A stretch of DNA of 64,000 nucleotides from an uncultured Pirellulales bacterium (GTDB lineage Bacteria > Planctomycetota > Phycisphaerae > Sedimentisphaerales > Anaerobacaceae): NCBI GenBank assembly GCA_964513655.1, contig CAZENQ010000004.1:3759-67758 (forward strand). Reading direction: 5' to 3'. The translations under genes were made by a program, and so were the position numbers. The notes below the pieces were generated by a model. It did not search any database, was not told the origin of the DNA, and saw nothing but the letters and a program-made list of their open reading frames with translations. Shown one piece after another: positions 1-64,000 of this stretch. Each line of letters opens with the position of its first letter. The stretch's first letter is position 1.

Positions 1-278
1 CGATTGATAATATGCCCCCATTGCCATTCAACGGGCCCGGCATGAGGTTTTTCGTCATAATGAAAGAAGCACTTTAAGCCCCAGAGGCAACTTTGGGGAT
101 TCTTCCCCCAAATGGACAGGTATTTGCCAAAAAACACGCTTTACAGCGTGGAGAACCCGTTTGCTTAATTGCATAGAAACCATTCATATAAAACTTATCG
201 GAACAGGTATATCTCCGGGGGCGGTGTTTGTTCTTGGGACGGCCCGTGGGGGGCCAGATTAGCGAGGTCGGAGCTGGT

Positions 279-605
279 TCAGGTGGGCAGGATGAGGATA
301 GAGCGGATTCTCTTTCGGTGGCGGCGTATGAGGTAGGCGATGAAGTCGCCTGTGATGCGGTCTGGAGTGCACTTACCTTTTGTGACGATTCTTGCCATGA
401 GGGTCTTAGTGGCGGGGTCCCATTCAAGGTTGATAGCTCCGGGGATGTCTGGGTCGGTGCTGTGAAGCTTTGCCCATCCGGGGCTTCGGCCGGGGGTCTT
501 CTGGCGGGATACGGCGAGATTATACTTTTCCAGACGCCTGTCGTTAGCGAGGGCTTCACGGAGGCTTCCGCCGCGGTAGCAGGTTACCTGGATGACGCTC
601 TGCAT
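279..605 (-). CDS. hypothetical small protein (108 aa), family not recognised
   Basis: ORF track 279..605. The ATG at 605 is preceded by AGGAG about 8 nt upstream and by a TTGACA-17nt-TACTAT pair. The overlapping ORFs 74..559(-) and 228..653(+) have Gly/Ala/Ser/Pro-rich off-frame composition. Confidence 0.45.
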   Translation of the reverse strand: MQSVIQVTCYRGGSLREALANDRRLEKYNLAVSRQKTPGRSPGWAKLHSTDPDIPGAINLEWDPATKTLMARIVTKGKCTPDRITGDFIAYLIRRHRKRIRSILILPT

Positions 606-649
606 TTTCTCAACTCCTGTCGCTTGTTTTCGAGAGGGCCAGCACAGAA

Positions 650-678
650 ATAGTATTAACCTAACCCAGTAATGTCAA
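650..678 (-). promoter_or_regulatory. sigma70-like promoter candidate for the 279..605 gene
   Basis: Read on the minus strand: TTGACA (678..673), a 17-nt spacer, then TACTAT (655..650), about 45 nt upstream of the ATG at 605. Confidence 0.4.
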
Positions 679-793
679 TAAAAATAAGAAAAGGGAGAAG
701 GCGGCTTGAGCAGGTGCATTCGCAGGGGCAGGCCCTTAGAGACTTCGGCGAAACTCAGTGCAAGCAGGCTGAGGCAAGGCAAGGGGGGGATTT

Positions 794-1585
794 TTAGTAA
801 TCGGGGAAGTTTTGCATCCAGTCGGGCCAGTCCTGTGGAGTGATGCCGCCGCATTGAGTGTATGGGCCGCAAGTGTCGTAGCGTCTGTGCCATTTCAGGG
901 TCCAGAGCTCTTTTAGGCCGACTTTCCTTGCGGAGAAATCAAGGAAAAGGCTGTTTATGAAACCTTCGTGTCGGTTGATGCAGAAACGACCCATTTGACT
1001 GGTCATTCGGAAGTCCTGGTCATCGTATTGCGGGGGGTCATCAGTGTGCGACGGCCAGCCATCAATCCACGCTGCATCCAAAAGCAGAGGTATATCAGCA
1101 GCGCCGGCGACATTTGGTGTTCTCCATCTGCGTCCGGTGTATTCACTTTCGGTGGGGCATTGATTGTTTTCCACCCAGCCGTTTAAGCCGTAGCTGCCGT
1201 AAACGGAGCCGGGCGGGCCGAGCCAGCCCTGTGCAGACCATGCAAAAAAGGTCATGCCAATCTCACCCTTGCCGACATCGTTGCCCAATATTGCAGCCAT
1301 TGGACAGAGGCATAAGTTCTGGTTTTGGTAATACGGATTGAGTGCGTGGAACCACCAGTTAGTCGATACACAGTCCGGCAGACCCCAGTAGCCTTCCTGG
1401 AAATAGCCGTTGTTGTCTTTGAGGAAGGTTTGGAAACAGGTGCCCAATTTTTGGAGGTTTGAAAGGCAGAGGATTTGCTTTGTGTGCCTGCGGCCACGTG
1501 GGCCTACGGCGGCGGCGGTAAGCAATAGAAATGCGAGGCAGGCGAGGGTGACAACGAGGTCCTTTTTGGTGAAAGTTGTTTTCAT
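794..1585 (-). CDS. pseudopilin-like protein with C-terminal H-X9-D (DUF1559 / H-X9-DG-type) domain
   Basis: The N-terminus MKTTFTKKDLVVTLACLAFLLL is a short basic leader plus hydrophobic helix, as in type IV pilin/T2SS pseudopilins. It is followed by RRHTKQILCLSNLQKLG. Near the C-terminus, NRHEGFINSLFLDFSARKV gives His-9 residues-Asp. A GAGGA RBS lies in the 18-nt gap after the upstream gene. Confidence 0.75.
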   Translation of the reverse strand: MKTTFTKKDLVVTLACLAFLLLTAAAVGPRGRRHTKQILCLSNLQKLGTCFQTFLKDNNGYFQEGYWGLPDCVSTNWWFHALNPYYQNQNLCLCPMAAILGNDVGKGEIGMTFFAWSAQGWLGPPGSVYGSYGLNGWVENNQCPTESEYTGRRWRTPNVAGAADIPLLLDAAWIDGWPSHTDDPPQYDDQDFRMTSQMGRFCINRHEGFINSLFLDFSARKVGLKELWTLKWHRRYDTCGPYTQCGGITPQDWPDWMQNFPDY

Positions 1586-1603
1586 CTCTTTTAGCGTATC
1601 CTC

Positions 1604-2455
1604 TTATTCGCAGGGGGGAAATTCTGCCATCCAGCCGCTGCCGGCGGAATTGAACTCTTCCTCTGTGGGTCCAAGGTCGGGGTTGAAGGCCCGGTGCCAT
1701 TTAAGCTTCCAGAGGCATTTGAGGGGGACTTTTCTGGCGGAGGCGTCGAGGAAAGTAGAGTTTATAGAACCTCGGTGGCGGTTGATGCAGACACGCACCA
1801 TACTGCTGTAACTGGAATACGGCCCCCAGGGCTCGCCATCGTATTCCGGCACCTGGTCGGAGGCGGTCGGCCACTGGTCAATCCACTGGCTGCCTGAAAG
1901 CAAGGGGATTTCAGCGGCGCCGGTCACATTTGGGGTCCTCCAAGACCATGTAGTTGGGCGGCCGAAGACTGCGTGGACTTCGGGCGGAGGATTATGAAGG
2001 AAGCCGTTGAAACCATAGCTGCCGTAGTCGCAGGCGGTTGCGGGTGACCACCAACTCGAGGGTTGGCCACATTCACCGGGGAATGCCCCCCAAGCAACAA
2101 AGGTCCCGAGTCCGCCAGCGTAGGACCCATTCTGGACCTGCGAACTGGGTATTGTAGCTTCTGGGCAGCATCGCAGCTTGTGGTTGTTTCCATAATAAGG
2201 CCTGAGGGCTTCCATCCAAAAATCCTGGTTAGTCAGGCCTGTACCATCAAACCAGCCTCTCATGAAGTATCCGTCGTTCTCGGCGGCGAAGGCGAGGCAG
2301 ACCGTGCCCCATTTGTGCAGGTTTGAAAGGCAGAGCATATCTTTTGCGTGTCGTCGGCCTCTTGAGCCGATTGCGGCGAGATTGGCAAGGAGAAAGACTG
2401 CACAGGCGAGGGTGGCGATGATGTCTTTTTTTGTAAAGGCTGTTTTTTGTTTCAT
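1604..2455 (-). CDS. pseudopilin-like protein with C-terminal H-X9-D domain (paralog of 794..1585)
   Basis: The ORF track gives 1604..2518. I prefer the ATG at 2455 (MKQKTAFTKKDIIATLACAVFLL) because it lies 8 nt past the stop of 2463..5693 and aligns with the paralog N-terminus. NRHRGSINSTFLDASARKV gives the H-X9-D spacing. Confidence 0.75.
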   Translation of the reverse strand: MKQKTAFTKKDIIATLACAVFLLANLAAIGSRGRRHAKDMLCLSNLHKWGTVCLAFAAENDGYFMRGWFDGTGLTNQDFWMEALRPYYGNNHKLRCCPEATIPSSQVQNGSYAGGLGTFVAWGAFPGECGQPSSWWSPATACDYGSYGFNGFLHNPPPEVHAVFGRPTTWSWRTPNVTGAAEIPLLSGSQWIDQWPTASDQVPEYDGEPWGPYSSYSSMVRVCINRHRGSINSTFLDASARKVPLKCLWKLKWHRAFNPDLGPTEEEFNSAGSGWMAEFPPCE

Positions 2456-2462
2456 AATCTCT

Positions 2463-5400
2463 TTATTCCTGTGCCAGCCAGCGCATTGCGAGTTGTGCGA
2501 GGTCGAGGAGGTTAACATACAGGTCCCGGTTTATGTCACCTGTAAGGAAGATATCGTTTCCATCGTAATCGCAGATTGTCCAACTATGATGGGGTTCGAA
2601 GCTCATGTCTGAGCAGTCGAGCCAATCGGCGGCGAGGATGCCGAAGTCGATGAAGTTCATCTGCCAGTCGGCGTTGAGGTCTTCGGGTCTGTGCAGGGCG
2701 GGTGGCTGGCCGGGGCAATCATCGTCTATAATCGCGGTTACGATATTATTTGCGTCGTTGACTATGATTGTACCATCGGCTGTTATTACGGGGAAGCTGA
2801 GGCGACTATCAGTTTGGTATCGGGCGATTTCTGTGTCGTCGGGGTCGAGGACGTAGAGGTAGCCATCGCCGCCAGCGGCGTAGATTAGGCCGTCGGAGGC
2901 TACGGTTAGACTGAATCCGCCAAGCCAGCCGAGCGAAGTTACGTCCTTGATAGTACCGTTGGGGTCAACGGTGCGGACGTACTGGTCGTCAAGGCTTACG
3001 TAGATTGTTCCGTCGGGGCCGAGGGCGGGCTCGGAGTAGCTTGAATTACTGACACGATAATAGCGTACAAAATCTTTGCCGCCTGGCAGGGTGGTCGTGT
3101 GGGGATAGGGTGGAATGGGCTCTTCTCTTGTGTTGACGTAATACTGCTCAAACCAATAATTCGGTTCCGGGGGATCGGGGTCCAGCAATTCCACAAATGT
3201 TGCGGTTTGTGACATATTTGTTGCCCATATTATTCTTCCGTCGTTCGGGTTGATAGCGTAGAGTTTGGAATCATACCAAAATCCATAGTCGGCTGGCAAC
3301 ACAATTTCGCGTTTTGGATTATACAGGAGGGCCTGGTAAATCGTACCATCGGGAGCGACGACGGGTGAGGCGAATGGCCAGGGCTTTTCGGTGTTGGGGT
3401 CGCAGGGGTCGAGGAAGTTGCAGTCCCAGATTACGCTGCCTGTGTCCGGGTCGAGGGCGTAGAGATTGGGGTCGTAGACACCGGCTATGTATACGGTCCC
3501 ATCTGGAGCTATAGCGGGGGAGGCGAAGATTGCTCCGGTGGCGATGCCGGGACCGGCGGTCTGGAAGTTCCATAGTTCGCTGCCGTCACGGGCCAAGGCG
3601 TAGAGGGAGCCATCCTGTGAACAGACGTATATATTATTGCCATCGGGTGATACGGCGGGTGAGGAATAGATGAAGCCGGCGGTGGTGTGTGTCCATCGGA
3701 GGTCACCGTTGACATCGATGGCGTAGAGTGTTCCATTCTGGGCGCCGACGTAGACGGTTCCGTCATGGCCTATCGTGGGTGAGCTAAGAAGGGGCGAATT
3801 TATATCGCAGGTCCATAAGAGGGAGCCGTCGTTGGCGTCGAGGGTGTAGAGGTTACCGTCTTCGCAGGCGATGTGGACGGTGTTGCTGTCGGCGACGGTG
3901 ACGGATGCCGAGACGGAGCCGGAGGTCTGGAATTGCCATTTGATGCATCCTATTTCGGGGCCGAAGTTATCGCTTAGGCCGGAGCGGTCGAAGTCGCCGC
4001 CGAGTGATTTCCACTTAGCGGTGATTGGCGGGCCGGGAGAATATGGCTTGATTGTGAAGAGGCCACTATGAACATTAGTGACGGTGATGTCGATGTCGTG
4101 AGGGAAAACATGAACCTGAAGCTGGTTCGAGTCGATGGAGCCAGGCAGGTTCCAAGTGTAGGCGCCGGTATCAGGGATGTTCTCTGCGACAGGCAAGAAT
4201 GTGGGGACGCTGTTGTCCAAGCCTAAGATGCTGACATTTCCTGTGACGCCGTAACTTTCCCAGTTGATTTGATGGGAGCTGCCCGTGGTCCAGACTTCGC
4301 CGCCAGCGGGTTTTGTGACAATTATGATTTTCCCATATTCGTCGGCGCCGATGTCAATTTGGCGGCCTATGATGCGCGGCTGGCCGTCGATGTCAAGGAC
4401 ATTCGGGCCGACGATATAGTTTGGCAGGCCTGCTTCGATGCATGGTGAGTTGAACTGGAGGTGCAGGTCGCTGAAGTCGTTGGGATAGCCTACGAAGCAG
4501 GGGTCGTCGTCGATATTGTAGTTGGGTTCGCCGGCACCGAAGGGGACATATCCGTCACTGGGATTGCCGTCCTGGATACAACTGTAGAGTACTTGCGGCG
4601 GGTCGTCCGTGTCTATTTGAGCGGAGAGGTCCGTGGGGCCGGAGTCGGTATTGGCCCAGAGGATGGAGTTAGTCAAGGATACGATGGCGGATTGGGAGTA
4701 TATTCCGCCGGTGTCAACCGTGGCTGCGTTGGCGGCGATGGTGGAGCCGGTAATGGTTACGTTGCCGCCGCCGATGTGGTAGATTCCGCCGCCAAATTCT
4801 GCGGTATTAGCTGTTATAACAGAGTTATGGATTGTGAGGTCACCTGAATTGCAGTAGATACCGCCGCCAGGTTCTACGGCCGAGTTTGTAGAGTTTCCGA
4901 TGATTGTGCAGTTGTTGATAGTTATACTGGCGTCGCCCCTGCAGTAGATACCACCGCCTTCACGGATGCTTGTATTGTGGCTTATATCGGAGTCGGAGAT
5001 TATAGGGCTGCTTTCATTGTCGCAGTGTATTCCGCCCCCGTTGTGGATTGAGGTATTGGCGGTAATTATGCAACCTGTAATGACTGGGTGACTGTGATTA
5101 TAGCAATGGATTCCGCCGCCGGATGAGCCGATGTTTTGGGTAATATCGCAGTTGGTAATGGTTGGACTGCTGTTGGTGCAGGAGATTCCACCGCTCGGAG
5201 AGCCGCCGTTATTTGTGATAGTGCAGTTGATAATGGATGGGCTGCTGTTTAGACAGAAGACTGCTGTCAGGGTACTTTTGGTGAATATGCAATCAGCGAT
5301 AGTTGGTCTGCTGTTATAGCAACGGATTGCGCCGCGGGCGTTTGTGATGGTGAAACCGGCAAGTACGGAATTGGCATCCTCTCCGCTGAGGAAGTCGAAG

Positions 5401-5693
5401 CCGGCGTGATAGTTGACGTCGTTGCAATCGATAACAGTTGCGGCGACGATGTAGGGGTTGAGTGGGTCGACGCTCTGTACGGTAACGGCCCTGCTGTTGA
5501 AATCGATGTCCCAGTTGCCGGGGCCGGAGTATATGCCGGGGAAGACGTAAATGGTATCGCCATTGATGGAATAGTCGATGGCGGCCTGGATATTATTGAA
5601 ATCATAAGGCCAATCGTCATCGACGATGATAATTTCCGCAGAACAGGGAACAGCCAACAGGAGGCAACTTAGGGCCAGAATGAGATATTTCAT
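2463..5693 (-). CDS. secreted multidomain protein: right-handed parallel beta-helix + PQQ/BamB-like beta-propeller + C-terminal dockerin-like repeats
   Basis: Signal peptide MKYLILALSCLLLAVPCSA. Many PbH1-like turns are present (NCTITNN, GGGIHC, GGGIYC). The repeated motifs DGSLLW, GTLYAIDVNGDLRW, DGSLYALARDGSELW and NLYALDPDTGSVIW are typical of PQQ-like propeller blades. The C-terminus carries DLNADWQMNFIDFGILAADW and GDINRDLYVNLLDLAQLAMRW. An AAGGAG RBS precedes the ATG. Confidence 0.8.
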   Translation of the reverse strand: MKYLILALSCLLLAVPCSAEIIIVDDDWPYDFNNIQAAIDYSINGDTIYVFPGIYSGPGNWDIDFNSRAVTVQSVDPLNPYIVAATVIDCNDVNYHAGFDFLSGEDANSVLAGFTITNARGAIRCYNSRPTIADCIFTKSTLTAVFCLNSSPSIINCTITNNGGSPSGGISCTNSSPTITNCDITQNIGSSGGGIHCYNHSHPVITGCIITANTSIHNGGGIHCDNESSPIISDSDISHNTSIREGGGIYCRGDASITINNCTIIGNSTNSAVEPGGGIYCNSGDLTIHNSVITANTAEFGGGIYHIGGGNVTITGSTIAANAATVDTGGIYSQSAIVSLTNSILWANTDSGPTDLSAQIDTDDPPQVLYSCIQDGNPSDGYVPFGAGEPNYNIDDDPCFVGYPNDFSDLHLQFNSPCIEAGLPNYIVGPNVLDIDGQPRIIGRQIDIGADEYGKIIIVTKPAGGEVWTTGSSHQINWESYGVTGNVSILGLDNSVPTFLPVAENIPDTGAYTWNLPGSIDSNQLQVHVFPHDIDITVTNVHSGLFTIKPYSPGPPITAKWKSLGGDFDRSGLSDNFGPEIGCIKWQFQTSGSVSASVTVADSNTVHIACEDGNLYTLDANDGSLLWTCDINSPLLSSPTIGHDGTVYVGAQNGTLYAIDVNGDLRWTHTTAGFIYSSPAVSPDGNNIYVCSQDGSLYALARDGSELWNFQTAGPGIATGAIFASPAIAPDGTVYIAGVYDPNLYALDPDTGSVIWDCNFLDPCDPNTEKPWPFASPVVAPDGTIYQALLYNPKREIVLPADYGFWYDSKLYAINPNDGRIIWATNMSQTATFVELLDPDPPEPNYWFEQYYVNTREEPIPPYPHTTTLPGGKDFVRYYRVSNSSYSEPALGPDGTIYVSLDDQYVRTVDPNGTIKDVTSLGWLGGFSLTVASDGLIYAAGGDGYLYVLDPDDTEIARYQTDSRLSFPVITADGTIIVNDANNIVTAIIDDDCPGQPPALHRPEDLNADWQMNFIDFGILAADWLDCSDMSFEPHHSWTICDYDGNDIFLTGDINRDLYVNLLDLAQLAMRWLAQE

Positions 5694-5740
5694 GTCTCCG
5701 CTCCTTCGTTTTTGGGCGTTTTTCTAATAATGTCAGAGTG

Positions 5741-5769
5741 ATACTACCATAAATAGCGGCCAAAAGCAA
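5741..5769 (-). promoter_or_regulatory. sigma70-like promoter candidate for the 5693..794 operon
   Basis: Minus strand: TTGCTT (5769..5764), a 17-nt spacer, then TAGTAT (5746..5741), about 48 nt upstream of the ATG at 5693. Confidence 0.3.
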
Positions 5770-6158
5770 CACTTTTTTGCCTTTTTCAGAAGAAATTATA
5801 ACCGCTCAACGAATGCGATATGGGGGATACTCGGGCAAAATCCAGTAAGCACTGCGTGCCCGTTGAGGCAGCGTTTGTCCTGCGTCGCTCGTCCAGCGTC
5901 CTGCGCGGGGAGAGGCGGGGTGGAAAAAAACAAAAATTTTGTTGACGGGGGTGTGGGGTGGCAGGTAATTTATTTGCAGCAGCAGGGATATGAAGGCAAC
6001 TTTTCGTACGGGGCTTTCCTCTGATAAACAAGGGTGTAGTTGCGTAACCGGCTTTCCTGCAAAAACGCCGGGGGCACACGGGTGTAGAATTTGGGCGTCC
6101 GGCGTGTGGTAGAGACAGAAGGTAATGGAGAATTATGGATATTGGGTAAATTCAGGGC

Positions 6159-6198
6159 CCCGCCTTGGAAAGGAGGTGAAGAAAGATTAAGAGGCGGG
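6159..6198 (+). promoter_or_regulatory. 5-prime leader stem-loop with purine-rich SD-like loop (copy 1)
   Basis: An 8-bp stem pairs 6159-6166 with 6191-6198 (core cccgcc/ggcggg). The loop contains GGAAAGGAGGTGAAGAA. The element lies about 45 nt upstream of the real RBS/ATG at 6244. The second copy at 9355..9388 carries a compensatory base change. Confidence 0.45.
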
Positions 6199-6243
6199 AG
6201 GAGTAACAGAGGTTTTTATTAAGAATTTTTAAGGAGGTAAATT

Positions 6244-9200
6244 ATGTTCAGGAGAATAATTTGTTTGGTGAGTTTTGTTTTGCTGCTCAGTTTAATTGGC
6301 GCAGCACAAGGGACCGATTACTATGTCAGCCCTACGGGCAATGACAACAACTCGGGGACGAGCCCATCGGATGCATGGCAGACAATTGATAAGGTTAACA
6401 CGGTGACGTTTTCTGCCGGCGACAGCATCTTGTTTGAAGGCGGCGAGACGTTCAGCGGCTCGATGTCTTTTGATTCATCCGACGGCGGCACGTCCGCCAA
6501 CCCCGTAACGGTTGGTTCATACGGGACGGGGAGGGCGACAATCAGCTCGGGCACCGACTACGGGATTTACGCAGTTGACTGTGCCGGCTTCATTATAGTG
6601 GATTTGGTCTTTGTTGGGTCGGGCTCCGCAATGGGTATTCGCTTTATGAACACCCAATCCAGCGGCACATTAGAGTACATTTGCATCGACAATGTTGATG
6701 TGAGTAAATATGACCGAGGACTCAATATATCTGCGGCTGAAGGCGGCATATACAGAGACATCCAGGTTACTAACTCAGATTTTCATGATAACGATGTCTA
6801 TGGAGCGACAAGCTGGGGCCAGTGGCCACCGTCCGGCTACGCGATTCAGGACTGGTATTTCGGTGACTGCAAGTTCTATAACAACCGCGGTGTACCCGGT
6901 GTGGAGCCGCACTCCGGCAACGGCCTTGAACTGTGTAACGTCAGTGGGGCAACAGTTGAGTTCTGTGAGGCGTGGAACAACGGCGAGCTGTGTGATGCCC
7001 CGGGTGGAGGTCCGTTCGGCATCTGGGCGTGGGACGCGAAGAATATTCTGATACAGTTCTGCGAGTCTCATCACAACAAGACGGCCGGGGGAGACGGCGG
7101 CGGCTTTGACTGGGATGGCGCCTCCCAGGACTGCGTGATGCAGTACTGCTACTCACATGACAACCACGGAACGGGGTACCTGATATGCACATTCACGGGT
7201 TCAGTGCCAAACTTCTTCAACAACACGGTTCGGTACTGCATCAGCGAGAATGATGGAATAGCATCGAGAGGTGCGATGGGGTCGATTCATTTCTGGGCCG
7301 GAAAGACGATAGAAGGCACGAAGATATATAATAACACGTTTTATGCCACGTCCGCAACGCGAGGTGGGGCATTCAGGGTTACGAGCGGCGGTATTAACAA
7401 CACGGAAGTTTACAACAATATCTTTCTGACCGACCCCGGCAAACGCGTTATTAGTATGAGCAATACTGGCAGCTACTACTTTAAGGGTAACTGCTACTGG
7501 TCAGGTGGCGACCCTCTTGAGATTGTATGGGGTAACGACACGTACACGAGCCTTGCCGCCTGGCGGAGTGCGACGGGTCAGGAGATGCTTAGCGGTCAGC
7601 CTGTAGGGTTCGAGTGCGACCCCTGCCTGCTGAGTCCGGGTTACGGCGAGACGGTAGGCGACCCCTGCCTTCTTTATACGGTCAGCGCTTACAAGCTGGG
7701 TAGCAATTCGCCGCTTATCAACGAGGGCTTGGACGTTAATTCGCTGTTCGGGATTGACCCGGGGACGGAGGACTACTACGGCGCAACTATTCCGGTTGAC
7801 AGCAACTACGACGTTGGTGTGCACGAGTACGCCTTCGGGCCGCCGGACACGGATGCCCCGACCCCCGACCCGCCGACATTCGAGAATGTTCCGTACGCGA
7901 CGAGCGACACCACGGTTATAATGAAGGCAACAAGGGCGATGGACTACACCAGTGTTCAATACTACTTCGAGGAGACATCGGGCAATCCCGGCGGTTCGGA
8001 CAGCGGCTGGCAGAACGGCTCAACTTATGAAGATACGGGTCTTAGCGGCGGCTACACTTACACGTACAGAATCAAGTACAGAGACAAGAGCAGCAACCAG
8101 AACGAGACGGGCTGGTCCTCGACGGAATCGGTAACGACACCGGAAGGCCCGGCGGATAGTCTATTCAGCGATGGCTTCGAAAGCGGCGACCTGGTAACAG
8201 GGGGGTGGACGTCACAGGGTAACGTGGACGCTTCAAACAAGGACCCGTACACCGGCAGCTACAGCGCGCAATTCTTCAAGTATTCGTGGATAGAGAAGGC
8301 TGTTGATACAACGGGCTATACGGCTGTACACGTCACGTTTGCGCGCAAGACGAAGACGGCCATTATGGCTGCGAAATGGTGGGACGGCAACCAGTGGAAT
8401 GAGCTGGAGACGACACGGGCCAGCACGTGGGGCGTCAAGGACATAGCGTGTGGGCCGGGGGCCGATGACAATGCAGACTTTAAGATAAGGTTCACGAACG
8501 GCTCTGAGCACAAGACTCAGCAGTATTCTCTTATTGACGATGTTGAGGTGTATGCATTTACCGCCGGTGGTGGACCTACACCGACACCTACGCCAACACC
8601 TACGCCAACACCTACGCCAACTCCAACACCGACGCCAACACCGACACCTACGCCGACGCCGACACCAACGCCAACTCCAACACCGACGCCAACGCCGACA
8701 CCGACGCCAACACCAACACCTACGCCGACGCCAACACCAACACCGACGCCAACACCTACGCCGACGCCAACACCTACGCCGACGCCAACACCTACGCCGA
8801 CGCCGACACCTACCGGGACACCGGGTCCGACTCTCTTCAGTGACGATTTTGAAAGCGGCGGTCTCAGTGAAGGCGGCTGGACTTCCTCCGGCACAACCGT
8901 TTTAGATTCGGGGATTGGCCATGGCTATGTGGCAAGAATCAAGTGGAACGGCTACATTGAAAAAGCACTTAGTACGGCCGGCTACAGCAACATACACGTT
9001 AAATATGAGCGCCGGACGGTAGCGATGGATGCCCCAGACGAATGGCTGTTTGTCGAGTGGTATGATGGCAGCGACTGGAATGAGCTGGAGCGTACTCGCG
9101 ACGGCGGCATGGTCGCGAAGGACATGACCTGTGGTTCCGGTGCTGACGATAACGCGAACTTCAAGGTCAGATGGCGCACCAACGCGGACAAAAATCCTGA

Positions 9201-9246
9201 GTTTGCTGAGGTTGACGACGTGGAGATTACCGGCGTAGTGAACTGA
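6244..9246 (+). CDS. secreted right-handed beta-helix (pectate-lyase-fold) protein with FN3-like region, two jelly-roll-like C-terminal modules and an 80-aa Pro-Thr linker
   Basis: Strong RBS AAGGAGG. Signal peptide [23 protein letters not shown]. The N-terminal cap is [28 protein letters not shown]. The module LFSDxFESG...GW...WNELE...CGxGADDNAxFK(I/V)R...DDVE occurs twice. It is a paralog of 9443..12133. Confidence 0.8.
8575..8814 (+). repeat. (Pro-Thr)40 linker-coding low-complexity tract
   Basis: 240 nt of alternating CCN/ACN codons, in frame in 6244..9246. The codons are mixed (cct/cca/ccg and aca/acg/act/acc), so the tract is an imperfect 6-nt repeat. Confidence 0.9.
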
Positions 9247-9288
9247 TTGAGCTGGTAGCAGATTCATTTTTGGAATTAGTGCTAATAA

Positions 9289-9317
9289 GGCGTGGCGGCC
9301 CTTATCGCCGCCACGCC
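9289..9317 (+). terminator. stem-loop downstream of 6244..9246 (putative intrinsic terminator, no clear U-tract)
   Basis: ggcgtggcggc (9289-9299), loop ccttatc, then gccgccacgcc (9307-9317). This is a perfect 11-bp GC-rich stem 43 nt after the stop. Confidence 0.45.
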
Positions 9318-9354
9318 ATATGTGAACTAAAATTATTATTTGTAAAGATTTTGC

Positions 9355-9388
9355 CCCGTCGAAGGAAAGGAGGTGAAGAATTGACGGG
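9355..9388 (+). promoter_or_regulatory. 5-prime leader stem-loop with purine-rich SD-like loop (copy 2)
   Basis: An 8-bp stem pairs 9355-9362 with 9381-9388 (core cccgtc/gacggg). The loop is AGGAAAGGAGGTGAAGAA. The element is upstream of the RBS GAAGGAG and the ATG at 9443. Confidence 0.45.
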
Positions 9389-9442
9389 TGGGAAGGTGAT
9401 GGATTATTTTTTGTAGAAAACCATTTTTGAAGGAGACGTTTT

Positions 9443-12133
9443 ATGTTTAAGAAATTATGTTTGGCAGTGGTTGTTGTGGTGTGTGTTTGGGCCGGCGCAG
9501 CGAGTGCAACGACCTACTATGTCAGCCCATCGGGCAATGACAACGACGCGGGTACTTCGCCATCGACGGCCTGGCAGACGATTGCCAAGGTGAACGCCGT
9601 GACGTTTTCGGCCGGCGACAGCATATTGTTTGAAGGTGGCGAGACGTTCAGCGGCTCTCTTTACTTTGAGGAGGCCGGTACGTCGACGAGTCCCATAACG
9701 ATAGGCTCATACGGGACAGGCCGGGCGACAGTCAGCTCCGGCAGCAGCGACGGGCTGCACGTGTATGAAGCCGGAGGATATGAGGTACGGGACCTGATAT
9801 TTGTCGGCTCGGGACCGCTTGACCCCGACGGTCACAGTGGTATCAAGTTTAAGTCGGACTTAAGCAGCGGCAGCAGGTTCGAGTACGTTCGCATCGACAA
9901 CGTCGACGTCAGCCAGTATCACTGGAAGGGAATCGCCTTTGCAGCGAGTAACGGCGTCGGCTACAATGACGTGGAGGTTACCAACTCAGACCTTCATGAC
10001 AACGGGGACTACGGAATGACGACCTGGGGGGACTGGCCCCCGGGCACCACTAAGGCGCACGCAGATTTCTACGTTGCCGACTGCACATTCTACAACAACA
10101 AGGGTATTCCAGGCAGGAGCCCGCACTCCGGCAACGGGCTTGAGATGGACGACATAGACGGTTCGTTAGTTGAGTTTTGCGAGGCGTGGAACAACGGTGA
10201 GCTGTGTGATGCATCCGGCGGAGGCCCGTTCGGCATCTGGCAATGGCAGGTAGACAACGCCGTGATTCAGTTCTGCGAGTCGCACCACAACAAGACATCG
10301 GCGGGCGACGGCGGCGGCTTTGACCTTGACGGCGGGTGCCGGTATAACACTATCCAATACTGCTACTCGCACGACAATTACGGGACCGGATATGGTGTTT
10401 TTCAAATCAAGAAAGCGCAAAGTCACGTTGACAATGTGATTCGATATAACATCAGTGAGAATGACGCTCTTTTCAACAAGCATGGTGCGGTTTATTTCTG
10501 GGCGGACAACGGCACAACCATTTCAAATGTGGACGTATATAATAATACGCTCTATAAGCCGGCAAAGGGCGCGACAATACTTGCCTGGACCAATAACTAC
10601 AGCAACATTAACCTTTACAACAACATTATCATGAGTACCGTCGACAAGCCGGTTGTACAACTGGAGAATGCTACGGCCTTTGACTTTATGGGCAACTGTT
10701 ACTGGGCGGACGGCAACACACTTGAGATTAAGTGGGGCAACTCGACATACACCAGTCTGGAGCAGTGGCGTAACGCCACGGGTGAGGAGACGCTTGATGG
10801 CAACGACGTTGGATTGGAGGCAGACCCGTGCCTTATGGGCGGCAGCGGCGATACGGCCTTCAGGCTGAAAGATAACTCACCATGTATCAACCAGGGTCTG
10901 GACCTTCAGACGGAGTTCGGGATAGACCCGGGGACGCGAGATTACTATGGGACAAGCATTCCACAAATGGGCGCGTATGAAATAGGTGCACACGAATCCA
11001 CCAGTGGTACGCCTACACCGACTCCAACACCGACGCCTACACCGACTCCAACACCGACTCCTACACCAACTTCTACACCGACGCCTACACCTACACCTGA
11101 CCTTGTAACCACGACAGTGTATGTTGACCAGAAGACCAACGGCGGCCAGTGGAACTCGCTGGGTACATACCCTTTCCCTGCAGGAACCGATGGCTGGCTC
11201 AAAATCCGTAACGATGCTACCAATGGCTATGTGATTGCTGATGCGGCCAAATGGGTAAAGAGCGGCCAGAACGATGTTATCGTGGACAGCGAGGACAGCA
11301 CCGGCGTAACCATCGTCGGCAGTTGGACTGCCAGTACCTCCGTTTCCGGATACTGGGGCTCGAACTACCTTCATGACGAGAACGTCGACAAGGGTACCAA
11401 GAGTGTGACCCTCACGCCGGACCTGCCGAGTTCAGGTGACTATGAGGTGTTCCTGCGGTGGACGTCCAGTTCCAACCGGGCCGACAATGTTCCGGTGGAC
11501 ATTACCCACAGCTCCGGTGGTCCAACACCGACACCTACGCCTACACCAACACCTACGCCTACACCGACAGCTACGCCGACACCGACACCAACTCCGACGC
11601 CGACTCCGACACCGACGCCTACACCTACGCCGACTCCGACGCCGACTCCGACACCGACGCCTACACCTACACCAACTCCGACGCCTACACCGACACCTAC
11701 ACCTACGCCGACACCGACGCCGGGTCCGACTCTCTTCAGCGACGATTTCGAGAGCGGCGGCTTTACCGCAGGCGGCTGGACCACCTCTAAGGCAACTGTT
11801 GAAGATGAGGGTCCACTCAGCCTTTGTGCAAGAATCAAGTATGACGGCTACATCGAAAAGGCCGTCAGCACCGTCGGCTACAGTAACATCCACGTTAAAT
11901 ATAAACGCCGGACGGTGGCTTTTGATTCCGGTGAGTACCTGTATGCTGAGTGGTGGGACGGCAGCAACTGGAACGAGCTTGAGCATTACCAGGGCGGCCT
12001 AGCCAATGCGGATTTTGTCTGTGGTTCGGGTGCCGACAACAACGCGAACTTCAAGGTCAGATGGCGCACCAATGTTGACAAAAATCCTGAGTTTGCTAAC
12101 GTTGACGACGTTGAGGTAACCGGCACGCAGTGA
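9443..12133 (+). CDS. secreted right-handed beta-helix protein (paralog of 6244..9246) with two Pro-Thr linkers, a golvesin-C-terminal-like middle module and one jelly-roll-like C-terminal module
   Basis: Signal peptide MFKKLCLAVVVVVCVWAGAASA. The N-terminal 500 aa are collinear with 6244..9246 ([50 protein letters not shown]). The middle module, VIVDSEDSTGVTIVGSWTASTSVSGYWGSNYLHD...GDYEVFLRWTSSSNRADNVPVDI, resembles what I recall as the golvesin C-terminal-like domain. The C-terminal module matches that of 6244..9246. Confidence 0.8.
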   Translation: MFKKLCLAVVVVVCVWAGAASATTYYVSPSGNDNDAGTSPSTAWQTIAKVNAVTFSAGDSILFEGGETFSGSLYFEEAGTSTSPITIGSYGTGRATVSSGSSDGLHVYEAGGYEVRDLIFVGSGPLDPDGHSGIKFKSDLSSGSRFEYVRIDNVDVSQYHWKGIAFAASNGVGYNDVEVTNSDLHDNGDYGMTTWGDWPPGTTKAHADFYVADCTFYNNKGIPGRSPHSGNGLEMDDIDGSLVEFCEAWNNGELCDASGGGPFGIWQWQVDNAVIQFCESHHNKTSAGDGGGFDLDGGCRYNTIQYCYSHDNYGTGYGVFQIKKAQSHVDNVIRYNISENDALFNKHGAVYFWADNGTTISNVDVYNNTLYKPAKGATILAWTNNYSNINLYNNIIMSTVDKPVVQLENATAFDFMGNCYWADGNTLEIKWGNSTYTSLEQWRNATGEETLDGNDVGLEADPCLMGGSGDTAFRLKDNSPCINQGLDLQTEFGIDPGTRDYYGTSIPQMGAYEIGAHESTSGTPTPTPTPTPTPTPTPTPTPTSTPTPTPTPDLVTTTVYVDQKTNGGQWNSLGTYPFPAGTDGWLKIRNDATNGYVIADAAKWVKSGQNDVIVDSEDSTGVTIVGSWTASTSVSGYWGSNYLHDENVDKGTKSVTLTPDLPSSGDYEVFLRWTSSSNRADNVPVDITHSSGGPTPTPTPTPTPTPTPTATPTPTPTPTPTPTPTPTPTPTPTPTPTPTPTPTPTPTPTPTPTPTPTPTPGPTLFSDDFESGGFTAGGWTTSKATVEDEGPLSLCARIKYDGYIEKAVSTVGYSNIHVKYKRRTVAFDSGEYLYAEWWDGSNWNELEHYQGGLANADFVCGSGADNNANFKVRWRTNVDKNPEFANVDDVEVTGTQ
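11009..11098 (+). repeat. Pro-Thr linker tract (30 aa)
   Basis: Alternating ACN/CCN codons, in frame in 9443..12133. Confidence 0.85.
11522..11722 (+). repeat. Pro-Thr linker tract (67 aa)
   Basis: Alternating CCN/ACN codons, in frame in 9443..12133, with one Ala interruption (TATP). Confidence 0.85.
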
Positions 12134-12175
12134 TGGTTTTGAAGTCGGCCTTTAGGATGACAGGCTGTTTTTTGA

Positions 12176-12202
12176 GCGTGGCGGTCATTACGGCCGCCAC
12201 GC
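12176..12202 (+). terminator. putative intrinsic terminator downstream of 9443..12133
   Basis: gcgtggcggtc (12176-12186), loop attac, then ggccgccacgc (12192-12202), followed by cttttggttt. The stem sequence is the same as in the 9289..9317 hairpin. Confidence 0.55.
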
Positions 12203-12398
12203 CTTTTGGTTTGAGAAGACGACTGGGTCCGGAGCCTGTGCAGGGATAAGAGGGACGGACAGGAAGAGCAAAAATAAGAGATTAAAATGCAAAGATGCAA
12301 ATCAAATATCAAAAAGAGTTGTGGTTTTGGGTGCATCGCGGGGAAAAGAGAGTGAGAAGTAAAAAGGAAAAAGTCTTGGACATGACAATTGATGATTG

Positions 12399-13430
12399 TT
12401 AATCAAAGATGGAGAGGTCCCAATTGTTCAGCCATTGGATTTTGAAGTCTTCATCTGTAAAGCGGATGGGTAGCCAGACATAGCGGCCGTCGATGGCGTT
12501 GTTGGGGCGCCATATATCGAACATGACAATGAAGGCATCGTCTTTTGCGCGAACGGGAATGATGAAGGTACTCTGGCCGCCGAAGGTCTTGTCGGGGCCT
12601 AAGTGGTTGAGAGGGTTGGTTCCGAGACAGGGATTACCCAGTTCCTTCCATGGCCCCCATATTGAATCTGCAACGGCGGAGCGTGCGGCGTTAGGCACCC
12701 AGCCGGTACAGCCTGATGCGATGAAGTAATACCTGCCCTTTCGCTTGCAGATGGCAGGGGCTTCCATATATCGGGCGGGAAAGACGCGCTCGTACCTGCC
12801 ACTGGGGGCAAGATAGTCATCGGTCAGGAGGGAGATGTGCATTGTGTTATTGTCTTCGGATGCATAGAGGTGATAGGCCTTACCATCGTCATCAATAAAC
12901 AAGGTCATGTCGCGGGCCATTTGGCCATTGGGGCGAAAACTCCTGAGAAACGTATAGGGGCCGGTCACCTTGTCTGCGACGGCTACACCACTTCGAGCCG
13001 CCTCGTATCGGTGGCCTTTTAGTTCCAAATGAAACCACATGACGAATTTCTTCGTGGCGGTGTTGTAAATCACCTTGGGTCGCTCGAGGATGCAACCTTT
13101 GGAGATGTCGCTGTTGGGGTCATCTGAGACTTTCAATGCAATGCCCCGGTCGTCCCAGTTATATAAGTCGGTAGAGGAATAGCAGTGGACGCCGACGTGC
13201 GCCTTGTTTCCCGCCTTGCCTCGAATCTTGTGCTCTCCGAACCAGTAATAGGCGCCCTGGTGAAACAGGATGCCGCCGCCATGGGCATTGATGTGGACTG
13301 CCTTGTTGTCGTGCCAGAGCTCAGCGGGAACGAACCGGGCATGTTTATCCTGCCCGGCGGCAATGCCTTGAGCAGCAATCAAGTGAAATATTGCAGCGGC
13401 ACAAATTATCAGATAAGGCAGTTTTTTCAT
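12399..13430 (-). CDS. glycoside hydrolase family 43-like secreted protein
   Basis: The ORF track gives 12399..13916. I prefer the ATG at 13430 (aa 163 of that ORF), which has an AGGAAAG RBS and the signal peptide MKKLPYLIICAAAIFHLIAAQG. The body shows five-bladed-propeller GH43-type motifs (HGGGILFHQGAYYWFGE, CILERPKVIYN, FVMWFH, ARDMTLFIDDDGKAYHLYASEDN, YMEAPAICKRKGRYYFIASGCTGW). Confidence 0.8.
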   Translation of the reverse strand: MKKLPYLIICAAAIFHLIAAQGIAAGQDKHARFVPAELWHDNKAVHINAHGGGILFHQGAYYWFGEHKIRGKAGNKAHVGVHCYSSTDLYNWDDRGIALKVSDDPNSDISKGCILERPKVIYNTATKKFVMWFHLELKGHRYEAARSGVAVADKVTGPYTFLRSFRPNGQMARDMTLFIDDDGKAYHLYASEDNNTMHISLLTDDYLAPSGRYERVFPARYMEAPAICKRKGRYYFIASGCTGWVPNAARSAVADSIWGPWKELGNPCLGTNPLNHLGPDKTFGGQSTFIIPVRAKDDAFIVMFDIWRPNNAIDGRYVWLPIRFTDEDFKIQWLNNWDLSIFD

Positions 13431-13579
13431 GCTCTTTCCTATGGCTGGGGGCATATTATGCCCATACATACGGAATGTCAAGTGGCCGATATCGCGGCTC
13501 CGGGGAGCTGAAGGGCCATAAATGCGGGTAAAGACGGGGGGGAAGCGCGGGGTAATTGAGATTATGCGAAAAAAAGGGG

Positions 13580-13608
13580 TTGATAGGCGGTGAGGAAAAT
13601 GATATAAT
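13580..13608 (+). promoter_or_regulatory. sigma70-like promoter candidate for the LamG/dockerin gene
   Basis: TTGATA (13580-13585), a 17-nt spacer, then TATAAT (13603-13608). Confidence 0.5.
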
Positions 13609-13668
13609 TGCCGGGTTAAGTCAGGGAGGATGAGATTTGGCCTGTTTTTTGACAGGAGGAGCCGTGTC

Positions 13669-16242
13669 ATGGGGCTAAGGGGGACTTCAACAAGTAGGTC
13701 GCGGCGGGTTTTTTGGGTGGTTATGGTCTGTGTTTTTAGCTCGTCGGCATTCGGACAGTATGCAACGAGCCCAGAAAAGACTTTCGTTGTGGTAAGGAAG
13801 GACCCTAATGCGGCGGTTAATACAAAGGACGATAACTTATCGAGTGAGGGGAAATTATTTTTTAACGGTTCCAGCTGGGTCTTTAGCTGGACGCCTACAT
13901 ATGATGACGCGGGCACCTACGAAGTTACATTTATATCAACAAACGGCTGGGCGGAAGACTTCGAGACCATAACGATAACGGTCAACGATGTCAGCGGGCT
14001 GGTTGGCCACTGGACGATGGATGACAATGCAGCTAATACTACAGTAGTAGACAGCAGCGGCAACGGCAATGACGGAACTGCACAGCAGTATACCCGGGAT
14101 TTGAGCAGTACGGGCAGAATCAACGGGGCTCTGAATTTTAACGGGACAGATGATTATATAGATTGCGGCAGTGACAGCGGTTTAGATATTACGGGGAGTG
14201 TATCAATTTCGACGTGGGTAAAATTTGACAGCTTGGCGGATTACCGTTACCAGACCATTGTTGCCAAACGAGATACCGGGATTGATATTGGAGCTAATTA
14301 TGCCCTTAGAAAAGGCGGTTACGCAAATGGAGATGAGCTGCAGTTTTATTATCATGATGGAACAGCCTGGCATGTTTATACCACTTTTAATGCTAATCTG
14401 ACCTGGGGACAATGGTATCATGTTGTCGTGACATTTACATTCGGTACGGGCAAGAGTATCAAATGTCATCTCAATAATAATTTATTAAAAGGCGGCTGGA
14501 CGACTGGAGATGGAAATTCATCGGTTCAGACTAACACAAAGCCGGTAACAATTGGTGGCTTAACGACCGGACAAGGAGTAGATGGTTCAATTGACAATGT
14601 AATGATATTCGACAAAGTCTTATCTGAGGCTGAAATTGGCGACTTGTATAATGAAGGGGCAGGGTTGAAGGTTAATTTGGCAATAGATAATTTGTGGATG
14701 TATCAGAATCTACCTGGACAAGTGAGCTCTGCCTTGACGGCGAGTGTTTCGGTTGTCGACGACCCGATGGGTAACAACGGCTACAGCTATGAGTGGGAGA
14801 TTCTGCTGCCACGCGACGTTAGTTTGGCACCAACGACGGTAGCGGGCGGTGGGACCAGTGATGCGTACTGGAGTCTTGCGGCCCGCGGCAGTGATGAGCC
14901 GGCGGGGCTATCTGACCTAGGGGATACATTTACTGTTCGGGTAACGGTTACCGGTGATGATTACGGTGATGTAGGCATAGCAGAGGCGGAGTTCGAAATC
15001 ATAAGCATAACGAACCTGGTTGGCCACTGGAAGATGGATGACAATGCAGCTAATACTACAGTGGTAGACAGCAGCGGCAACGGCAATGACGGAACTGCAC
15101 AGCAGTATACCCGGGATTTGAGCAGTACGGGCAGAATCAACGGGGCTCTGAATTTTAACGGGACAGATGATTATATAGATTGCGGCAGTGACAGCGGTTT
15201 AGATATTACGGGGAGTGTATCAATTTCGACGTGGGTAAAATTTGACAGCTTGGCGGATTACCGTTACCAGACCATTGTTGCCAAACGAGATACCGGGATT
15301 GATATTGGAGCTAATTATGCCCTTAGAAAAGGCGGTTACGCAAATGGAGATGAGCTGCAGTTTTATTATCATGATGGAACAGCCTGGCATGTTTATACCA
15401 CTTTTAATGCTAATCTGACCTGGGGACAATGGTATCATGTTGTCGTGACATTTACATTCGGTACGGGCAAGAGTATCAAATGTCATCTCAATAATAATTT
15501 ATTAAAAGGCGGCTGGACGACTGGAGATGGAAATTCATCGGTTCAGACTAACACAAAGCCGGTAACAATTGGTGGCTTAACGACCGGACAAGGAGTAGAT
15601 GGTTCAATTGACAATGTAATGATATTCGACAAAGTCTTATCTGAGGCTGAAATTGGCGACTTGTATAATGAAGGGGCAGGGTTGAAGGTTAATTTGGCAA
15701 TAGATAATTTGTGGATGTATCAGAATCTGCCCGGGCAAGTGGCTTCTGCTTTGACGGCGAGTGTTTCGATTATCGATGACCCCCTGGGTAACAGCAGCTA
15801 CAGCTATGAGTGGGAGATTCTGCTGCCACGCGACGTTAGCTTGGCACCAACGACGGTTAGCGGCGGTGGGACCAGTGATGCGTACTGGACGTTTGCGGCC
15901 CGCGGCAGTGATGAGCCGGCGGGGCTATCTGACCTGGGGGATACATTTACTGTTCGGGTAACGGTTACCGGTGATGATTACGGCGATGTAGGCATAGCAG
16001 AGGCGGATTTCGGGATAGCACTCTTAGGTGATGTCAATAATGACGGTGCGGTAAATTCTGTAGACCTTTCGATAGTAAATGCTTTTTGGCAGACGGGCTC
16101 AGGCGGGCCTCATACTGTGCGGGATTGTGATTTGAATTGCGATGGTGCTGTAAATCTGGCGGACCACTTTATTACGAAAGCAGCGATATGGCAAGGGATG
16201 CTCGGTCAGAATTCCGTAAGTAGTCCGTGCCCGTTGAGGTGA
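13669..16242 (+). CDS. secreted protein: Ig-like module + 2 x (LamG/concanavalin-A-like lectin + beta-sandwich) + C-terminal dockerin
   Basis: The ORF track starts at 13630. The ATG at 13669 has AGGAGG 9 nt upstream and gives the signal peptide MGLRGTSTSRSRRVFWVVMVCVFSSSAFGQ. The LamG-type signature is LVGHWxMDDNAANTTVVDSSGNGNDGT...ALNFNGTDDYIDCG...IDNVMIFDKVLSEAEI. The C-terminus GDVNNDGAVNSVDLSIV ... CDLNCDGAVNLADHFIT forms a dockerin type-I-like repeat pair. Confidence 0.8.
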   Translation: MGLRGTSTSRSRRVFWVVMVCVFSSSAFGQYATSPEKTFVVVRKDPNAAVNTKDDNLSSEGKLFFNGSSWVFSWTPTYDDAGTYEVTFISTNGWAEDFETITITVNDVSGLVGHWTMDDNAANTTVVDSSGNGNDGTAQQYTRDLSSTGRINGALNFNGTDDYIDCGSDSGLDITGSVSISTWVKFDSLADYRYQTIVAKRDTGIDIGANYALRKGGYANGDELQFYYHDGTAWHVYTTFNANLTWGQWYHVVVTFTFGTGKSIKCHLNNNLLKGGWTTGDGNSSVQTNTKPVTIGGLTTGQGVDGSIDNVMIFDKVLSEAEIGDLYNEGAGLKVNLAIDNLWMYQNLPGQVSSALTASVSVVDDPMGNNGYSYEWEILLPRDVSLAPTTVAGGGTSDAYWSLAARGSDEPAGLSDLGDTFTVRVTVTGDDYGDVGIAEAEFEIISITNLVGHWKMDDNAANTTVVDSSGNGNDGTAQQYTRDLSSTGRINGALNFNGTDDYIDCGSDSGLDITGSVSISTWVKFDSLADYRYQTIVAKRDTGIDIGANYALRKGGYANGDELQFYYHDGTAWHVYTTFNANLTWGQWYHVVVTFTFGTGKSIKCHLNNNLLKGGWTTGDGNSSVQTNTKPVTIGGLTTGQGVDGSIDNVMIFDKVLSEAEIGDLYNEGAGLKVNLAIDNLWMYQNLPGQVASALTASVSIIDDPLGNSSYSYEWEILLPRDVSLAPTTVSGGGTSDAYWTFAARGSDEPAGLSDLGDTFTVRVTVTGDDYGDVGIAEADFGIALLGDVNNDGAVNSVDLSIVNAFWQTGSGGPHTVRDCDLNCDGAVNLADHFITKAAIWQGMLGQNSVSSPCPLR
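13999..16010 (+). repeat. in-frame tandem duplication, period 1017 bp (339 aa), 2 copies
   Basis: Copy 1 starts at 13999 (ctggttggccactgg) and copy 2 at 15016. The identical antisense ORFs 14203..14469 and 15220..15486 in the ORF track confirm identity. The first ~710 nt of each copy differ at only a couple of positions; the last ~290 nt show many substitutions. Confidence 0.9.
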
Positions 16243-16471
16243 CGTCTGGCAAGACAAGCTCAGACGAAGGACCGGTCTATACAACCAGCAACGGTGGCGG
16301 GGGATTTTATTTTATAAAATTTTGCTTATTGTCGATAAGAAGGCAGGAATAAGGATTAGTTATGCGGTGTGCAGATGGGTGGTGAGGTGTTGTATAAGAT
16401 GTTTGCAAGAAAGCAGTTATGGGAATAAATGGCTTGGGTGTAAAAATAGGTAAGATTTTGAGGAAAAAGAC

Positions 16472-16500
16472 TTGACCGAGCGCGTAAGATTAGATATAAT
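16472..16500 (+). promoter_or_regulatory. sigma70-like promoter candidate for the export-protein operon
   Basis: TTGACC (16472-16477), a 17-nt spacer, then TATAAT (16495-16500), 80 nt upstream of the ATG at 16581. Confidence 0.5.
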
Positions 16501-16580
16501 CGCGATTTACACGTAAGGAGGCGATTTTTCCGCTAAGAGGCAGATAGCGGGGGTTAATAATTAATCGAAAGGGCTCGAAA

Positions 16581-17306
16581 ATGCGAAGTAAAGTAATTTT
16601 GTTGCATGTTTTATTGCTGGCGTTCGCGGTTCCTGTGACGGGGTGTTTTTCATCCAATCCTAAGGACATAGAGGCATTTGCCAAGCCAGCAAAGGTTTTG
16701 GTAACGGCTGAGGACTATATAATGCAGCCGCCCGATGAAATCCAGATATACTGCACGAAGGTTCCGGAGATTCATGAGCAACTCCAGCGGATTCGCCCGG
16801 ACGGGCGGGTGAGCTTCGAGGGCGTGGGCGAGCTGAATGCGGCAGGCAGAACGCCTAAGGAACTCGCGGAGGTTATTCGCGAGCGAGTAATTCTGCTGTA
16901 TGCTCTGACGGGCGAAAATCCTATTGACGTTCGAGTGGTTGTGTATAAAAGCGGTTTTTATTACGTTCAGGGTCAGGTGATTTTATCCGGTCCGAAGGTT
17001 TGCACCGGCCGTGATACACTTTTGCGAGCGCTTTCTGAGGCCCGCCCCACCACTATGGCTTGGTTAGACCGGATTCAGGTAATAAGGCCGTCGGACGATG
17101 AAAGTATCCCAGCTAAAATCTTTGAGGTGAATTTCGACCGTATGAGGGCGCATGGTGATACCAGCAAGAATGTCCTTCTTCAGGAAGGCGATATAGTTTA
17201 CGTTCCGCCAACAGTGCTTGCTGCAGTAGCATTGAAGATAGCAGAATTCATGCAACCAATTTTTCAAGCTTTTAGGACAGTGAACGTTACAACGGCTGCC
17301 CCATAG
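16581..17306 (+). CDS. outer-membrane polysaccharide export lipoprotein (Wza/OPX-like, short form)
   Basis: Lipobox in MRSKVILLHVLLLAFAVPVTGC. Poly_export-like segment PPDEIQIY...IRPDGRVSFEGVGELNAAGRTPKELAEVI. SLBB-like segment GFYYVQGQV...GDIVYVP. Confidence 0.75.
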   Translation: MRSKVILLHVLLLAFAVPVTGCFSSNPKDIEAFAKPAKVLVTAEDYIMQPPDEIQIYCTKVPEIHEQLQRIRPDGRVSFEGVGELNAAGRTPKELAEVIRERVILLYALTGENPIDVRVVVYKSGFYYVQGQVILSGPKVCTGRDTLLRALSEARPTTMAWLDRIQVIRPSDDESIPAKIFEVNFDRMRAHGDTSKNVLLQEGDIVYVPPTVLAAVALKIAEFMQPIFQAFRTVNVTTAAP

Positions 17307-17366
17307 GTGTGCTTTTTTTCAGTTGATTTGCTTTTTTCGCGTTGCGTGTTATAGGTTAGCAATAGG

Positions 17367-18191
17367 GTGACAGTAGTGATGATTAGCCGCAACCGGCTGA
17401 GACTCGTCCACATGGCGAGTACATCATGGTTCATAGTCAGCGCAGGCTATCTATTGGTTCTTGCGCTTCGTCAGGCCGGCAAAAGCTGGTGGGTGATTGT
17501 ATCGCTGTCGGGGTATTCGACGCTATTAGTCTTTCTGCTGATAAGCCTGTATTTGTTCGCGATATTCCGGGGCGTTGCCCGTAGTCAGAAAATACAAGTA
17601 GAACATCCGTTGACCAGCACCCGCTACTATATGGCATTTTATGTCAGCACTCCGTTTCTGGGGGGGCTGGCAGGTACGCTGGGAATGATAGGTGAGATTA
17701 GAGTGAGTCAACTGCTGGTGGGGATAGCGATGGGAAGTCTGTGGGCGACGTTCATGGTATGGATAGTGGTTGACCCGGCTGTGGGTTTATTAGAGCTGTT
17801 GATGCCAGCGAGCCGAAGACATCGGGTCGAACGCCTGGCAAAGATGCGAGCATGGCGCGAGGAGTGTGAGAAGGAGCGCAAGCGTTTACTGGCTGAAGCG
17901 GATAAGCAAGAGAAGATGTACAATAGACGATGGCATCGGCTTCTTAAGGGCGACGCGGAGAAATTGGCGGAGCTGTTAGCGCAAGGGCAAGCATCCTATA
18001 AAGAGGCGGAAGACGAAGCGGTGGGTATCGGTGTGAGGGCATGGCAAATCGGGGGATTGAACTGTATGCGAGAACTGCATTCTATGGCGATGGACTTGTG
18101 CAAGAGTCAGTACAAGGATTTTACGATTGTGGATCACATTTCTTTTTGGTGGGACGGGATCGGCAGCTGGCGCAGCCCATCAGTTGTTTAA
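17367..18191 (+). CDS. hypothetical membrane protein (about 4 TM helices) with charged coiled-coil C-terminal half
   Basis: ORF track, GTG start. Hydrophobic segments include WFIVSAGYLLVLAL, WWVIVSLSGYSTLLVFLLISLYLFAIF, FYVSTPFLGGLAGTLGMI and LLVGIAMGSLWATFMVWIVV. They are followed by RVERLAKMRAWREECEKERKRLLAEADKQEKMYNRRW. The gene lies 61 nt downstream of the Wza-like gene. Confidence 0.55.
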   Translation: MTVVMISRNRLRLVHMASTSWFIVSAGYLLVLALRQAGKSWWVIVSLSGYSTLLVFLLISLYLFAIFRGVARSQKIQVEHPLTSTRYYMAFYVSTPFLGGLAGTLGMIGEIRVSQLLVGIAMGSLWATFMVWIVVDPAVGLLELLMPASRRHRVERLAKMRAWREECEKERKRLLAEADKQEKMYNRRWHRLLKGDAEKLAELLAQGQASYKEAEDEAVGIGVRAWQIGGLNCMRELHSMAMDLCKSQYKDFTIVDHISFWWDGIGSWRSPSVV

Positions 18192-18328
18192 TGAGCTAAA
18201 GATTATGGGTCGTGTGAGAAGAGCTTGAGCACCAGACAGGAGCGAGGGCATGTAAGGTAAAGACGCTGTTAATGTTGGTGCGGATTTTGTCTGCTGCTTG
18301 TATTTAGAATGCAGGCGATGTTATTTAG

Positions 18329-18625
18329 GCGGATGTTGATGGACCTAACGGCCCGTGGATTGACCGCTACGAAGATCGAACTCGGAGGATCCAAGAGGCG
18401 ATAGACTCAGCCATCAGCGGCGGTACGATTCCTGGGCTGAGTATCAGCAGGAGGCGCGCAAAAGGTGCGGGTTGTATCGATATTTGCGGGCGGCAGCTAT
18501 CATTAGGACAGCCTGTAATGACGGGCAGTTCAGACAGACTGTCCTTTGTCCGATGTACCTTCGACGGCGCCATACCACCACCCCCCCACCGTTTAGGTAC
18601 ATTCTCATTACTTTACAGTATCTGA
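18329..18625 (+). pseudogene. possible relic of a beta-helix protein N-terminus (open frame without start codon)
   Basis: A 98-codon open frame begins right after a TAG and has no ATG/GTG/TTG in its first 60 codons. It translates to ...RIQEAIDSAISGGTIPG...GAGCIDICGRQLSLGQ...SFVRCTFDG. This resembles the IQAAIDxxxxGDTI...PG cap of the 2463..5693 protein. Confidence 0.2.
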
Positions 18626-19473
18626 CGTCTCCGTAACCAGCCGACGAAGCAAATACCAATACCACCGAGTACTATCGCGCTGGGAGCCGGGATGAAAGTA
18701 GTGTCATGTGAGCCCGGGTTAATATCCCACGTACTGTGAAAATCGGTTGGATTGCCATCAACGAACGTTTCATAGCCATAAACATCAAAGTGGACCCAAT
18801 CGAACCCGTTCACGTCGACCGTAAACGTCAACTCATCACCCAGGCTGCCCGTAAGAGGCGGGAAGCCAGGGTCACCAGGCGCCACATAGTCACCGTCATC
18901 GGTATCGGCGTTATAGTTGTGAACTAGCATACAAGGGTCGATCTCACCTATCCCGTAGAGGAGAAAGTCAGAGACGCCCTCCTGGAAGGGATAGTGGTTG
19001 TTGTTGAGCTGGGGACCATCCGGAAGGAAGTCCTTGCCGGTATAGCCGTCATAGCCCATTGCATTGCCCAGCTCATTTGTCAATATTTCTATATTGGCAT
19101 TGGCATCAGGGTTATAGTAGCTGCCTTCGTAGAGAATAGTGCCCGTCGTGTGCAGCAATTCCAAGGGAGTACCGCCACCATCCGGCGTTATGGTAATTTG
19201 TCCGGTCTGACCCTCCGGGACAGAGACAAGCAGCGTGACCTCCGTAAGGCTCAATGTTGCTGATTGGCCTTGTCCCTTGGACGCCTGATAGGCTCCGACA
19301 ACGACGAGGCTAAACGGGGTTTCGTCGACCAGCCAACTATCTTCATCCTGTCCCCAGTCACCGGCCATAGCGTCGCTGTCGTAACCGAAGACCTGAAAGG
19401 TGGGTACAGCAAACAGGGATTGAGTGAGTAAAAAAGACACTGTAATACTCAGTATTATTTTAGTAATTTTCAT
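18613..19473 (-). CDS. PEP-CTERM sorting-domain protein (exosortase cargo candidate)
   Basis: I prefer the ATG at 19473 (GGAGG upstream) over the TTG at 19494. Signal peptide MKITKIILSITVSFLLTQSLFA. The C-terminus FIPAPSAIVLGGIGICFVGWLRRRQIL has a P-x-P motif, a TM helix and an Arg cluster. Confidence 0.8.
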   Translation of the reverse strand: MKITKIILSITVSFLLTQSLFAVPTFQVFGYDSDAMAGDWGQDEDSWLVDETPFSLVVVGAYQASKGQGQSATLSLTEVTLLVSVPEGQTGQITITPDGGGTPLELLHTTGTILYEGSYYNPDANANIEILTNELGNAMGYDGYTGKDFLPDGPQLNNNHYPFQEGVSDFLLYGIGEIDPCMLVHNYNADTDDGDYVAPGDPGFPPLTGSLGDELTFTVDVNGFDWVHFDVYGYETFVDGNPTDFHSTWDINPGSHDTTFIPAPSAIVLGGIGICFVGWLRRRQIL

Positions 19474-19620
19474 ACTACCTACTTTTACCTCCAAAGGCTC
19501 TCAGGGTGCTGCAAACAGACATCACATCTTTCTGATGTGCTTGCCAGCTATCCTGTCAAGCCTCAGATTTAAGTTAGTCATTTATTCGAGAATACGCTCT
19601 TAGAGGTTTGAAGGAATCTC

Positions 19621-20424
19621 TCAGGCCTGGAGAGGGGGCCCACGCGGCAGGTTGTCAAAAGTAAACGCGGGAAAAAAAATAACAGGCTGCTCAGCTAGTG
19701 AAGCTGTGCGGTTGTGTGCTATAATCAGGTGAGACGAAAGCGAAATTATTGCAGATTGATACGTTCCGGTCTTATCGTGTGTCTGCACAGAAGTATTGAA
19801 ATATTTGGAACGGGAGCAAAGCGGTGAAATATCCAAGTTGTTCGGTATTCCAGCGAGATGGTGCAGGAGGCCTATATATTGCGTGCCTTCGATATCGCTT
19901 CGAGGCCGGCGAGAATTCTCGAGGCAATATGAGTATGTAAGCTGTGCAACAGACCTATGCTCGATGTGATTAGTTCTATGTGCAAGTCGCAGGGCCAATT
20001 GTGGAAGGGCCTGAAAACCAGTCTGGCCCGCCCACAGCAGAGCAGCCAAAGCTGATAACCAAACTCTCCGGTCCCTGACGAGCGAAACACAGAGAAATCC
20101 GGACAAGAGCACGAAGATGGCCGGGGGCACAGCCGGCAGGGGCTTTACGAGGTGTGTGAAACTTTGAGAGCCTGGATGGACCGGCGGCTGTAAGAATTCC
20201 CTTGCGAGATGCGCGAGTTTTGTATTGGCAGGTTGCAGGAGGTTGTCAATACTACCGGAGATTGCAGCAGGAGCATAGACGGGACACGAATCTGTCATCA
20301 GACCAGCATTTCGGATTGTTACTGTTGGGGAAGCTTTGGCAGTAGAAAGCGCGCACAACAAAAGGATTATGCACGCAGATGTGAACACTGCGAAGGGGCG
20401 TTTTGTTTTGCCTGAGGTTACCAC
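19621..20424 (-). CDS. hypothetical protein with signal peptide and an internal PEP-CTERM-like segment
   Basis: ORF track. Signal-like N-terminus FAVFTSACIILLLCALSTAKA. Mid-protein segment LPAVPPAIFVLLSGFLCVSLVRDRR, followed by about 150 further residues. Confidence 0.45.
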   Translation of the reverse strand: MVTSGKTKRPFAVFTSACIILLLCALSTAKASPTVTIRNAGLMTDSCPVYAPAAISGSIDNLLQPANTKLAHLAREFLQPPVHPGSQSFTHLVKPLPAVPPAIFVLLSGFLCVSLVRDRRVWLSALAALLWAGQTGFQALPQLALRLAHRTNHIEHRSVAQLTYSYCLENSRRPRSDIEGTQYIGLLHHLAGIPNNLDISPLCSRSKYFNTSVQTHDKTGTYQSAIISLSSHLIIAHNRTASLAEQPVIFFPAFTFDNLPRGPPLQA

Positions 20425-20782
20425 ACTTTGCTCCCACTAAGAGCGCGCATTAAGCAGCCTGTATTATCCCGTACACTTTTCGGGAAAGCTCATCCGTGAA
20501 GTTTTTAAGCGTGGCGTTCCTCCGCACACGCGTAAAGGCATACTCCAGAAAGTGTATTCTATTGACATTATGATAGCTGGTCAAGGAAAAAATCCGAAAA
20601 AAACAAATATTTTTCATAATTATTGCATTGCTTCTGCAGAGGAGTGGCGTGTTCCTTCGAGTGCTGGGCGTACGACGTCAGAAGTGTTTCTAAGTGCTTA
20701 AGAGAGCTTGGTTTATGTATTTGCAGGGGGGAGGCGATGGAGGAAACAGACAAAGCTGGAAGGTAAGTTGACATGGGACAGG

Positions 20783-21187
20783 TTAGCTTTTTGGAGGTAT
20801 TTTTGAAGGTGCAGGGGTTTTTGGGGCCATTTTTGCTGCCTCGGCAATAGGGATGGGTGGAGTGGTTCCCGATTTGGCGGAGAATCTGGATGCATCGCTA
20901 ATGAATTTCAAGAGCATTGCAATTTTATTTCTGACGCGAATCCTTCTGTAAATATTGCGTATATGAGTTTTTACGGTGCCATGCCTTATTTTTAAATCCT
21001 TTGCTATCTCTTCATTGTTGAAGCCCTGACAGACTAGTTTAGCCACCTGGAGCTCTCTGGGGCTCATGTGGTATCGTCTCTGGATATGGAGCCAGTGTTT
21101 TTCATTGAGTAAAGCTACTCGCGGCCGCTCAAAAACAGAGCTATCGTCTTTAGGACCATCTGTCATATAATGTAGCGGTGTGTGCAT
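20783..21187 (-). CDS. LuxR/GerE-type HTH transcriptional regulator (no receiver domain)
   Basis: MSPRELQVAKLVCQGFNNEEIAKDLKIRHGTVKTHIRNIYRRIRVRNK is a classic GerE-type HTH. The start is 2 nt after the stop of the TPR gene. Confidence 0.8.
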   Translation of the reverse strand: MHTPLHYMTDGPKDDSSVFERPRVALLNEKHWLHIQRRYHMSPRELQVAKLVCQGFNNEEIAKDLKIRHGTVKTHIRNIYRRIRVRNKIAMLLKFISDASRFSAKSGTTPPIPIAEAAKMAPKTPAPSKIPPKS

Positions 21188-21189
21188 CT

Positions 21190-24100
21190 TTAAACTCCTT
21201 GAGATAATTTTTCAAGCAGACGCCGGACTTCAGTAACGTCTGTTGACGATAAACCACCAAACTCAGCATTCATTTTCAAAGCTCTTCTTAGCGTTTCAAT
21301 CGCTTGCTGCTTTTGTCCAACCTTGGCCAAAGCTCTCCCTAAATGTAAGTACGAAGCCACGGCCGAGGAAGTTCCGTGGGGATACATTTCCAAGCATCTT
21401 GTGAAATCCTGAATGGCTTTGTCATATTGACCGAGTTTGTAATAAGCGACGCCGCGAGTATCAATGAGGTCTATATATTCAGGGCTGGTTCTTAAGCCCC
21501 GCTGTGCGAGGTCGATCGCTTCTCGACAGTTACCATACTCCTGACACATTATCCACGCCAGATTATTGATGGCGATTACATTATCAGGGTGAATTGTAAG
21601 AATCTGGCGGTACAGTTCGGCCGATTCGGGTGAGCGGCCGGTCAGTTGCAACAGCAAGGCGAGAGCACTCATAGCCTCGGTGCAACCAGAATCATGTTCC
21701 AATATCATCCGAAGAATAACTTCGGCTGTTTTTTCAGCCTGGCTGTTTCCACTTGTTACCAAGTGCCCGGCAATAGCAATGGGCGTATGAGTATCATCTA
21801 TATGGCTTCGATACCAATCGCAGACCTTGTGGTTTAGTTGTTCCCAGAGTTCGTCGTCCTTAAGCAGCCGGGCTTGTGTCAGCAATGGACCCGGATCATC
21901 AGGGGCAGACTGAACGAGAGAGTCAAACTCCTTCTGAGCATCTGCCTTGTTGCCGTTTTTGTGCAATGCCGCAGCAAGGGTAAGTCTTATTTTTCGTTCC
22001 TCGGCGGCACTGCTACAGGAGATTAGTAGCTTTTTGAGCAGATTTACGGCTTCTTCAGACTGGCTTGCAGCCAGATATGTATCGGCCAACAGTAGTGCAA
22101 TATCGATGTCATTTGGGTCGGAGTCCTGTAATGCCTTGAGGGTTGGAATCGCCAATGCCGGGGAGCGTGCCGCCTCTGCCCTGGCTTTCAAGAGGAGCAG
22201 GGATTTATCATTAGGGTGATAAACAAGTCCCCGCAAGACAATATCTATGGCCTTGAGGGATTGTTGCCGGCGAAGTGCGACTTCTGCCAGGAGTGCCCAT
22301 GCTTCGCTGAGTATAGGCTGGTCTTCGGTGATTTTTTGGAGGATGTCCAGGGCCTTTTCGGTAGCGGCAGCATTTCCTTCAGCGAGTAAGAGACGAGCTT
22401 TGTAGAGATGCAGTTCAGTATCTTCAGTATATAAGGTGAGAGCGTTATCAAGAATATTTTCTGCTTCGCGCAATGCATCGGGATTGACGGCGGCCAAGAG
22501 AAGAGAGAGCGTGCGTTTGGAGATTCCGAGGTTATCAGGCTCCAAGGACCCTGCTTTTTTGATGTTGGTGACAGCTTTGTCGAGGTGGCCTTTGGAGCGG
22601 TAGAAATCGCTTCTGGCTGTCCACGCCTGAACATTATTCGGCTCTAAGGTAGTGGCGTGCTCAAAATCTTTTTCGGCTTTATCATGTTGGCCAAGCATGG
22701 TATATGTTCTGGCGCGAAGAATATATGAGAAAGCGTTATTAAACTCGCTCATTATCTGTTCACACAGCAACAAGGCTTTGTCAGATTTGCCCTGTCGAGC
22801 ATTCAGTTCAATCTGCGCGACTATTACCGGCAGTGCATTGGGTTGCTGAGTCTTTAATTGGCTCAGCAACTGAACTGCCTCAGAGAACTTGTTTTGTCGC
22901 ATTTTGAGCAATGCAAGGGAAAAACAGATAGACGGGTCATTGGGGTCATCAGCCAGTAAGTTTTCGAGGATATCACATGCGGAACTCAGCCTGCCACGTT
23001 TGAGGTGACTTTGCAACTGGAGTTTTTTCAGTTCTGGATGGAATATTTTTTCGCTGGCTGCCCGGTGGAGAATTTCGTCAGCGCGGTCGTACTCATTTGC
23101 CTTGTAGAGTGCAGCCACAGCGGGAACTATTATGCGAAGATCCTGGGGCGAATAATTCAAGGCCTCGTTGTACGTTGAAATTGCGAGCTTTAACTTGCCG
23201 AGCCGTTCATAAGTCGCTGCAAGAAGTACTCGGGGGGCCTGGTCATCGGGATTAGCAAGCAGAGACTCTTTAAGAAGCGAGATGATTTGGGGATAGTAGT
23301 TTTTGAAACTGTCAGAGGCAAACCAGACTCTTGCCTGTTCATATCGCCATTGCCAACCCTGCTCGCCCTCAATGGTCTTGATTTCGTCGACCAGTTGCTG
23401 GGCCCGGTCGGGGTTCTTTATGACTTTTGCACACTTTAGAAGTTCGCGTTTGAGAAGTAGGTCGTTTGGCAGGTTGTGAACGAGCGTGTTGAGCAGCTGG
23501 TAGGCACTTTCATCCTTGTTGGCCTGGCTATAAATACCAGCCAAGAGCAGACCCAGTTCTCTGGTCGCGGTGGGTTCATGAATACGAGTCAGCGCCTCTT
23601 CAATGATGTTTTCACACTCTTGCATCCTGCCCTTTGCGGCCAACAAAGCCGTGAGAGATTTTAAGAGTTTGACAGATTCTGGAGATATCTTGACAGCTTC
23701 GTACAACTTTAGAATTGCCTGCTCAGTTCTTTGCTGAGCTGTTAAGATTTCAACTTCTGCCAAAGTAATTTCCACATAAGCAGGATAGCTTTGTTTTATC
23801 TCATCGAGCAGGCGCTGAGCCTCACTGAACTGCGATCGCTGGGCGGCAAGTTGAACGTGGAGAACCTTAACCTGGAGGGTCTTGTTTGGAGCCTTTTGCA
23901 GTTCAGCCAAGTGGTTTTCTATGTCAGTCCATAAGGGAGAATCTTTATCTGTCTTTCTTTGGGTAAGCACCTTTATCTGTGCCTGAATATACAATAGAGC
24001 CGGGTCTGGACTGCCAAGAGAAATTTGCATTGCCGCACGGGCTTGTTCTGCTGCGTCGATCCAGCTTGCGGTTTCAACCAACAATCTAATAAGATTCAAG

Positions 24101-25362
24101 CGTGCACGGATGGAATCCGGTTTGTCAGACACGAGGGTACGTAGCTGGCGGATGGCGGCTTGTTTGTCGCCCAATCGTGACAGAGCTGCGGCCAGAGCAA
24201 GGCGGACCCTTGTAGATTCATCTCCCAACTGAATTGCCTGCCGGTAGCATTTGACGGCTTGGTAACCACGGCCTCTCTTGTCGGCTACAAGTCCTTCAAG
24301 AAAAGCAGTAATTGACGGGGCTATACTTTTGCGGCGCAATTTTGAGATACAGTCAGCAGCAAGGTCAAGTTCATTGCACTCGATATACAACTCCGCGGCA
24401 GTGGGCATAAAATCCCAAGGTTGAGAAGCTAGCTGTTCTAGGCCTGATTCCGCAATTTTTAGCATTTTTGTTTTCGAGCGTGACTTCAAAGCGAGCTGAG
24501 CCCAGGTCTGCCACAGGGCCTGAGCGGTGGGCATGTTATTTTGCAGGAAGCTCAGGTGTATTTCGGCCCTGTCTAAGATGTCTGCGTCGATGAGTTCTTT
24601 GGCAAGCCGCAGGCGAACAAGGTTGCCTGACAGATCCAGCTCTTCGGCCTGTTGCAAGTCAGTTAAAGCTTTGGGTTTTTGTTTTGTTCTTAGATGGAAA
24701 GCGGCACGAATAAGATGTGCCAAGGCCGAGGATGGATTGTTTTTTATCGCCTCGTCGAACCAGTATTCAGGAACAGCGGAGAAATCCTGCGGATAGCGCT
24801 CAATTAATTTCCCCAACATCTCGTAAGCCAGTACTTCTTCAGGATGTTCCGTGACGATGGTTCGCAACTGGTCCGCGGCTTGTTCGAGGTCGCGCTGCCT
24901 GGCCATTGATACTGCGAGCATTCTGCGGATTTTGGGATTTTCATTTGTTTGGAGGTATCGTTCGGCAATCAGCTGTGCCTCAGCCGGGATATTCATCTGT
25001 AAATAAAGAGAGACGAGGTTTTTGGCAGCAGCTAGATTGCTCTTGTCAATCCTGAGAATACTGCGGTAAGAGGCAACAGCCTGTTGAATGTTGCCCCGCT
25101 GCAGAGGCCTGATATTAAGCTGGGCATGGGCGTACTTGAGTATGACTTGCACGTTTGTCTGCTCCACATTGAGGTAGCGTCCCAATTTTTCGGCAGCCTC
25201 CTGCCAGTTTTGAGTTTCGTAGGCTTTCAAGCCAGCATCGCGTGCGGTGTACACCATACGGTTTCGTCGCCATTTTCGAAGGCCAACAGCAGTTATTACC
25301 AACACGCCGAGGGCAATTAGAAGCACAATTGCCAGCATCCAGTTAAAACGTTTTCTTGCCAT
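21190..25362 (-). CDS. membrane-anchored giant TPR-repeat protein (PrsT-like, PEP-CTERM system-type)
   Basis: N-terminal TM helix WMLAIVLLIALGVLVITAVGL, then about 1300 aa of TPR-like helical repeats (recurring A..Y...L...P....A...LA motifs). It sits next to the priming transferase, as in described exosortase EPS loci. Confidence 0.8.
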   Translation of the reverse strand: MARKRFNWMLAIVLLIALGVLVITAVGLRKWRRNRMVYTARDAGLKAYETQNWQEAAEKLGRYLNVEQTNVQVILKYAHAQLNIRPLQRGNIQQAVASYRSILRIDKSNLAAAKNLVSLYLQMNIPAEAQLIAERYLQTNENPKIRRMLAVSMARQRDLEQAADQLRTIVTEHPEEVLAYEMLGKLIERYPQDFSAVPEYWFDEAIKNNPSSALAHLIRAAFHLRTKQKPKALTDLQQAEELDLSGNLVRLRLAKELIDADILDRAEIHLSFLQNNMPTAQALWQTWAQLALKSRSKTKMLKIAESGLEQLASQPWDFMPTAAELYIECNELDLAADCISKLRRKSIAPSITAFLEGLVADKRGRGYQAVKCYRQAIQLGDESTRVRLALAAALSRLGDKQAAIRQLRTLVSDKPDSIRARLNLIRLLVETASWIDAAEQARAAMQISLGSPDPALLYIQAQIKVLTQRKTDKDSPLWTDIENHLAELQKAPNKTLQVKVLHVQLAAQRSQFSEAQRLLDEIKQSYPAYVEITLAEVEILTAQQRTEQAILKLYEAVKISPESVKLLKSLTALLAAKGRMQECENIIEEALTRIHEPTATRELGLLLAGIYSQANKDESAYQLLNTLVHNLPNDLLLKRELLKCAKVIKNPDRAQQLVDEIKTIEGEQGWQWRYEQARVWFASDSFKNYYPQIISLLKESLLANPDDQAPRVLLAATYERLGKLKLAISTYNEALNYSPQDLRIIVPAVAALYKANEYDRADEILHRAASEKIFHPELKKLQLQSHLKRGRLSSACDILENLLADDPNDPSICFSLALLKMRQNKFSEAVQLLSQLKTQQPNALPVIVAQIELNARQGKSDKALLLCEQIMSEFNNAFSYILRARTYTMLGQHDKAEKDFEHATTLEPNNVQAWTARSDFYRSKGHLDKAVTNIKKAGSLEPDNLGISKRTLSLLLAAVNPDALREAENILDNALTLYTEDTELHLYKARLLLAEGNAAATEKALDILQKITEDQPILSEAWALLAEVALRRQQSLKAIDIVLRGLVYHPNDKSLLLLKARAEAARSPALAIPTLKALQDSDPNDIDIALLLADTYLAASQSEEAVNLLKKLLISCSSAAEERKIRLTLAAALHKNGNKADAQKEFDSLVQSAPDDPGPLLTQARLLKDDELWEQLNHKVCDWYRSHIDDTHTPIAIAGHLVTSGNSQAEKTAEVILRMILEHDSGCTEAMSALALLLQLTGRSPESAELYRQILTIHPDNVIAINNLAWIMCQEYGNCREAIDLAQRGLRTSPEYIDLIDTRGVAYYKLGQYDKAIQDFTRCLEMYPHGTSSAVASYLHLGRALAKVGQKQQAIETLRRALKMNAEFGGLSSTDVTEVRRLLEKLSQGV

Positions 25363-25396
25363 ATTAGGTTTTTTCTTTCATATAAGTAGTTGATTC

Positions 25397-27208
25397 TTAG
25401 AACTGACCAATAAAATTTTGAATGAGTTTCTTAACGGTTTTCCAACACAGCCACAAATCGATCTTCAAGGACAAATTTCTGACGTATTCTATGTCGTAGT
25501 ATATCCACTCCTGAAAGTCTTTTGTTGGCTCGCGAGTTCTGCAAACCTGCCAAAGTCCTGTGATTCCGGGTCTAACGGAAAGGCGGGCGTCTCTCCAAGA
25601 GGGGCAGAGGGTATTCTCGGCCTCCGGTGAAGGCCTAGGGCCGACAACACTCATCTGGCCGAGCAAGACATTTACAAACTGAGGTATTTCATCGATATGT
25701 GTACCTCGCAAAAATCTGCCGACTGCGCTAGTCCGCGGATCATTCTCGATTCTGAATTGTGGTCCATCAACCTGATTTATACTTCTTAATTTATCCTGTA
25801 ACTTATCAGCACCGGCCAGCATGGTCCTGAATTTCAGACAGTTGAAGGTCTTACCTTGCAGCCCCTGGCGTTTGTCCCTGAAAAAGACAGTTCCCGGGGA
25901 GTTAAGTGCTATTGCCAAAGCGATAAAGGGCGTTATGGGTACAAACAGGATGAGCACGACGACAGCAGCGACGAGGTCAGCAATTCTCTTAAAACACCTC
26001 GCATAGGAGAACTTCGGCCATGTTCGAAAGTTGTTTATGCGGGAGTTGTTGCAAGTTATCACGGTGTCTTTGTCCGGGAGTGAGTAAGCTTTTCTAATTG
26101 GACCAGACTTTTTGGAATGGCGCTGTTGTCGAGCCCTCGAGCCTGTTATTTGGTGTTTTGGGCGCTGGCTAATAAGCACACGGTTTTGCACGAACTGGTT
26201 CTTCGTAATAGAAATACCAGAACGAATGACAGATGTTCTTATGACGGCCCCGGTTTTGATTTTGACGTCGTCTCCGATAATGGCCGGCCCTATTATAATT
26301 GCATTTCGGGCAACACTAACGTTTCGACCGAACAAAACCTTCCCAAACAATCTGGCATCGGGTGATATTGTGACGCCGCTTTCATCCGGGAGTTGCTTGT
26401 GGGATTTTCTGTTTTGATCAGGATAATTCCATCCGGGAGAATTGAGACCTGCTACCAAGAAGGCGAGCAAACCTTCTTCTGTACCTAAATCCAATACGGT
26501 GCCACCAATATTGAGACTGCGCAGTGTCAGTGAGTTTGAGGAACACTCATCAATAAAGCTGGAAAAAGCGAGAGGTAAAGCACCATTCACGAGGAGCCTG
26601 CTGAGGACGTCGGTCTTTATAAAAAGGTAGTGCGGCCAATCGGCGGGCATTGGTGCTGGTTGTATCAGATTATCGTAGAACCGTCGAAATCCGACGAGGT
26701 CACCTTGCGTAGTAATTATCGCCTTTTCATTGGCGGCCTGTAAGTGAGCAAGTAAATTGACCGCTATGACGTCGGCTCGAAGCCGGCCCAACATTTTATA
26801 CAACCGCTGGAGATCTATTTTAGCTGCAAATCTTCCGTTTGAGATAATAAACCATGCGTTCGGTTTGGACGATTTTGCAGCCAACACGGACACAGGCAAA
26901 CTGTCTCTGTAATATATTATATTTGATTCAGCCTTTTTTGCGAACTTGCGTCGGAGGCTTTCAGTGTAAGTGGTTTGGGTGTGAGGGGCCCAGCTTTGGG
27001 GCATTGCTATGACGCCGCTGTTACTTCGATGGTGAGCATCACCGTTTAAGCAACTAACAGTGATACCCGAAAAAGGTTCGCTGCAGAAAGCAAGTCTAAG
27101 CAGCTTTGAGGGTTCGGAAATCGTCGGACCCTGTTGAGCAGTGCAGCGTGCATCATTAACGGGCGAATTCTTATTCTGGTGTATAACGATTAATTTCATA
27201 CTATTCAT
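25397..27208 (-). CDS. priming sugar-phosphate transferase (Bac_transf/EpsB-WbaP type) fused to an N-terminal nucleotidyltransferase-like + left-handed beta-helix module
   Basis: The C-terminal 200 aa read KRIADLVAAVVVLILFVPITPFIALAIALNSPGTVFFRDKRQGLQGKTFNCLKFRTM...DGPQFRIENDPRTSAVGRFLRGTHIDEIPQFVNVLLGQMSVVGPRP. Residues ~285-345 carry hexapeptide repeats NVSVARNAIIIGPAIIGDDVKIKTGAVIRTSVIRSGISI. Confidence 0.85.
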   Translation of the reverse strand: MNSMKLIVIHQNKNSPVNDARCTAQQGPTISEPSKLLRLAFCSEPFSGITVSCLNGDAHHRSNSGVIAMPQSWAPHTQTTYTESLRRKFAKKAESNIIYYRDSLPVSVLAAKSSKPNAWFIISNGRFAAKIDLQRLYKMLGRLRADVIAVNLLAHLQAANEKAIITTQGDLVGFRRFYDNLIQPAPMPADWPHYLFIKTDVLSRLLVNGALPLAFSSFIDECSSNSLTLRSLNIGGTVLDLGTEEGLLAFLVAGLNSPGWNYPDQNRKSHKQLPDESGVTISPDARLFGKVLFGRNVSVARNAIIIGPAIIGDDVKIKTGAVIRTSVIRSGISITKNQFVQNRVLISQRPKHQITGSRARQQRHSKKSGPIRKAYSLPDKDTVITCNNSRINNFRTWPKFSYARCFKRIADLVAAVVVLILFVPITPFIALAIALNSPGTVFFRDKRQGLQGKTFNCLKFRTMLAGADKLQDKLRSINQVDGPQFRIENDPRTSAVGRFLRGTHIDEIPQFVNVLLGQMSVVGPRPSPEAENTLCPSWRDARLSVRPGITGLWQVCRTREPTKDFQEWIYYDIEYVRNLSLKIDLWLCWKTVKKLIQNFIGQF

Positions 27209-27260
27209 ACTATCTGGAGATTGACACTTTCATGGCGATTTTTACCGGATGAAGTGGTTG

Positions 27261-29582
27261 TCAGGATTTTGCATTGTCGTGATTTTTGTCGGGTTGCTCC
27301 ACGGGCAGCAGAAGTATGGTTTTGTTGCCCTTCCTGCGAGTGGTTTTGGCTGCGGTCCGACCAGCGTAGTAACCGTAGGCGTAACGGTTATAGCTGTAGT
27401 TAGCGTGGACGCTATTGAGGACTGTACCCAGCACTCTGACTTTTACCTGGGCCATTCGCTCGAGGGTCTCCTTCAAATCCTGCTCTTCAGTATGGCCGGC
27501 AAAGCTGGTCAGAATGACTCCATCGGCTATCTTTGCCCATAACAGCGCATCAGGGAAGGCCAGCACCGGGGGGGTGTCAATAATCACATGGTCATATTTT
27601 TCGCTGACAGCATTGAGATATTCGCTAATATACGGCTGTGAGAGCATCTCACAGGAAGCGGGGAGATTTTGCGAATCAGCGGTCAGCACATCCAATCCGG
27701 CCAAGGGGGTGGAACGGGTGATATTTTCGAAGCTCTTGCCTAAGAGTACATCCTGCAACCCTACTGAATCTTTAGGGAGATTCAGCAGCCACCGAATATC
27801 AGGTTTTCTCAGGTCACCGTCAATCAACAAGACTTTTTTGCCCGCCTTAGCCAGACTTGTTGCGAGATTAATGGCAAATGTGGTTTTTCCATCGCGAACA
27901 CCGGGACTTGTAATAACCAACTTATTTGGTATTCCGCCCCCGTTGAGCAGGCCCAAGTTGGCGCGAATAGTCTGGTAATCAGTTGCCATCTGCTGAGGCA
28001 GCTTGGGTATGTCAAGGTAATCAGGATTGGTAGTAGTGCCAATTATTCGGACTCCCACTCGTTTGGTGAGATCGGTGGGAGTTCGTATGCTGTGATCGGC
28101 CTTGTCCTTGAGAAAAGCGAGGAACACGCCACACATCAGGGAACCGAGTACGAGAGCGGCAGAATATTTGATGTGTTTGTTTGGAAGTGTGATGCTGCTG
28201 GCATAATAAGCGATGGAGATTCGGGCGGGGCGTTTTCTTTCCATTTCGAGTTCCTGAATGCGTCGCTGCACTGTTTCATAGAGGTCTTTTGTACGATTGA
28301 GCTGGTCCTGCAAGTCCTGCATAGCCAGCTGCTTTCGGCCAAGTCCGATTGTTTCGGCATCCTCTTCAGCGAGCATATTCTTGAGACGCTTTTCATAGGC
28401 AGTGACCTGCTCTAACTCAGCCTTTACGTTTGTTAGCTGTGTTTTGTCGCTCTTGGCCAATTCTTTAACTATCATCTGGTCGAAACTTTGGCCGACTTCC
28501 TGACGCCGTTGTTCAAGACACTGCGCCAACGTTTCTGAAACTTCGGTTCTACGCTGGAGCTCGGGGTTGGTGGGCGCCAAGGTCTGTTTTGCAACAATCA
28601 GAGACTGCTGCATTTCCGCAACATTTGTAGTTAAGGTCTGAACCATGCGGTCGGCATTTATGAAATCGTAGCGCAGTCTCAGCAAATCTTCAGGTCTCAT
28701 GCTTTGTTCTTCGGTTTGTTCGAACAGGTGCACCTGTGCCTCAAGGGCTATTTTTCGCATTTCGATTGTTGTGAGCTCGGCCTGTAGGGCGGCGACTCGC
28801 TGTAGCATAATCTCCTGACGTCCGGTGAGCGCCTGAGTACCGTACTCCTGCGCTATTTCCCGGACGGTCTGGCGTTGTCTTTCGAGCCTTTCGCTCAAGA
28901 CTCTGCGTTCATTTTCCAAGACGGTGAGCTTGCGGTCTCCACCTTTAGCTTCATCGGAGACTACGATAGCCATGTAGGCTCGCACAAAGGCGTTTACTAT
29001 TTGTACCGCTTCTCGGTCATCAGCGTTTTTCATGCTTATCTTTATCAATTCGCTGTTGCGTTCGGGGTTGACGCTCAGGGTTCCGCTGGTTACTGCCGCT
29101 CTCAAGATGATAACGGGATCAGGGGGTGGTTCGGTGTGAGATCTGTTTCTCAGGGCATCAAGAGCATTATTAGTCCTTTCAAAGAACTTCAGGTCTTTGT
29201 CGACGAGTTCATCAGCCACTCTTTGTAGAACTTTATCGCTGGCAATCAGGTCTGCCTGGGTGTTTTTAAAGTTATTGTACATTGGTATTACACCTTCAGA
29301 GTCACTGTCGCTAAATAAGATGCTGGGGATAATGGGCGCGACCCGAATTGCGGCAGTGGCCTGATAGACAGGTTGTGCCAAGTGCCACACGCCTGGTATG
29401 CCGATTGCGCACATCAATAAGAATGTCAACAAGACGATACGCCAGCGCCGAAGTATAGGTACTGCCACCGTCGGGTTGCGGTCGTCTTCGATTCCGACGG
29501 GACCTTCAAAGCGGGCAAGGTTCTGGACCACTTGCTGATCCTGGTACTTGCTTATATTTTCCATTGTGTTACCTTTCGTCAA
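27261..29582 (-). CDS. polysaccharide co-polymerase / tyrosine autokinase (Wzc/GumC/EpsG-like)
   Basis: Wzz-like N-terminal domain with TM helix, then a long coiled coil. Walker A in SPGVRDGKTTFAINLA, followed by LLIDGDLRKPD. Walker B-like VIIDTPPVLAFPDA. C-terminal Tyr cluster NYSYNRYAYGYYAG. Confidence 0.9.
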   Translation of the reverse strand: MTKGNTMENISKYQDQQVVQNLARFEGPVGIEDDRNPTVAVPILRRWRIVLLTFLLMCAIGIPGVWHLAQPVYQATAAIRVAPIIPSILFSDSDSEGVIPMYNNFKNTQADLIASDKVLQRVADELVDKDLKFFERTNNALDALRNRSHTEPPPDPVIILRAAVTSGTLSVNPERNSELIKISMKNADDREAVQIVNAFVRAYMAIVVSDEAKGGDRKLTVLENERRVLSERLERQRQTVREIAQEYGTQALTGRQEIMLQRVAALQAELTTIEMRKIALEAQVHLFEQTEEQSMRPEDLLRLRYDFINADRMVQTLTTNVAEMQQSLIVAKQTLAPTNPELQRRTEVSETLAQCLEQRRQEVGQSFDQMIVKELAKSDKTQLTNVKAELEQVTAYEKRLKNMLAEEDAETIGLGRKQLAMQDLQDQLNRTKDLYETVQRRIQELEMERKRPARISIAYYASSITLPNKHIKYSAALVLGSLMCGVFLAFLKDKADHSIRTPTDLTKRVGVRIIGTTTNPDYLDIPKLPQQMATDYQTIRANLGLLNGGGIPNKLVITSPGVRDGKTTFAINLATSLAKAGKKVLLIDGDLRKPDIRWLLNLPKDSVGLQDVLLGKSFENITRSTPLAGLDVLTADSQNLPASCEMLSQPYISEYLNAVSEKYDHVIIDTPPVLAFPDALLWAKIADGVILTSFAGHTEEQDLKETLERMAQVKVRVLGTVLNSVHANYSYNRYAYGYYAGRTAAKTTRRKGNKTILLLPVEQPDKNHDNAKS

Positions 29583-29586
29583 AAAA

Positions 29587-31581
29587 TTAATTCACAGATT
29601 TTCTAATGATTATTTCTTGTGGTTTTTCTTCAGGAACCGTGGTCAGTTTCATCAGAATCCACAGTTCAATGATTACAACTGCAAGAGCCAAAGGCATCAT
29701 GGCATATCCTCCGAAATCGTGGAATATCCTCTCCCACTTGTCGCCGGAAAGTATTGTAAACGCGATTGCGGTGATTGTTAATCGAACTGCGTTGCACACC
29801 AATGCGATGGGGAAACTGGAGAGCAGCACTATAAGCTTTTCCCACCAGGCTCTCCGGACCAACAGGACCACCAGGCCGTTGATTACGACGAATGCCGTGA
29901 CCATTCTTAATCCGTTGCAAGCCTCGGCTACGGCAACGGTAATATCATTCAAGTGTATGATATTGCCCTCTCTTATGACAGTGTACCCCATGATTTCGAG
30001 ACAGAACACTGCGGATGAGGTGGCCCAGCTCTGTAAGGGCAGCATTATGGCACTGTGGACTGCGCGTGGCAGTGGAAGCATTAGGCCCAGGAAGAGCAAC
30101 ATTGTGATGGTTTTGCGGAAGACCGGCCAGCCAAAAAGGAAAAGCACCAATGCAGCGATACTTAGAACAAGGGACAGTCTTTCGGCTGAACTGTACATAA
30201 AGAACAATCCAAAAAGCCTGAGAGCCTGGGCGGCCACGAAGGCAAACAAACCCCATATGGATGGTCTTATAGGGATTCCAATTATTTTGTGCCGTCTAGA
30301 CCACAGGATATAAAGGGCAAGTAAAGGCACCAGCAAGCCACTGGAGTATTCATCACTTCTTTGCCAGATACTCCAAAGGTCTGCAAGTTGCGGCCAATAA
30401 GACCAGAGAAAAACAGCGGAGAGAATACCTATCGCAAGTCCTTTCAAGACATCTAACGCCACCTTGTCAGACTGAACCTGTCTCGGCAACTTCGCAATCA
30501 TTGCATTGATTACCATTCTTGCGGACGAGTGCGGTCGGCCTGCTCTGATGTCAACTGATGCTACAGATTTGTTTCCGCCGCTCTTGAGATTGGCGGGATG
30601 TACTACGGCTTGATTTGCAACAATATCGTTATTGGGTATTAATGCATCATAATCGACTACACAGCTGCGGACTTCACAGTTCTGTCCGATGGTCGAACGG
30701 TCCCAGAGGACACTGTTTTCTACAAGAGAGTTTTGGCCAATGGTGACACCTCTTCCGACTATGGTTGGCCCAAAAATTATTGTGTTTCTTGATACAGTGG
30801 CACCATCCATAACTACAACGGGCCCATAAATTCGGATGTTCCGAGCGACTTTTGCGCTGTCCGCCAACCAGAGAGCTTTTGCACCATCTTTTTTGCTGCA
30901 AGGGAAGCCTATATTTACATTGTTGGCGTTCTCGAGGTAGTCCGCCGTGGCATCGAGATAGCCGGCGCGGTCGCGAAAGTTTCCAAGAGGTTGAGAGAGG
31001 ACTGCGGCGTGTACAGTTTTGCCAGCCTGTACCATGGCAGGAATCAGGCTTTCCTTGATATCGTAGTAACCATCCGTTGGGATATATTTAAGAACAGCAG
31101 GCTCGCAGACATAAATTTCTGATACACAGCGTATCTGCTCACCGTGCCTGAGGCCCGGGCTGAACATGACTGTAACATCGGCTCTTCCGATCCGGTGAGT
31201 TTTTAAGAGCATATTGAGATCAGGTGGTGAAGTAATTGCGGCAGGCAATACCAGAAGCAACGCGTTCGTATCACCATCAGCAGCATCTCTGATACACCCA
31301 GCCGTACCTACGGGCAGGGGCTCATCCAAGAACTTTAGCCGCATAGAATTAATGCCGGTAATGGACCTCTGCAACAGTGAATCATCCCCATTGGAACAAA
31401 CCACAGCCTCGGTTATTTCTTGGTGCGACAGATACCGGAGTAGGCGCTCCAGTGCTGACCTGTCCCCTATCGGCCACAGTGCCGTGGGCAGGCGTGATGC
31501 CAAAGGACAACGACCGAAATCACGCCCGCCCGCAAGGATGATGGCTTTAATATTTTGTCTATTTTGGAAATGCCTACTCAT
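29587..31581 (-). CDS. exosortase (EpsH/Xrt family) fused to an N-terminal sugar-nucleotidyltransferase-like + left-handed beta-helix module
   Basis: Residues ~10-230 are NTP_transferase-like (IKAIILAGGRDFGRCPLASRLPTALWPIGDRSALERLL). Residues ~240-320 carry hexapeptide repeats (IYGPVVVMDGATVSRNTIIFGPTIVGRGVTIGQNSLVENSVLWDRSTIGQNCEV). Residues ~385-640 are polytopic, with exosortase signatures: SDEYSSGLLVPLLALYILW, the Cys motif VAEACNGLR (Cys555, codon 29917-29919), CNAVRLT and IFHDFGGY. Confidence 0.9.
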   Translation of the reverse strand: MSRHFQNRQNIKAIILAGGRDFGRCPLASRLPTALWPIGDRSALERLLRYLSHQEITEAVVCSNGDDSLLQRSITGINSMRLKFLDEPLPVGTAGCIRDAADGDTNALLLVLPAAITSPPDLNMLLKTHRIGRADVTVMFSPGLRHGEQIRCVSEIYVCEPAVLKYIPTDGYYDIKESLIPAMVQAGKTVHAAVLSQPLGNFRDRAGYLDATADYLENANNVNIGFPCSKKDGAKALWLADSAKVARNIRIYGPVVVMDGATVSRNTIIFGPTIVGRGVTIGQNSLVENSVLWDRSTIGQNCEVRSCVVDYDALIPNNDIVANQAVVHPANLKSGGNKSVASVDIRAGRPHSSARMVINAMIAKLPRQVQSDKVALDVLKGLAIGILSAVFLWSYWPQLADLWSIWQRSDEYSSGLLVPLLALYILWSRRHKIIGIPIRPSIWGLFAFVAAQALRLFGLFFMYSSAERLSLVLSIAALVLFLFGWPVFRKTITMLLFLGLMLPLPRAVHSAIMLPLQSWATSSAVFCLEIMGYTVIREGNIIHLNDITVAVAEACNGLRMVTAFVVINGLVVLLVRRAWWEKLIVLLSSFPIALVCNAVRLTITAIAFTILSGDKWERIFHDFGGYAMMPLALAVVIIELWILMKLTTVPEEKPQEIIIRKSVN

Positions 31582-31583
31582 TG

Positions 31584-32681
31584 TTATTTACGCTGCAAGG
31601 AATTCAATAATATCCGAACAATTCGTTCACAAGCCTTGCCATCCCAGAGCCTTGGTCTGGCATGTAGTTTCGGTGTACTCAAACTCTCTCGATAGCCATT
31701 CAGTATTCCATTCGTATCAGTGCCAACCAAGACATTGGTTCCTTCAGTGATTGTAATCGGCCTTTCCGTATTTTCGCGGACTGTAAGGCACGGTATTCCA
31801 AGAATAGTAGTTTCCTCCTGAATACCACCAGAATCTGTTATGACAAGCTTTGACTCTGACATCAACTTCAGAAAATTCAAATACACCAACGGCTTAATCA
31901 GTAATATATTCGGTAAATGCTCAAGTCTTTCCATCAACCCACTTAATGCCAAGTTCTTAACAGTTCGAGGATGCGCAGAAAAAACAACCGTCATCTCTTT
32001 TTGAATTTCCGCTAATGCATTGACTATTCTAGGTAATGCTTTGTGCTGGTCTACGTTACTGGGTCTATGTAGGGTGACCACCACATATTCCTTGGCTCGT
32101 ACATTTAAATTGTTAAGTATGTCCGAATTAGCGGCCTTCCGTCTGTAAAGTTCAAGCGTATCGATCATAACATTACCAACAAAATGAACTTTTGCTCCGT
32201 CAATGCCTTCGCGCTTTAAGTTGGCTACGCCGCTTGGTTCCGTGACAAATAGAATATCACTGATGGCGTCAGTCAAAATGCGGTTTATCTCCTCAGGCAT
32301 AGTGCGGTCGAAGCTCCTTAAACCTGCTTCAACGTGTATGGTTTTTACGCTCAATTTTGCCGCGACCAGTGCACAAGCAACAGTTGAGTTTACATCGCCA
32401 ACGACCAATACTGCATCAGGGTTGTGTCTTAATACAACAGGCTCGAAGCACTTCATAACTTCAGCAGTCTGCTGGGCGTGTGAACCTGAACCAACCCTGA
32501 GATTGATGTCCGGAGTTGGGATATCAAGTGCCTCGAAGAAAGCACTGCTCATATTCTCAGTGTAGTGTTGGCCCGTGTGAACGAGTATAGATTGAATTTT
32601 TCGTGTTTTCTCGCATGCCCGCAATATACTCGCTATTTTGATGAAATTGGGTCTTGCACCAACAACGTGGATTATTTTCAC
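31584..32681 (-). CDS. wecB: UDP-N-acetylglucosamine 2-epimerase (non-hydrolysing)
   Basis: GTG start. KIIHVVGARPNFIKIASI, HTGQHY, VVGDVNSTVACALVAAK, HVEAGLRSFDRTMPEEINR and TDSGGIQEE are hallmark Epimerase_2 motifs. Confidence 0.95.
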   Translation of the reverse strand: MKIIHVVGARPNFIKIASILRACEKTRKIQSILVHTGQHYTENMSSAFFEALDIPTPDINLRVGSGSHAQQTAEVMKCFEPVVLRHNPDAVLVVGDVNSTVACALVAAKLSVKTIHVEAGLRSFDRTMPEEINRILTDAISDILFVTEPSGVANLKREGIDGAKVHFVGNVMIDTLELYRRKAANSDILNNLNVRAKEYVVVTLHRPSNVDQHKALPRIVNALAEIQKEMTVVFSAHPRTVKNLALSGLMERLEHLPNILLIKPLVYLNFLKLMSESKLVITDSGGIQEETTILGIPCLTVRENTERPITITEGTNVLVGTDTNGILNGYRESLSTPKLHARPRLWDGKACERIVRILLNSLQRK

Positions 32682-32727
32682 AAATGTCTTCCTTTGAGAT
32701 TGAATAATAACTATAATGAAGAGTTAC

Positions 32728-34758
32728 TCATCTTGGTTTTTGGCATCGGGGGCTGGTGTAAGCCAGGATTGCATGGAACAGTCTGCCGAACCTGGCTCGT
32801 ATGATTGCTTGGAGGCTTAATTTTATGAATATCGTATTGGTGATAAGATATCTCCTCCACATCCTGCGTGGTTCCTGAATGACTCTATAAAGCCATTCCA
32901 ATCCGGACTTTTGCATCCAGAAGGGGGCACGTTTGGTTAGGCCCGCGAGGACATCGAAACTGCCCCCGACGCCGTGACACACGGGCACATTGATATAGTT
33001 ATGCCACTTTGCCAAGAAGTTCTCCTTTTTGGGTGTGGGCATCGCTACAAAGAGAATATCCGGCTTGCTTTTTCTTATTTCATCGACGACCGTTTTTTCT
33101 TCGGCTTTGTTGAAGAAGCCGTCTCTGAATCCTGCTATGCGCAGGCCGGGGTAGTTGTTGGACACAGATTTAACGACTTCTGTTACCACACTCCGACTTG
33201 CACCCAGAAAGTAAACACTGCGGTTCTTTGCCGAGGAGCGTTCCAAGAGCCGATACATTACGTCAATTCCAGCGATTCTTTCGGGCAAGGCAGTTCCCAT
33301 TAATCTCGAGAGCCAGACAACTGAGAGGCCGTCGGCGAGTATAAGATGAGCCTGCTTGAGGCTTTGCCTTAATTCGGGATATCTTCGGACATTTACAAAT
33401 TTTGCCGCGTTAACGACACCCAAAAGCAGCGGTTCACAAGACGCCATATGTTTGTCAGCCAAGAGGAGCAGCTGCTCCATAGTAAGTGGACTTACGGGCA
33501 ACCCAAGTATGTCGACTGGCTCTTCTCTGCTGTTTAAGGCTTCAGTGCCAAATGTGCGCATCACCCGGCTCTCACTATTGTGTGTTATAGGCAGTATCTT
33601 GGTTTTGCTGTTGTTCGGGCTCGTGGGTGGTTTTGGCAACCGGCCAGCCCAGGCGTAAAGGACCCATCCGAGATGATAGGGGCGACATTCCCTGTTTAGT
33701 ACGTAACCGAACAAATTTTTGCCGCTCAGCCGATGTGCCGCATCCCACCCAGCAGTGATCAACGCACCACGAACGTACCTGTACATTTTAGGAATCTCAC
33801 GGCGGTGGATATCTCGCCAAATCACGCCTTTTCCTGGTGTAATCATTGTTTCGCTTAGTTCGTTGGATTTGTTGAGCCACATCAATCCCTTCTCGATGTT
33901 AGCGCTATGATTCGTGCCTGCAACCTTGTCGATTGCCAACAAAGCCATTGGTGCCATACTATCCTGGTGAACTGAGAAGACCGGATATTCCTCAGCAACT
34001 GTTCCGGTTTTGACGTTGTAATGCCACCACCACTGCCCTTTTGGTCCTTGTAATCGGCATATCGAATCAGCAGCTGCGGCGGCAGCATTAACACTGCGAG
34101 GTTCATCAAAGTGCCGGCCGTAATTGGCGAGGGCTAATATCGGATACACCTGGTCTGCGAAACAGGCTGTGTAACGTGATATGACTTCTCTAAGACCGCT
34201 TCGATTATGCCGTGCAAATAATCCAGTGTCGTGGCAATGCAAAGCCATAAGTCTGTCACGAGCGTCGTTTAGTACATCGCTTATTTCATCGGTCGCCCGG
34301 TGATGATATTGTAAGAAGCAGATTATTGCCTGCACTACCCAAGCCAGTTCAACTGCATTGCAAGCGTAGCGTAGATGCGACCATTTGTTTGCCAATTTCT
34401 GTGCCAAGACCTTAGAATCATCGACATCACTCTTGACGCCTGCCCAGATGGCCAGTCCGAGGTCTCCTGCGTTATCCACTTCCTGTCTTCTTGACCAAAT
34501 GTATTGCCAGAGGTCAGGCAGTGGCGATTCATTGTTGGGATAGAACTTCAGCCGATTTTTTATTCCTATTTGCACCATAGTTATGTAACGCAAATTCCAA
34601 GGCATATTTAAGCGCAAATTGTCGTTATCAGCCGTGAGACCTCGTCCAAGGAGATCGATGTTAGAATAACAATCATCCAAGCCCTTTTCGGCAGTAGCGC
34701 ATAATAGTTCAACAGTTTGCCAGCTTTTCGGACTTAATTTCGATAAATTGCTACTCAT
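32728..34758 (-). CDS. WecB/TagA/CpsF-family (GT26) glycosyltransferase fused to a ~370-aa N-terminal alpha-helical (alpha/alpha-toroid-like) domain
   Basis: The C-terminal ~260 aa read VDILGLPVSPLT...VNAAKFV...ILADGLSVVWLSR...VYFLGAS...RIAGFRDGFF...KPDILFVAMPTPKKE...VCHGVGGSFDVLAG...RAPFWMQKSGLEWLYRVIQEPRRMWRRY. The N-terminal domain is helical, with LQGPKGQWWWHYN and WVVQAIICFLQ-type repeats. Confidence 0.85.
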   Translation of the reverse strand: MSSNLSKLSPKSWQTVELLCATAEKGLDDCYSNIDLLGRGLTADNDNLRLNMPWNLRYITMVQIGIKNRLKFYPNNESPLPDLWQYIWSRRQEVDNAGDLGLAIWAGVKSDVDDSKVLAQKLANKWSHLRYACNAVELAWVVQAIICFLQYHHRATDEISDVLNDARDRLMALHCHDTGLFARHNRSGLREVISRYTACFADQVYPILALANYGRHFDEPRSVNAAAAAADSICRLQGPKGQWWWHYNVKTGTVAEEYPVFSVHQDSMAPMALLAIDKVAGTNHSANIEKGLMWLNKSNELSETMITPGKGVIWRDIHRREIPKMYRYVRGALITAGWDAAHRLSGKNLFGYVLNRECRPYHLGWVLYAWAGRLPKPPTSPNNSKTKILPITHNSESRVMRTFGTEALNSREEPVDILGLPVSPLTMEQLLLLADKHMASCEPLLLGVVNAAKFVNVRRYPELRQSLKQAHLILADGLSVVWLSRLMGTALPERIAGIDVMYRLLERSSAKNRSVYFLGASRSVVTEVVKSVSNNYPGLRIAGFRDGFFNKAEEKTVVDEIRKSKPDILFVAMPTPKKENFLAKWHNYINVPVCHGVGGSFDVLAGLTKRAPFWMQKSGLEWLYRVIQEPRRMWRRYLITNTIFIKLSLQAIIRARFGRLFHAILAYTSPRCQKPR

Positions 34759-34811
34759 TTTGGGATAAGTGTTCCTTAAATTCAGAGTTGGCCTAAAATT
34801 TTGCCAAGTCC

Positions 34812-35972
34812 TTAATTTATTTCATGCAAGGCAAGGAGAACCTCTTTTGCCTTAGCGTCCCATGTACAGTGACGTACACGTCTTTGCCGGGTTGATACAA
34901 GTTCGGGGTCATTTTCGCGGCAAGCTTTTCTGACGGCCTGAGCGAAGGAACCGGAATCAGATGCCACTTCAATGAGGCCTTTGTATTTATTGAGTTCATC
35001 GAACGGCGTTGAAACAATTGGCTTGCCCAGTGCCAGGTATTCCTTTAATTTAACGGGATTACAGGCGGCTATCCATTCGTTCTGCTGCCACGGCATAAAG
35101 CAAACATCGAAGCACTTGGCATAGTGCGGTATCTGCTCGTAAGGTTTTTGGCTTAACAAATATACATTCTTTCGAGAGGTTAGGGCGGACAAATCAACAG
35201 AAGAATTGCCAATCAGTACGATAGAAATATCGCTCAGCAAATCAGCAATCTCTTTGATTAAAACTATATTCAACGTATGGTTATCGATTCCGCCATAAAA
35301 TCCGAGTACAGGACGGGGTATTCTTTTCATCTCTCCGGGGACATATGGCTCTTTATGTGCATTTGCGAAGACCTCATAGTCAACCCCGTGGTCAAGATAG
35401 ATGGCCTTCTTGCACTGGAACTGTTCTTGCCTGAAAAGCTCTCGGTTTACGTAAATGACGAGGTCTGCGCGCTCCTTGAGCAACTCGTCATATCGCTTGA
35501 CCTGCTTAACGTCAACACCGGGAAACATCTCGTAACGGTCAGATCTTTGATAAACAAGTTTGGTATAAGGTAATTTTACTGCGGCTTCGGCCGCCCCTGG
35601 ACAGGCCACCCATACTATGGGTTTGCTCATATTAAGCCTGTTAATACACTGCCGAATTTGTAGCCTTAACGCGATTTGGTTAAGTTCTCGGGCAATACTG
35701 ATGTGATGAACCGGCATACTGAATGGGCTATAAACTGTCATATTCTCAATCCCGGAAGGCTTCATACCTCGTGCAATACTACATAATTTGCGTTTCACGC
35801 GTTGGAGAAACATTGTACCTTCCTGAATATTGAACTTGCGCACCACGATAGAGTTTACATATAGAACATTACCGAGTTTCGCATACCGTTTCATCAACTG
35901 GATATCCATATGACCATGATTGTGATACCACCAATCATTATCGCCAAAACAAACGATATTAATCCTCTTCAT
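34812..35972 (-). CDS. glycosyltransferase, GT4/GT1-fold
   Basis: The ORF track gives 34812..36023 (GTG). The ATG at 35972 (MKRINIVCFGDNDWWYHNHGH) is the more typical N-terminus. The C-terminal half, GFYGGID...IVLIGN...NVYLLSQKPYEQIPHY...FMPW...NPVKLKEYLALGKPIVST, is a GT-B retaining-transferase-like motif. Confidence 0.8.
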   Translation of the reverse strand: MKRINIVCFGDNDWWYHNHGHMDIQLMKRYAKLGNVLYVNSIVVRKFNIQEGTMFLQRVKRKLCSIARGMKPSGIENMTVYSPFSMPVHHISIARELNQIALRLQIRQCINRLNMSKPIVWVACPGAAEAAVKLPYTKLVYQRSDRYEMFPGVDVKQVKRYDELLKERADLVIYVNRELFRQEQFQCKKAIYLDHGVDYEVFANAHKEPYVPGEMKRIPRPVLGFYGGIDNHTLNIVLIKEIADLLSDISIVLIGNSSVDLSALTSRKNVYLLSQKPYEQIPHYAKCFDVCFMPWQQNEWIAACNPVKLKEYLALGKPIVSTPFDELNKYKGLIEVASDSGSFAQAVRKACRENDPELVSTRQRRVRHCTWDAKAKEVLLALHEIN

Positions 35973-36136
35973 TGTTTTCGATATCATTTTCTCTCGCACA
36001 TGACACGCGCTTCGATCGCTCACATAAAATATTCTTGTGTGGTCAAAATAAAGTTCTTTTTGTCATCGTGACGACTGAACCCAGTTTGCAACGCGTGTGT
36101 TCGTTTTTGGATTGGAAGCACCTGGTCCACGATGAT

Positions 36137-37087
36137 CTACTCCGGCACAACTCCCGTGAAATGGAATCGCAGAGCTGCCAGCAATGCAGCACTTTGTCGT
36201 TCGGCTCTTTCACCCATCGTTCCCAAGCAACGAGCCACAAGCCAAAACCCAATTCTGGGCAGCGACGAAACCAAAAACACGGTGTTGGCCAAGTGCCACA
36301 CTGAAGCTCCGTGCCACTTCTCTAAATATAATAAGATACTCTTTCGCTGCCAAACATACATTTTGGTCCAGCACTGGGATGTACTCTGGCTGCTAAGATG
36401 GACAATCTTCGCCGTTGGTGTGAAAGTTATCTTCCATCCCGCTTGTGCAAACCGGTAGCACCAGTCAGCTTCTTCTGCATAAATAAAGTACCGCTCATCT
36501 ATCAGGCCAATTTGCTCAATTGCCTCGCGCCGAACCAACATACAAGAGCCGGTTACAACATCTACATCACGAATGGAATCCCGTTCCCACCATGTCATGA
36601 ACTCTCGACCAAAGAAACGGTTTCTTGGGAAGAGCTTATTAAGGTAGAACGCAGACAATAGAACGTTTAGTAAGCTCGGATATCTGAAGCAAGTACGCTC
36701 GAGGCTCCCATCGGGGTTAACTACCCGGCAGCCGATGACGGCGGAGTCTGGACGTGTTTTGGCGAAAGCAAGAAGTTTGGCCAGCGTCTGGGGAGGGACG
36801 ACCGTATCAGGATTGAGCAGCAATATAAAACGACCCTCCGCAAGGCGTATGCCCTGGTTACAGGCTGCGGCGAAGCCACGATTTTGCGGGTTGCAGATAA
36901 GCTGGACCTGCGGAAACTCTGTTGCAACCATCTCTGTCGAGCCATCTTCCGATGCATTGTCCACAACAATAATCTGTATCGGCGGCACACCATCTTGCGA
37001 CTGAACGGAACGCAAGCATTCACGAAGTGAATCTCGTGTGCGCCAGTTTACAATCACTATTGAAATATCCATATCTGAACTGAGCAA
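36137..37087 (-). CDS. glycosyltransferase family 2
   Basis: ISIVIVNWRTRDSLRECLRSV...IIVVDNASEDGS...NRGFAAACNQG...LLLNPD...GSCMLVRREA is a classic GT2 (GT-A, DxD) layout. Confidence 0.9.
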   Translation of the reverse strand: MLSSDMDISIVIVNWRTRDSLRECLRSVQSQDGVPPIQIIVVDNASEDGSTEMVATEFPQVQLICNPQNRGFAAACNQGIRLAEGRFILLLNPDTVVPPQTLAKLLAFAKTRPDSAVIGCRVVNPDGSLERTCFRYPSLLNVLLSAFYLNKLFPRNRFFGREFMTWWERDSIRDVDVVTGSCMLVRREAIEQIGLIDERYFIYAEEADWCYRFAQAGWKITFTPTAKIVHLSSQSTSQCWTKMYVWQRKSILLYLEKWHGASVWHLANTVFLVSSLPRIGFWLVARCLGTMGERAERQSAALLAALRFHFTGVVPE

Positions 37088-37193
37088 TAGCTGCCTCCAA
37101 GAAGTTATTTACAAATCCGCAACCGCTACCTTCAACAACTCATTTGAGGTGCTCACGTTTGTGATTTCCCCTGAATATTCAAGTGTAAGGTGA

Positions 37194-38450
37194 TTAGCAA
37201 GTAACTGCTGATACGAGGCACCTCGCTCGATTTTCATCCGCTGCGCTCATTTCCAAGACCTCGCGTACGGAGGCCGCGAGGTAAGCCATGTCGTCCCGGT
37301 CGAGTTCGTGGTGTACCGGCAGCGCTACAATATGTGCCTTCAGGTACGCCGCCCCGGGAAACTCATCCCAGCAAATCCCAGGATGATATCCTGACCACCA
37401 CTCAATGGCGCTAATTCTCCTCCGGATTAGATCCGCATAAAGTTGAGGCCGCCTCTCAGTCAGAACGGGAAAAACCGTCGGGCAAATACCTTCAGGGAGT
37501 TGCTCGAAAAGCGGTTGCACTTGCGCCACATCACAAAGAGCTTCAAGCAGATATTGAAAGTTCGCTCTTCTTCTCGCAACGACCTCCTGCGGATTTATGT
37601 TCGCAATGATCCGCCTCGATATTCCAGACATCGCCCAGCTTGAAATCTTCGGATCATAATGGTCTTGCCAGCTTAGTGACGGTCGATCCACACCACCGAC
37701 TTTCACAAACTCATGTTGTCCAGTATATGATCTTTTCTGCCTGTGTAGTCGCTTGATCGCAGATCGTACCAAACGGTATGATCTCTCAATACCATCCCAT
37801 TTTGTGGGGAACAATTGCTGCACAGACCGGCCTAATGATGGGATCAAAGCTGCTAAAACTGGCGTAAGTGGAGGCTGTTTTAACGAACCCACGATTTTCA
37901 GGCTTGGATTGTTAACTACCAACGCTCCGCCATCCGGCACCGGAATGGTCTTGCGAAAACTGAACACAGCCACATCCCCCACCCGTCCGACGAAACCGTC
38001 ACCATCGCGACTGAACAAAGCCAGTGCGCAATCTTCTACGAGGAACAATCCTTGTTCGCGACAGAAACGCACAACCTCCTCCAATCGCTGAAGAAATCCG
38101 AAGTAGTGGGTAACATACACCGCTCTCGTAAGTTTGGTGACTCGGCTACAAAGGTCTTTCACGTCAATCTGGGCAGACCGCGAAACGCGATAAGGGACAA
38201 CAACTAAACCACAACGAAGAAGAGGATCGATTTCTGAGCCACAGTTATAGGCTGGAACCAATACTTCATCGCCCGGACTAAGTCCAAGAATACGCACCGC
38301 CTGCCAGACAGCATTTCGCCCCAGATACGTTAAACGAGCGTGGTCAGTGTCAAAAGGTAGCACATCTCTGAGGAGAAAGCTTTTCCGGAGGAGGAACCGA
38401 ATCGAGCAGGACATCGACCCACAATTATGTTTTCCGTTACGCGATATCAT
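37194..38450 (-). CDS. DegT/DnrJ/EryC1/StrS-like PLP-dependent enzyme (sugar aminotransferase/dehydratase family)
   Basis: GDEVLVPAYNCGSEIDP, AVYVTHYFGF, LFLVEDCALAL and GDVAVFSFRKTIPVPDGGALV follow the family pattern, including the Lys-containing SF.K motif. Confidence 0.7.
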   Translation of the reverse strand: MISRNGKHNCGSMSCSIRFLLRKSFLLRDVLPFDTDHARLTYLGRNAVWQAVRILGLSPGDEVLVPAYNCGSEIDPLLRCGLVVVPYRVSRSAQIDVKDLCSRVTKLTRAVYVTHYFGFLQRLEEVVRFCREQGLFLVEDCALALFSRDGDGFVGRVGDVAVFSFRKTIPVPDGGALVVNNPSLKIVGSLKQPPLTPVLAALIPSLGRSVQQLFPTKWDGIERSYRLVRSAIKRLHRQKRSYTGQHEFVKVGGVDRPSLSWQDHYDPKISSWAMSGISRRIIANINPQEVVARRRANFQYLLEALCDVAQVQPLFEQLPEGICPTVFPVLTERRPQLYADLIRRRISAIEWWSGYHPGICWDEFPGAAYLKAHIVALPVHHELDRDDMAYLAASVREVLEMSAADENRARCLVSAVTC

Positions 38451-38501
38451 TATGTGTCTCTAAAACAGCCACGCTAATCGTTCTTCTATTGGCCGGTCTA
38501 C

Positions 38502-40166
38502 TCAAAGGTATCCCAGATCCGCCAGTCTACGCGCAATCTCTACCTCATCGTCCGGAGAGTAAACCGTGTCCGATGCGCGTCCTCGGACAGGTCTGGAGAC
38601 TTTCGTCGCTTTATCACAATAAGAGAGTGAATGGGGCCAGATCGCTTCCTCAATTATACGACCGTCCATTTCGACTGTGGGAGCCACACCCATCAGTGCC
38701 AACGCAGTCGGCGCGACATCAACCATTGTGATCTTAATATCCTGTGTCGAACGGAAAGCCGGGCCATAGCCGATAAAAATTCCGTCTGGCCGGTGAAATC
38801 CTGTGCCATCAGATTCTCGTGCATCGCGCATGTAACCACCGTCAAGTACGGCCGAGAGTCCAATGCCTGCCGAAACTACGTGTCCCGGCGCCAAGTCGAA
38901 GATCACATCCGGAGAGTTCTGCACGTACTCACCAGTGTATATTTCCTCATAAGTCCATACGCCTTCGAAGATGGATTTAGCCGTCTTAGGATTTTTTGCC
39001 TGTCGCAATACATCCACAACCTTGCGCCGAACCACCTCATACTCAGGACCCGCTTCCACAATGCCATGGGGACATCGACCGACAACGTTAATGTATACAG
39101 CCTGTTCATATTGGTGTCCTGCAAAAGCCTTGGTACGGGGAAAGTTGGTCAGTGGAGATTTCCATGTGTCGAGCCGATGCCAAGGCTCATCCTGGCTTAA
39201 TCCCAGCTTGCTGCGCACGCGGAAGGGCAATCCTGTCTTGCTGGCCACTTTTGCTATGAGGGCTTTTATGCGGCGTGGGGTAAAAAGGTCGTGCTGTTCC
39301 AGCAGGTGATTGAGATAAATGACACGATCGACAGGACCAAATCCATGGTCACTCACAATAATGTAGTTCGCTTTCTTGCCGAATCGCTCGACAAGTCGAG
39401 CGATGGCCGCATCGACCTCTCGATAACCCTCTTGAAGTAGACTAAAGGCCTTAGAATTTTCGTGTGCCAACGATGTATTAGCCATGGAATCAAGCAGAGG
39501 GTAAAACCAATGTTGTACCTTGTCAGTGTACTCAAAAACCAGAAAGCAGAAGTCGACTTTGTGTCGATCGAGGAAATACTCAAATGCTCGAATACGTGCC
39601 CGCAGCAAAGCATTTGTAGACTTGACCAAAGATGCCTTTTTCGAGTCAGTGGAGGCCCGTTCCCCAAGTCCTGGCCAATTCACGGCAAATTCGGGAAGCT
39701 TGTGCATCATCTTCGCGTATTCCTCTCGCGGCCACACCACTTCCGGCAAACCATCGGGCGCTGGAAAGCCAGAAACCATGAATCCATTGACGGGCTGAGC
39801 GGGAAAAGTAATGGGAACATTCATCACACCTACTCGACGCCCTGCGTTGCCAAGAAGCTCCCAAATTGTTGGGGCGTGTACATCTAACAATGATGCTGTG
39901 TGTGGCTTACCTTCGCCACCTTTGCGACATGTGAAACTGAAAACACCATGCTTACCCGGATTCACGCCGGTAAACATTGTCGGCCAGGCGGGACAAGTCA
40001 CCGGTGGATGCGTGGACAAAAGAGTCCCTGACGCACCCTCTCGCAAAAAACGAGCCAGTGTTGGCATTACGCCTGCGGCAATGAGTGGTTGCAGCACACG
40101 AAAGGCTGCGCCATCCAAGCCAATCAGAACAAGTTTGTTGCTATTGTTGAGTCGATGTTTTCCCAT
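38502..40166 (-). CDS. alkaline-phosphatase-superfamily enzyme, type I phosphodiesterase/nucleotide pyrophosphatase-like
   Basis: LVLIGLDGAAFRVL...THPPVTCPAWPTMFTGVNPGKHG has Thr at the nucleophile position. It continues ...IIVSDHGFGP... Confidence 0.75.
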   Translation of the reverse strand: MGKHRLNNSNKLVLIGLDGAAFRVLQPLIAAGVMPTLARFLREGASGTLLSTHPPVTCPAWPTMFTGVNPGKHGVFSFTCRKGGEGKPHTASLLDVHAPTIWELLGNAGRRVGVMNVPITFPAQPVNGFMVSGFPAPDGLPEVVWPREEYAKMMHKLPEFAVNWPGLGERASTDSKKASLVKSTNALLRARIRAFEYFLDRHKVDFCFLVFEYTDKVQHWFYPLLDSMANTSLAHENSKAFSLLQEGYREVDAAIARLVERFGKKANYIIVSDHGFGPVDRVIYLNHLLEQHDLFTPRRIKALIAKVASKTGLPFRVRSKLGLSQDEPWHRLDTWKSPLTNFPRTKAFAGHQYEQAVYINVVGRCPHGIVEAGPEYEVVRRKVVDVLRQAKNPKTAKSIFEGVWTYEEIYTGEYVQNSPDVIFDLAPGHVVSAGIGLSAVLDGGYMRDARESDGTGFHRPDGIFIGYGPAFRSTQDIKITMVDVAPTALALMGVAPTVEMDGRIIEEAIWPHSLSYCDKATKVSRPVRGRASDTVYSPDDEVEIARRLADLGYL

Positions 40167-40251
40167 GTCGTATTACTCTACGGTCTTGTACGAAAAGGTC
40201 TATAACATTGTTTTGCCTCTTATCTTAAGTAAGCTCAGGGCAGAAGCCCGG

Positions 40252-41058
40252 TTATAATTCTTCGGAAAGGATAAAAATAGCAGTCGTAAAGCGGGGGGAC
40301 TCTTTGTTGACGGCTATTCGATTCTTTACACCATGATTAGCACGGTTGAACTGATAAAGTATACTACCAGCGTGTTTAAATCTCTGTGAGATACTTCGAT
40401 AGATAGCATGAGACTTAGGGTCGTCCTTCATGGAGATACATAATCCTCCATTGGGTCGCAGCCAACCTGAAAAACGCTCGACCTGCTCCGCGGCTTCTTG
40501 CACGCTAAGGTAGTACAACACTTCACTGAAGACGATTACATCGAACCTTTCTCCGTCTTCGAGTACGAATTCACACAGATCACACGCATGAAATCTCACG
40601 TCTGCATCGCGTTTGATTTTGAGCAGGTCTCTTTCAGCTTTTCTGATGGCATAATCACTAATGTCTATACCAATGTATCGTTCTACACCCTCCTTGAGCA
40701 AATTTACCGCCAAACCTCCTCCTGCACAGCCAACGTCCAGTACATGTTTGAAATGTGGAACAGCATGCCGAATAACCACCGGGATCAGCGCTCTTCTAGC
40801 TTCAACGTATGGAATTCCTCCAAAGTAAAATGACTTCGGGCCCGAAAGTTCTCTGTCAAAATAATCTGGGTTGCGATTCTTTGATGCGTTCCCTATACTA
40901 CGGCTCAAAAAGCTTGCCAAACGCGGAGTTACATATAAGAACCTTCGTATACTATACCTAAGACGGTAGAGAAAGATGAAAAAGAAGTACTGTTTGCAAT
41001 TCGTAAACAGGTGCTTAACTGCCATACAAAATCTTCTCTTTAAATTAAAATCTTTCAT
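40252..41058 (-). CDS. class I SAM-dependent methyltransferase
   Basis: Motif I VLDVGCAGGGLAVNL, then IGIDIS and DVIVFSEVLYYL. Confidence 0.8.
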   Translation of the reverse strand: MKDFNLKRRFCMAVKHLFTNCKQYFFFIFLYRLRYSIRRFLYVTPRLASFLSRSIGNASKNRNPDYFDRELSGPKSFYFGGIPYVEARRALIPVVIRHAVPHFKHVLDVGCAGGGLAVNLLKEGVERYIGIDISDYAIRKAERDLLKIKRDADVRFHACDLCEFVLEDGERFDVIVFSEVLYYLSVQEAAEQVERFSGWLRPNGGLCISMKDDPKSHAIYRSISQRFKHAGSILYQFNRANHGVKNRIAVNKESPRFTTAIFILSEEL

Positions 41059-41189
41059 TTAAAGTTAATCTTAAGGGGGGGTAGCTTTTCCACATCCAAA
41101 AGGGCTTTCACGTAGTTCCTATCTTTACCGATAGCGAATATTTTCACGCCGAGTTTTGCTCCTGCGGTCAAAATGAACGTTATATGAAT

Positions 41190-42470
41190 TCACGCAAACG
41201 CATTCGAGCGTATCCAAATCTTCCATAGGCCTTTCCGTTTAAGGGGCAGCTTAGGAGCAATCCTGTTGTACCAGATTCGATAATAAGACAAGTTTAAGAG
41301 GTACGCAAAAAGCCGAAACAGCTTAACACGCACAATTATTGTTGGCTTTTTAGAAATAACGTATAGACTTCTGGTTGGAAAAAGCTCACCACCCATTTCC
41401 AATTTATGTTTATATTTGCCCCGCATACTGTCTACCCATTTAGCCTTTTCTTGGATAGCTTTTTTTATCATTTCACTGTAAAGGATCCGTCCTAAGCCTA
41501 CATTAGCTAGTTCATTACAGTCGGAACGCGCGTCAAGAAAGTCAAAGTAATTATCACCAAATATGAACCCATACTTGTATCCCAGGTACCAGTCCCCCAG
41601 CGTAATACGCACTAAACATAGATGATTTCGCCTGAGTTGGGCCTCGGCTAATTCACGGTGAAATTCACCGGCGGAATGCCAATCCTCAAAGTGGCCGGGC
41701 TTGCGAAGTTTTTGCCAATGCTCCTGGTGCATTTGCAGGAAATCCTCGAATATCTTCTCGAAATTGTCCATCGTGGCACAGTTAGCTAATATAGGGGTAG
41801 TCTTATCACCTATTGCCTTGTATGCAAGCCGATAATGCCTCCTGATTTTGCTCCGCTCTTTTCTATCAAGTTTCACCAAGTATTCACCCCAAGTGTCAGT
41901 TAATTTGAAGAATGTTTGCACACCCTTATTTTCACTCGCTACAATGTAAGAATAGCCAAATGATTTCTCTAAAGCGATCTTTAGATCATCATAATGTTTA
42001 TACAGACCGGCGATAGGGCCTATATGCAAAATATCCCATTTACCCTCGGAAAGTAATCCGAAAAGCTTTTGGATGACCCTCTTGACATGCATACTGTGTA
42101 TAGGCAAACTAAACTGAGCCAGCGTAAAGTCTGAGCCGACGATTTTCGCGGCTCGTATAAGTATGGGCCCCAACCAAAGCTTCTCAAAAAACATCGGAAT
42201 TATCCCCACTATCTCACTATTGCTGCGAAAAACGAATATTCTTAAATCTCGATTCTTTCCGTAGTACTTCCACCATACTCGACACCAATCGTAAGTCATA
42301 AATATGTCGCTACTCACCAACTCAACGAAATCGTCCCACTCCTGCTGCATTGGCGCCAGTTTATTGAAACTATCAAATACTTCTGTCTCGATACACCTTT
42401 CGTCCACATCGGCTATGTCAGACTTCTGTTGTAAAAAAGCCGCTTTCACTCTTAATGATTTATCTTTCAT
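41190..42470 (-). CDS. GNAT-fold acyl/aminoacyl-transferase, CelD/BioF2-like (FemAB-related)
   Basis: WDDFV...FMTYDWCRVWWKYYG...LRIFVF......GYKYGFIFGDNYFDFLDARS...LGRILYSEMIKKAIQE...VDSMRGKYKHKLEMGG follows the Acetyltransf_6/CelD pattern as I recall it. Confidence 0.7.
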   Translation of the reverse strand: MKDKSLRVKAAFLQQKSDIADVDERCIETEVFDSFNKLAPMQQEWDDFVELVSSDIFMTYDWCRVWWKYYGKNRDLRIFVFRSNSEIVGIIPMFFEKLWLGPILIRAAKIVGSDFTLAQFSLPIHSMHVKRVIQKLFGLLSEGKWDILHIGPIAGLYKHYDDLKIALEKSFGYSYIVASENKGVQTFFKLTDTWGEYLVKLDRKERSKIRRHYRLAYKAIGDKTTPILANCATMDNFEKIFEDFLQMHQEHWQKLRKPGHFEDWHSAGEFHRELAEAQLRRNHLCLVRITLGDWYLGYKYGFIFGDNYFDFLDARSDCNELANVGLGRILYSEMIKKAIQEKAKWVDSMRGKYKHKLEMGGELFPTRSLYVISKKPTIIVRVKLFRLFAYLLNLSYYRIWYNRIAPKLPLKRKGLWKIWIRSNAFA

Positions 42471-42481
42471 TCGTTAAAATC

Positions 42482-43513
42482 TCATCTTTTTACAAAACGG
42501 TATAGTTTCTCCGCCGTACGCCAAATGGTCTTAACGGTCGAACTGGTACACATCTCGTAGGCACCTATGTAGGAAACTTTCTGTGCCCCCATTCGCTGCT
42601 TGAACTGGAAGACTTTTGGATTTTTCTTAGGATCGATTCCACCAAGGTCATATCTTTTCATTCCCGCTCGCTTTGCGGCAAGGAATGTCCTCCACCAAAC
42701 AAGATATGATGCTGAGCACTCGAGACCCTTTTCGCTACATGCGGCAAGCGTCCCCACGGCGGTGTCACCTAAATGGCTCGAAGCATGACTTGTGATCGGC
42801 TCTCCATCATAATACGCCACGATAACATTCATCTTTTCTTTATCCGATAGCATCAGTTGCGGCCTTATAAACTCCTGTGGGTTAAGTCCCTTAAAAGCCT
42901 TTCGCTTCTTTGCCTCAAGATACATTTTTTCCAATACATCAAAGTATTTGCTATCTTCACTCTCTTTTATCTCAATTCCATTACGTTCAGCCTTGATAAG
43001 CCCTCTTCGCCAGCTCCGGTGCAATCTCCTACGCATTTGCTCTTCGGAATCATCTACTGGTACCATCATAGTAAGATGAGGCTTTACGTTGCTTACGTAC
43101 TCAAATCCCACTGATTCCAGAATTGCCGCAAACTCCTGGCCAGACCGATTAGCTTCAGCATTAGGCAGAACTCTAAGAACGTTTACTCTACTTCCAAGAT
43201 AAGACCGTTGCATAATATCCAAAGCCTGAACTGAGCATTTTACTGTCCCATCTTTTCGGCGAAAAAGCGGCCCCCATTGAACGTATCCAATTTTCAACCC
43301 AAGCGGTTTGACGTGCCTTATCCGCATCTGGCACATTGTAAGCACATGGCCGTTTTCTTCTTTAACTACAACTTGGTTAAGCTCCTGGCCATCCAATTCG
43401 GCTCGCACCTGCTGATATGGCCAAGTCTGATATATGCTGTAATCACCGAAATCATCGGCGTATCGCTCCCAGTCTTCCCTACTAATATTATCGACAATTA
43501 CCTCGCATGCCAT
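42482..43513 (-). CDS. FemAB-family protein (PEP-CTERM-locus-associated type)
   Basis: YSIYQTWPYQQVR, RIRHVKPLGLKIGYVQWGP, LHRSWRRGLIKAERNGIEI, NVIVAYYDGEPI and YLVWWRTFLAAKRAGMKRYDLGGIDP follow the FemAB layout. Confidence 0.75.
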   Translation of the reverse strand: MACEVIVDNISREDWERYADDFGDYSIYQTWPYQQVRAELDGQELNQVVVKEENGHVLTMCQMRIRHVKPLGLKIGYVQWGPLFRRKDGTVKCSVQALDIMQRSYLGSRVNVLRVLPNAEANRSGQEFAAILESVGFEYVSNVKPHLTMMVPVDDSEEQMRRRLHRSWRRGLIKAERNGIEIKESEDSKYFDVLEKMYLEAKKRKAFKGLNPQEFIRPQLMLSDKEKMNVIVAYYDGEPITSHASSHLGDTAVGTLAACSEKGLECSASYLVWWRTFLAAKRAGMKRYDLGGIDPKKNPKVFQFKQRMGAQKVSYIGAYEMCTSSTVKTIWRTAEKLYRFVKR

Positions 43514-43533
43514 ATGTTCAACTTCCTCGCTCC

Positions 43534-44340
43534 CTAAGACTGGAAGAGCATCCTTTTCAGTCTTCTAAAATATTTGACAATCTCATATGCTCCTATTAGC
43601 TTAAGCTTGAACTTCAGCATACTGTCTGTGGGAGAAACCTTGAACCGCCCGATTTGAAAACTGTTTGGGGAAGAATCAACCGAATATGGCTCTACGCAAA
43701 AACCGATTTGATAACCTGTCCGCTTGGCTGCTTTGCAAACTTTGTCGTTGTACGCGCCATAAGGATAACTTATTCCAACTATATCGTGACCAACGATTTG
43801 TTCCAGCGCTTGTTTGGACCGCTCAAGCTCATCCTGTAGTTTGATATCGTCAATCTCTGTCAAATAAGGATGTGAAACTGTATGAGATAGGATTTCGTAA
43901 CCAGCTTTGTCAAGTTCGACAACTTGTTCTTTATTCATAATAACCTCATCCGCATCTGAGCAATCTTCTTGCAAATCCCAGTTTGGCCGCTTGCCTAAAT
44001 TCCCCGTGGGTACAAAGAGTGCTGCTGGCAATCTATACTTTTGCAAGATCGGCAAAGCATTATTATGAAAACTTATAAAGCCGTCATCAAATGTTATACC
44101 CACAATGACTTTGGAGCCGTTCGGCAGGGCCGTTATGACCTCTGAAGCGTTAACCGCAAAGCACTTCCTGGCTAAATACGCCATTTGTTTTTCAAATCCT
44201 TCCATACTCTGTCGTCTTAGGTTATGATAATAGATGACCACGCGCCGGGGGGGCTTGTGGATTAGGGGTAAAAACACTCCGTACAGCAACGCAGAAACGA
44301 ATTCTATTATATCTTTCAACATTCCAAATCTAAAACTCAT
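43534..44340 (-). CDS. polysaccharide deacetylase (CE4/NodB fold)
   Basis: VGITFDDGFISFHNNALPILQKYRLPAALFV, ILSHTVSHPYL and ISYPYGAYN match NodB motifs 1-4. Confidence 0.85.
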   Translation of the reverse strand: MSFRFGMLKDIIEFVSALLYGVFLPLIHKPPRRVVIYYHNLRRQSMEGFEKQMAYLARKCFAVNASEVITALPNGSKVIVGITFDDGFISFHNNALPILQKYRLPAALFVPTGNLGKRPNWDLQEDCSDADEVIMNKEQVVELDKAGYEILSHTVSHPYLTEIDDIKLQDELERSKQALEQIVGHDIVGISYPYGAYNDKVCKAAKRTGYQIGFCVEPYSVDSSPNSFQIGRFKVSPTDSMLKFKLKLIGAYEIVKYFRRLKRMLFQS

Positions 44341-44355
44341 AAGTTTTCTCTGCTT

Positions 44356-45645
44356 TTACCGGTAAGCAAAACCTAAAGAAGATTTGAAAACTGGGGCTTT
44401 CTGTGGCATTTTTTCAGCAAGAAAGCCAACCATTGATAACATCATATACCATAACATTTGAATTTGTCCGAAGTACGATACTCCTATAAATGCAACACAG
44501 TGACCTACTATGGCACAGCAAATACACCACGCTAACCATCGATGTTCAGGAACAGATGAATCTTTAAAGTGCTTTGCTAATGTCCTGAATGCTATTATTA
44601 ACATAGTTATAAAAATGCTTAAAGTTACCAAACCACCCTGTACACCTTCATATATATATTGATTGGTTATATCAAACTGAGTAGATTCGCTAAATCCCTT
44701 GTAGTCCCAATGCGATGTATCACGGGTACCAAACAATACCCATTCATCAACGTGCTTAATCGCTTGATCTATTAGGTAGTATCGGTGCCAACCAGTTGAC
44801 CCTCCTACTATTTCTATTCTGGATATCAAATGCCATACGGAAGCCTGCATAACCATATGCAAGGCTATCAGCAACAGAAAAAACGCCAATACTGCATGAT
44901 GGCTAAAATGTCGAAACTTAAACGCACAAATAACTACCAAAACAATCGTAAGAACTCCGAGAGGAGTAGCTGATGCAGATGCCACAACAATGAAAGCACT
45001 TGCCGCTACAGCAGCCCAATAAAGTAACTTCTTCTTTTCTGTCATCGCCAAACTGATGAATAGGGGAACTAACACAGCCCAAAATAGTCCGAGCATAATA
45101 GAATGGGGAAAAGACGCTTGACATCGCAAGCGGCCTACACGCATTTCCGTGATTACTTTGCCTAACATCACGAAGGGGTTCTGCCCCGTCGTCCATTCAA
45201 ACGCCACCAATGGTGTCAACAGCAACACGCTAACAGCCAGTACTTTAATGACAAATTTGATATCATCCCAGGAACAAATACTCTGCCTGAACAGCCAGTA
45301 TAAGCCAATTATATCAAATAAGACTCCAGATTTGTAAATAAGTGCTCTGGTATCCGCCCACTGGATTATGTAGATTATTGCACCACAAGTTGCCCACGCC
45401 AGAAGTACCTTGTCAAAAGTATTCCATCTGATAATACGATGCTCACCGCGAAGCAAGATTCGCAAAACACCGATTACTATTAGTATCCGCAAAGTGGTAA
45501 AATCCAAACCCATTATTATTATCCGCTGATCCCGTGGAACAAAACATGCCGCTATGATATAAGGAACCAGAAAATATTTCTGCGGAACCGCAATCGTCAT
45601 AATTGCCAAAAATATAACGATAAATAAAGTGGGCTCGTTAATCAT
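44356..45645 (-). CDS. O-antigen ligase/polymerase-like polytopic membrane protein (Wzy/WaaL superfamily)
   Basis: At least 10 hydrophobic helices and a mid-protein loop with R/H residues. It sits next to the deacetylase and GT4 genes, as in exosortase-type loci. Confidence 0.7.
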   Translation of the reverse strand: MINEPTLFIVIFLAIMTIAVPQKYFLVPYIIAACFVPRDQRIIIMGLDFTTLRILIVIGVLRILLRGEHRIIRWNTFDKVLLAWATCGAIIYIIQWADTRALIYKSGVLFDIIGLYWLFRQSICSWDDIKFVIKVLAVSVLLLTPLVAFEWTTGQNPFVMLGKVITEMRVGRLRCQASFPHSIMLGLFWAVLVPLFISLAMTEKKKLLYWAAVAASAFIVVASASATPLGVLTIVLVVICAFKFRHFSHHAVLAFFLLLIALHMVMQASVWHLISRIEIVGGSTGWHRYYLIDQAIKHVDEWVLFGTRDTSHWDYKGFSESTQFDITNQYIYEGVQGGLVTLSIFITMLIIAFRTLAKHFKDSSVPEHRWLAWCICCAIVGHCVAFIGVSYFGQIQMLWYMMLSMVGFLAEKMPQKAPVFKSSLGFAYR

Positions 45646-45930
45646 CTCGGCGCTAATACTCCACGAATCGCCAGGTTGTTATTATGGCAATACCTGGCAA
45701 TCATTAACATAGTCTGGCGCTAAAGCTCCATCTCAGTTAACTGCGTCGTTTCCGGCGAATAAATCCTGTTCGCCGTCCATATTGCATAGACAGAGCATTG
45801 CCACCACAATTGGTTAATTACTACCACGCGGCAATCCCTGTTTCCATACCACGTAGACCCTATCCCTGTAAATATAGTTCTTTTTTGCACAGACGGGTCT
45901 CTTTTGCGATTCCCTTTAGTGAAGCATCGG

Positions 45931-47031
45931 TCATACCATTGCGGTACCCCTATAGGCATATAGCCTGGTAGTCGTTCTTGAGTTATTGGCATATATAGAA
46001 AGCAAGCATTTCTCCAATTTGTCCACAGCTTTGGGCCAGGAATACTCTTGAACCGTTTTCATCGCATTTGCACATATCTTTTTTCGCAGTTGTTCGTTCT
46101 TATAAAGGAGAATTATTTTATGTGCCATTGCTTGGGTGTTGCCCACATCCACCAAAAAACCATTTTCGCCATCTTTTATGATGTCTTCAGGTCCACCACA
46201 GGCGGTGCTAACTACTGCACACCCGCACGCCATCGCCTCCAATATCGGATTGCCAAAACCCTCTGCAATACTACACAAGAACCAAACTCTACAACTTGAA
46301 TATATCCTCCGGGCTTCTTGCAACGATGGGAATCGCTTGAAGGACACACCTTTTATTCCCCTTGGCTTCCTTGCGCCGCTGAACAAATAGCGGGGCGAAT
46401 TAGGTAATCTCTGGCCGATCATCTTCATAACTTGAACGATGCTGGTTGGATCCTTTGACTTGCTCCATCCAAAAATGGAACCAATGCCTGTTCTTTCGGA
46501 TTCTGGCATAGAAGGAAAGTACTCCTTTGTATCCACACCGTTTGGCACAATGCCGATTACTGGCTGCTTGGCCTCTGTCCTGATTAATTCTGCTAAATGT
46601 GATGAAGTTATAAGTTTAGAAAAAGGCAGTTCCCAAGCTTTCAATATCTGTTCCCGATTCTCTATTTCGGCTCCGCGACAATACAAAACCTTGATACCGG
46701 TGTTCCCGGGCAAACTCCTCATATCCAGAGTAGTCTGTGAGCACATTGAAATAATTAACTCGTCTGGCGAAAACTCATTTATATGAAGCTTATTGTAAAC
46801 AAAGCGATTTCCTTTAAATGTTGTTAGCCAATCGTTGCCAGAGCCGCATCTAAGCTTAATATAAATCCTGCGAAGTTTATCTCGTAAGTCGCAAAGGTCA
46901 TAACGACAAAATATCCTAACGTCATGCCCGCGTAACAAAAGCTCATTGCCGACTCGAACAGTGGAACGAACTGCCCCGCTTCTGCCCTTGCCAGGTAGCA
47001 AGAAAGAAACTTTTAGTTTCTTCTTTTCCAT
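45931..47031 (-). CDS. glycosyltransferase, GT4 family
   Basis: KVSFLLPGKGRSGAVRSTV...LRGHDV...VPNGVD...EGFGNPILEAMACGCAVVSTACGGPEDIIKDGENGFLV carries the EX7E-type motif. Confidence 0.85.
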   Translation of the reverse strand: MEKKKLKVSFLLPGKGRSGAVRSTVRVGNELLLRGHDVRIFCRYDLCDLRDKLRRIYIKLRCGSGNDWLTTFKGNRFVYNKLHINEFSPDELIISMCSQTTLDMRSLPGNTGIKVLYCRGAEIENREQILKAWELPFSKLITSSHLAELIRTEAKQPVIGIVPNGVDTKEYFPSMPESERTGIGSIFGWSKSKDPTSIVQVMKMIGQRLPNSPRYLFSGARKPRGIKGVSFKRFPSLQEARRIYSSCRVWFLCSIAEGFGNPILEAMACGCAVVSTACGGPEDIIKDGENGFLVDVGNTQAMAHKIILLYKNEQLRKKICANAMKTVQEYSWPKAVDKLEKCLLSIYANNSRTTTRLYAYRGTAMV

Positions 47032-47129
47032 TCTTTAAGCTTCTCCTGCCCGACTCCCCCGACATCAATTTCTTTATTGACTAATGTCCGATGAACCAAA
47101 GTTTACAGGTTCATCTTTCATACTGTTCG

Positions 47130-47696
47130 CTACGAAGCTTTATGAGCCACAAACATCCGATGCCAAGGAATCTCCCTCATACGATATGTCTTTTCGATTG
47201 TGAATCCTGCCGTCTCGACACTTTTGCGAATGCGGTCCAAGGAATAATCTTTTTTCCCGATCTCCCAGTAATGTTCCCCGTCAAACTCATGTTTCTGCGG
47301 GAATAAAAATGGACACTCCACACTCAATCTGCGAACTCTGCTCATCAGAGGAACTTTTGCCTCCACACAGTAAAATCGACCCATGTCGGGCAGGGTCATG
47401 ACTAACCATCTCTCCGACACTCGATGAATCTCGTCCAAGGCTCGCTCAAACTTATGGTAGGGTATATGCTCCAGCACCTCACAGCAGAGAACTAGTTCGA
47501 AGCTGCTGTCATCCAGCGGCATATCGGTTACCGATGCTACTATGTCTGGATGTAGATTCCTGTTATGGTCTAGGGTGGTAACTGAAAAACCTAATTCCTT
47601 GAGAATCCGGGAAACAATCATGCTTCCAATGCCTATTTCCAGAATTCTCTTTGGCTGGCAGTTCACCGTTTCCCTAATCTGATAGCCATATGCCAC
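47130..47696 (-). CDS. class I SAM-dependent methyltransferase (5-prime end uncertain, possible frameshift)
   Basis: Motif I ILEIGIGSMIVS lies only ~17 aa after the annotated GTG. DSSFELVLCCEVLEHIP is also present. An ATG at 47769 in another frame could supply 26 additional N-terminal residues. Confidence 0.7.
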   Translation of the reverse strand: MAYGYQIRETVNCQPKRILEIGIGSMIVSRILKELGFSVTTLDHNRNLHPDIVASVTDMPLDDSSFELVLCCEVLEHIPYHKFERALDEIHRVSERWLVMTLPDMGRFYCVEAKVPLMSRVRRLSVECPFLFPQKHEFDGEHYWEIGKKDYSLDRIRKSVETAGFTIEKTYRMREIPWHRMFVAHKAS

Positions 47697-47803
47697 CGCT
47701 CCTCATGGGATGGCAATACGTGGGAGAAAAATATTGCTCTACTGAAACTTGAACGTTATGTTCTGACATGTGTAATTGTAATTGCTTCTTCTCTCTTAAA
47801 ATC

Positions 47804-49390
47804 TTACCATACAGTTTGTTGCTGCTTTTCCGAAGATATGCCACCACGTATGTAATGCAATAAACTGACAAATTGCTTCAGGGGAGATAACTCTCGGTAT
47901 AAGACAGTAATTAAAGTTACATACGTCACCAATAAAAGCAATAAACCCACTCCAATTCGTGCCAGATAATGGCTTATTCCGATGACATCCATTATATACC
48001 TGCATATCATCCCAGCACATATCGACGAAAGTAAAAATCTCCAAATGGCAGAAAAAATTAAGCCCAGCTTCAGGCCGATAGGCTTGCCGGCATACCATAG
48101 GCACGGGCCCACAATCAGATACATCACTGCCGTGTAGCAGCTCGCTACTGCCAGCGCACCAAACGGGACACCTACGAAAAACGAGGCAATTATTGCTGCA
48201 GAGCCTACTAGCCCCCATCGAAATGCCCGGTCAGTGCGACCAATAGAAACATGAAGCCACCCCTGAGTATTGTATATTGGTTGGATAAGCGCTGATATCC
48301 CCAGAACCGCAAAAATTCTGCTTGCCCCAATCCATTGCTCGCCTAAAACCAGCCTGATTATTTCCTCCGACATCACCACCATAAATATCACACCGGGCAT
48401 CGTGATAAAAGCGATAAACGAGATAGCCTTGAGATAATATCTGCGAAATCGCTCCGGGTCGCTTTGCAATCGGCTCAATGTCGGAATGGCCACTGTCGCC
48501 ATCGGAGCGCTTACTTGTATGATCGGCAGCATCATCAACTGGTAGGCCCTGCTGTACAGGCCCAACTGTCCCGGTCCCCAGTACCTTCCAATTAGAACTT
48601 TGTCGAGGCCTCGCGCAAAGTAGTTGACAACATTGAAGCCGGTAAGATTCCCACCAAAAGCAAGCATAGAGCCTACGCCTTGGAACCTTATGGGCAAGCT
48701 GGGACGCCAGGGACACAGAACCCAAACTATCAGCATAATAAACAAGCCTTTCGTCAGCTCCATGTAAACTAATGCCCAAACCCCAGCTCCCATCCAGGCC
48801 GTGCCGATGCCCGCCGCAACACTTAAACCCAACGCCGTGATATTCAAACCAGCCAGAGTACCAAATCGCATCTGGCGCTTAAGCAGTGCCATTAGCTGCA
48901 TTGCCAGCCCACTGAAAACAAATCCTACGGACAGAGCCACGACCAGCCATAGCAATTCTGGTTCGCCATAGAACCACATAAGTACGGGGGCCAGAGCGAT
49001 GACTATTATCATGACAAACAAGCTTAGACCCAAGTTGATCCAAAAAAGAGCGTTGATTTGCTCATGAGTAATTCTCTCCCGATGAATAGTGGCCATGGAA
49101 AGTCCCAGGTCTTGAAATATCCACATAAAGCCGGTAACGACCATGATCATGGCAAACAAGCCGTAATCCTGTGGCGTCAGCAGTCTGGCCAGCACAGCGG
49201 TGGATCCCAATTGGATCACCTTTATAACAAACTGTCCCGCTATGGTAACTAAGCCACCCCTTACAGCACGCCCCTTCAGGTCTGACCTGATATTGGATGT
49301 ATCGAAAAGGTCGTCACTATCTGTTTTTTCTTGGGATTTTCCCAAATAGGCTCCTAACAAACTTCGTCCCTGCCAATTACATGAAAACAA
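47804..49390 (-). CDS. wzx: Wzx-type flippase (MOP/PST polysaccharide biosynthesis protein)
   Basis: LKGRAVRGGLVTIAGQFVIKVIQLGSTAVLARLLTPQDYGLFAM is followed by about 12-14 TM helices. Confidence 0.8.
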   Translation of the reverse strand: MFSCNWQGRSLLGAYLGKSQEKTDSDDLFDTSNIRSDLKGRAVRGGLVTIAGQFVIKVIQLGSTAVLARLLTPQDYGLFAMIMVVTGFMWIFQDLGLSMATIHRERITHEQINALFWINLGLSLFVMIIVIALAPVLMWFYGEPELLWLVVALSVGFVFSGLAMQLMALLKRQMRFGTLAGLNITALGLSVAAGIGTAWMGAGVWALVYMELTKGLFIMLIVWVLCPWRPSLPIRFQGVGSMLAFGGNLTGFNVVNYFARGLDKVLIGRYWGPGQLGLYSRAYQLMMLPIIQVSAPMATVAIPTLSRLQSDPERFRRYYLKAISFIAFITMPGVIFMVVMSEEIIRLVLGEQWIGASRIFAVLGISALIQPIYNTQGWLHVSIGRTDRAFRWGLVGSAAIIASFFVGVPFGALAVASCYTAVMYLIVGPCLWYAGKPIGLKLGLIFSAIWRFLLSSICAGMICRYIMDVIGISHYLARIGVGLLLLLVTYVTLITVLYRELSPLKQFVSLLHYIRGGISSEKQQQTVW

Positions 49391-49435
49391 AATCTGTAAT
49401 CTCTTTCCTCGAGGTGGTAATAGAAAAGTGGAATT

Positions 49436-50755
49436 TCAGATGGCCAGTTTAGTCCACCGTATCGTGTTTCTTGCGGTTTGTACTAACAGAGTTAATACAA
49501 AACTTCCCATTAAAAATGCAGGGATCGCACTTATTGCAGTAATATGATACCCTTTATGAATCACTTGAATTTCTTTTAGCACGGATAAGAAAAATAATAA
49601 ACTCGCAATTATATCAATCCAAAAACGCCATCTTGTAGTCAGTATCAAGCTGAGCAAATATCGAATACAAAGTCCAATCATAAACAACCCAATTGCTAAT
49701 CCTGCTGCTGCTGCTCTCCAATGTAATAAAGACTTCGAGTATTCATCCAATGAAAGATAAAATTCATGATTTTGCTCGCCTGGCCATAAATGTTTCGGCA
49801 ACAGTTTTTTCCAGAAATAGCGATGCCCGTACAATTTATTCGCCCTGTGATATCGCTCAATAGTCAAGTCGCTGCATTTCTGAGCTAGACGTTGCAAGGT
49901 TACCACCTTAATATTTGGCATCACCGACAACTTATCTAAGAGCCTATCGAATCTGACAATCCCAAAAAAATAATCTTCGCGCCCAGCCAGTTTAATAATA
50001 TCTTCCGGGTGATATAAAACTACCATTACGCCTTTCTCCGGTAAACTTCCCTCATTCACAACTGTTTCCAATTTCTGGAGTCTTGTCGTGCAGGGTATTA
50101 CCGTCAATCCTTTCGCTGATTTGTAATAGAAAAAGCGGTCAGCGGATAATATCGTAAAGCCGGTCTGCTTCAAAATTGTGGCGGTATTATCATCCCAGCT
50201 ATTGTAAGGAGGCACAAATGTTGTAATATTTACTAAATCGCAGGAGCTGCATAAAATCTCTTTGCCTGATGTTATGTCTCTAAGTTGAGATTTATAACCG
50301 CGTTCTCGAAATTCTCCTCTTATATGCCCTTGGGGGGCATGATTAGTATGGGAAAAGCCATGCTGAGCAACGTCAATTCTACCAGCCGTAATCCCCTGTT
50401 TGATAAGCTCTATCTTTTCAGGATCTTCAGTAAACGAAGTTCCATTTGCTTTAGGAATTATTGCAATTACGTAGGACATATCGTATTTTTCGAATAGTGA
50501 GTCAATTTTCTGCTCAGCCTGCCATATCTGCCGCCGCAATGCGTCTGTCTGCCGCACACCCGGTTGATCCGCAGAAAAATCATCGTAGCGGAACACGATA
50601 TATGTGGAGCCGACTGCGGATGGTGATATTAGCAAGATGGCAAAGACCAAAAGTGCCGGTAATAGTCTTTTTGAGTTGGTCATAAGCTTGGGCCAGACAC
50701 ACTCCGTCCCCGTCGGTTGCATTGAAGGAATCAACGTAACTTCCTTTAATAGCAC
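49436..50755 (-). CDS. DUF2334/polysaccharide-deacetylase-like periplasmic domain with C-terminal TM helices
   Basis: YIVFRYDDFSAD...IPKANG...AQHGFSHTNH...TFVPPYNSWD, then 3 hydrophobic helices. The start may instead be the Met at 50683 (MTNSKRLLPALLVFAILLISPSAVG). Confidence 0.6.
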   Translation of the reverse strand: MLLKEVTLIPSMQPTGTECVWPKLMTNSKRLLPALLVFAILLISPSAVGSTYIVFRYDDFSADQPGVRQTDALRRQIWQAEQKIDSLFEKYDMSYVIAIIPKANGTSFTEDPEKIELIKQGITAGRIDVAQHGFSHTNHAPQGHIRGEFRERGYKSQLRDITSGKEILCSSCDLVNITTFVPPYNSWDDNTATILKQTGFTILSADRFFYYKSAKGLTVIPCTTRLQKLETVVNEGSLPEKGVMVVLYHPEDIIKLAGREDYFFGIVRFDRLLDKLSVMPNIKVVTLQRLAQKCSDLTIERYHRANKLYGHRYFWKKLLPKHLWPGEQNHEFYLSLDEYSKSLLHWRAAAAGLAIGLFMIGLCIRYLLSLILTTRWRFWIDIIASLLFFLSVLKEIQVIHKGYHITAISAIPAFLMGSFVLTLLVQTARNTIRWTKLAI

Positions 50756-50782
50756 TACTTATGGCACTATTCCGGTGCCAGT

Positions 50783-51520
50783 TTACTTCAGAATATTGCT
50801 TGCTGCGTTGATATATTCCGTTGCTCTAACTTTGTCATTCTTGTCGGGGAAAAAGTCCAGTATCAAATCCGCCATATCCTCAGCTGCTGTTCGAATCGAG
50901 TTTTCCAGTACCGAGCTTATCTGTACCTGTGCGACATAACGGGCAGGGTCACCCGCAATGTTCGGGGTTCGCCATCCGGTGCCGGCAAAAAGTCCTTCAT
51001 CATCTGTGAACCGGCCGTTCACGATGTAAAAATTCAAGACTACAATCTCATCATTTTGAGGGGCAGGCTTGTGAAAACGGTGAACCAAACAGGGAATCGT
51101 TCTGTCCGCTGACGAGATAAACTGTGACCGCTCCGTACTGTCGTGGATCCAGCCGCCGGCAACATAGCAGACCTGAGGCCGATGCCCCAGCATCGTTCGA
51201 GGCCGAGCAGAATAAGCCACATACACGTTTGCCCACTGGTTGGTTGCATTATCTATATAGAGCCGATTTAGGAAGTCGTCAGTGTCTGCGACACGTTCAA
51301 CAGTTTCGGTAACGGGCATGTCCTTACCGGTCCAACCGTTAATTGTTAAGGGAAATGCCTTCAAGGGCACAGGCAGGGCGATAGGGCTCTCGACGATAGC
51401 TCTCATACGAGATGCTGTAACACGATAGACCACTCCTGCCATCAATAGGACAGTGACTGCCAAAACCCAATTTGGTCTGCATAAAGCCTTGTTTGAGACT
51501 GCTTTTCTGAACAAGTACAT
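50783..51520 (-). CDS. epsI: EpsI-family exosortase-associated protein
   Basis: N-terminal TM helix, then LKAFPLTINGWTGKDMP, DDFLNRLY, VYVAYSARPRTMLGHRPQVCYVAGGW and FYIVNG follow the EpsI pattern. Confidence 0.8.
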   Translation of the reverse strand: MYLFRKAVSNKALCRPNWVLAVTVLLMAGVVYRVTASRMRAIVESPIALPVPLKAFPLTINGWTGKDMPVTETVERVADTDDFLNRLYIDNATNQWANVYVAYSARPRTMLGHRPQVCYVAGGWIHDSTERSQFISSADRTIPCLVHRFHKPAPQNDEIVVLNFYIVNGRFTDDEGLFAGTGWRTPNIAGDPARYVAQVQISSVLENSIRTAAEDMADLILDFFPDKNDKVRATEYINAASNILK

Positions 51521-52122
51521 CTATAGTTACCATGCAAACAATACAGACTTAAAAATATAGTCCTATAAAAGGGGCTAATATAGGACACTCTAAGATGGTT
51601 AGCCCGAAGGTGGTATATTCAAGTCCAAAAAAAAACTGTTCATCTCTCCTGAGCCGGAACCCCTGCTAATAGCACCATCCTTGAATAGATAGAGGAATCC
51701 GCCTCACCAAAATCTCAGTTGCTCCGAACCTCCCTGTCAAGAAGCGAAACTTTACCGTGAAAAACGCATTATACCTGCCCAGGTTGCTCCTCGCAAGAAC
51801 TTTTTTTATTTTTTTTGAACCAAATCTGGCCAGGAGAAGTAAACAGGCAGAGCACCGAAAAAATACCGTAAACAATGATGGCATATGCCGCAAAACCGGC
51901 CTTTCGTCCGATAAAAAGCCTACGCTGCTTTTAATCTTGCAGTTTAACGCGGGTGATGGTAAAATTTGGTTTAATAATGATGAAAACGGATTTTCGCTCT
52001 TTCTTATAAAAAAAAGGATTTGCAAGCCTCTGAAACATACAACTCTAATGGCTCCTCTTTTTTTCGGCAGCAAGGCGCTGCAGCAAGCTTTTTGCACGTG
52101 CTTGCTATAAGCGTGCGCGGGT

Positions 52123-52151
52123 TTGTCTATGCCTGATTTATTTTGTACTAT
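52123..52151 (+). promoter_or_regulatory. weak sigma70-like promoter candidate for the 1901-aa protein gene
   Basis: TTGTCT (52123-52128), a 17-nt spacer, then TACTAT (52146-52151). Confidence 0.25.
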
Positions 52152-52188
52152 TTAATTTGGATTTGCAGAAGATTGGGGGGGCGAATCT

Positions 52189-55100
52189 GTGTTTATCAAA
52201 AAAATAACAAATGTCCGATATATATCACAAGGAAGTGATAATGTGTGCCGGCTAAAATTGTTTATATTATTCTTACTATTTGCCGTTAGTGCAGTTCTGC
52301 CGAACGCGAGCCTAGCAGCAACTTATTATGTGGATGCCGATAGTGGTAACGATAACAATCTTGGAAGCAGTGCACAGCCATGGAAAACTATTCAAAGAGC
52401 GCTGCCCAACTATAATGGTAATCCTCAGGTAACAGCCGGTGATACAGTAAAGATTGCTGCACGTTCCGGCGGCGGCGATTATGGGCACATTACTTACACG
52501 GAGAATGGAGATACAGGCCGCAGTAATTGGATTATGTATGAGGCTCAAGACCCGGCGAATAAGCCCGTCATCAAGACACTTTCCATCCTTGCCACAACTA
52601 ATGCTTATATGAAGTGGAAGAATATTCGCTTTGAAAACACCGACAGTGCCTACACCATAAATTTGCAGGGGTCGTATGGTGCCGGGTTGTTACCTGTTAA
52701 TGCTACTACTCATGTACAAATACTAAATTGTTACATAGACCATACAGACCAAGGCGGTGATGCTGCCTTCATAATAAGATGGGCCAGTGATATAGTGGTG
52801 GACAACTGCGAGGGGCAAGGAGGCGACCCACAATTTCAAATTGATTTGCACGCGGACGGCATAACCGTATCTAATTCTAATTGCCACCATTCTTTTGGAG
52901 ATATTTTCGATATTGCCACGTCAAATGACATCACTCTTGAGAATAACGAAATTCATCACGTTGACCCCAATCAAATTAAACCAGGTGGTCACTGGGATGC
53001 AATATCTATCGCAGACAGCACTGATGTCATAGTCAGGGCCAATGTGCTGCATGATATTGGTTATTCTCAAACTTTATACACCATCAATGATTACGGTACT
53101 GATTGCCAAAATATTACCTTCGAGAATAATCTTGTGTATACTGAAGCTGCCGCTGCATTGGTGAAGTTTTATGATACTAACGGCCTTGTTTTCCGAAACA
53201 ACACTATTATAGCTCTTAATGGGACAGGTACCGGCGCATTTGACTCTACTTGTTCTAACGTCACTATGTACAATAATATTATCATAGGGCCGACATTCAC
53301 TGTCTCTGCTAACAATGTCGATAGAGACTATAATATCATAGAGAATTTTAGCGGGACTATGGGGGCACACGGGTATGAACTAAGCGCCAATGGTAAGGAC
53401 ATTAGCGATGTGGAATTTGTTGATTATATAAATGACAACTATCAACTCACCGAAAACTCCATAGCCCGGGATTTTGGCGACCCAACCCATGCCACTACAA
53501 CCGATATTATTGGGAATCTACGAGACGCAAAACCTGATACCGGCTGCTATGAATACATACCGCCGGGCCCACCCGATACTACGCCTCCATCTGTCCCGCA
53601 GAACCTCAGCGCTACCGCTGTAGGTGAATCCCAGATAGATTTGTCCTGGGACGCATCTAACGACCCTGAATCGGGCATAAATCATTACAATATCTACAGA
53701 GATGGAAATAATATTGGCCAGGCGACTACCACTTCTTATTCGGACACTGGCCTTGAAAGTGTGACTACCTATTCCTATAAGGTTTCAGCCGTGAATGGAC
53801 AAGGATTAGAATCAGGACGAAGCAATACTGCCCAAGCTACGACCTTCTCGGATACTACTGCCCCATCTATTGTATCAGTCAACGCCTATGTGACCTTAGT
53901 TGAAATTACTTTCAGTGAGTCATTAGATACGATATCAGCAGAACAGATAAATAATTACAGTATTAATAACGGTATATACATAACAGCAGCTTCTCTTGAT
54001 ACTGATACGGTTACCTTAACAACCTCTGCCCATACAGAAGGCAGCTATACATTAACAGTTACAAATGTGCTGGATACCTCAGGTAACGCCATTACACAAA
54101 CAACCGAAGACTATATCTACGAAGAAGGCCTAGCGGGACACTGGAAATTTGATGATGGAAGTGGCGGCACCGCTGTAGATTCTTCAGGCAAGGGCAATAC
54201 GGCAACATTAATTAACGGGGCGGAATGGACTGACAAAGGTGAAGTAACTTTTGATGGGGTTGACGACGCCGTTGAGATACCCACAGCAAATTGGAGTGCA
54301 AACGCCGGGACTATTGCCTTGTGGGCTCGTGCAGAGGATTTTTCCGGTACTCGATACCTTTTCGGCCACACTATAGGCTCTTGGAGCAACAGAATACAGC
54401 TATATGTCAACGAGGGAAACCTTGGCCTAGGACTTGGTGATTCACATACCAAGCATGCAAATATTCAAACCCTAAATGTTAATACTTGGTATCACATCAC
54501 GCTAACATGGGACGGAACAAACTATGTTGTATACATCAATGGAGTTGCACGAGCAAATGGTCCATACACCGGTTTAACGGCTTTGAGCACGTTGGCCGAT
54601 ATTGGAAATAATGGAAATACTTCCTACCGGGACGAAGCTTTTAATGGCATTATCGATGAGGTCCGTGTTTATGACCGAGCGTTAACTGTAGATGAACTTT
54701 CAGATATAGCTCTTGTTTTTCTGCCCATTGGCAACAAAAGCATCAACGAGGGTTCAACTTTGACATTTGAAGTAAGAACCAGAGACCCTAATGTCACGGT
54801 TGATATAAACGACCATAATTTGCCAAGTGAGCCGAATTTTTTTTTCAATGGGGGGAGTTGGAACTTTAATTGGGCGGCCGAAGACGGTGATGACGGCACC
54901 TACGAAGCCAATTTCGTAGCACCGCATGGTCAGTTCGTAGATCATGAAACGATAACCATAACGGTTAATGATGTTAACGATGTCAATCCTAATAGTCCTC
55001 CTGTGGCTGACGCCGGACCTGACCAAACCGTAACCGACACTGACGGAGATCGCAGCGAACAGGTTACTTTGGACGGCTCAGCCTCTACAGATCCAGATGG

Positions 55101-57894
55101 GACAATAGTAAGTTGGGTTTGGTCCGATGACCTTGGGGATACAATTCCTAACGGTGAGAATGTTACAGCTACGCTAAGGATTGGCACACATACCATTACA
55201 CTTACAGTCACCGACGATGGGGGCTTATCATCGAATCCCCCCGACACGGTGACCATCACAGTAAAAAAAGAAAACAGCCCCCCCACGCTAGAGGCAATAA
55301 GCCACAAGGTGGTAAACGAAAATAGTCTACTTAGCTTTTCGATAAGCGCTACTGATCCTGATGGTGATGTAATCACATACTCATGTCCAAATCTGCCTGC
55401 TGGTGCAGCATTCAGTATTGACACTTTTACCTGGACACCAACCTCTGGTCAGGCTGGCAGCTACGATGTGACCTTCATAGCATCCGATGGGCAGCTTGAG
55501 GATTCAGAAACCATAACAATTACAGTAAACGAACCTAACCTTTCGCTTTCAGACAATTTCGATGATAGAGACTATGCCGGCTGGTCGGTTGTAGATGAAG
55601 GCAGTTACGACGGACCTTCTTCCTGGTCGGCCTCTACAGGCGCCATGCTCCAAACCTCCAATATCTTTGAAAAACCCACGCTTGTTTCTGATATTACCAA
55701 GCTCGGCACATATGCGTTATATGCGGCAGGCAGAAACTGGACCGATTATACAGTTAGCTTAACCATTCGCTCTGAAGATGATGATGCTATTGGATTGATG
55801 TTCCGCTATCAGGACAATGACAACTATTATCGCTTTTCCTGGGACAAGCAGCGCAGCTATCGCCGCCTTGTCAAAAAACAAAACGGTGTATTTACTCTGC
55901 TTGCCGAAGACTCAGTTCCTTACGTCACCGGACAGAGCTATCAGCTCGAGATTGTTGCTCAGGGCACGACACTGCAGGTGTCTATTGATAGCACACTTAT
56001 TTTCTCGGTCACCGATAACAGCCTGGCATCAGGCAGTATAGCCCTGTACAGCTGGGGTAACCAAGGAGCCTACTTCGATAATGTCGTCGCTGAAGGAGAC
56101 TCGGCTCCGACTCCGACACCAACACCGACTCAAACAACAGGCCTTATGGATAACTTCAATGATGGTGATTTTACCGGCTGGTCGGTTGTAGATGAAGGCA
56201 GTTACGACGGACCTTCTTCCTGGTCGGCCTCTACAGGCGCCATGCTCCAAACCTCCAATATCTTTGAAAAACCCACGCTTGTTTCTGATATTACCAAGCT
56301 CGGCACATATGCGTTATATGCGGCAGGCAGAAACTGGACCGATTATACAGTTAGCTTAACCATTCGCTCTGAAGATGATGATGCTATTGGATTGATGTTC
56401 CGCTATCAGGACAATGACAACTATTATCGCTTTTCCTGGGACAAGCAGCGCAGCTATCGCCGCCTTGTCAAAAAACAAAACGGTGTATTTACTCTGCTTG
56501 CCGAAGACTCAGTTCCTTACGTCACCGGACAGAGCTATCAGCTCGAGATTGTTGCTCAGGGCACGACACTGCAGGTGTCTATTGATAGCACACTTATTTT
56601 CTCGGTCACCGATAACAGCCTGGTATCAGGCAGTATAGCCCTGTACAGCTGGGGTAATCAAGGAGCCTACTTCGATAATGTCGTCGTAGAGGGAGACTCG
56701 GCTCCGACTCCGACACCAACACCGACTCAAACAACGGGCCTTATGGATAACTTCAATGATGGAGACTATGCCGGCTGGTCGGTTGTAGATGAAGGCAGTT
56801 ACGACGGACCTTCTTCCTGGTCGGCCTCTACAGGCGCCATGCTCCAAACCTCCAATATCTTTGAAAAACCCACGCTTGTTTCTGATATTACCAAGCTCGG
56901 CACATATGCGTTATATGCGGCAGGCAGAAACTGGACCGATTATACAGTTAGCTTAACCATTCGCTCTGAAGATGATGATGCTATTGGATTGATGTTCCGC
57001 TATCAGGACAATGACAACTATTATCGCTTTTCCTGGGACAAGCAGCGCAGCTATCGCCGCCTTGTCAAAAAACAAAACGGTGTATTTACTCTGCTTGCCG
57101 AAGACTCAGTTCCTTACGTCACCGGACAGAGCTATCAGCTCGAGATTGTTGCTCAGGGCACGACACTGCAGGTGTCTATTGATAGCACACTTATTTTCTC
57201 GGTCACCGATAACAGCCTGGCATCAGGCAGTATAGCCCTGTACAGCTGGGGTAACCAAGGAGCCTACTTCGATAATGTCGTCGCTGAAGGAGACTCGGCT
57301 CCGACTCCGACACCAACACCGACTCAAACAACAGGCCTTATGGATAACTTCAATGATGGTGATTTTACCGGCTGGTCGGTTGTAGATGAAGGCAGTTACG
57401 ACGGACCTTCTTCCTGGTCGGCCTCTACAGGCGCCATGCTCCAAACCTCCAATATCTTTGAAAAACCCACGCTTGTTTCTGATATTACCAAGCTCGGCAC
57501 ATATGCGTTATATGCGGCAGGCAGAAACTGGACCGATTATACAGTTAGCTTAACCATTCGCTCTGAAGATGATGATGCTATTGGATTGATGTTCCGCTAT
57601 CAGGACAATGACAACTATTATCGCTTTTCCTGGGACAAGCAGCGCAGCTATCGCCGCCTTGTCAAAAAACAAAACGGTGTATTTACTCTGCTTGCCGAAG
57701 ACTCAGTTCCTTACGTCACCGGACAGAGCTATCAGCTCGAGATTGTTGCTCAGGGCACGACACTGCAGGTGTCTATTGATAGCACACTTATTTTCTCGGT
57801 CACCGATAACAGCCTGGTATCAGGCAGTATAGCCCTGTACAGCTGGGGTAATCAAGGAGCCTACTTCGATAATGTCGTCGTAGAGGGTCTCTGA
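52189..57894 (+). CDS. giant secreted multidomain protein: beta-helix + FN3 + Ig-like + LamG + Ig-like/PKD/cadherin-like + 4 tandem ConA-like jelly-roll modules
   Basis: The ORF track starts at GTG 52189. GTG 52243 (AAGGAAG RBS, MCRLKLFILFLLFAVSAVLPNASLA) is a plausible alternative. Beta-helix cap ATYYVDADSGNDNNLGSSAQPWKTIQRAL. FN3: PSVPQNLSATAVGESQIDLSWDAS...YSYKVSAVN. LamG: LAGHWKFDDGSGGTAVDSSGKGN...IDEVRVYDRALTVDEL. PKD: VADAGPDQTV...LDGSASTDPDGTIVSWVW. Four 199-aa modules follow. Confidence 0.85.
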   Translation: MFIKKITNVRYISQGSDNVCRLKLFILFLLFAVSAVLPNASLAATYYVDADSGNDNNLGSSAQPWKTIQRALPNYNGNPQVTAGDTVKIAARSGGGDYGHITYTENGDTGRSNWIMYEAQDPANKPVIKTLSILATTNAYMKWKNIRFENTDSAYTINLQGSYGAGLLPVNATTHVQILNCYIDHTDQGGDAAFIIRWASDIVVDNCEGQGGDPQFQIDLHADGITVSNSNCHHSFGDIFDIATSNDITLENNEIHHVDPNQIKPGGHWDAISIADSTDVIVRANVLHDIGYSQTLYTINDYGTDCQNITFENNLVYTEAAAALVKFYDTNGLVFRNNTIIALNGTGTGAFDSTCSNVTMYNNIIIGPTFTVSANNVDRDYNIIENFSGTMGAHGYELSANGKDISDVEFVDYINDNYQLTENSIARDFGDPTHATTTDIIGNLRDAKPDTGCYEYIPPGPPDTTPPSVPQNLSATAVGESQIDLSWDASNDPESGINHYNIYRDGNNIGQATTTSYSDTGLESVTTYSYKVSAVNGQGLESGRSNTAQATTFSDTTAPSIVSVNAYVTLVEITFSESLDTISAEQINNYSINNGIYITAASLDTDTVTLTTSAHTEGSYTLTVTNVLDTSGNAITQTTEDYIYEEGLAGHWKFDDGSGGTAVDSSGKGNTATLINGAEWTDKGEVTFDGVDDAVEIPTANWSANAGTIALWARAEDFSGTRYLFGHTIGSWSNRIQLYVNEGNLGLGLGDSHTKHANIQTLNVNTWYHITLTWDGTNYVVYINGVARANGPYTGLTALSTLADIGNNGNTSYRDEAFNGIIDEVRVYDRALTVDELSDIALVFLPIGNKSINEGSTLTFEVRTRDPNVTVDINDHNLPSEPNFFFNGGSWNFNWAAEDGDDGTYEANFVAPHGQFVDHETITITVNDVNDVNPNSPPVADAGPDQTVTDTDGDRSEQVTLDGSASTDPDGTIVSWVWSDDLGDTIPNGENVTATLRIGTHTITLTVTDDGGLSSNPPDTVTITVKKENSPPTLEAISHKVVNENSLLSFSISATDPDGDVITYSCPNLPAGAAFSIDTFTWTPTSGQAGSYDVTFIASDGQLEDSETITITVNEPNLSLSDNFDDRDYAGWSVVDEGSYDGPSSWSASTGAMLQTSNIFEKPTLVSDITKLGTYALYAAGRNWTDYTVSLTIRSEDDDAIGLMFRYQDNDNYYRFSWDKQRSYRRLVKKQNGVFTLLAEDSVPYVTGQSYQLEIVAQGTTLQVSIDSTLIFSVTDNSLASGSIALYSWGNQGAYFDNVVAEGDSAPTPTPTPTQTTGLMDNFNDGDFTGWSVVDEGSYDGPSSWSASTGAMLQTSNIFEKPTLVSDITKLGTYALYAAGRNWTDYTVSLTIRSEDDDAIGLMFRYQDNDNYYRFSWDKQRSYRRLVKKQNGVFTLLAEDSVPYVTGQSYQLEIVAQGTTLQVSIDSTLIFSVTDNSLVSGSIALYSWGNQGAYFDNVVVEGDSAPTPTPTPTQTTGLMDNFNDGDYAGWSVVDEGSYDGPSSWSASTGAMLQTSNIFEKPTLVSDITKLGTYALYAAGRNWTDYTVSLTIRSEDDDAIGLMFRYQDNDNYYRFSWDKQRSYRRLVKKQNGVFTLLAEDSVPYVTGQSYQLEIVAQGTTLQVSIDSTLIFSVTDNSLASGSIALYSWGNQGAYFDNVVAEGDSAPTPTPTPTQTTGLMDNFNDGDFTGWSVVDEGSYDGPSSWSASTGAMLQTSNIFEKPTLVSDITKLGTYALYAAGRNWTDYTVSLTIRSEDDDAIGLMFRYQDNDNYYRFSWDKQRSYRRLVKKQNGVFTLLAEDSVPYVTGQSYQLEIVAQGTTLQVSIDSTLIFSVTDNSLVSGSIALYSWGNQGAYFDNVVVEGL
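55552..57891 (+). repeat. 4 in-frame tandem copies of a 597-bp (199-aa) module, organised as a 1194-bp A-B-A-B higher-order repeat
   Basis: Copies start at 55552, 56149, 56746 and 57343. The off-frame ORFs 55817/56414/57011/57608 in the track are spaced exactly 597 nt apart. Their translations alternate (..AWHQAV / ..AWYQAV). The variants ggtaaccaagg (copies 1,3) and ggtaatcaagg (copies 2,4) also alternate. Confidence 0.95.
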
Positions 57895-58802
57895 ATAAAA
57901 CTACGAAGCATCATTTGATAGTACCAGCCGAGTTTGCAGGCAATCCCTTTTACCGCCAATTGTATGAGAAGAGCGGCGACGTAATGCGGTGCCCGCCTTC
58001 GCCAGAATGTTCTTACGCCGGCCTTTAGCATCTCGAGACCATAGCCTTTCAGACCAGCCTGTTGGAGGAGCCATCTGTTGTCTGCAAAGAACCTTCCAAT
58101 GTTGAAGTAGCGTTTGAATATTTCGGCTAAAGAGTAAGGGTGGCTATGGTAGACTTTTGCTGCTGCGGAATAATAAACCGAATAGCCCTGTAGAATAGCT
58201 TTGGCAGCGAAAAGCATATCTTCATTTACAATAACGTCATTTTTGAATCCACCCAATTCGTTAAAGGTTGAACGTCTGACCGCAGAGCAGGAATTGGAGC
58301 AGAAAAAGGTTTTTAGGCCAAGGGTGGCTATGTGGTTTTTAGTTTTTAGAATGGACTGAGGCGGGTAGTTGAACTCACGTGCGAAGCATTCCAGCGGGTG
58401 TGCGTCTGGCCTGGGCAAGTGGCGGCCATAGCATATAGCAATATTTGGGTCCGCTTGCATAGGCTTTACTAGCTCGGCAATCATATGCTCATCGGCAGGT
58501 ACTGCATCCTGAGTGAGGAATACAACAAATTCGGTGTTGGCATTAGTCACGGCGAGATTTCTTGCCACACCATGGTTGAAATCGGCGCGCTTGATGGCTA
58601 TTACCTCGCAGCTGTGGCTTCTGGCTAATTCGGCAGTTTCATCTGTAGACTCAGAGTCGATGACAAGAGTCTGAACAGGTCTTAAGGTCTGATTTTGCAG
58701 GCTCTCCAAAAGTCCGTTGAACTGCCGGCCTGCGTTGTGCGCAGGGACTATGACGCTCACAGAGTTCTCATGACCGGCTGGTTCAGTCACTGGGTACCTC
58801 AC
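57861..58802 (-). CDS. glycosyltransferase family 2 (rhamnosyltransferase-like)
   Basis: VSVIVPAHNAGRQFNGLLESLQNQT...LVIDSESTDET...FNHGVARN...VVFLTQDAVP. Its last 11 codons overlap the 3-prime end of 52189..57894. Confidence 0.85.
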   Translation of the reverse strand: MRYPVTEPAGHENSVSVIVPAHNAGRQFNGLLESLQNQTLRPVQTLVIDSESTDETAELARSHSCEVIAIKRADFNHGVARNLAVTNANTEFVVFLTQDAVPADEHMIAELVKPMQADPNIAICYGRHLPRPDAHPLECFAREFNYPPQSILKTKNHIATLGLKTFFCSNSCSAVRRSTFNELGGFKNDVIVNEDMLFAAKAILQGYSVYYSAAAKVYHSHPYSLAEIFKRYFNIGRFFADNRWLLQQAGLKGYGLEMLKAGVRTFWRRRAPHYVAALLIQLAVKGIACKLGWYYQMMLRSFIQRPSTTTLSK

Positions 58803-59009
58803 TAATGTTGGCCAACCATGGTCTTTGGCCTAAGACTCGGAAAATCACAAAGCTGTAGGCTAGCTGTATGGTCTAGGTTAGACAAAACCTCTTACCAGTG
58901 TTTTAGAAATACAAAGACGCAACTCCAGTAAATTCGATAACGGTCACTATCTAAACGGTCTTTATCAACCACTTCAAGTAGAAAAGCCTATAGTATTTAA
59001 GTTTGAATC

Positions 59010-59121
59010 GGCACGGGACATTCTAATACTCCCGCCCCTTAAGCCTAAGCGAGGTTTACTCCACATAACACAAAGAGCTAAACCGACGACTATACTTGCT
59101 GCGCATACGACAATTATCTTT
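59010..59121 (-). pseudogene. relic of the 5-prime end of a paralog of the 59122..60933 gene
   Basis: Read on the minus strand from 59124: tgaaaagataattgtcgtatgcgcagcaagtatagtcgtcggttt. The intact gene head at 60933 reads gtgaaaaagataattgatgtactgagcgtaagtgtagtcgccggctt. One frame gives IIVVCAASIVVGLAL..LRGGS versus KIIDVLSVSVVAGLL..LRLGGLS. Confidence 0.35.
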
Positions 59122-60933
59122 TCATCTTACATACCCTAACCCTCTTAATTGCCTGTTTAATTCCTCTTTGTTCTCCAAGCTTTCCTTTGAAGGCGTTCCT
59201 ACGTTTACTTTATTTTCACGCAACCAGGATGCCAACTTTTGTTTTAATTCAAGTTTCTTACCTTCGTATGCCGAATCCGCCAGCAGATTGTTTTTCTCCG
59301 CGGCATCCTCTCGCAGACAGTAGAATTCTTCGTTTCCGGTCTCAGGGTTGCAGATGTATTTGTAATCTCCGGAGATGATTGCAAAATCATTTAGCTTCGC
59401 CTTCTTTTTACGCCCGCTCGGGTGTGTCCTGCTTATAATATCTGCATCATTCAATTCTGTCTCTTTGTTCGAAACCAGCCTACAGACAATATTAAAGACC
59501 TCCTGAGTTCCAATATTTCCCCTTATTCTCACCGGCACTTGCCCGGGTATCTTGACCATCAAAGGAACTCGTATCACCTCATTATAAACGCTCGTCCCGT
59601 GATCGACTCTTTCTCTTTCCTTGAACTCCTCCCCGTGGTCCGCCGTTATTATTATGACCGAATCTTCCCACAACTTTAACTCCTTAATCTTATCAAGCAG
59701 CCTCCCGATCTGCCCGTCGGTATAAAATATCTCCGAATCATACAGGCACATCAAACATTCAATCTCTTCCTCCGTTAGACTTTCTTCAATCTCCCATACT
59801 TCCAGGATGTCCATAGGATTGTAAATTCTGCCGCAGTCCTTTTCTGTAAATCCAAATAACCCTTCATACTCCGGCAGCGGATTGTAGTTATGATGAGGGT
59901 CAAAGTAATGAACCCATAGAAAAAAACTGTTCTTATGATTCTTCGAAAGCCACTTTATCGCATTTCTTGTAAGTACATGCGAAGTTACGCCTTTACGACC
60001 TTTGCCAAAATTTCGGAAAGTATTAAAGCCCCTTCGTATTACATACCATTCGTTAGCTCCCCTAGTTTTGCTTCCAAGCACCTTATGGTCGGTGAATCCC
60101 GCAGTATAATAACCCAATTTAGCCAATATTTCAGCCAGGTACGTCGTGTTACAATAATAGGAAGTAATATCATCCCCGCGTTCATTTGAAATCAAGCACC
60201 CCGTCATCATCGAGTTTAACGCCGGAGCCGTAATTGGCCATGGACTGTACGCATTTTCAAAAAACAGACTCTCCTTTGCAAACTCGTCGATGTTGGGACT
60301 GGTGTTACGCTCGTATCCGTAGCAGCCCAAATGGTCCGCCCTCAACGTATCGATGCTTATCAAAATAACATTGGGCCGTCCGTGCGCATAAAGCTTAATC
60401 CCAAGTCTAACCCCTAAATTCAAGCCCAACAGACATAAAAGCAATATCAAAGCCGTTTTCCTGATACGACCTCTTCGTTTAAAACTGTACAGCTCTCCCC
60501 ATCTTATTCTCGTCAGGAAAAACCACAACCCCACGGTAAACAGCAAAATTACCACATCAGCAAACAAACTCACAGGCTTGAACTTGTGGGGCAGCCAGTA
60601 GTGGTTGACTGTCCAGCCGACCCAAACAAAAAAGGCACAACAAACCACAAACGCCGCCAGCTTTTTCCTGTCCTTTACCTGGACTTCTATCACCTTGGAG
60701 AAAAACAATTTCCATATGAACTTCGCCACAGGCACAAAGACAAACACCCCGACCGAAACACCCACAACCAAAACCATCCATTTGTTCAGATGTTCCTGAA
60801 GGCTCAGGCCCCCCAGTCTGAGTATGTCATACTTGATATAATTCCCGGTAACTATCTCATACACGGAGAACGAAAGCCCGACAAGCAAGCCGGCGACTAC
60901 ACTTACGCTCAGTACATCAATTATCTTTTTCAC
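59122..60933 (-). CDS. membrane-anchored sulfatase-family (alkaline phosphatase superfamily) enzyme, Thr-nucleophile type (LtaS/EptA-like architecture)
   Basis: GTG start. About 5 N-terminal TM helices, then ILISIDTLRADHLGCYGYERNTSPNIDEF...YSPWPITAPALNSMMTG and ITADHGEEF. The position of the sulfatase C/S-x-P-x-R motif reads T-A-P-A-L. Confidence 0.8.
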   Translation of the reverse strand: MKKIIDVLSVSVVAGLLVGLSFSVYEIVTGNYIKYDILRLGGLSLQEHLNKWMVLVVGVSVGVFVFVPVAKFIWKLFFSKVIEVQVKDRKKLAAFVVCCAFFVWVGWTVNHYWLPHKFKPVSLFADVVILLFTVGLWFFLTRIRWGELYSFKRRGRIRKTALILLLCLLGLNLGVRLGIKLYAHGRPNVILISIDTLRADHLGCYGYERNTSPNIDEFAKESLFFENAYSPWPITAPALNSMMTGCLISNERGDDITSYYCNTTYLAEILAKLGYYTAGFTDHKVLGSKTRGANEWYVIRRGFNTFRNFGKGRKGVTSHVLTRNAIKWLSKNHKNSFFLWVHYFDPHHNYNPLPEYEGLFGFTEKDCGRIYNPMDILEVWEIEESLTEEEIECLMCLYDSEIFYTDGQIGRLLDKIKELKLWEDSVIIITADHGEEFKERERVDHGTSVYNEVIRVPLMVKIPGQVPVRIRGNIGTQEVFNIVCRLVSNKETELNDADIISRTHPSGRKKKAKLNDFAIISGDYKYICNPETGNEEFYCLREDAAEKNNLLADSAYEGKKLELKQKLASWLRENKVNVGTPSKESLENKEELNRQLRGLGYVR

Positions 60934-61001
60934 CTTACATACCCTAAACTTCTCAATCGCCTGTCTGATTCCTCTTCGCCCCTCAAGACTTCTTCTGAAC
61001 G
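60930..61001 (-). pseudogene. relic of the 3-prime end of a paralog of the 59122..60933 gene
   Basis: By hand alignment, 60930-61001 is about 75 percent identical to 59122-59193. It encodes ...EESDRRLRSLGYVR-stop versus ...EELNRQLRGLGYVR-stop of the intact gene. Its TGA overlaps the GTG start of the intact gene. Confidence 0.4.
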
Positions 61002-61097
61002 ACCCTCTGAAGACTTTCTTTCAATATCTCGGACCGGTTCAAGCTCTTATGAAAAACTTGTTTACCGCTCATATGCATTATCATTCTTGGATGTTCT

Positions 61098-63017
61098 TCA
61101 GGTATTGGCACAATTTGAAACATGATACAATTCTGGAATCTGGTCTTCAACAGGAAACCGCCTAAAGCCGGAAAATTGCTCGTTATCAAGCGCAAGATTC
61201 GGGTTGTAAAAAGGGTCGTTGCCAAGCATTTCCGAGTGGTCGTCTATCAGCCTTTTTTGGTAACGCAACTCGTCCGCCGTTATGGGGCGCGTCTTTGCTT
61301 CATAGTGAATGGCCCGAACCATCGGATTGTAAAGGCAGCGGAACCCTTCTTTGCGCAGACGGATACAGAGGTCTACATCATTGTATGAAGTTGGATATCT
61401 TTCAGAGTTAAACCCTCCTACAAGTTCAAAGGCCGCTCGTCTGATGAGCGCTAATGCTGCTGTTATTCCCGACATCTCCTGAAGAGCATAGAGACGTCCG
61501 AAATATCCGGTTGAATTCGAATCCATACGTTTGTGTGCATGCCCTGCAAGCCCTAATATTCCCAAAATCATGCCGCCGTGCTGAACTTTTCCGTCAGGAT
61601 ACAAAAGTAGCCCCCCGACAGTCCCAATAGAATCGTCAATCTGTGCGGTAGCTACTAATTGCTCTAACCATTTGTCCGAGACGATTTCAACATCATTGTT
61701 CATAAAAAGAACAAATTCTGAGTCGACTGAACTTACAGCCATGTTGTTAATCTCGGAGTGGTTGAATTGACTGTCATGTTGTATTACTTTCAGATGATTC
61801 TCCGAGCTTTCGGAAGCTAAATATTCTGTCACCTTCAAGTCATCGGATTGATTATCTACAATTATAATCTCATAACTTGGATAGTTTGTATGCGCTCGAA
61901 TCGAAGAGATGCACTTTTGCAGAAGAGCAAGGGCGTTTCTTGTAGGAATTATGATGCTCACCTTTGGAGAGCGAGAAGGTTGTAATGCTATCTGATAGAG
62001 CGTTGGGCAAAGCTCGTGAAGTGATACATCTGCTTTTAGATTTCTTCGCTTTAGCGCCTCTGCCACTGCCTTTTGTGCGCCGGTCGAAGCCTTTCCATTC
62101 ATGCCTACTGAACCTGCAACCACGCGGCAGTGATACAAGACCCGCGGAATATGCACGATTTGCTCTCTTGAAATGACCTCTGAAAGCCGCAGCGCCAAAT
62201 CGTGGTCGTGACCACCATCCAATTCCCGCAATCCACAAACCTTGGAGAGTGCATCAGCAGTGTAAAGACTAAAATGGCGCGTGTACATATTAGACAAAAG
62301 CAGCTCGGGCGAAAAATCCGGCTTGAAATAAGGACAGTGGCACCGTCCGTCGTATGATATCTTGTCCTCATCGGAGTAAAACCAACGGGCCTGAGGGTGC
62401 TTATTTATAGCCCATACAATCCAGGTCAAAGCATCGGGTGTAAGCTCGTCATCTTGGTCAAGGAACCCTATGAATTTACCTTTTGCCTGCCTTATTCCTA
62501 AGTTGATTGCCTCCGCTATTGCTGAATTTCGCTCTGGGTAAAATGCACGAATGCGGCTGTCTCGTGATGTCCAAGTATTGATAAACTTTTTTAGGCCGTT
62601 TTTTTGGGTCGCATCGTTCACCAATATGAGCTCCCAATTTGTGTAATATTGGCTGACCACCGAACTAATGCATTCTTCCAGCCATTCGCCACTTACCTCG
62701 TACACAGGTACTATTATGGACAAAACGGGCTTATCAGGACATTTGGTAAGGACATATTGACTCTGTGAGCGTGAGAGCTGGTTTCGAAAAGGCCGGTACG
62801 AAGGCTCTCGTTTAGGTGTACCGAACCTTGTGAGCAGACGATACCAACATAGCCTCAAACCACCAGACCTGTACGCATTCCGAACCTTTTCAAATTTAAT
62901 TCCCTGCGGCCTAAAAAAAAACCAAATGAAAGCACGAGTAAGAATCAACAAATACGGGGGTCTTTCCTCGATTTCGGGCGTTTCAAACTGATTTTGTTCC
63001 CTCTCTGTACTCACCAA
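61098..63017 (-). CDS. two-domain glycosyltransferase (tandem GT2 domains)
   Basis: Domain 1: LSIIVPVYEVSGEWLEECISSVVSQYYTNWELILVNDAT...FLDQDDEL. Domain 2: VSIIIPTRNALALLQKCISSIRAHTNYPSYEIIIVDNQSDD...LFMNNDVEI. Confidence 0.85.
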   Translation of the reverse strand: MVSTEREQNQFETPEIEERPPYLLILTRAFIWFFFRPQGIKFEKVRNAYRSGGLRLCWYRLLTRFGTPKREPSYRPFRNQLSRSQSQYVLTKCPDKPVLSIIVPVYEVSGEWLEECISSVVSQYYTNWELILVNDATQKNGLKKFINTWTSRDSRIRAFYPERNSAIAEAINLGIRQAKGKFIGFLDQDDELTPDALTWIVWAINKHPQARWFYSDEDKISYDGRCHCPYFKPDFSPELLLSNMYTRHFSLYTADALSKVCGLRELDGGHDHDLALRLSEVISREQIVHIPRVLYHCRVVAGSVGMNGKASTGAQKAVAEALKRRNLKADVSLHELCPTLYQIALQPSRSPKVSIIIPTRNALALLQKCISSIRAHTNYPSYEIIIVDNQSDDLKVTEYLASESSENHLKVIQHDSQFNHSEINNMAVSSVDSEFVLFMNNDVEIVSDKWLEQLVATAQIDDSIGTVGGLLLYPDGKVQHGGMILGILGLAGHAHKRMDSNSTGYFGRLYALQEMSGITAALALIRRAAFELVGGFNSERYPTSYNDVDLCIRLRKEGFRCLYNPMVRAIHYEAKTRPITADELRYQKRLIDDHSEMLGNDPFYNPNLALDNEQFSGFRRFPVEDQIPELYHVSNCANT

Positions 63018-63072
63018 CTGGAACCTTTTCCTTCAAAAAAGACAAGTGCCTCTTGAGCAACTCTAAAGTCCG

Positions 63073-64000
63073 TCAGTTTCCTTGTAATCTTCTTATTATT
63101 CTTATGGCCATTTTCATCAAACGCTTGGCGCATGCTCTTCTCTTAGTGTTAGGTGGAAATATTTTATTCCTGAATTTGTAGTAACACATAAGAAGCTTCT
63201 CTTTCTCGGAACCAAGTATCTGAGCCTCAAGGTTTTCTACTTGCCTGCGTAAATATCGAATCTGGATATTGCTTTCTTGTAAGTCACTCTGCAAGCTTTT
63301 TAAATCAGCCTGAGAGCCTGTCAATTTGTTGTCCACAACCATAAGTTCCTTTACACATAATATATCTCTTATGGTGTGTTTGTGCTCTTCCAAGATTTTG
63401 AAGTCCTTGTTTAAGCTTACTGAATAGTCAAGCTTATTATTCAATAACTTTTCAAAAGCAGTTTTTAATCCATTATAATTCTTAAACAAGTATTCCTCAA
63501 TGCCTCTTTCTTCCATAAAGAAACTCATTTTGTCTTGTAGTTCAGCCAGAATGAAAGGGACGCCGTGAACATATGAAAAAATGGCACCATGTAAGGATGC
63601 AGATATAAAATAATCAAACTTACCAATGACGGTGAAGATCTCCTCAGGTTTCAAAACCGGAAGCAGTGTGGAATTCTTTACTTGCTGACGTAGTTTGGCC
63701 AGATGCTTAAAATCATAATTGTAATGAGTAATAGGCAGAAGGTAAATATGGAAACGAAGTTTTGATAAATACCGAATGAGAGATCCCAGGTCATCTATTA
63801 ATCCCGGTCCTAGATTAATTCCAATGCTTGGTCGGCAAATTTTTAGGCCAACATTAGTCAAATCGTTGAGAAGCATTGCTGTACACGGGACTACCTTAAC
63901 TTCATTTGTTAGATAAGAAATCTTTCGTTTATCCCCCTGGCTTCTGACGCTGATATAAAGATAATCGTTTAGGTATCCAAGGTCAGCAGGATTACTTAAT
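63073..64000 (-). CDS. polysaccharide pyruvyl-transferase-like protein with C-terminal coiled coil (5-prime end outside window)
   Basis: The ORF track starts at Met 63876, but the frame stays open to the window edge (...YISVRSQGDKRK...). YFISASLHGAIFSYVHGVPFI resembles the PS_pyruv_trans C-terminal motif. The tail LQSDLQESNIQIRYLRRQVENLEAQILGSEKEK is coiled-coil-like. Confidence 0.6.
   Translation of the reverse strand, partial: LSNPADLGYLNDYLYISVRSQGDKRKISYLTNEVKVVPCTAMLLNDLTNVGLKICRPSIGINLGPGLIDDLGSLIRYLSKLRFHIYLLPITHYNYDFKHLAKLRQQVKNSTLLPVLKPEEIFTVIGKFDYFISASLHGAIFSYVHGVPFILAELQDKMSFFMEERGIEEYLFKNYNGLKTAFEKLLNNKLDYSVSLNKDFKILEEHKHTIRDILCVKELMVVDNKLTGSQADLKSLQSDLQESNIQIRYLRRQVENLEAQILGSEKEKLLMCYYKFRNKIFPPNTKRRACAKRLMKMAIRIIRRLQGN

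Follow-up and report, generated by a model that had tools for sequence, protein, structure and literature searches.

Why should an exosortase, a membrane enzyme of protein sorting, carry a domain with the fold of a sugar-nucleotide enzyme at its cytoplasmic N-terminus? Comparative genomics has linked exosortases with exopolysaccharide loci since 2006 (PMC1569441). The question of a physical connection is raised by a single gene in a 64,000-nucleotide stretch of DNA from an uncultured Pirellulales bacterium (contig CAZENQ010000004.1), the whole of which is called the window here.

The fusion gene

The gene is a single open reading frame (ORF) on the reverse strand, with an ATG start and zero internal stops. 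In its 664-aa product, a nucleotidyltransferase fold (aa 12-235) is followed by a left-handed β-helix (LbH, aa 238-327) and a complete exosortase (aa 381-664). The first two are jointly termed the N-module.

29587..31581 (-), fusion gene for N-module, linker and exosortase, a 664-aa ORF
30877..31581 (-), nucleotidyltransferase-fold (GMPP-like) domain, aa 1-235, based on Pfam, AF2 and Foldseek; predicted to be catalytically degenerate
30592..30876 (-), short LbH of the GMPP/eIF2B type, aa 236-330, based on Pfam and AF2
30442..30591 (-), basic linker up to the first transmembrane (TM) helix, aa 331-380, based on conservation, pLDDT and Lys/Arg content
29587..30441 (-), polytopic exosortase domain, aa 381-664, based on Pfam, TIGR02602 and hydrophobic helices

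An earlier note, made from the sequence, had described one unbroken ORF joining two parts, and this is borne out by the ORF check and by the Pfam and NCBIfam domains. The NTP_transferase, hexapeptide and exosortase domains that it had called all match in HMM searches: in Pfam, NTP_transferase covers aa 12-141 (E 2e-8, 34.5 bits versus a cut-off of 21.2), LbH_EIF2B aa 238-327 (E 7e-14), Hexapep_GlmU aa 261-321 and Exosortase_EpsH (PF09721) aa 389-642 (E 2e-55, 188.6 bits versus 25.7). Every motif it quoted was also found at its given position in the protein, including IILAGGRDFGRCP at aa 14-26 and LPTALWP at aa 31-37.

The linker is less conserved than the rest of the protein (mean column conservation of 0.50 versus 0.66-0.80 elsewhere), and the AF2 model has a pLDDT below 50 at aa 311-356. 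The 40 residues ahead of TM1 contain seven Lys/Arg, which fits the cytoplasmic side. The gene is separated by 2 nt from WecB (ends at 31584) and by 4 nt from Wzc (starts at 29582), as membership in an operon predicts.

The long ORF could in principle be an artefact, in which two genes were merged by a sequencing or assembly error. Split versions are present in other genomes; otherwise this reading draws on the general possibility alone. In the split form, however, an EpsI gene stands between the two parts, and the split form thus represents another arrangement and not a frameshifted copy. Moreover, the identical collinear fusion occurs across hundreds of independent assemblies, complete chromosomes among them. 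The junction (aa 331-380) is collinear in 120 full-length database homologues among the matches listed, and in 80 loci (the best 80 of at least 167), each from another species genome and including the chromosome-level CP070728.1, CP070675.1 and OY970359.1. This collinearity excludes a frameshift or misassembly behind the fusion, and the likelihood of an artefact is negligible.

The fusion of N-module and exosortase is real and old. More than 1000 database proteins match the fusion protein, and the 120 among the matches listed are all full-length, with the same Pfam domains and 55-78% identity. Relatives are encoded by at least 167 species genomes of Phycisphaerae/Sedimentisphaerales in GTDB, the best 80 matching over nearly the full length, and clustering at 50% identity leaves 71 representatives of such fusions (N-Xrt), with identities as low as 28-33%. 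The architecture is not rare: hundreds of copies reside in public databases under the plain name 'exosortase', and a literature search on exosortase/nucleotidyltransferase-type fusions found no description of it. In a neighbour-joining tree of exosortase domains, which is too crude to choose between one and two fusion origins, the N-Xrt proteins fall into a large clade and, far from it, a second group; either the fusion arose twice or the tree is unreliable.

The exosortase domain

The generic NCBIfam exosortase model TIGR02602 scores 150.7 bits on the whole protein and 153.4 bits on the domain alone (cut-off 105.55), and the exosortase/archaeosortase signature TIGR04178 matches aa 549-643 with 52-54 bits (cut-off 23). 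Hydropathy and the AF2 helices are compatible with eight TM helices and an N-in topology. The catalytic Cys, Arg and His had been considered intact in the earlier reading; all three residues are invariant across 53 homologues, and the Cys555 codon lies where it had been placed.

29917..29919 (-), codon of Cys555, the putative nucleophile (VAEACNGLR), inside the TIGR04178 match
29782..29784 (-), codon of Arg600 (CNAVRLT), invariant in homologues
29719..29721 (-), codon of His621 (IFHDFGGY), invariant in homologues

None of the named Xrt or cyanoexosortase models of NCBIfam 20.0 reaches its cut-off on the exosortase domain. The best subtype scores are those of XrtD (167, cut-off 400), XrtW (159, cut-off 425), XrtA (145.5, cut-off 208) and XrtV (94, cut-off 313), and all others are lower. 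The absence of a curated subtype agrees with the initial suggestion that the exosortase could be a distinct one.

The N-module keeps a fold and loses catalytic residues

A nucleotidyltransferase fold followed by an LbH is backed by PF00483, by Foldseek and by a profile search of the PDB. In the AF2 model, pLDDT is 70-87 over the nucleotidyltransferase-fold domain (aa 1-235), and the LbH (aa 236-330) shows regular short strands with a pLDDT of 82-86; the mean values of 66 for the fusion protein and 70 for the neighbouring priming phosphoglycosyl transferase (PGT, see below) correspond to moderate confidence. The best Foldseek matches of the N-module are tlr0611 (8x7s), VTC1 (7x8k), VTC1-KJC2 (8yre) and GMPPA/GMPPB (7d72), with E-values of 1e-14 to 1e-17. 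An acetyltransferase role of the LbH was set aside, its best matches being of the short, non-catalytic GMPP/eIF2B type.

Catalysis in RmlA, GlmU and GMPP-type enzymes is defined by the loop Arg, the Lys of the PKP motif and the metal-binding Asp. The loop that would hold the first two is altered in the N-module, where its AF2 pLDDT falls below 50.

31471..31536 (-), altered 'G-loop' LAGGRDFGRCPLASRLPTALWP, aa 16-37, in place of the canonical (L)xGGxGTRLxPLT...PKP

In an ungapped alignment to 8x7s, 2ggo, 7whr and 7x8j, GRDFGRCPLA...PTA faces GxGTRLRPLT...PKP, such that, relative to real enzymes, Gly is changed to Asp21, Thr to Phe22, Arg to Gly23 and Lys to Thr33. The profile alignment agrees with the earlier observation that LPTALWP replaces the lysine-containing PKP stretch. 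The metal-binding Asp of the 'GD' strand corresponds to Ala115 (LVLPAAI opposite fvLnsDv or lvsGDvv), and Ala114 is conserved in at least 90% of the family. Family-wide, conservation is at least 90% or complete at D21, F22, G23, R24, C25, P26, P32, L35, W36 and P37. The canonical GxGTR...PKP signature is absent from all 62 fused and stand-alone N proteins of the wider set. The near-invariance of the replacement loop indicates selection on something other than catalysis. What remains is the GTAG motif and the second of the conserved Asp regions (FRDRAGYL), so a variant activity is conceivable. Judged by its sequence, the N-module is most likely a pseudoenzyme, and Gly23, Thr33 and Ala115 in the place of catalytic residues lend support to the earlier proposal that it would not make a nucleotide-sugar.

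The gene neighbourhood and a sister module

The fusion gene is surrounded by genes of polysaccharide synthesis and of PEP-CTERM-type sorting.

27261..29582 (-), Wzc-like polysaccharide co-polymerase and tyrosine autokinase (TIGR01007, Wzz, AAA_31)
25397..27208 (-), priming PGT with a nucleotidyltransferase-like/LbH module, two genes downstream of the fusion
21190..25362 (-), TPR protein of 1390 aa, PrsT-like (TIGR02917)
19621..20424 (-), conserved 267-aa membrane protein, located after the TPR gene in relatives too
18613..19494 (-), candidate substrate, a choice-of-anchor N protein with the PEP-CTERM-like tail IPAPSAIVLGGIGICFVGWLRRRQIL (NF038141)
16581..17306 (+), Wza-type polysaccharide export protein (Pfam Poly_export and SLBB)
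50783..51520 (-), EpsI (DUF3485) homologue (PF11984, E 9e-18), first in the gene string on this strand

The PGT has a PglC-like core at aa 400-600 (Bac_transf, E 1e-57) and, at aa 1-350, a degenerate nucleotidyltransferase-like and LbH module (Hexapep/LbH_EIF2B at aa 293-348) that is paralogous to the N-module. Direct BLASTP between the two modules gives marginal scores (E 0.005-0.01), and their paralogy had thus to be established by profile-profile comparison and structure. Alignment of the PGT N-part with that of the exosortase by hhalign reaches 98.5% probability (E 3e-15, 232 columns), and Foldseek on the AF2 model of the PGT returns PglC for the C-part and tlr0611, VTC1, GMPPA-B and eIF2B for the N-part. 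The order Xrt-Wzc-PGT-TPR is conserved among relatives. Wzc directly follows the fusion in 67 of the 70 loci having sufficient sequence; where downstream DNA suffices, 61 of 62 loci have an LbH-PGT, and 55 show Xrt-Wzc-PGT in this order on a single strand. The TPR gene keeps its place in 60 of 80 loci (the best 80 of at least 167).

The Wzc-like protein matches TIGR01007 with 134 bits (cut-off 108) and also Wzz and AAA_31, and the TPR protein scores 295 bits with TIGR02917, the model of the XrtA/PEP-CTERM system TPR protein PrsT, slightly below the cut-off of 312. HMM searches gave no family match for the 267-aa membrane protein, whose conservation peaks in an internal PEP-CTERM-like stretch, KPLPAVPxAIF...CVSLVRDRR. 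A strict search of the window for C-terminal [VILAFTM]P[ED]P motifs found no canonical PEP-CTERM protein; a looser search for P-x-P followed by a TM helix and basic residues found the IPAP variant of the candidate substrate as the sole PEP-CTERM-like candidate. This protein (NF038141, 73 bits versus a cut-off of 40) ends in IPAP, a TM helix and RRR, with weak matches (E 0.04) to the ends of PEP-CTERM families. Tails of the type [IV]PAP[SG]A...VGWLRRR are also present in the related loci L024, L050 and L067, and a fourth, L005, carries the variant TPVPGA.

Several scores stay below equivalog cut-offs: EpsB_2 (150 versus 393), the XrtA-associated kinase (96 versus 231), the PEP-CTERM exporter (TIGR03027, a weak match of the Wza-type protein with 62 bits versus 180) and PrsT. 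Among the XrtA-system accessory markers, EpsI is recognised in the window by Pfam alone. The system in the window is analogous to the XrtA system in its gene set, yet falls outside the definition of that system.

Split forms, stand-alone N genes and further fusions

In one split form, found in a 6.15-Mb genome, the genes for N, EpsI, exosortase, Wzc, LbH-PGT and TPR follow each other in this order, and another locus combines N with Wzc and LbH-PGT in an operon without an exosortase. EpsI adjoins the exosortase in split and triple-fusion relatives. A stand-alone N gene, carrying the database name 'NDP-sugar synthase', lies upstream of an LbH-PGT gene in 37 of 37 metagenome loci (29 assigned by an automatic criterion and 8, with called ORFs that overlap or are more distant, by inspection); in 19 of the 37 it abuts LbH-PGT without an intervening Wzc. 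The presence of stand-alone N genes beside LbH-PGT, with no exosortase nearby, points to the PGT rather than the exosortase as the primary partner of the N-type protein. In four protein clusters (P0253, P0291, P0262 and P0292; 48-60% mutual identity, differing sources), LbH-PGT is fused directly to an exosortase.

Possible roles of the N-module

The sister modules on exosortase and PGT suggest that the two machines are physically joined. The N-module could well pair with the paralogous module of the PGT in the manner of GMPPA and GMPPB and tether the exosortase to polysaccharide initiation, a reading that falls just short of an even chance. The N-exosortase and LbH-PGT-exosortase fusions are Rosetta-stone evidence in both directions; synteny and gene fusion also occur between genes that merely share a pathway. 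Further points against the pairing are the moderate confidence of both AF2 models, the two separate N-Xrt groups in the tree and the single PEP-CTERM-like substrate in the window. Precedents exist: among the nearest solved structures are hetero-oligomers that combine catalytic with non-catalytic paralogues (7d72, 8yre and eIF2B), GMPPA, itself non-catalytic, binds GDP-mannose and interacts with its paralogue GMPPB (PMC11228364), and a PGT can be activated via a cytoplasmic protein partner (PMC12802240). Contact between the two modules, binding of a ligand and any influence on the activity of either enzyme are inferences from these observations.

Three other readings give the N-module a different task. 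It might be a ligand sensor that binds a nucleotide-sugar and allosterically gates the exosortase by precursor supply without a PGT partner, which is unlikely. The fold persists, along with the GTAG motif and several conserved pocket residues, while the catalytic residues are gone, and GMPPA acts as such a sensor (PMC11228364; 7d72), although it does so via its paralogue partner and not alone. The 50-residue linker between module and membrane domain, poorly conserved and of low model confidence, would hardly relay an allosteric signal to an active site across the membrane, and stand-alone N genes accompany LbH-PGT where no exosortase is nearby. Gating by exopolysaccharide precursor supply, which the earlier note had suggested, also overlooks the main context, namely that the operon's own priming PGT bears a paralogous module. 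It is decidedly unlikely that the N-module still works as a nucleotidyltransferase, by means of an unusual active site, and that it supplies the NDP-sugar of the PGT and became fused through mere operon adjacency. The NTP_transferase match above cut-off and the name 'NDP-sugar synthase' of the stand-alone forms speak for it, as do the conserved FRD motif and Arg24, which lies beside the canonical Arg position and might compensate for it; domain searches also revealed no canonical pyrophosphorylase gene in the cluster. However, the window protein, its family and the wider N family all have the three catalysis-defining residues replaced, the top-scoring NCBIfam enzyme model stops at 74 bits (cut-off 440), and neutral adjacency leaves the independent LbH-PGT-exosortase fusions unexplained.

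A role as target or adaptor of the Wzc tyrosine kinase, linking the kinase state to exosortase and PGT instead of direct pairing with the PGT module, is very unlikely. It is favoured by the position of Wzc directly after the fusion and, in many split loci, between N and LbH-PGT, and by Tyr157 and Tyr208, which do not vary in the N-module and are conserved across the wider N family. Against it stand the 19 metagenome loci with no Wzc between N and LbH-PGT, and it is compatible with docking to the PGT and not exclusive of it.

According to the docking model, the gene product would be an active exosortase, a PEP-CTERM-type sorting transpeptidase/protease with Cys555, Arg600 and His621 near the membrane's outer face, while its cytoplasmic N-terminus would be a GDP-mannose-pyrophosphorylase-like module that no longer performs nucleotidyl transfer and serves as a docking and regulatory subunit. 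Its partner would be the still more degenerate paralogous module on the PGT, in a pairing modelled on GMPPA/GMPPB, KONJAC/VTC1, eIF2B gamma/epsilon and the AGPase subunits. The exosortase would thereby reside in one inner-membrane complex with the enzyme that initiates the exopolysaccharide repeat unit, probably joined by the Wzc co-polymerase/kinase, whose gene lies between theirs, and sorting of PEP-CTERM-like proteins and polysaccharide initiation would be coupled spatially, perhaps allosterically. An extension of this model is improbable: the hetero-oligomer of modules would sense a nucleotide-sugar and unite exosortase, PGT and Wzc, and the exosortase would transfer PEP-CTERM-type proteins onto the undecaprenyl-linked glycan begun by the bound PGT. 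If true, such a glycan-transfer machine would be the long-sought chemical link of PEP-CTERM sorting to exopolysaccharide.

Relation to known systems

The membrane domain is homologous to the exosortases of PEP-CTERM systems of the EpsH/XrtA type and shares their Cys/Arg/His signature (PMC1569441). The fusion gene likewise resides in a Wzx/Wzy-type exopolysaccharide cluster, which has a PrsT-like TPR protein, EpsI, a Wzc-like kinase, a Bac_transf PGT and a Wza-type exporter in common with EpsH/XrtA-type loci, and a PEP-CTERM-like protein is similarly encoded nearby. In contrast, the cytoplasmic N-extension of 380 residues is described for none of the named exosortase subtypes, and the putative sorting motif is [IV]PAP[SG]A instead of the VPEP of XrtA-type systems. 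The exosortase fusions described in 2006 are restricted to EpsI and CAAX protease (PMC1569441). EpsH-EpsI (XrtD, XrtW and similar) and EpsH-CAAX protease proteins also carry a fused accessory domain and allow the same Rosetta-stone reading, but their partners are C-terminal and periplasmic or membrane-embedded, whereas the partner described here is N-terminal and cytoplasmic with a sugar-nucleotide enzyme fold, and EpsI is a separate gene 19 kb away.

GMPPA/GMPPB and KONJAC/VTC1, the best structural matches, share with the N-module a nucleotidyltransferase fold and a short LbH, at an identity of only 17-20%. In these pairs, one paralogue is inactive yet conserved, and the paralogues form one complex. 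Unlike there, both paralogues in the window look degenerate, and they are not soluble enzymes because each is fused to a membrane enzyme, exosortase or PGT. The eIF2B gamma and epsilon subunits constitute a heterodimeric pair of nucleotidyltransferase and LbH pseudoenzymes, acting as scaffold and regulator; the likeness is seen in LbH_EIF2B as the best Pfam LbH model for both window proteins and in the structural matches, but eIF2B is a eukaryotic translation factor, functionally unrelated, and the likeness is limited to the fold and the logic of a 'dead enzyme pair'. More generally, the N-module resembles non-catalytic pyrophosphorylase paralogues (GMPPA, KONJAC, eIF2B gamma/epsilon and the GlgD type), which are conserved and keep the fold while catalytic residues have degenerated, and, as for these, a same-fold paralogue is encoded in the same system, namely the PGT module. 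With monotopic PGTs that a cytoplasmic partner or domain regulates (EpsW-EpsZ, PMC12802240; WbaP, structure 8t53), the neighbouring PGT shares the PglC/WbaP catalytic core. Its accessory module, however, is nucleotidyltransferase-like with an LbH, and neither a receiver domain nor the cytoplasmic DUF of WbaP (PMC12802240), and the proposed partner module is carried by the exosortase.

Significance

Through this family, a physical link of PEP-CTERM sorting to polysaccharide synthesis becomes concrete and testable. In one large lineage, the exosortase carries a probably dead pyrophosphorylase module with a paralogue on the priming PGT, and in another it is fused outright to LbH-PGT. The present names 'exosortase', 'NDP-sugar synthase' and 'sugar transferase' mask both the fusion and the probable loss of activity. 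The analysis also brings out a widespread, undescribed pair, a stand-alone pseudo-pyrophosphorylase and its adjoining LbH-PGT, in all metagenome loci examined; the stand-alone protein may control polysaccharide synthesis at its first committed step.

Gene neighbourhood of the exosortase fusion

Every substantial gene from 51520 down to 19621 lies on the minus strand. In the order of transcription, an EpsI homologue is followed by a DUF2334/deacetylase protein, a Wzx-type flippase, methyltransferases, glycosyltransferases, a polysaccharide deacetylase, FemAB/GNAT-like proteins, a phosphodiesterase, an aminotransferase, a WecG fusion, WecB, the exosortase fusion (N-Xrt), Wzc, a 603-aa priming phosphoglycosyl transferase (PGT), a PrsT-like TPR protein of 1390 aa and a conserved 267-aa membrane protein. 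The genes most relevant here are:

50783..51520, minus strand: EpsI (DUF3485) homologue, first gene of the string, some 19 kb away from the exosortase gene
31584..32681, minus strand: wecB-type UDP-GlcNAc 2-epimerase, 2 nt before the fusion gene
29587..31581, minus strand: N-Xrt fusion, 664 codons
27261..29582, minus strand: Wzc-type co-polymerase/tyrosine kinase, 4 nt past the end of the fusion gene
25397..27208, minus strand: PGT
19621..20424, minus strand: conserved membrane protein of 267 aa, downstream of the TPR gene

The gaps of 2 and 4 nt to wecB and Wzc place the fusion gene inside a tightly packed operon. Across related loci, the Xrt-Wzc-PGT-TPR block is co-directional and keeps its order; the PGT was found in 61 of the 62 loci having enough downstream sequence. 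The TPR protein scores 295 bits against the PrsT model, whose cut-off is 312. A choice-of-anchor N protein comes after the gene for the 267-aa protein, and its tail, IPAPSAIVLGGIGICFVGWLRRRQIL, is predicted to be a PEP-CTERM-like signal. A Wza-type exporter is encoded on the strand opposite to the operon. EpsI adjoins the exosortase in split and triple-fusion relatives, unlike in the window.

The 267-aa protein has no family matches; its conservation peaks at aa ~94-120, in a PEP-CTERM-like stretch inside the chain (KPLPAVPxAIF...GFxCVSLVRDRR), after which comes a second hydrophobic helix. Within the exosortase system, the protein might serve as a pseudo-substrate or as an accessory membrane subunit. 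In the 676-aa protein encoded at 32728..34758 (minus strand), a WecG/TagA glycosyltransferase domain covers aa 470-637 only, and neither Pfam nor NCBIfam gives a match in the first ~450 residues. A 429-aa ORF within the EPS cluster (44356..45645, minus strand), present in 23 of 80 related loci and devoid of Pfam matches, may encode a Wzy-type polymerase. The G+C content of the window falls from about 54% at 1-12 kb to 42-46% at 40-64 kb, and the cumulative GC skew has its maximum at ~28-30 kb, within the same-strand gene block.

The fusion and its exosortase part

The earlier note had read 29587..31581 as one uninterrupted ORF joining a nucleotidyltransferase/hexapeptide part to an exosortase. 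The ORF has an ATG start and no internal stops, the motifs quoted and the position of the Cys codon are correct, and Pfam matches both parts:

aa 12-141: NTP_transferase
aa 238-327: LbH_EIF2B/Hexapep_GlmU (left-handed β-helix, LbH)
aa 389-642: Exosortase_EpsH (E 2e-55)

Among 5.8 billion proteins, a word-indexed search gave more than 1000 matches, the best 120 of which are all 636-682 aa long, share 55-78% identity over 96-100% of the query and carry the same Pfam domains; those with a name are nearly all labelled just 'exosortase' and come from MAGs of Planctomycetota or Sedimentisphaerales. Searched exhaustively with HMMER, 1.84 billion representatives of 50%-identity clusters yielded 459 proteins at E<1e-30, including 71 with both parts, at identities down to 28-33%. 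A relative is encoded in at least 167 stretches of species-representative genomes, of which 80 with near full-length relatives were kept. Since these include chromosome-level assemblies, the junction is no assembly artefact, and the chance that the fusion ORF as such is artefactual is negligible. The linker (aa 331-380) shows the lowest conservation and the lowest model confidence of the fusion.

Cys555, Arg600 and His621 are invariant among 53 aligned homologues. On the whole fusion, the generic NCBIfam exosortase model and the exosortase/archaeosortase signature both exceed their cut-offs. Scored alone, aa 381-664 pass the generic exosortase model, and every named subtype model fails (XrtD 167/400, XrtW 159/425, XrtA 145.5/208). 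By all sequence criteria tested, the protein is a member of the exosortase family, outside any named subtype. In a rough NJ tree it falls into a large clade consisting almost wholly of N-Xrt fusions, and a second N-Xrt group is distant from this clade. Hydropathy, the basic linker and the AlphaFold2 helices are compatible with an N-in topology of roughly eight TM helices, in which the three catalytic residues are predicted to face outward.

The N-terminal module

The AlphaFold2 model of the fusion has a mean pLDDT of 66, with 70-87 in the N-terminal module (N-module). Its structural matches are cyanobacterial tlr0611, plant VTC1, VTC1-KJC2, human GMPPA/GMPPB, GlmU, ST0452, AGPase and eIF2B γ/ε (E-values 1e-12 to 1e-17), and the predicted fold is of the GDP-mannose-pyrophosphorylase type, with a nucleotidyltransferase domain and a short LbH.

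The signature loop aligns without gaps to the matched enzymes, in both single-sequence and profile alignments, pairing GRDFGRCPLA...PTA of the N-module with the enzymes' GxGTRLRPLT...PKP. The second Gly is replaced by Asp21, Thr by Phe22 and the catalytic Arg by Gly23; Thr33 occupies the position of the PKP Lys, whose replacement had been noticed earlier, and both alignments place Ala115 at the Asp of the 'GD' strand. The loop Arg, the PKP Lys and the 'GD' Asp have established roles in RmlA, GlmU and GMPP enzymes. Residues D21, F22, G23, R24, C25, P26, P32, L35, W36 and P37 are nearly invariant across the fusion family, and the canonical loop is absent from all 62 fused and stand-alone relatives of a broader set, where most metagenome stand-alone proteins have LAGTYxWxxSxFExLxPRPLLPV instead. 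Also conserved are a GTAG motif and GYxDIKExLIP, a motif specific to the family. These features suggest that the N-module is most likely a pseudoenzyme, which may have kept ligand binding.

Six cysteines of the N-module (aa 25, 62, 96, 159, 302 and 307) are either invariant or conserved at 90% or more, and two of them, Cys62 and Cys96, are conserved in the wider N family too. The six might constitute a metal or redox site.

A paralogous module on the PGT

In the PGT, ~395 soluble N-terminal residues precede a PglC-like catalytic core. Profile-profile comparison aligns this N-terminal part to the exosortase N-module (98.5% probability, E 3e-15, 232 columns) over the LbH as well as the latter half of the nucleotidyltransferase fold, and PF00483 scores on some PGT homologues. 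In the AlphaFold2 model, the C-terminal part matches PglC and WbaP, while the N-terminal part matches tlr0611/VTC1/GMPPA-B/eIF2B, as the exosortase N-module does. Thus, the exosortase and the PGT (LbH-PGT) of this operon each carry one of a pair of paralogous, degenerate modules.

Stand-alone N proteins (320-363 aa) have the same altered loop and end directly after the LbH. A 6.15-Mb genome carries the split order N, EpsI, exosortase, Wzc, LbH-PGT, TPR. Among 37 metagenome loci retrieved via the PGT and with sufficient upstream sequence, all have an N-type gene upstream of LbH-PGT, directly adjoining in 19 and separated by Wzc in 10; the other eight fell outside the distance windows of the script, seven with overlapping called ORFs and one (L095) with an over-long Wzc between. 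Such pairs occur in L083-L146 (for example L100:1894-3165, PGT downstream), and their contigs frequently lack an exosortase. Stand-alone N and LbH-PGT are a broad, previously undescribed gene pair.

In four protein clusters (850-881 aa, 48-60% mutual identity, differing sources), LbH module, PGT and exosortase form a single chain. In the two loci examined for P0253 and P0291, EpsI and a Wzy_C protein come next. Wzc precedes the triple fusions L163:9001-11646 (881 aa) and L164:2363-4984 (873 aa), with EpsI, a Wzy_C protein, glycosyltransferases and an ABC-2/Wzt-type transporter pair downstream.

Possible roles of the module

The nearest solved relatives of the fold, GMPPA-GMPPB, KJC-VTC1 and eIF2B γ-ε, are partner pairs; GMPPA, itself non-catalytic, binds GDP-mannose and partners GMPPB (PMC11228364). 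A PGT controlled through contact with a cytoplasmic protein has precedent (PMC12802240). The N-type module would pair with the module of the PGT as a partner subunit, and its fusion would anchor the exosortase to the polysaccharide-initiating enzyme; direct exosortase-PGT fusions in other lineages would achieve this link in a different way. We regard this account as tentative, with a chance a little short of even. It is the simplest for the degenerate fold, the exosortase class, the context, the paralogous PGT module and the split and triple forms taken together. The interaction between the modules, like any ligand or any effect on activity, is an inference.

The module is unlikely to be a sensor acting on the exosortase alone: at L082:8001-9032, a stand-alone N protein with the RDFGRCP loop precedes Wzc, LbH-PGT, TPR and a GerE regulator in an operon with no exosortase gene. 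A still-active enzyme, fused through gene adjacency, is somewhat less probable again, and the best enzyme-level NCBIfam model reaches 74 bits on the fusion where 440 are required. That the module is a target or adaptor of Wzc, whose gene is the immediate downstream neighbour in 67 of 70 loci, seems improbable.

EpsI and a CAAX-protease-like domain are the only exosortase fusion partners that the founding paper lists (PMC1569441), and a literature search on the N-module-exosortase architecture found no description of it. The architecture is already plentiful in public databases under generic names; what is new is therefore that it has been recognised and interpreted, rather than the sequence as such. 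The N-Xrt family opens an old question, the connection between PEP-CTERM sorting and the synthesis of exopolysaccharide, to direct testing.
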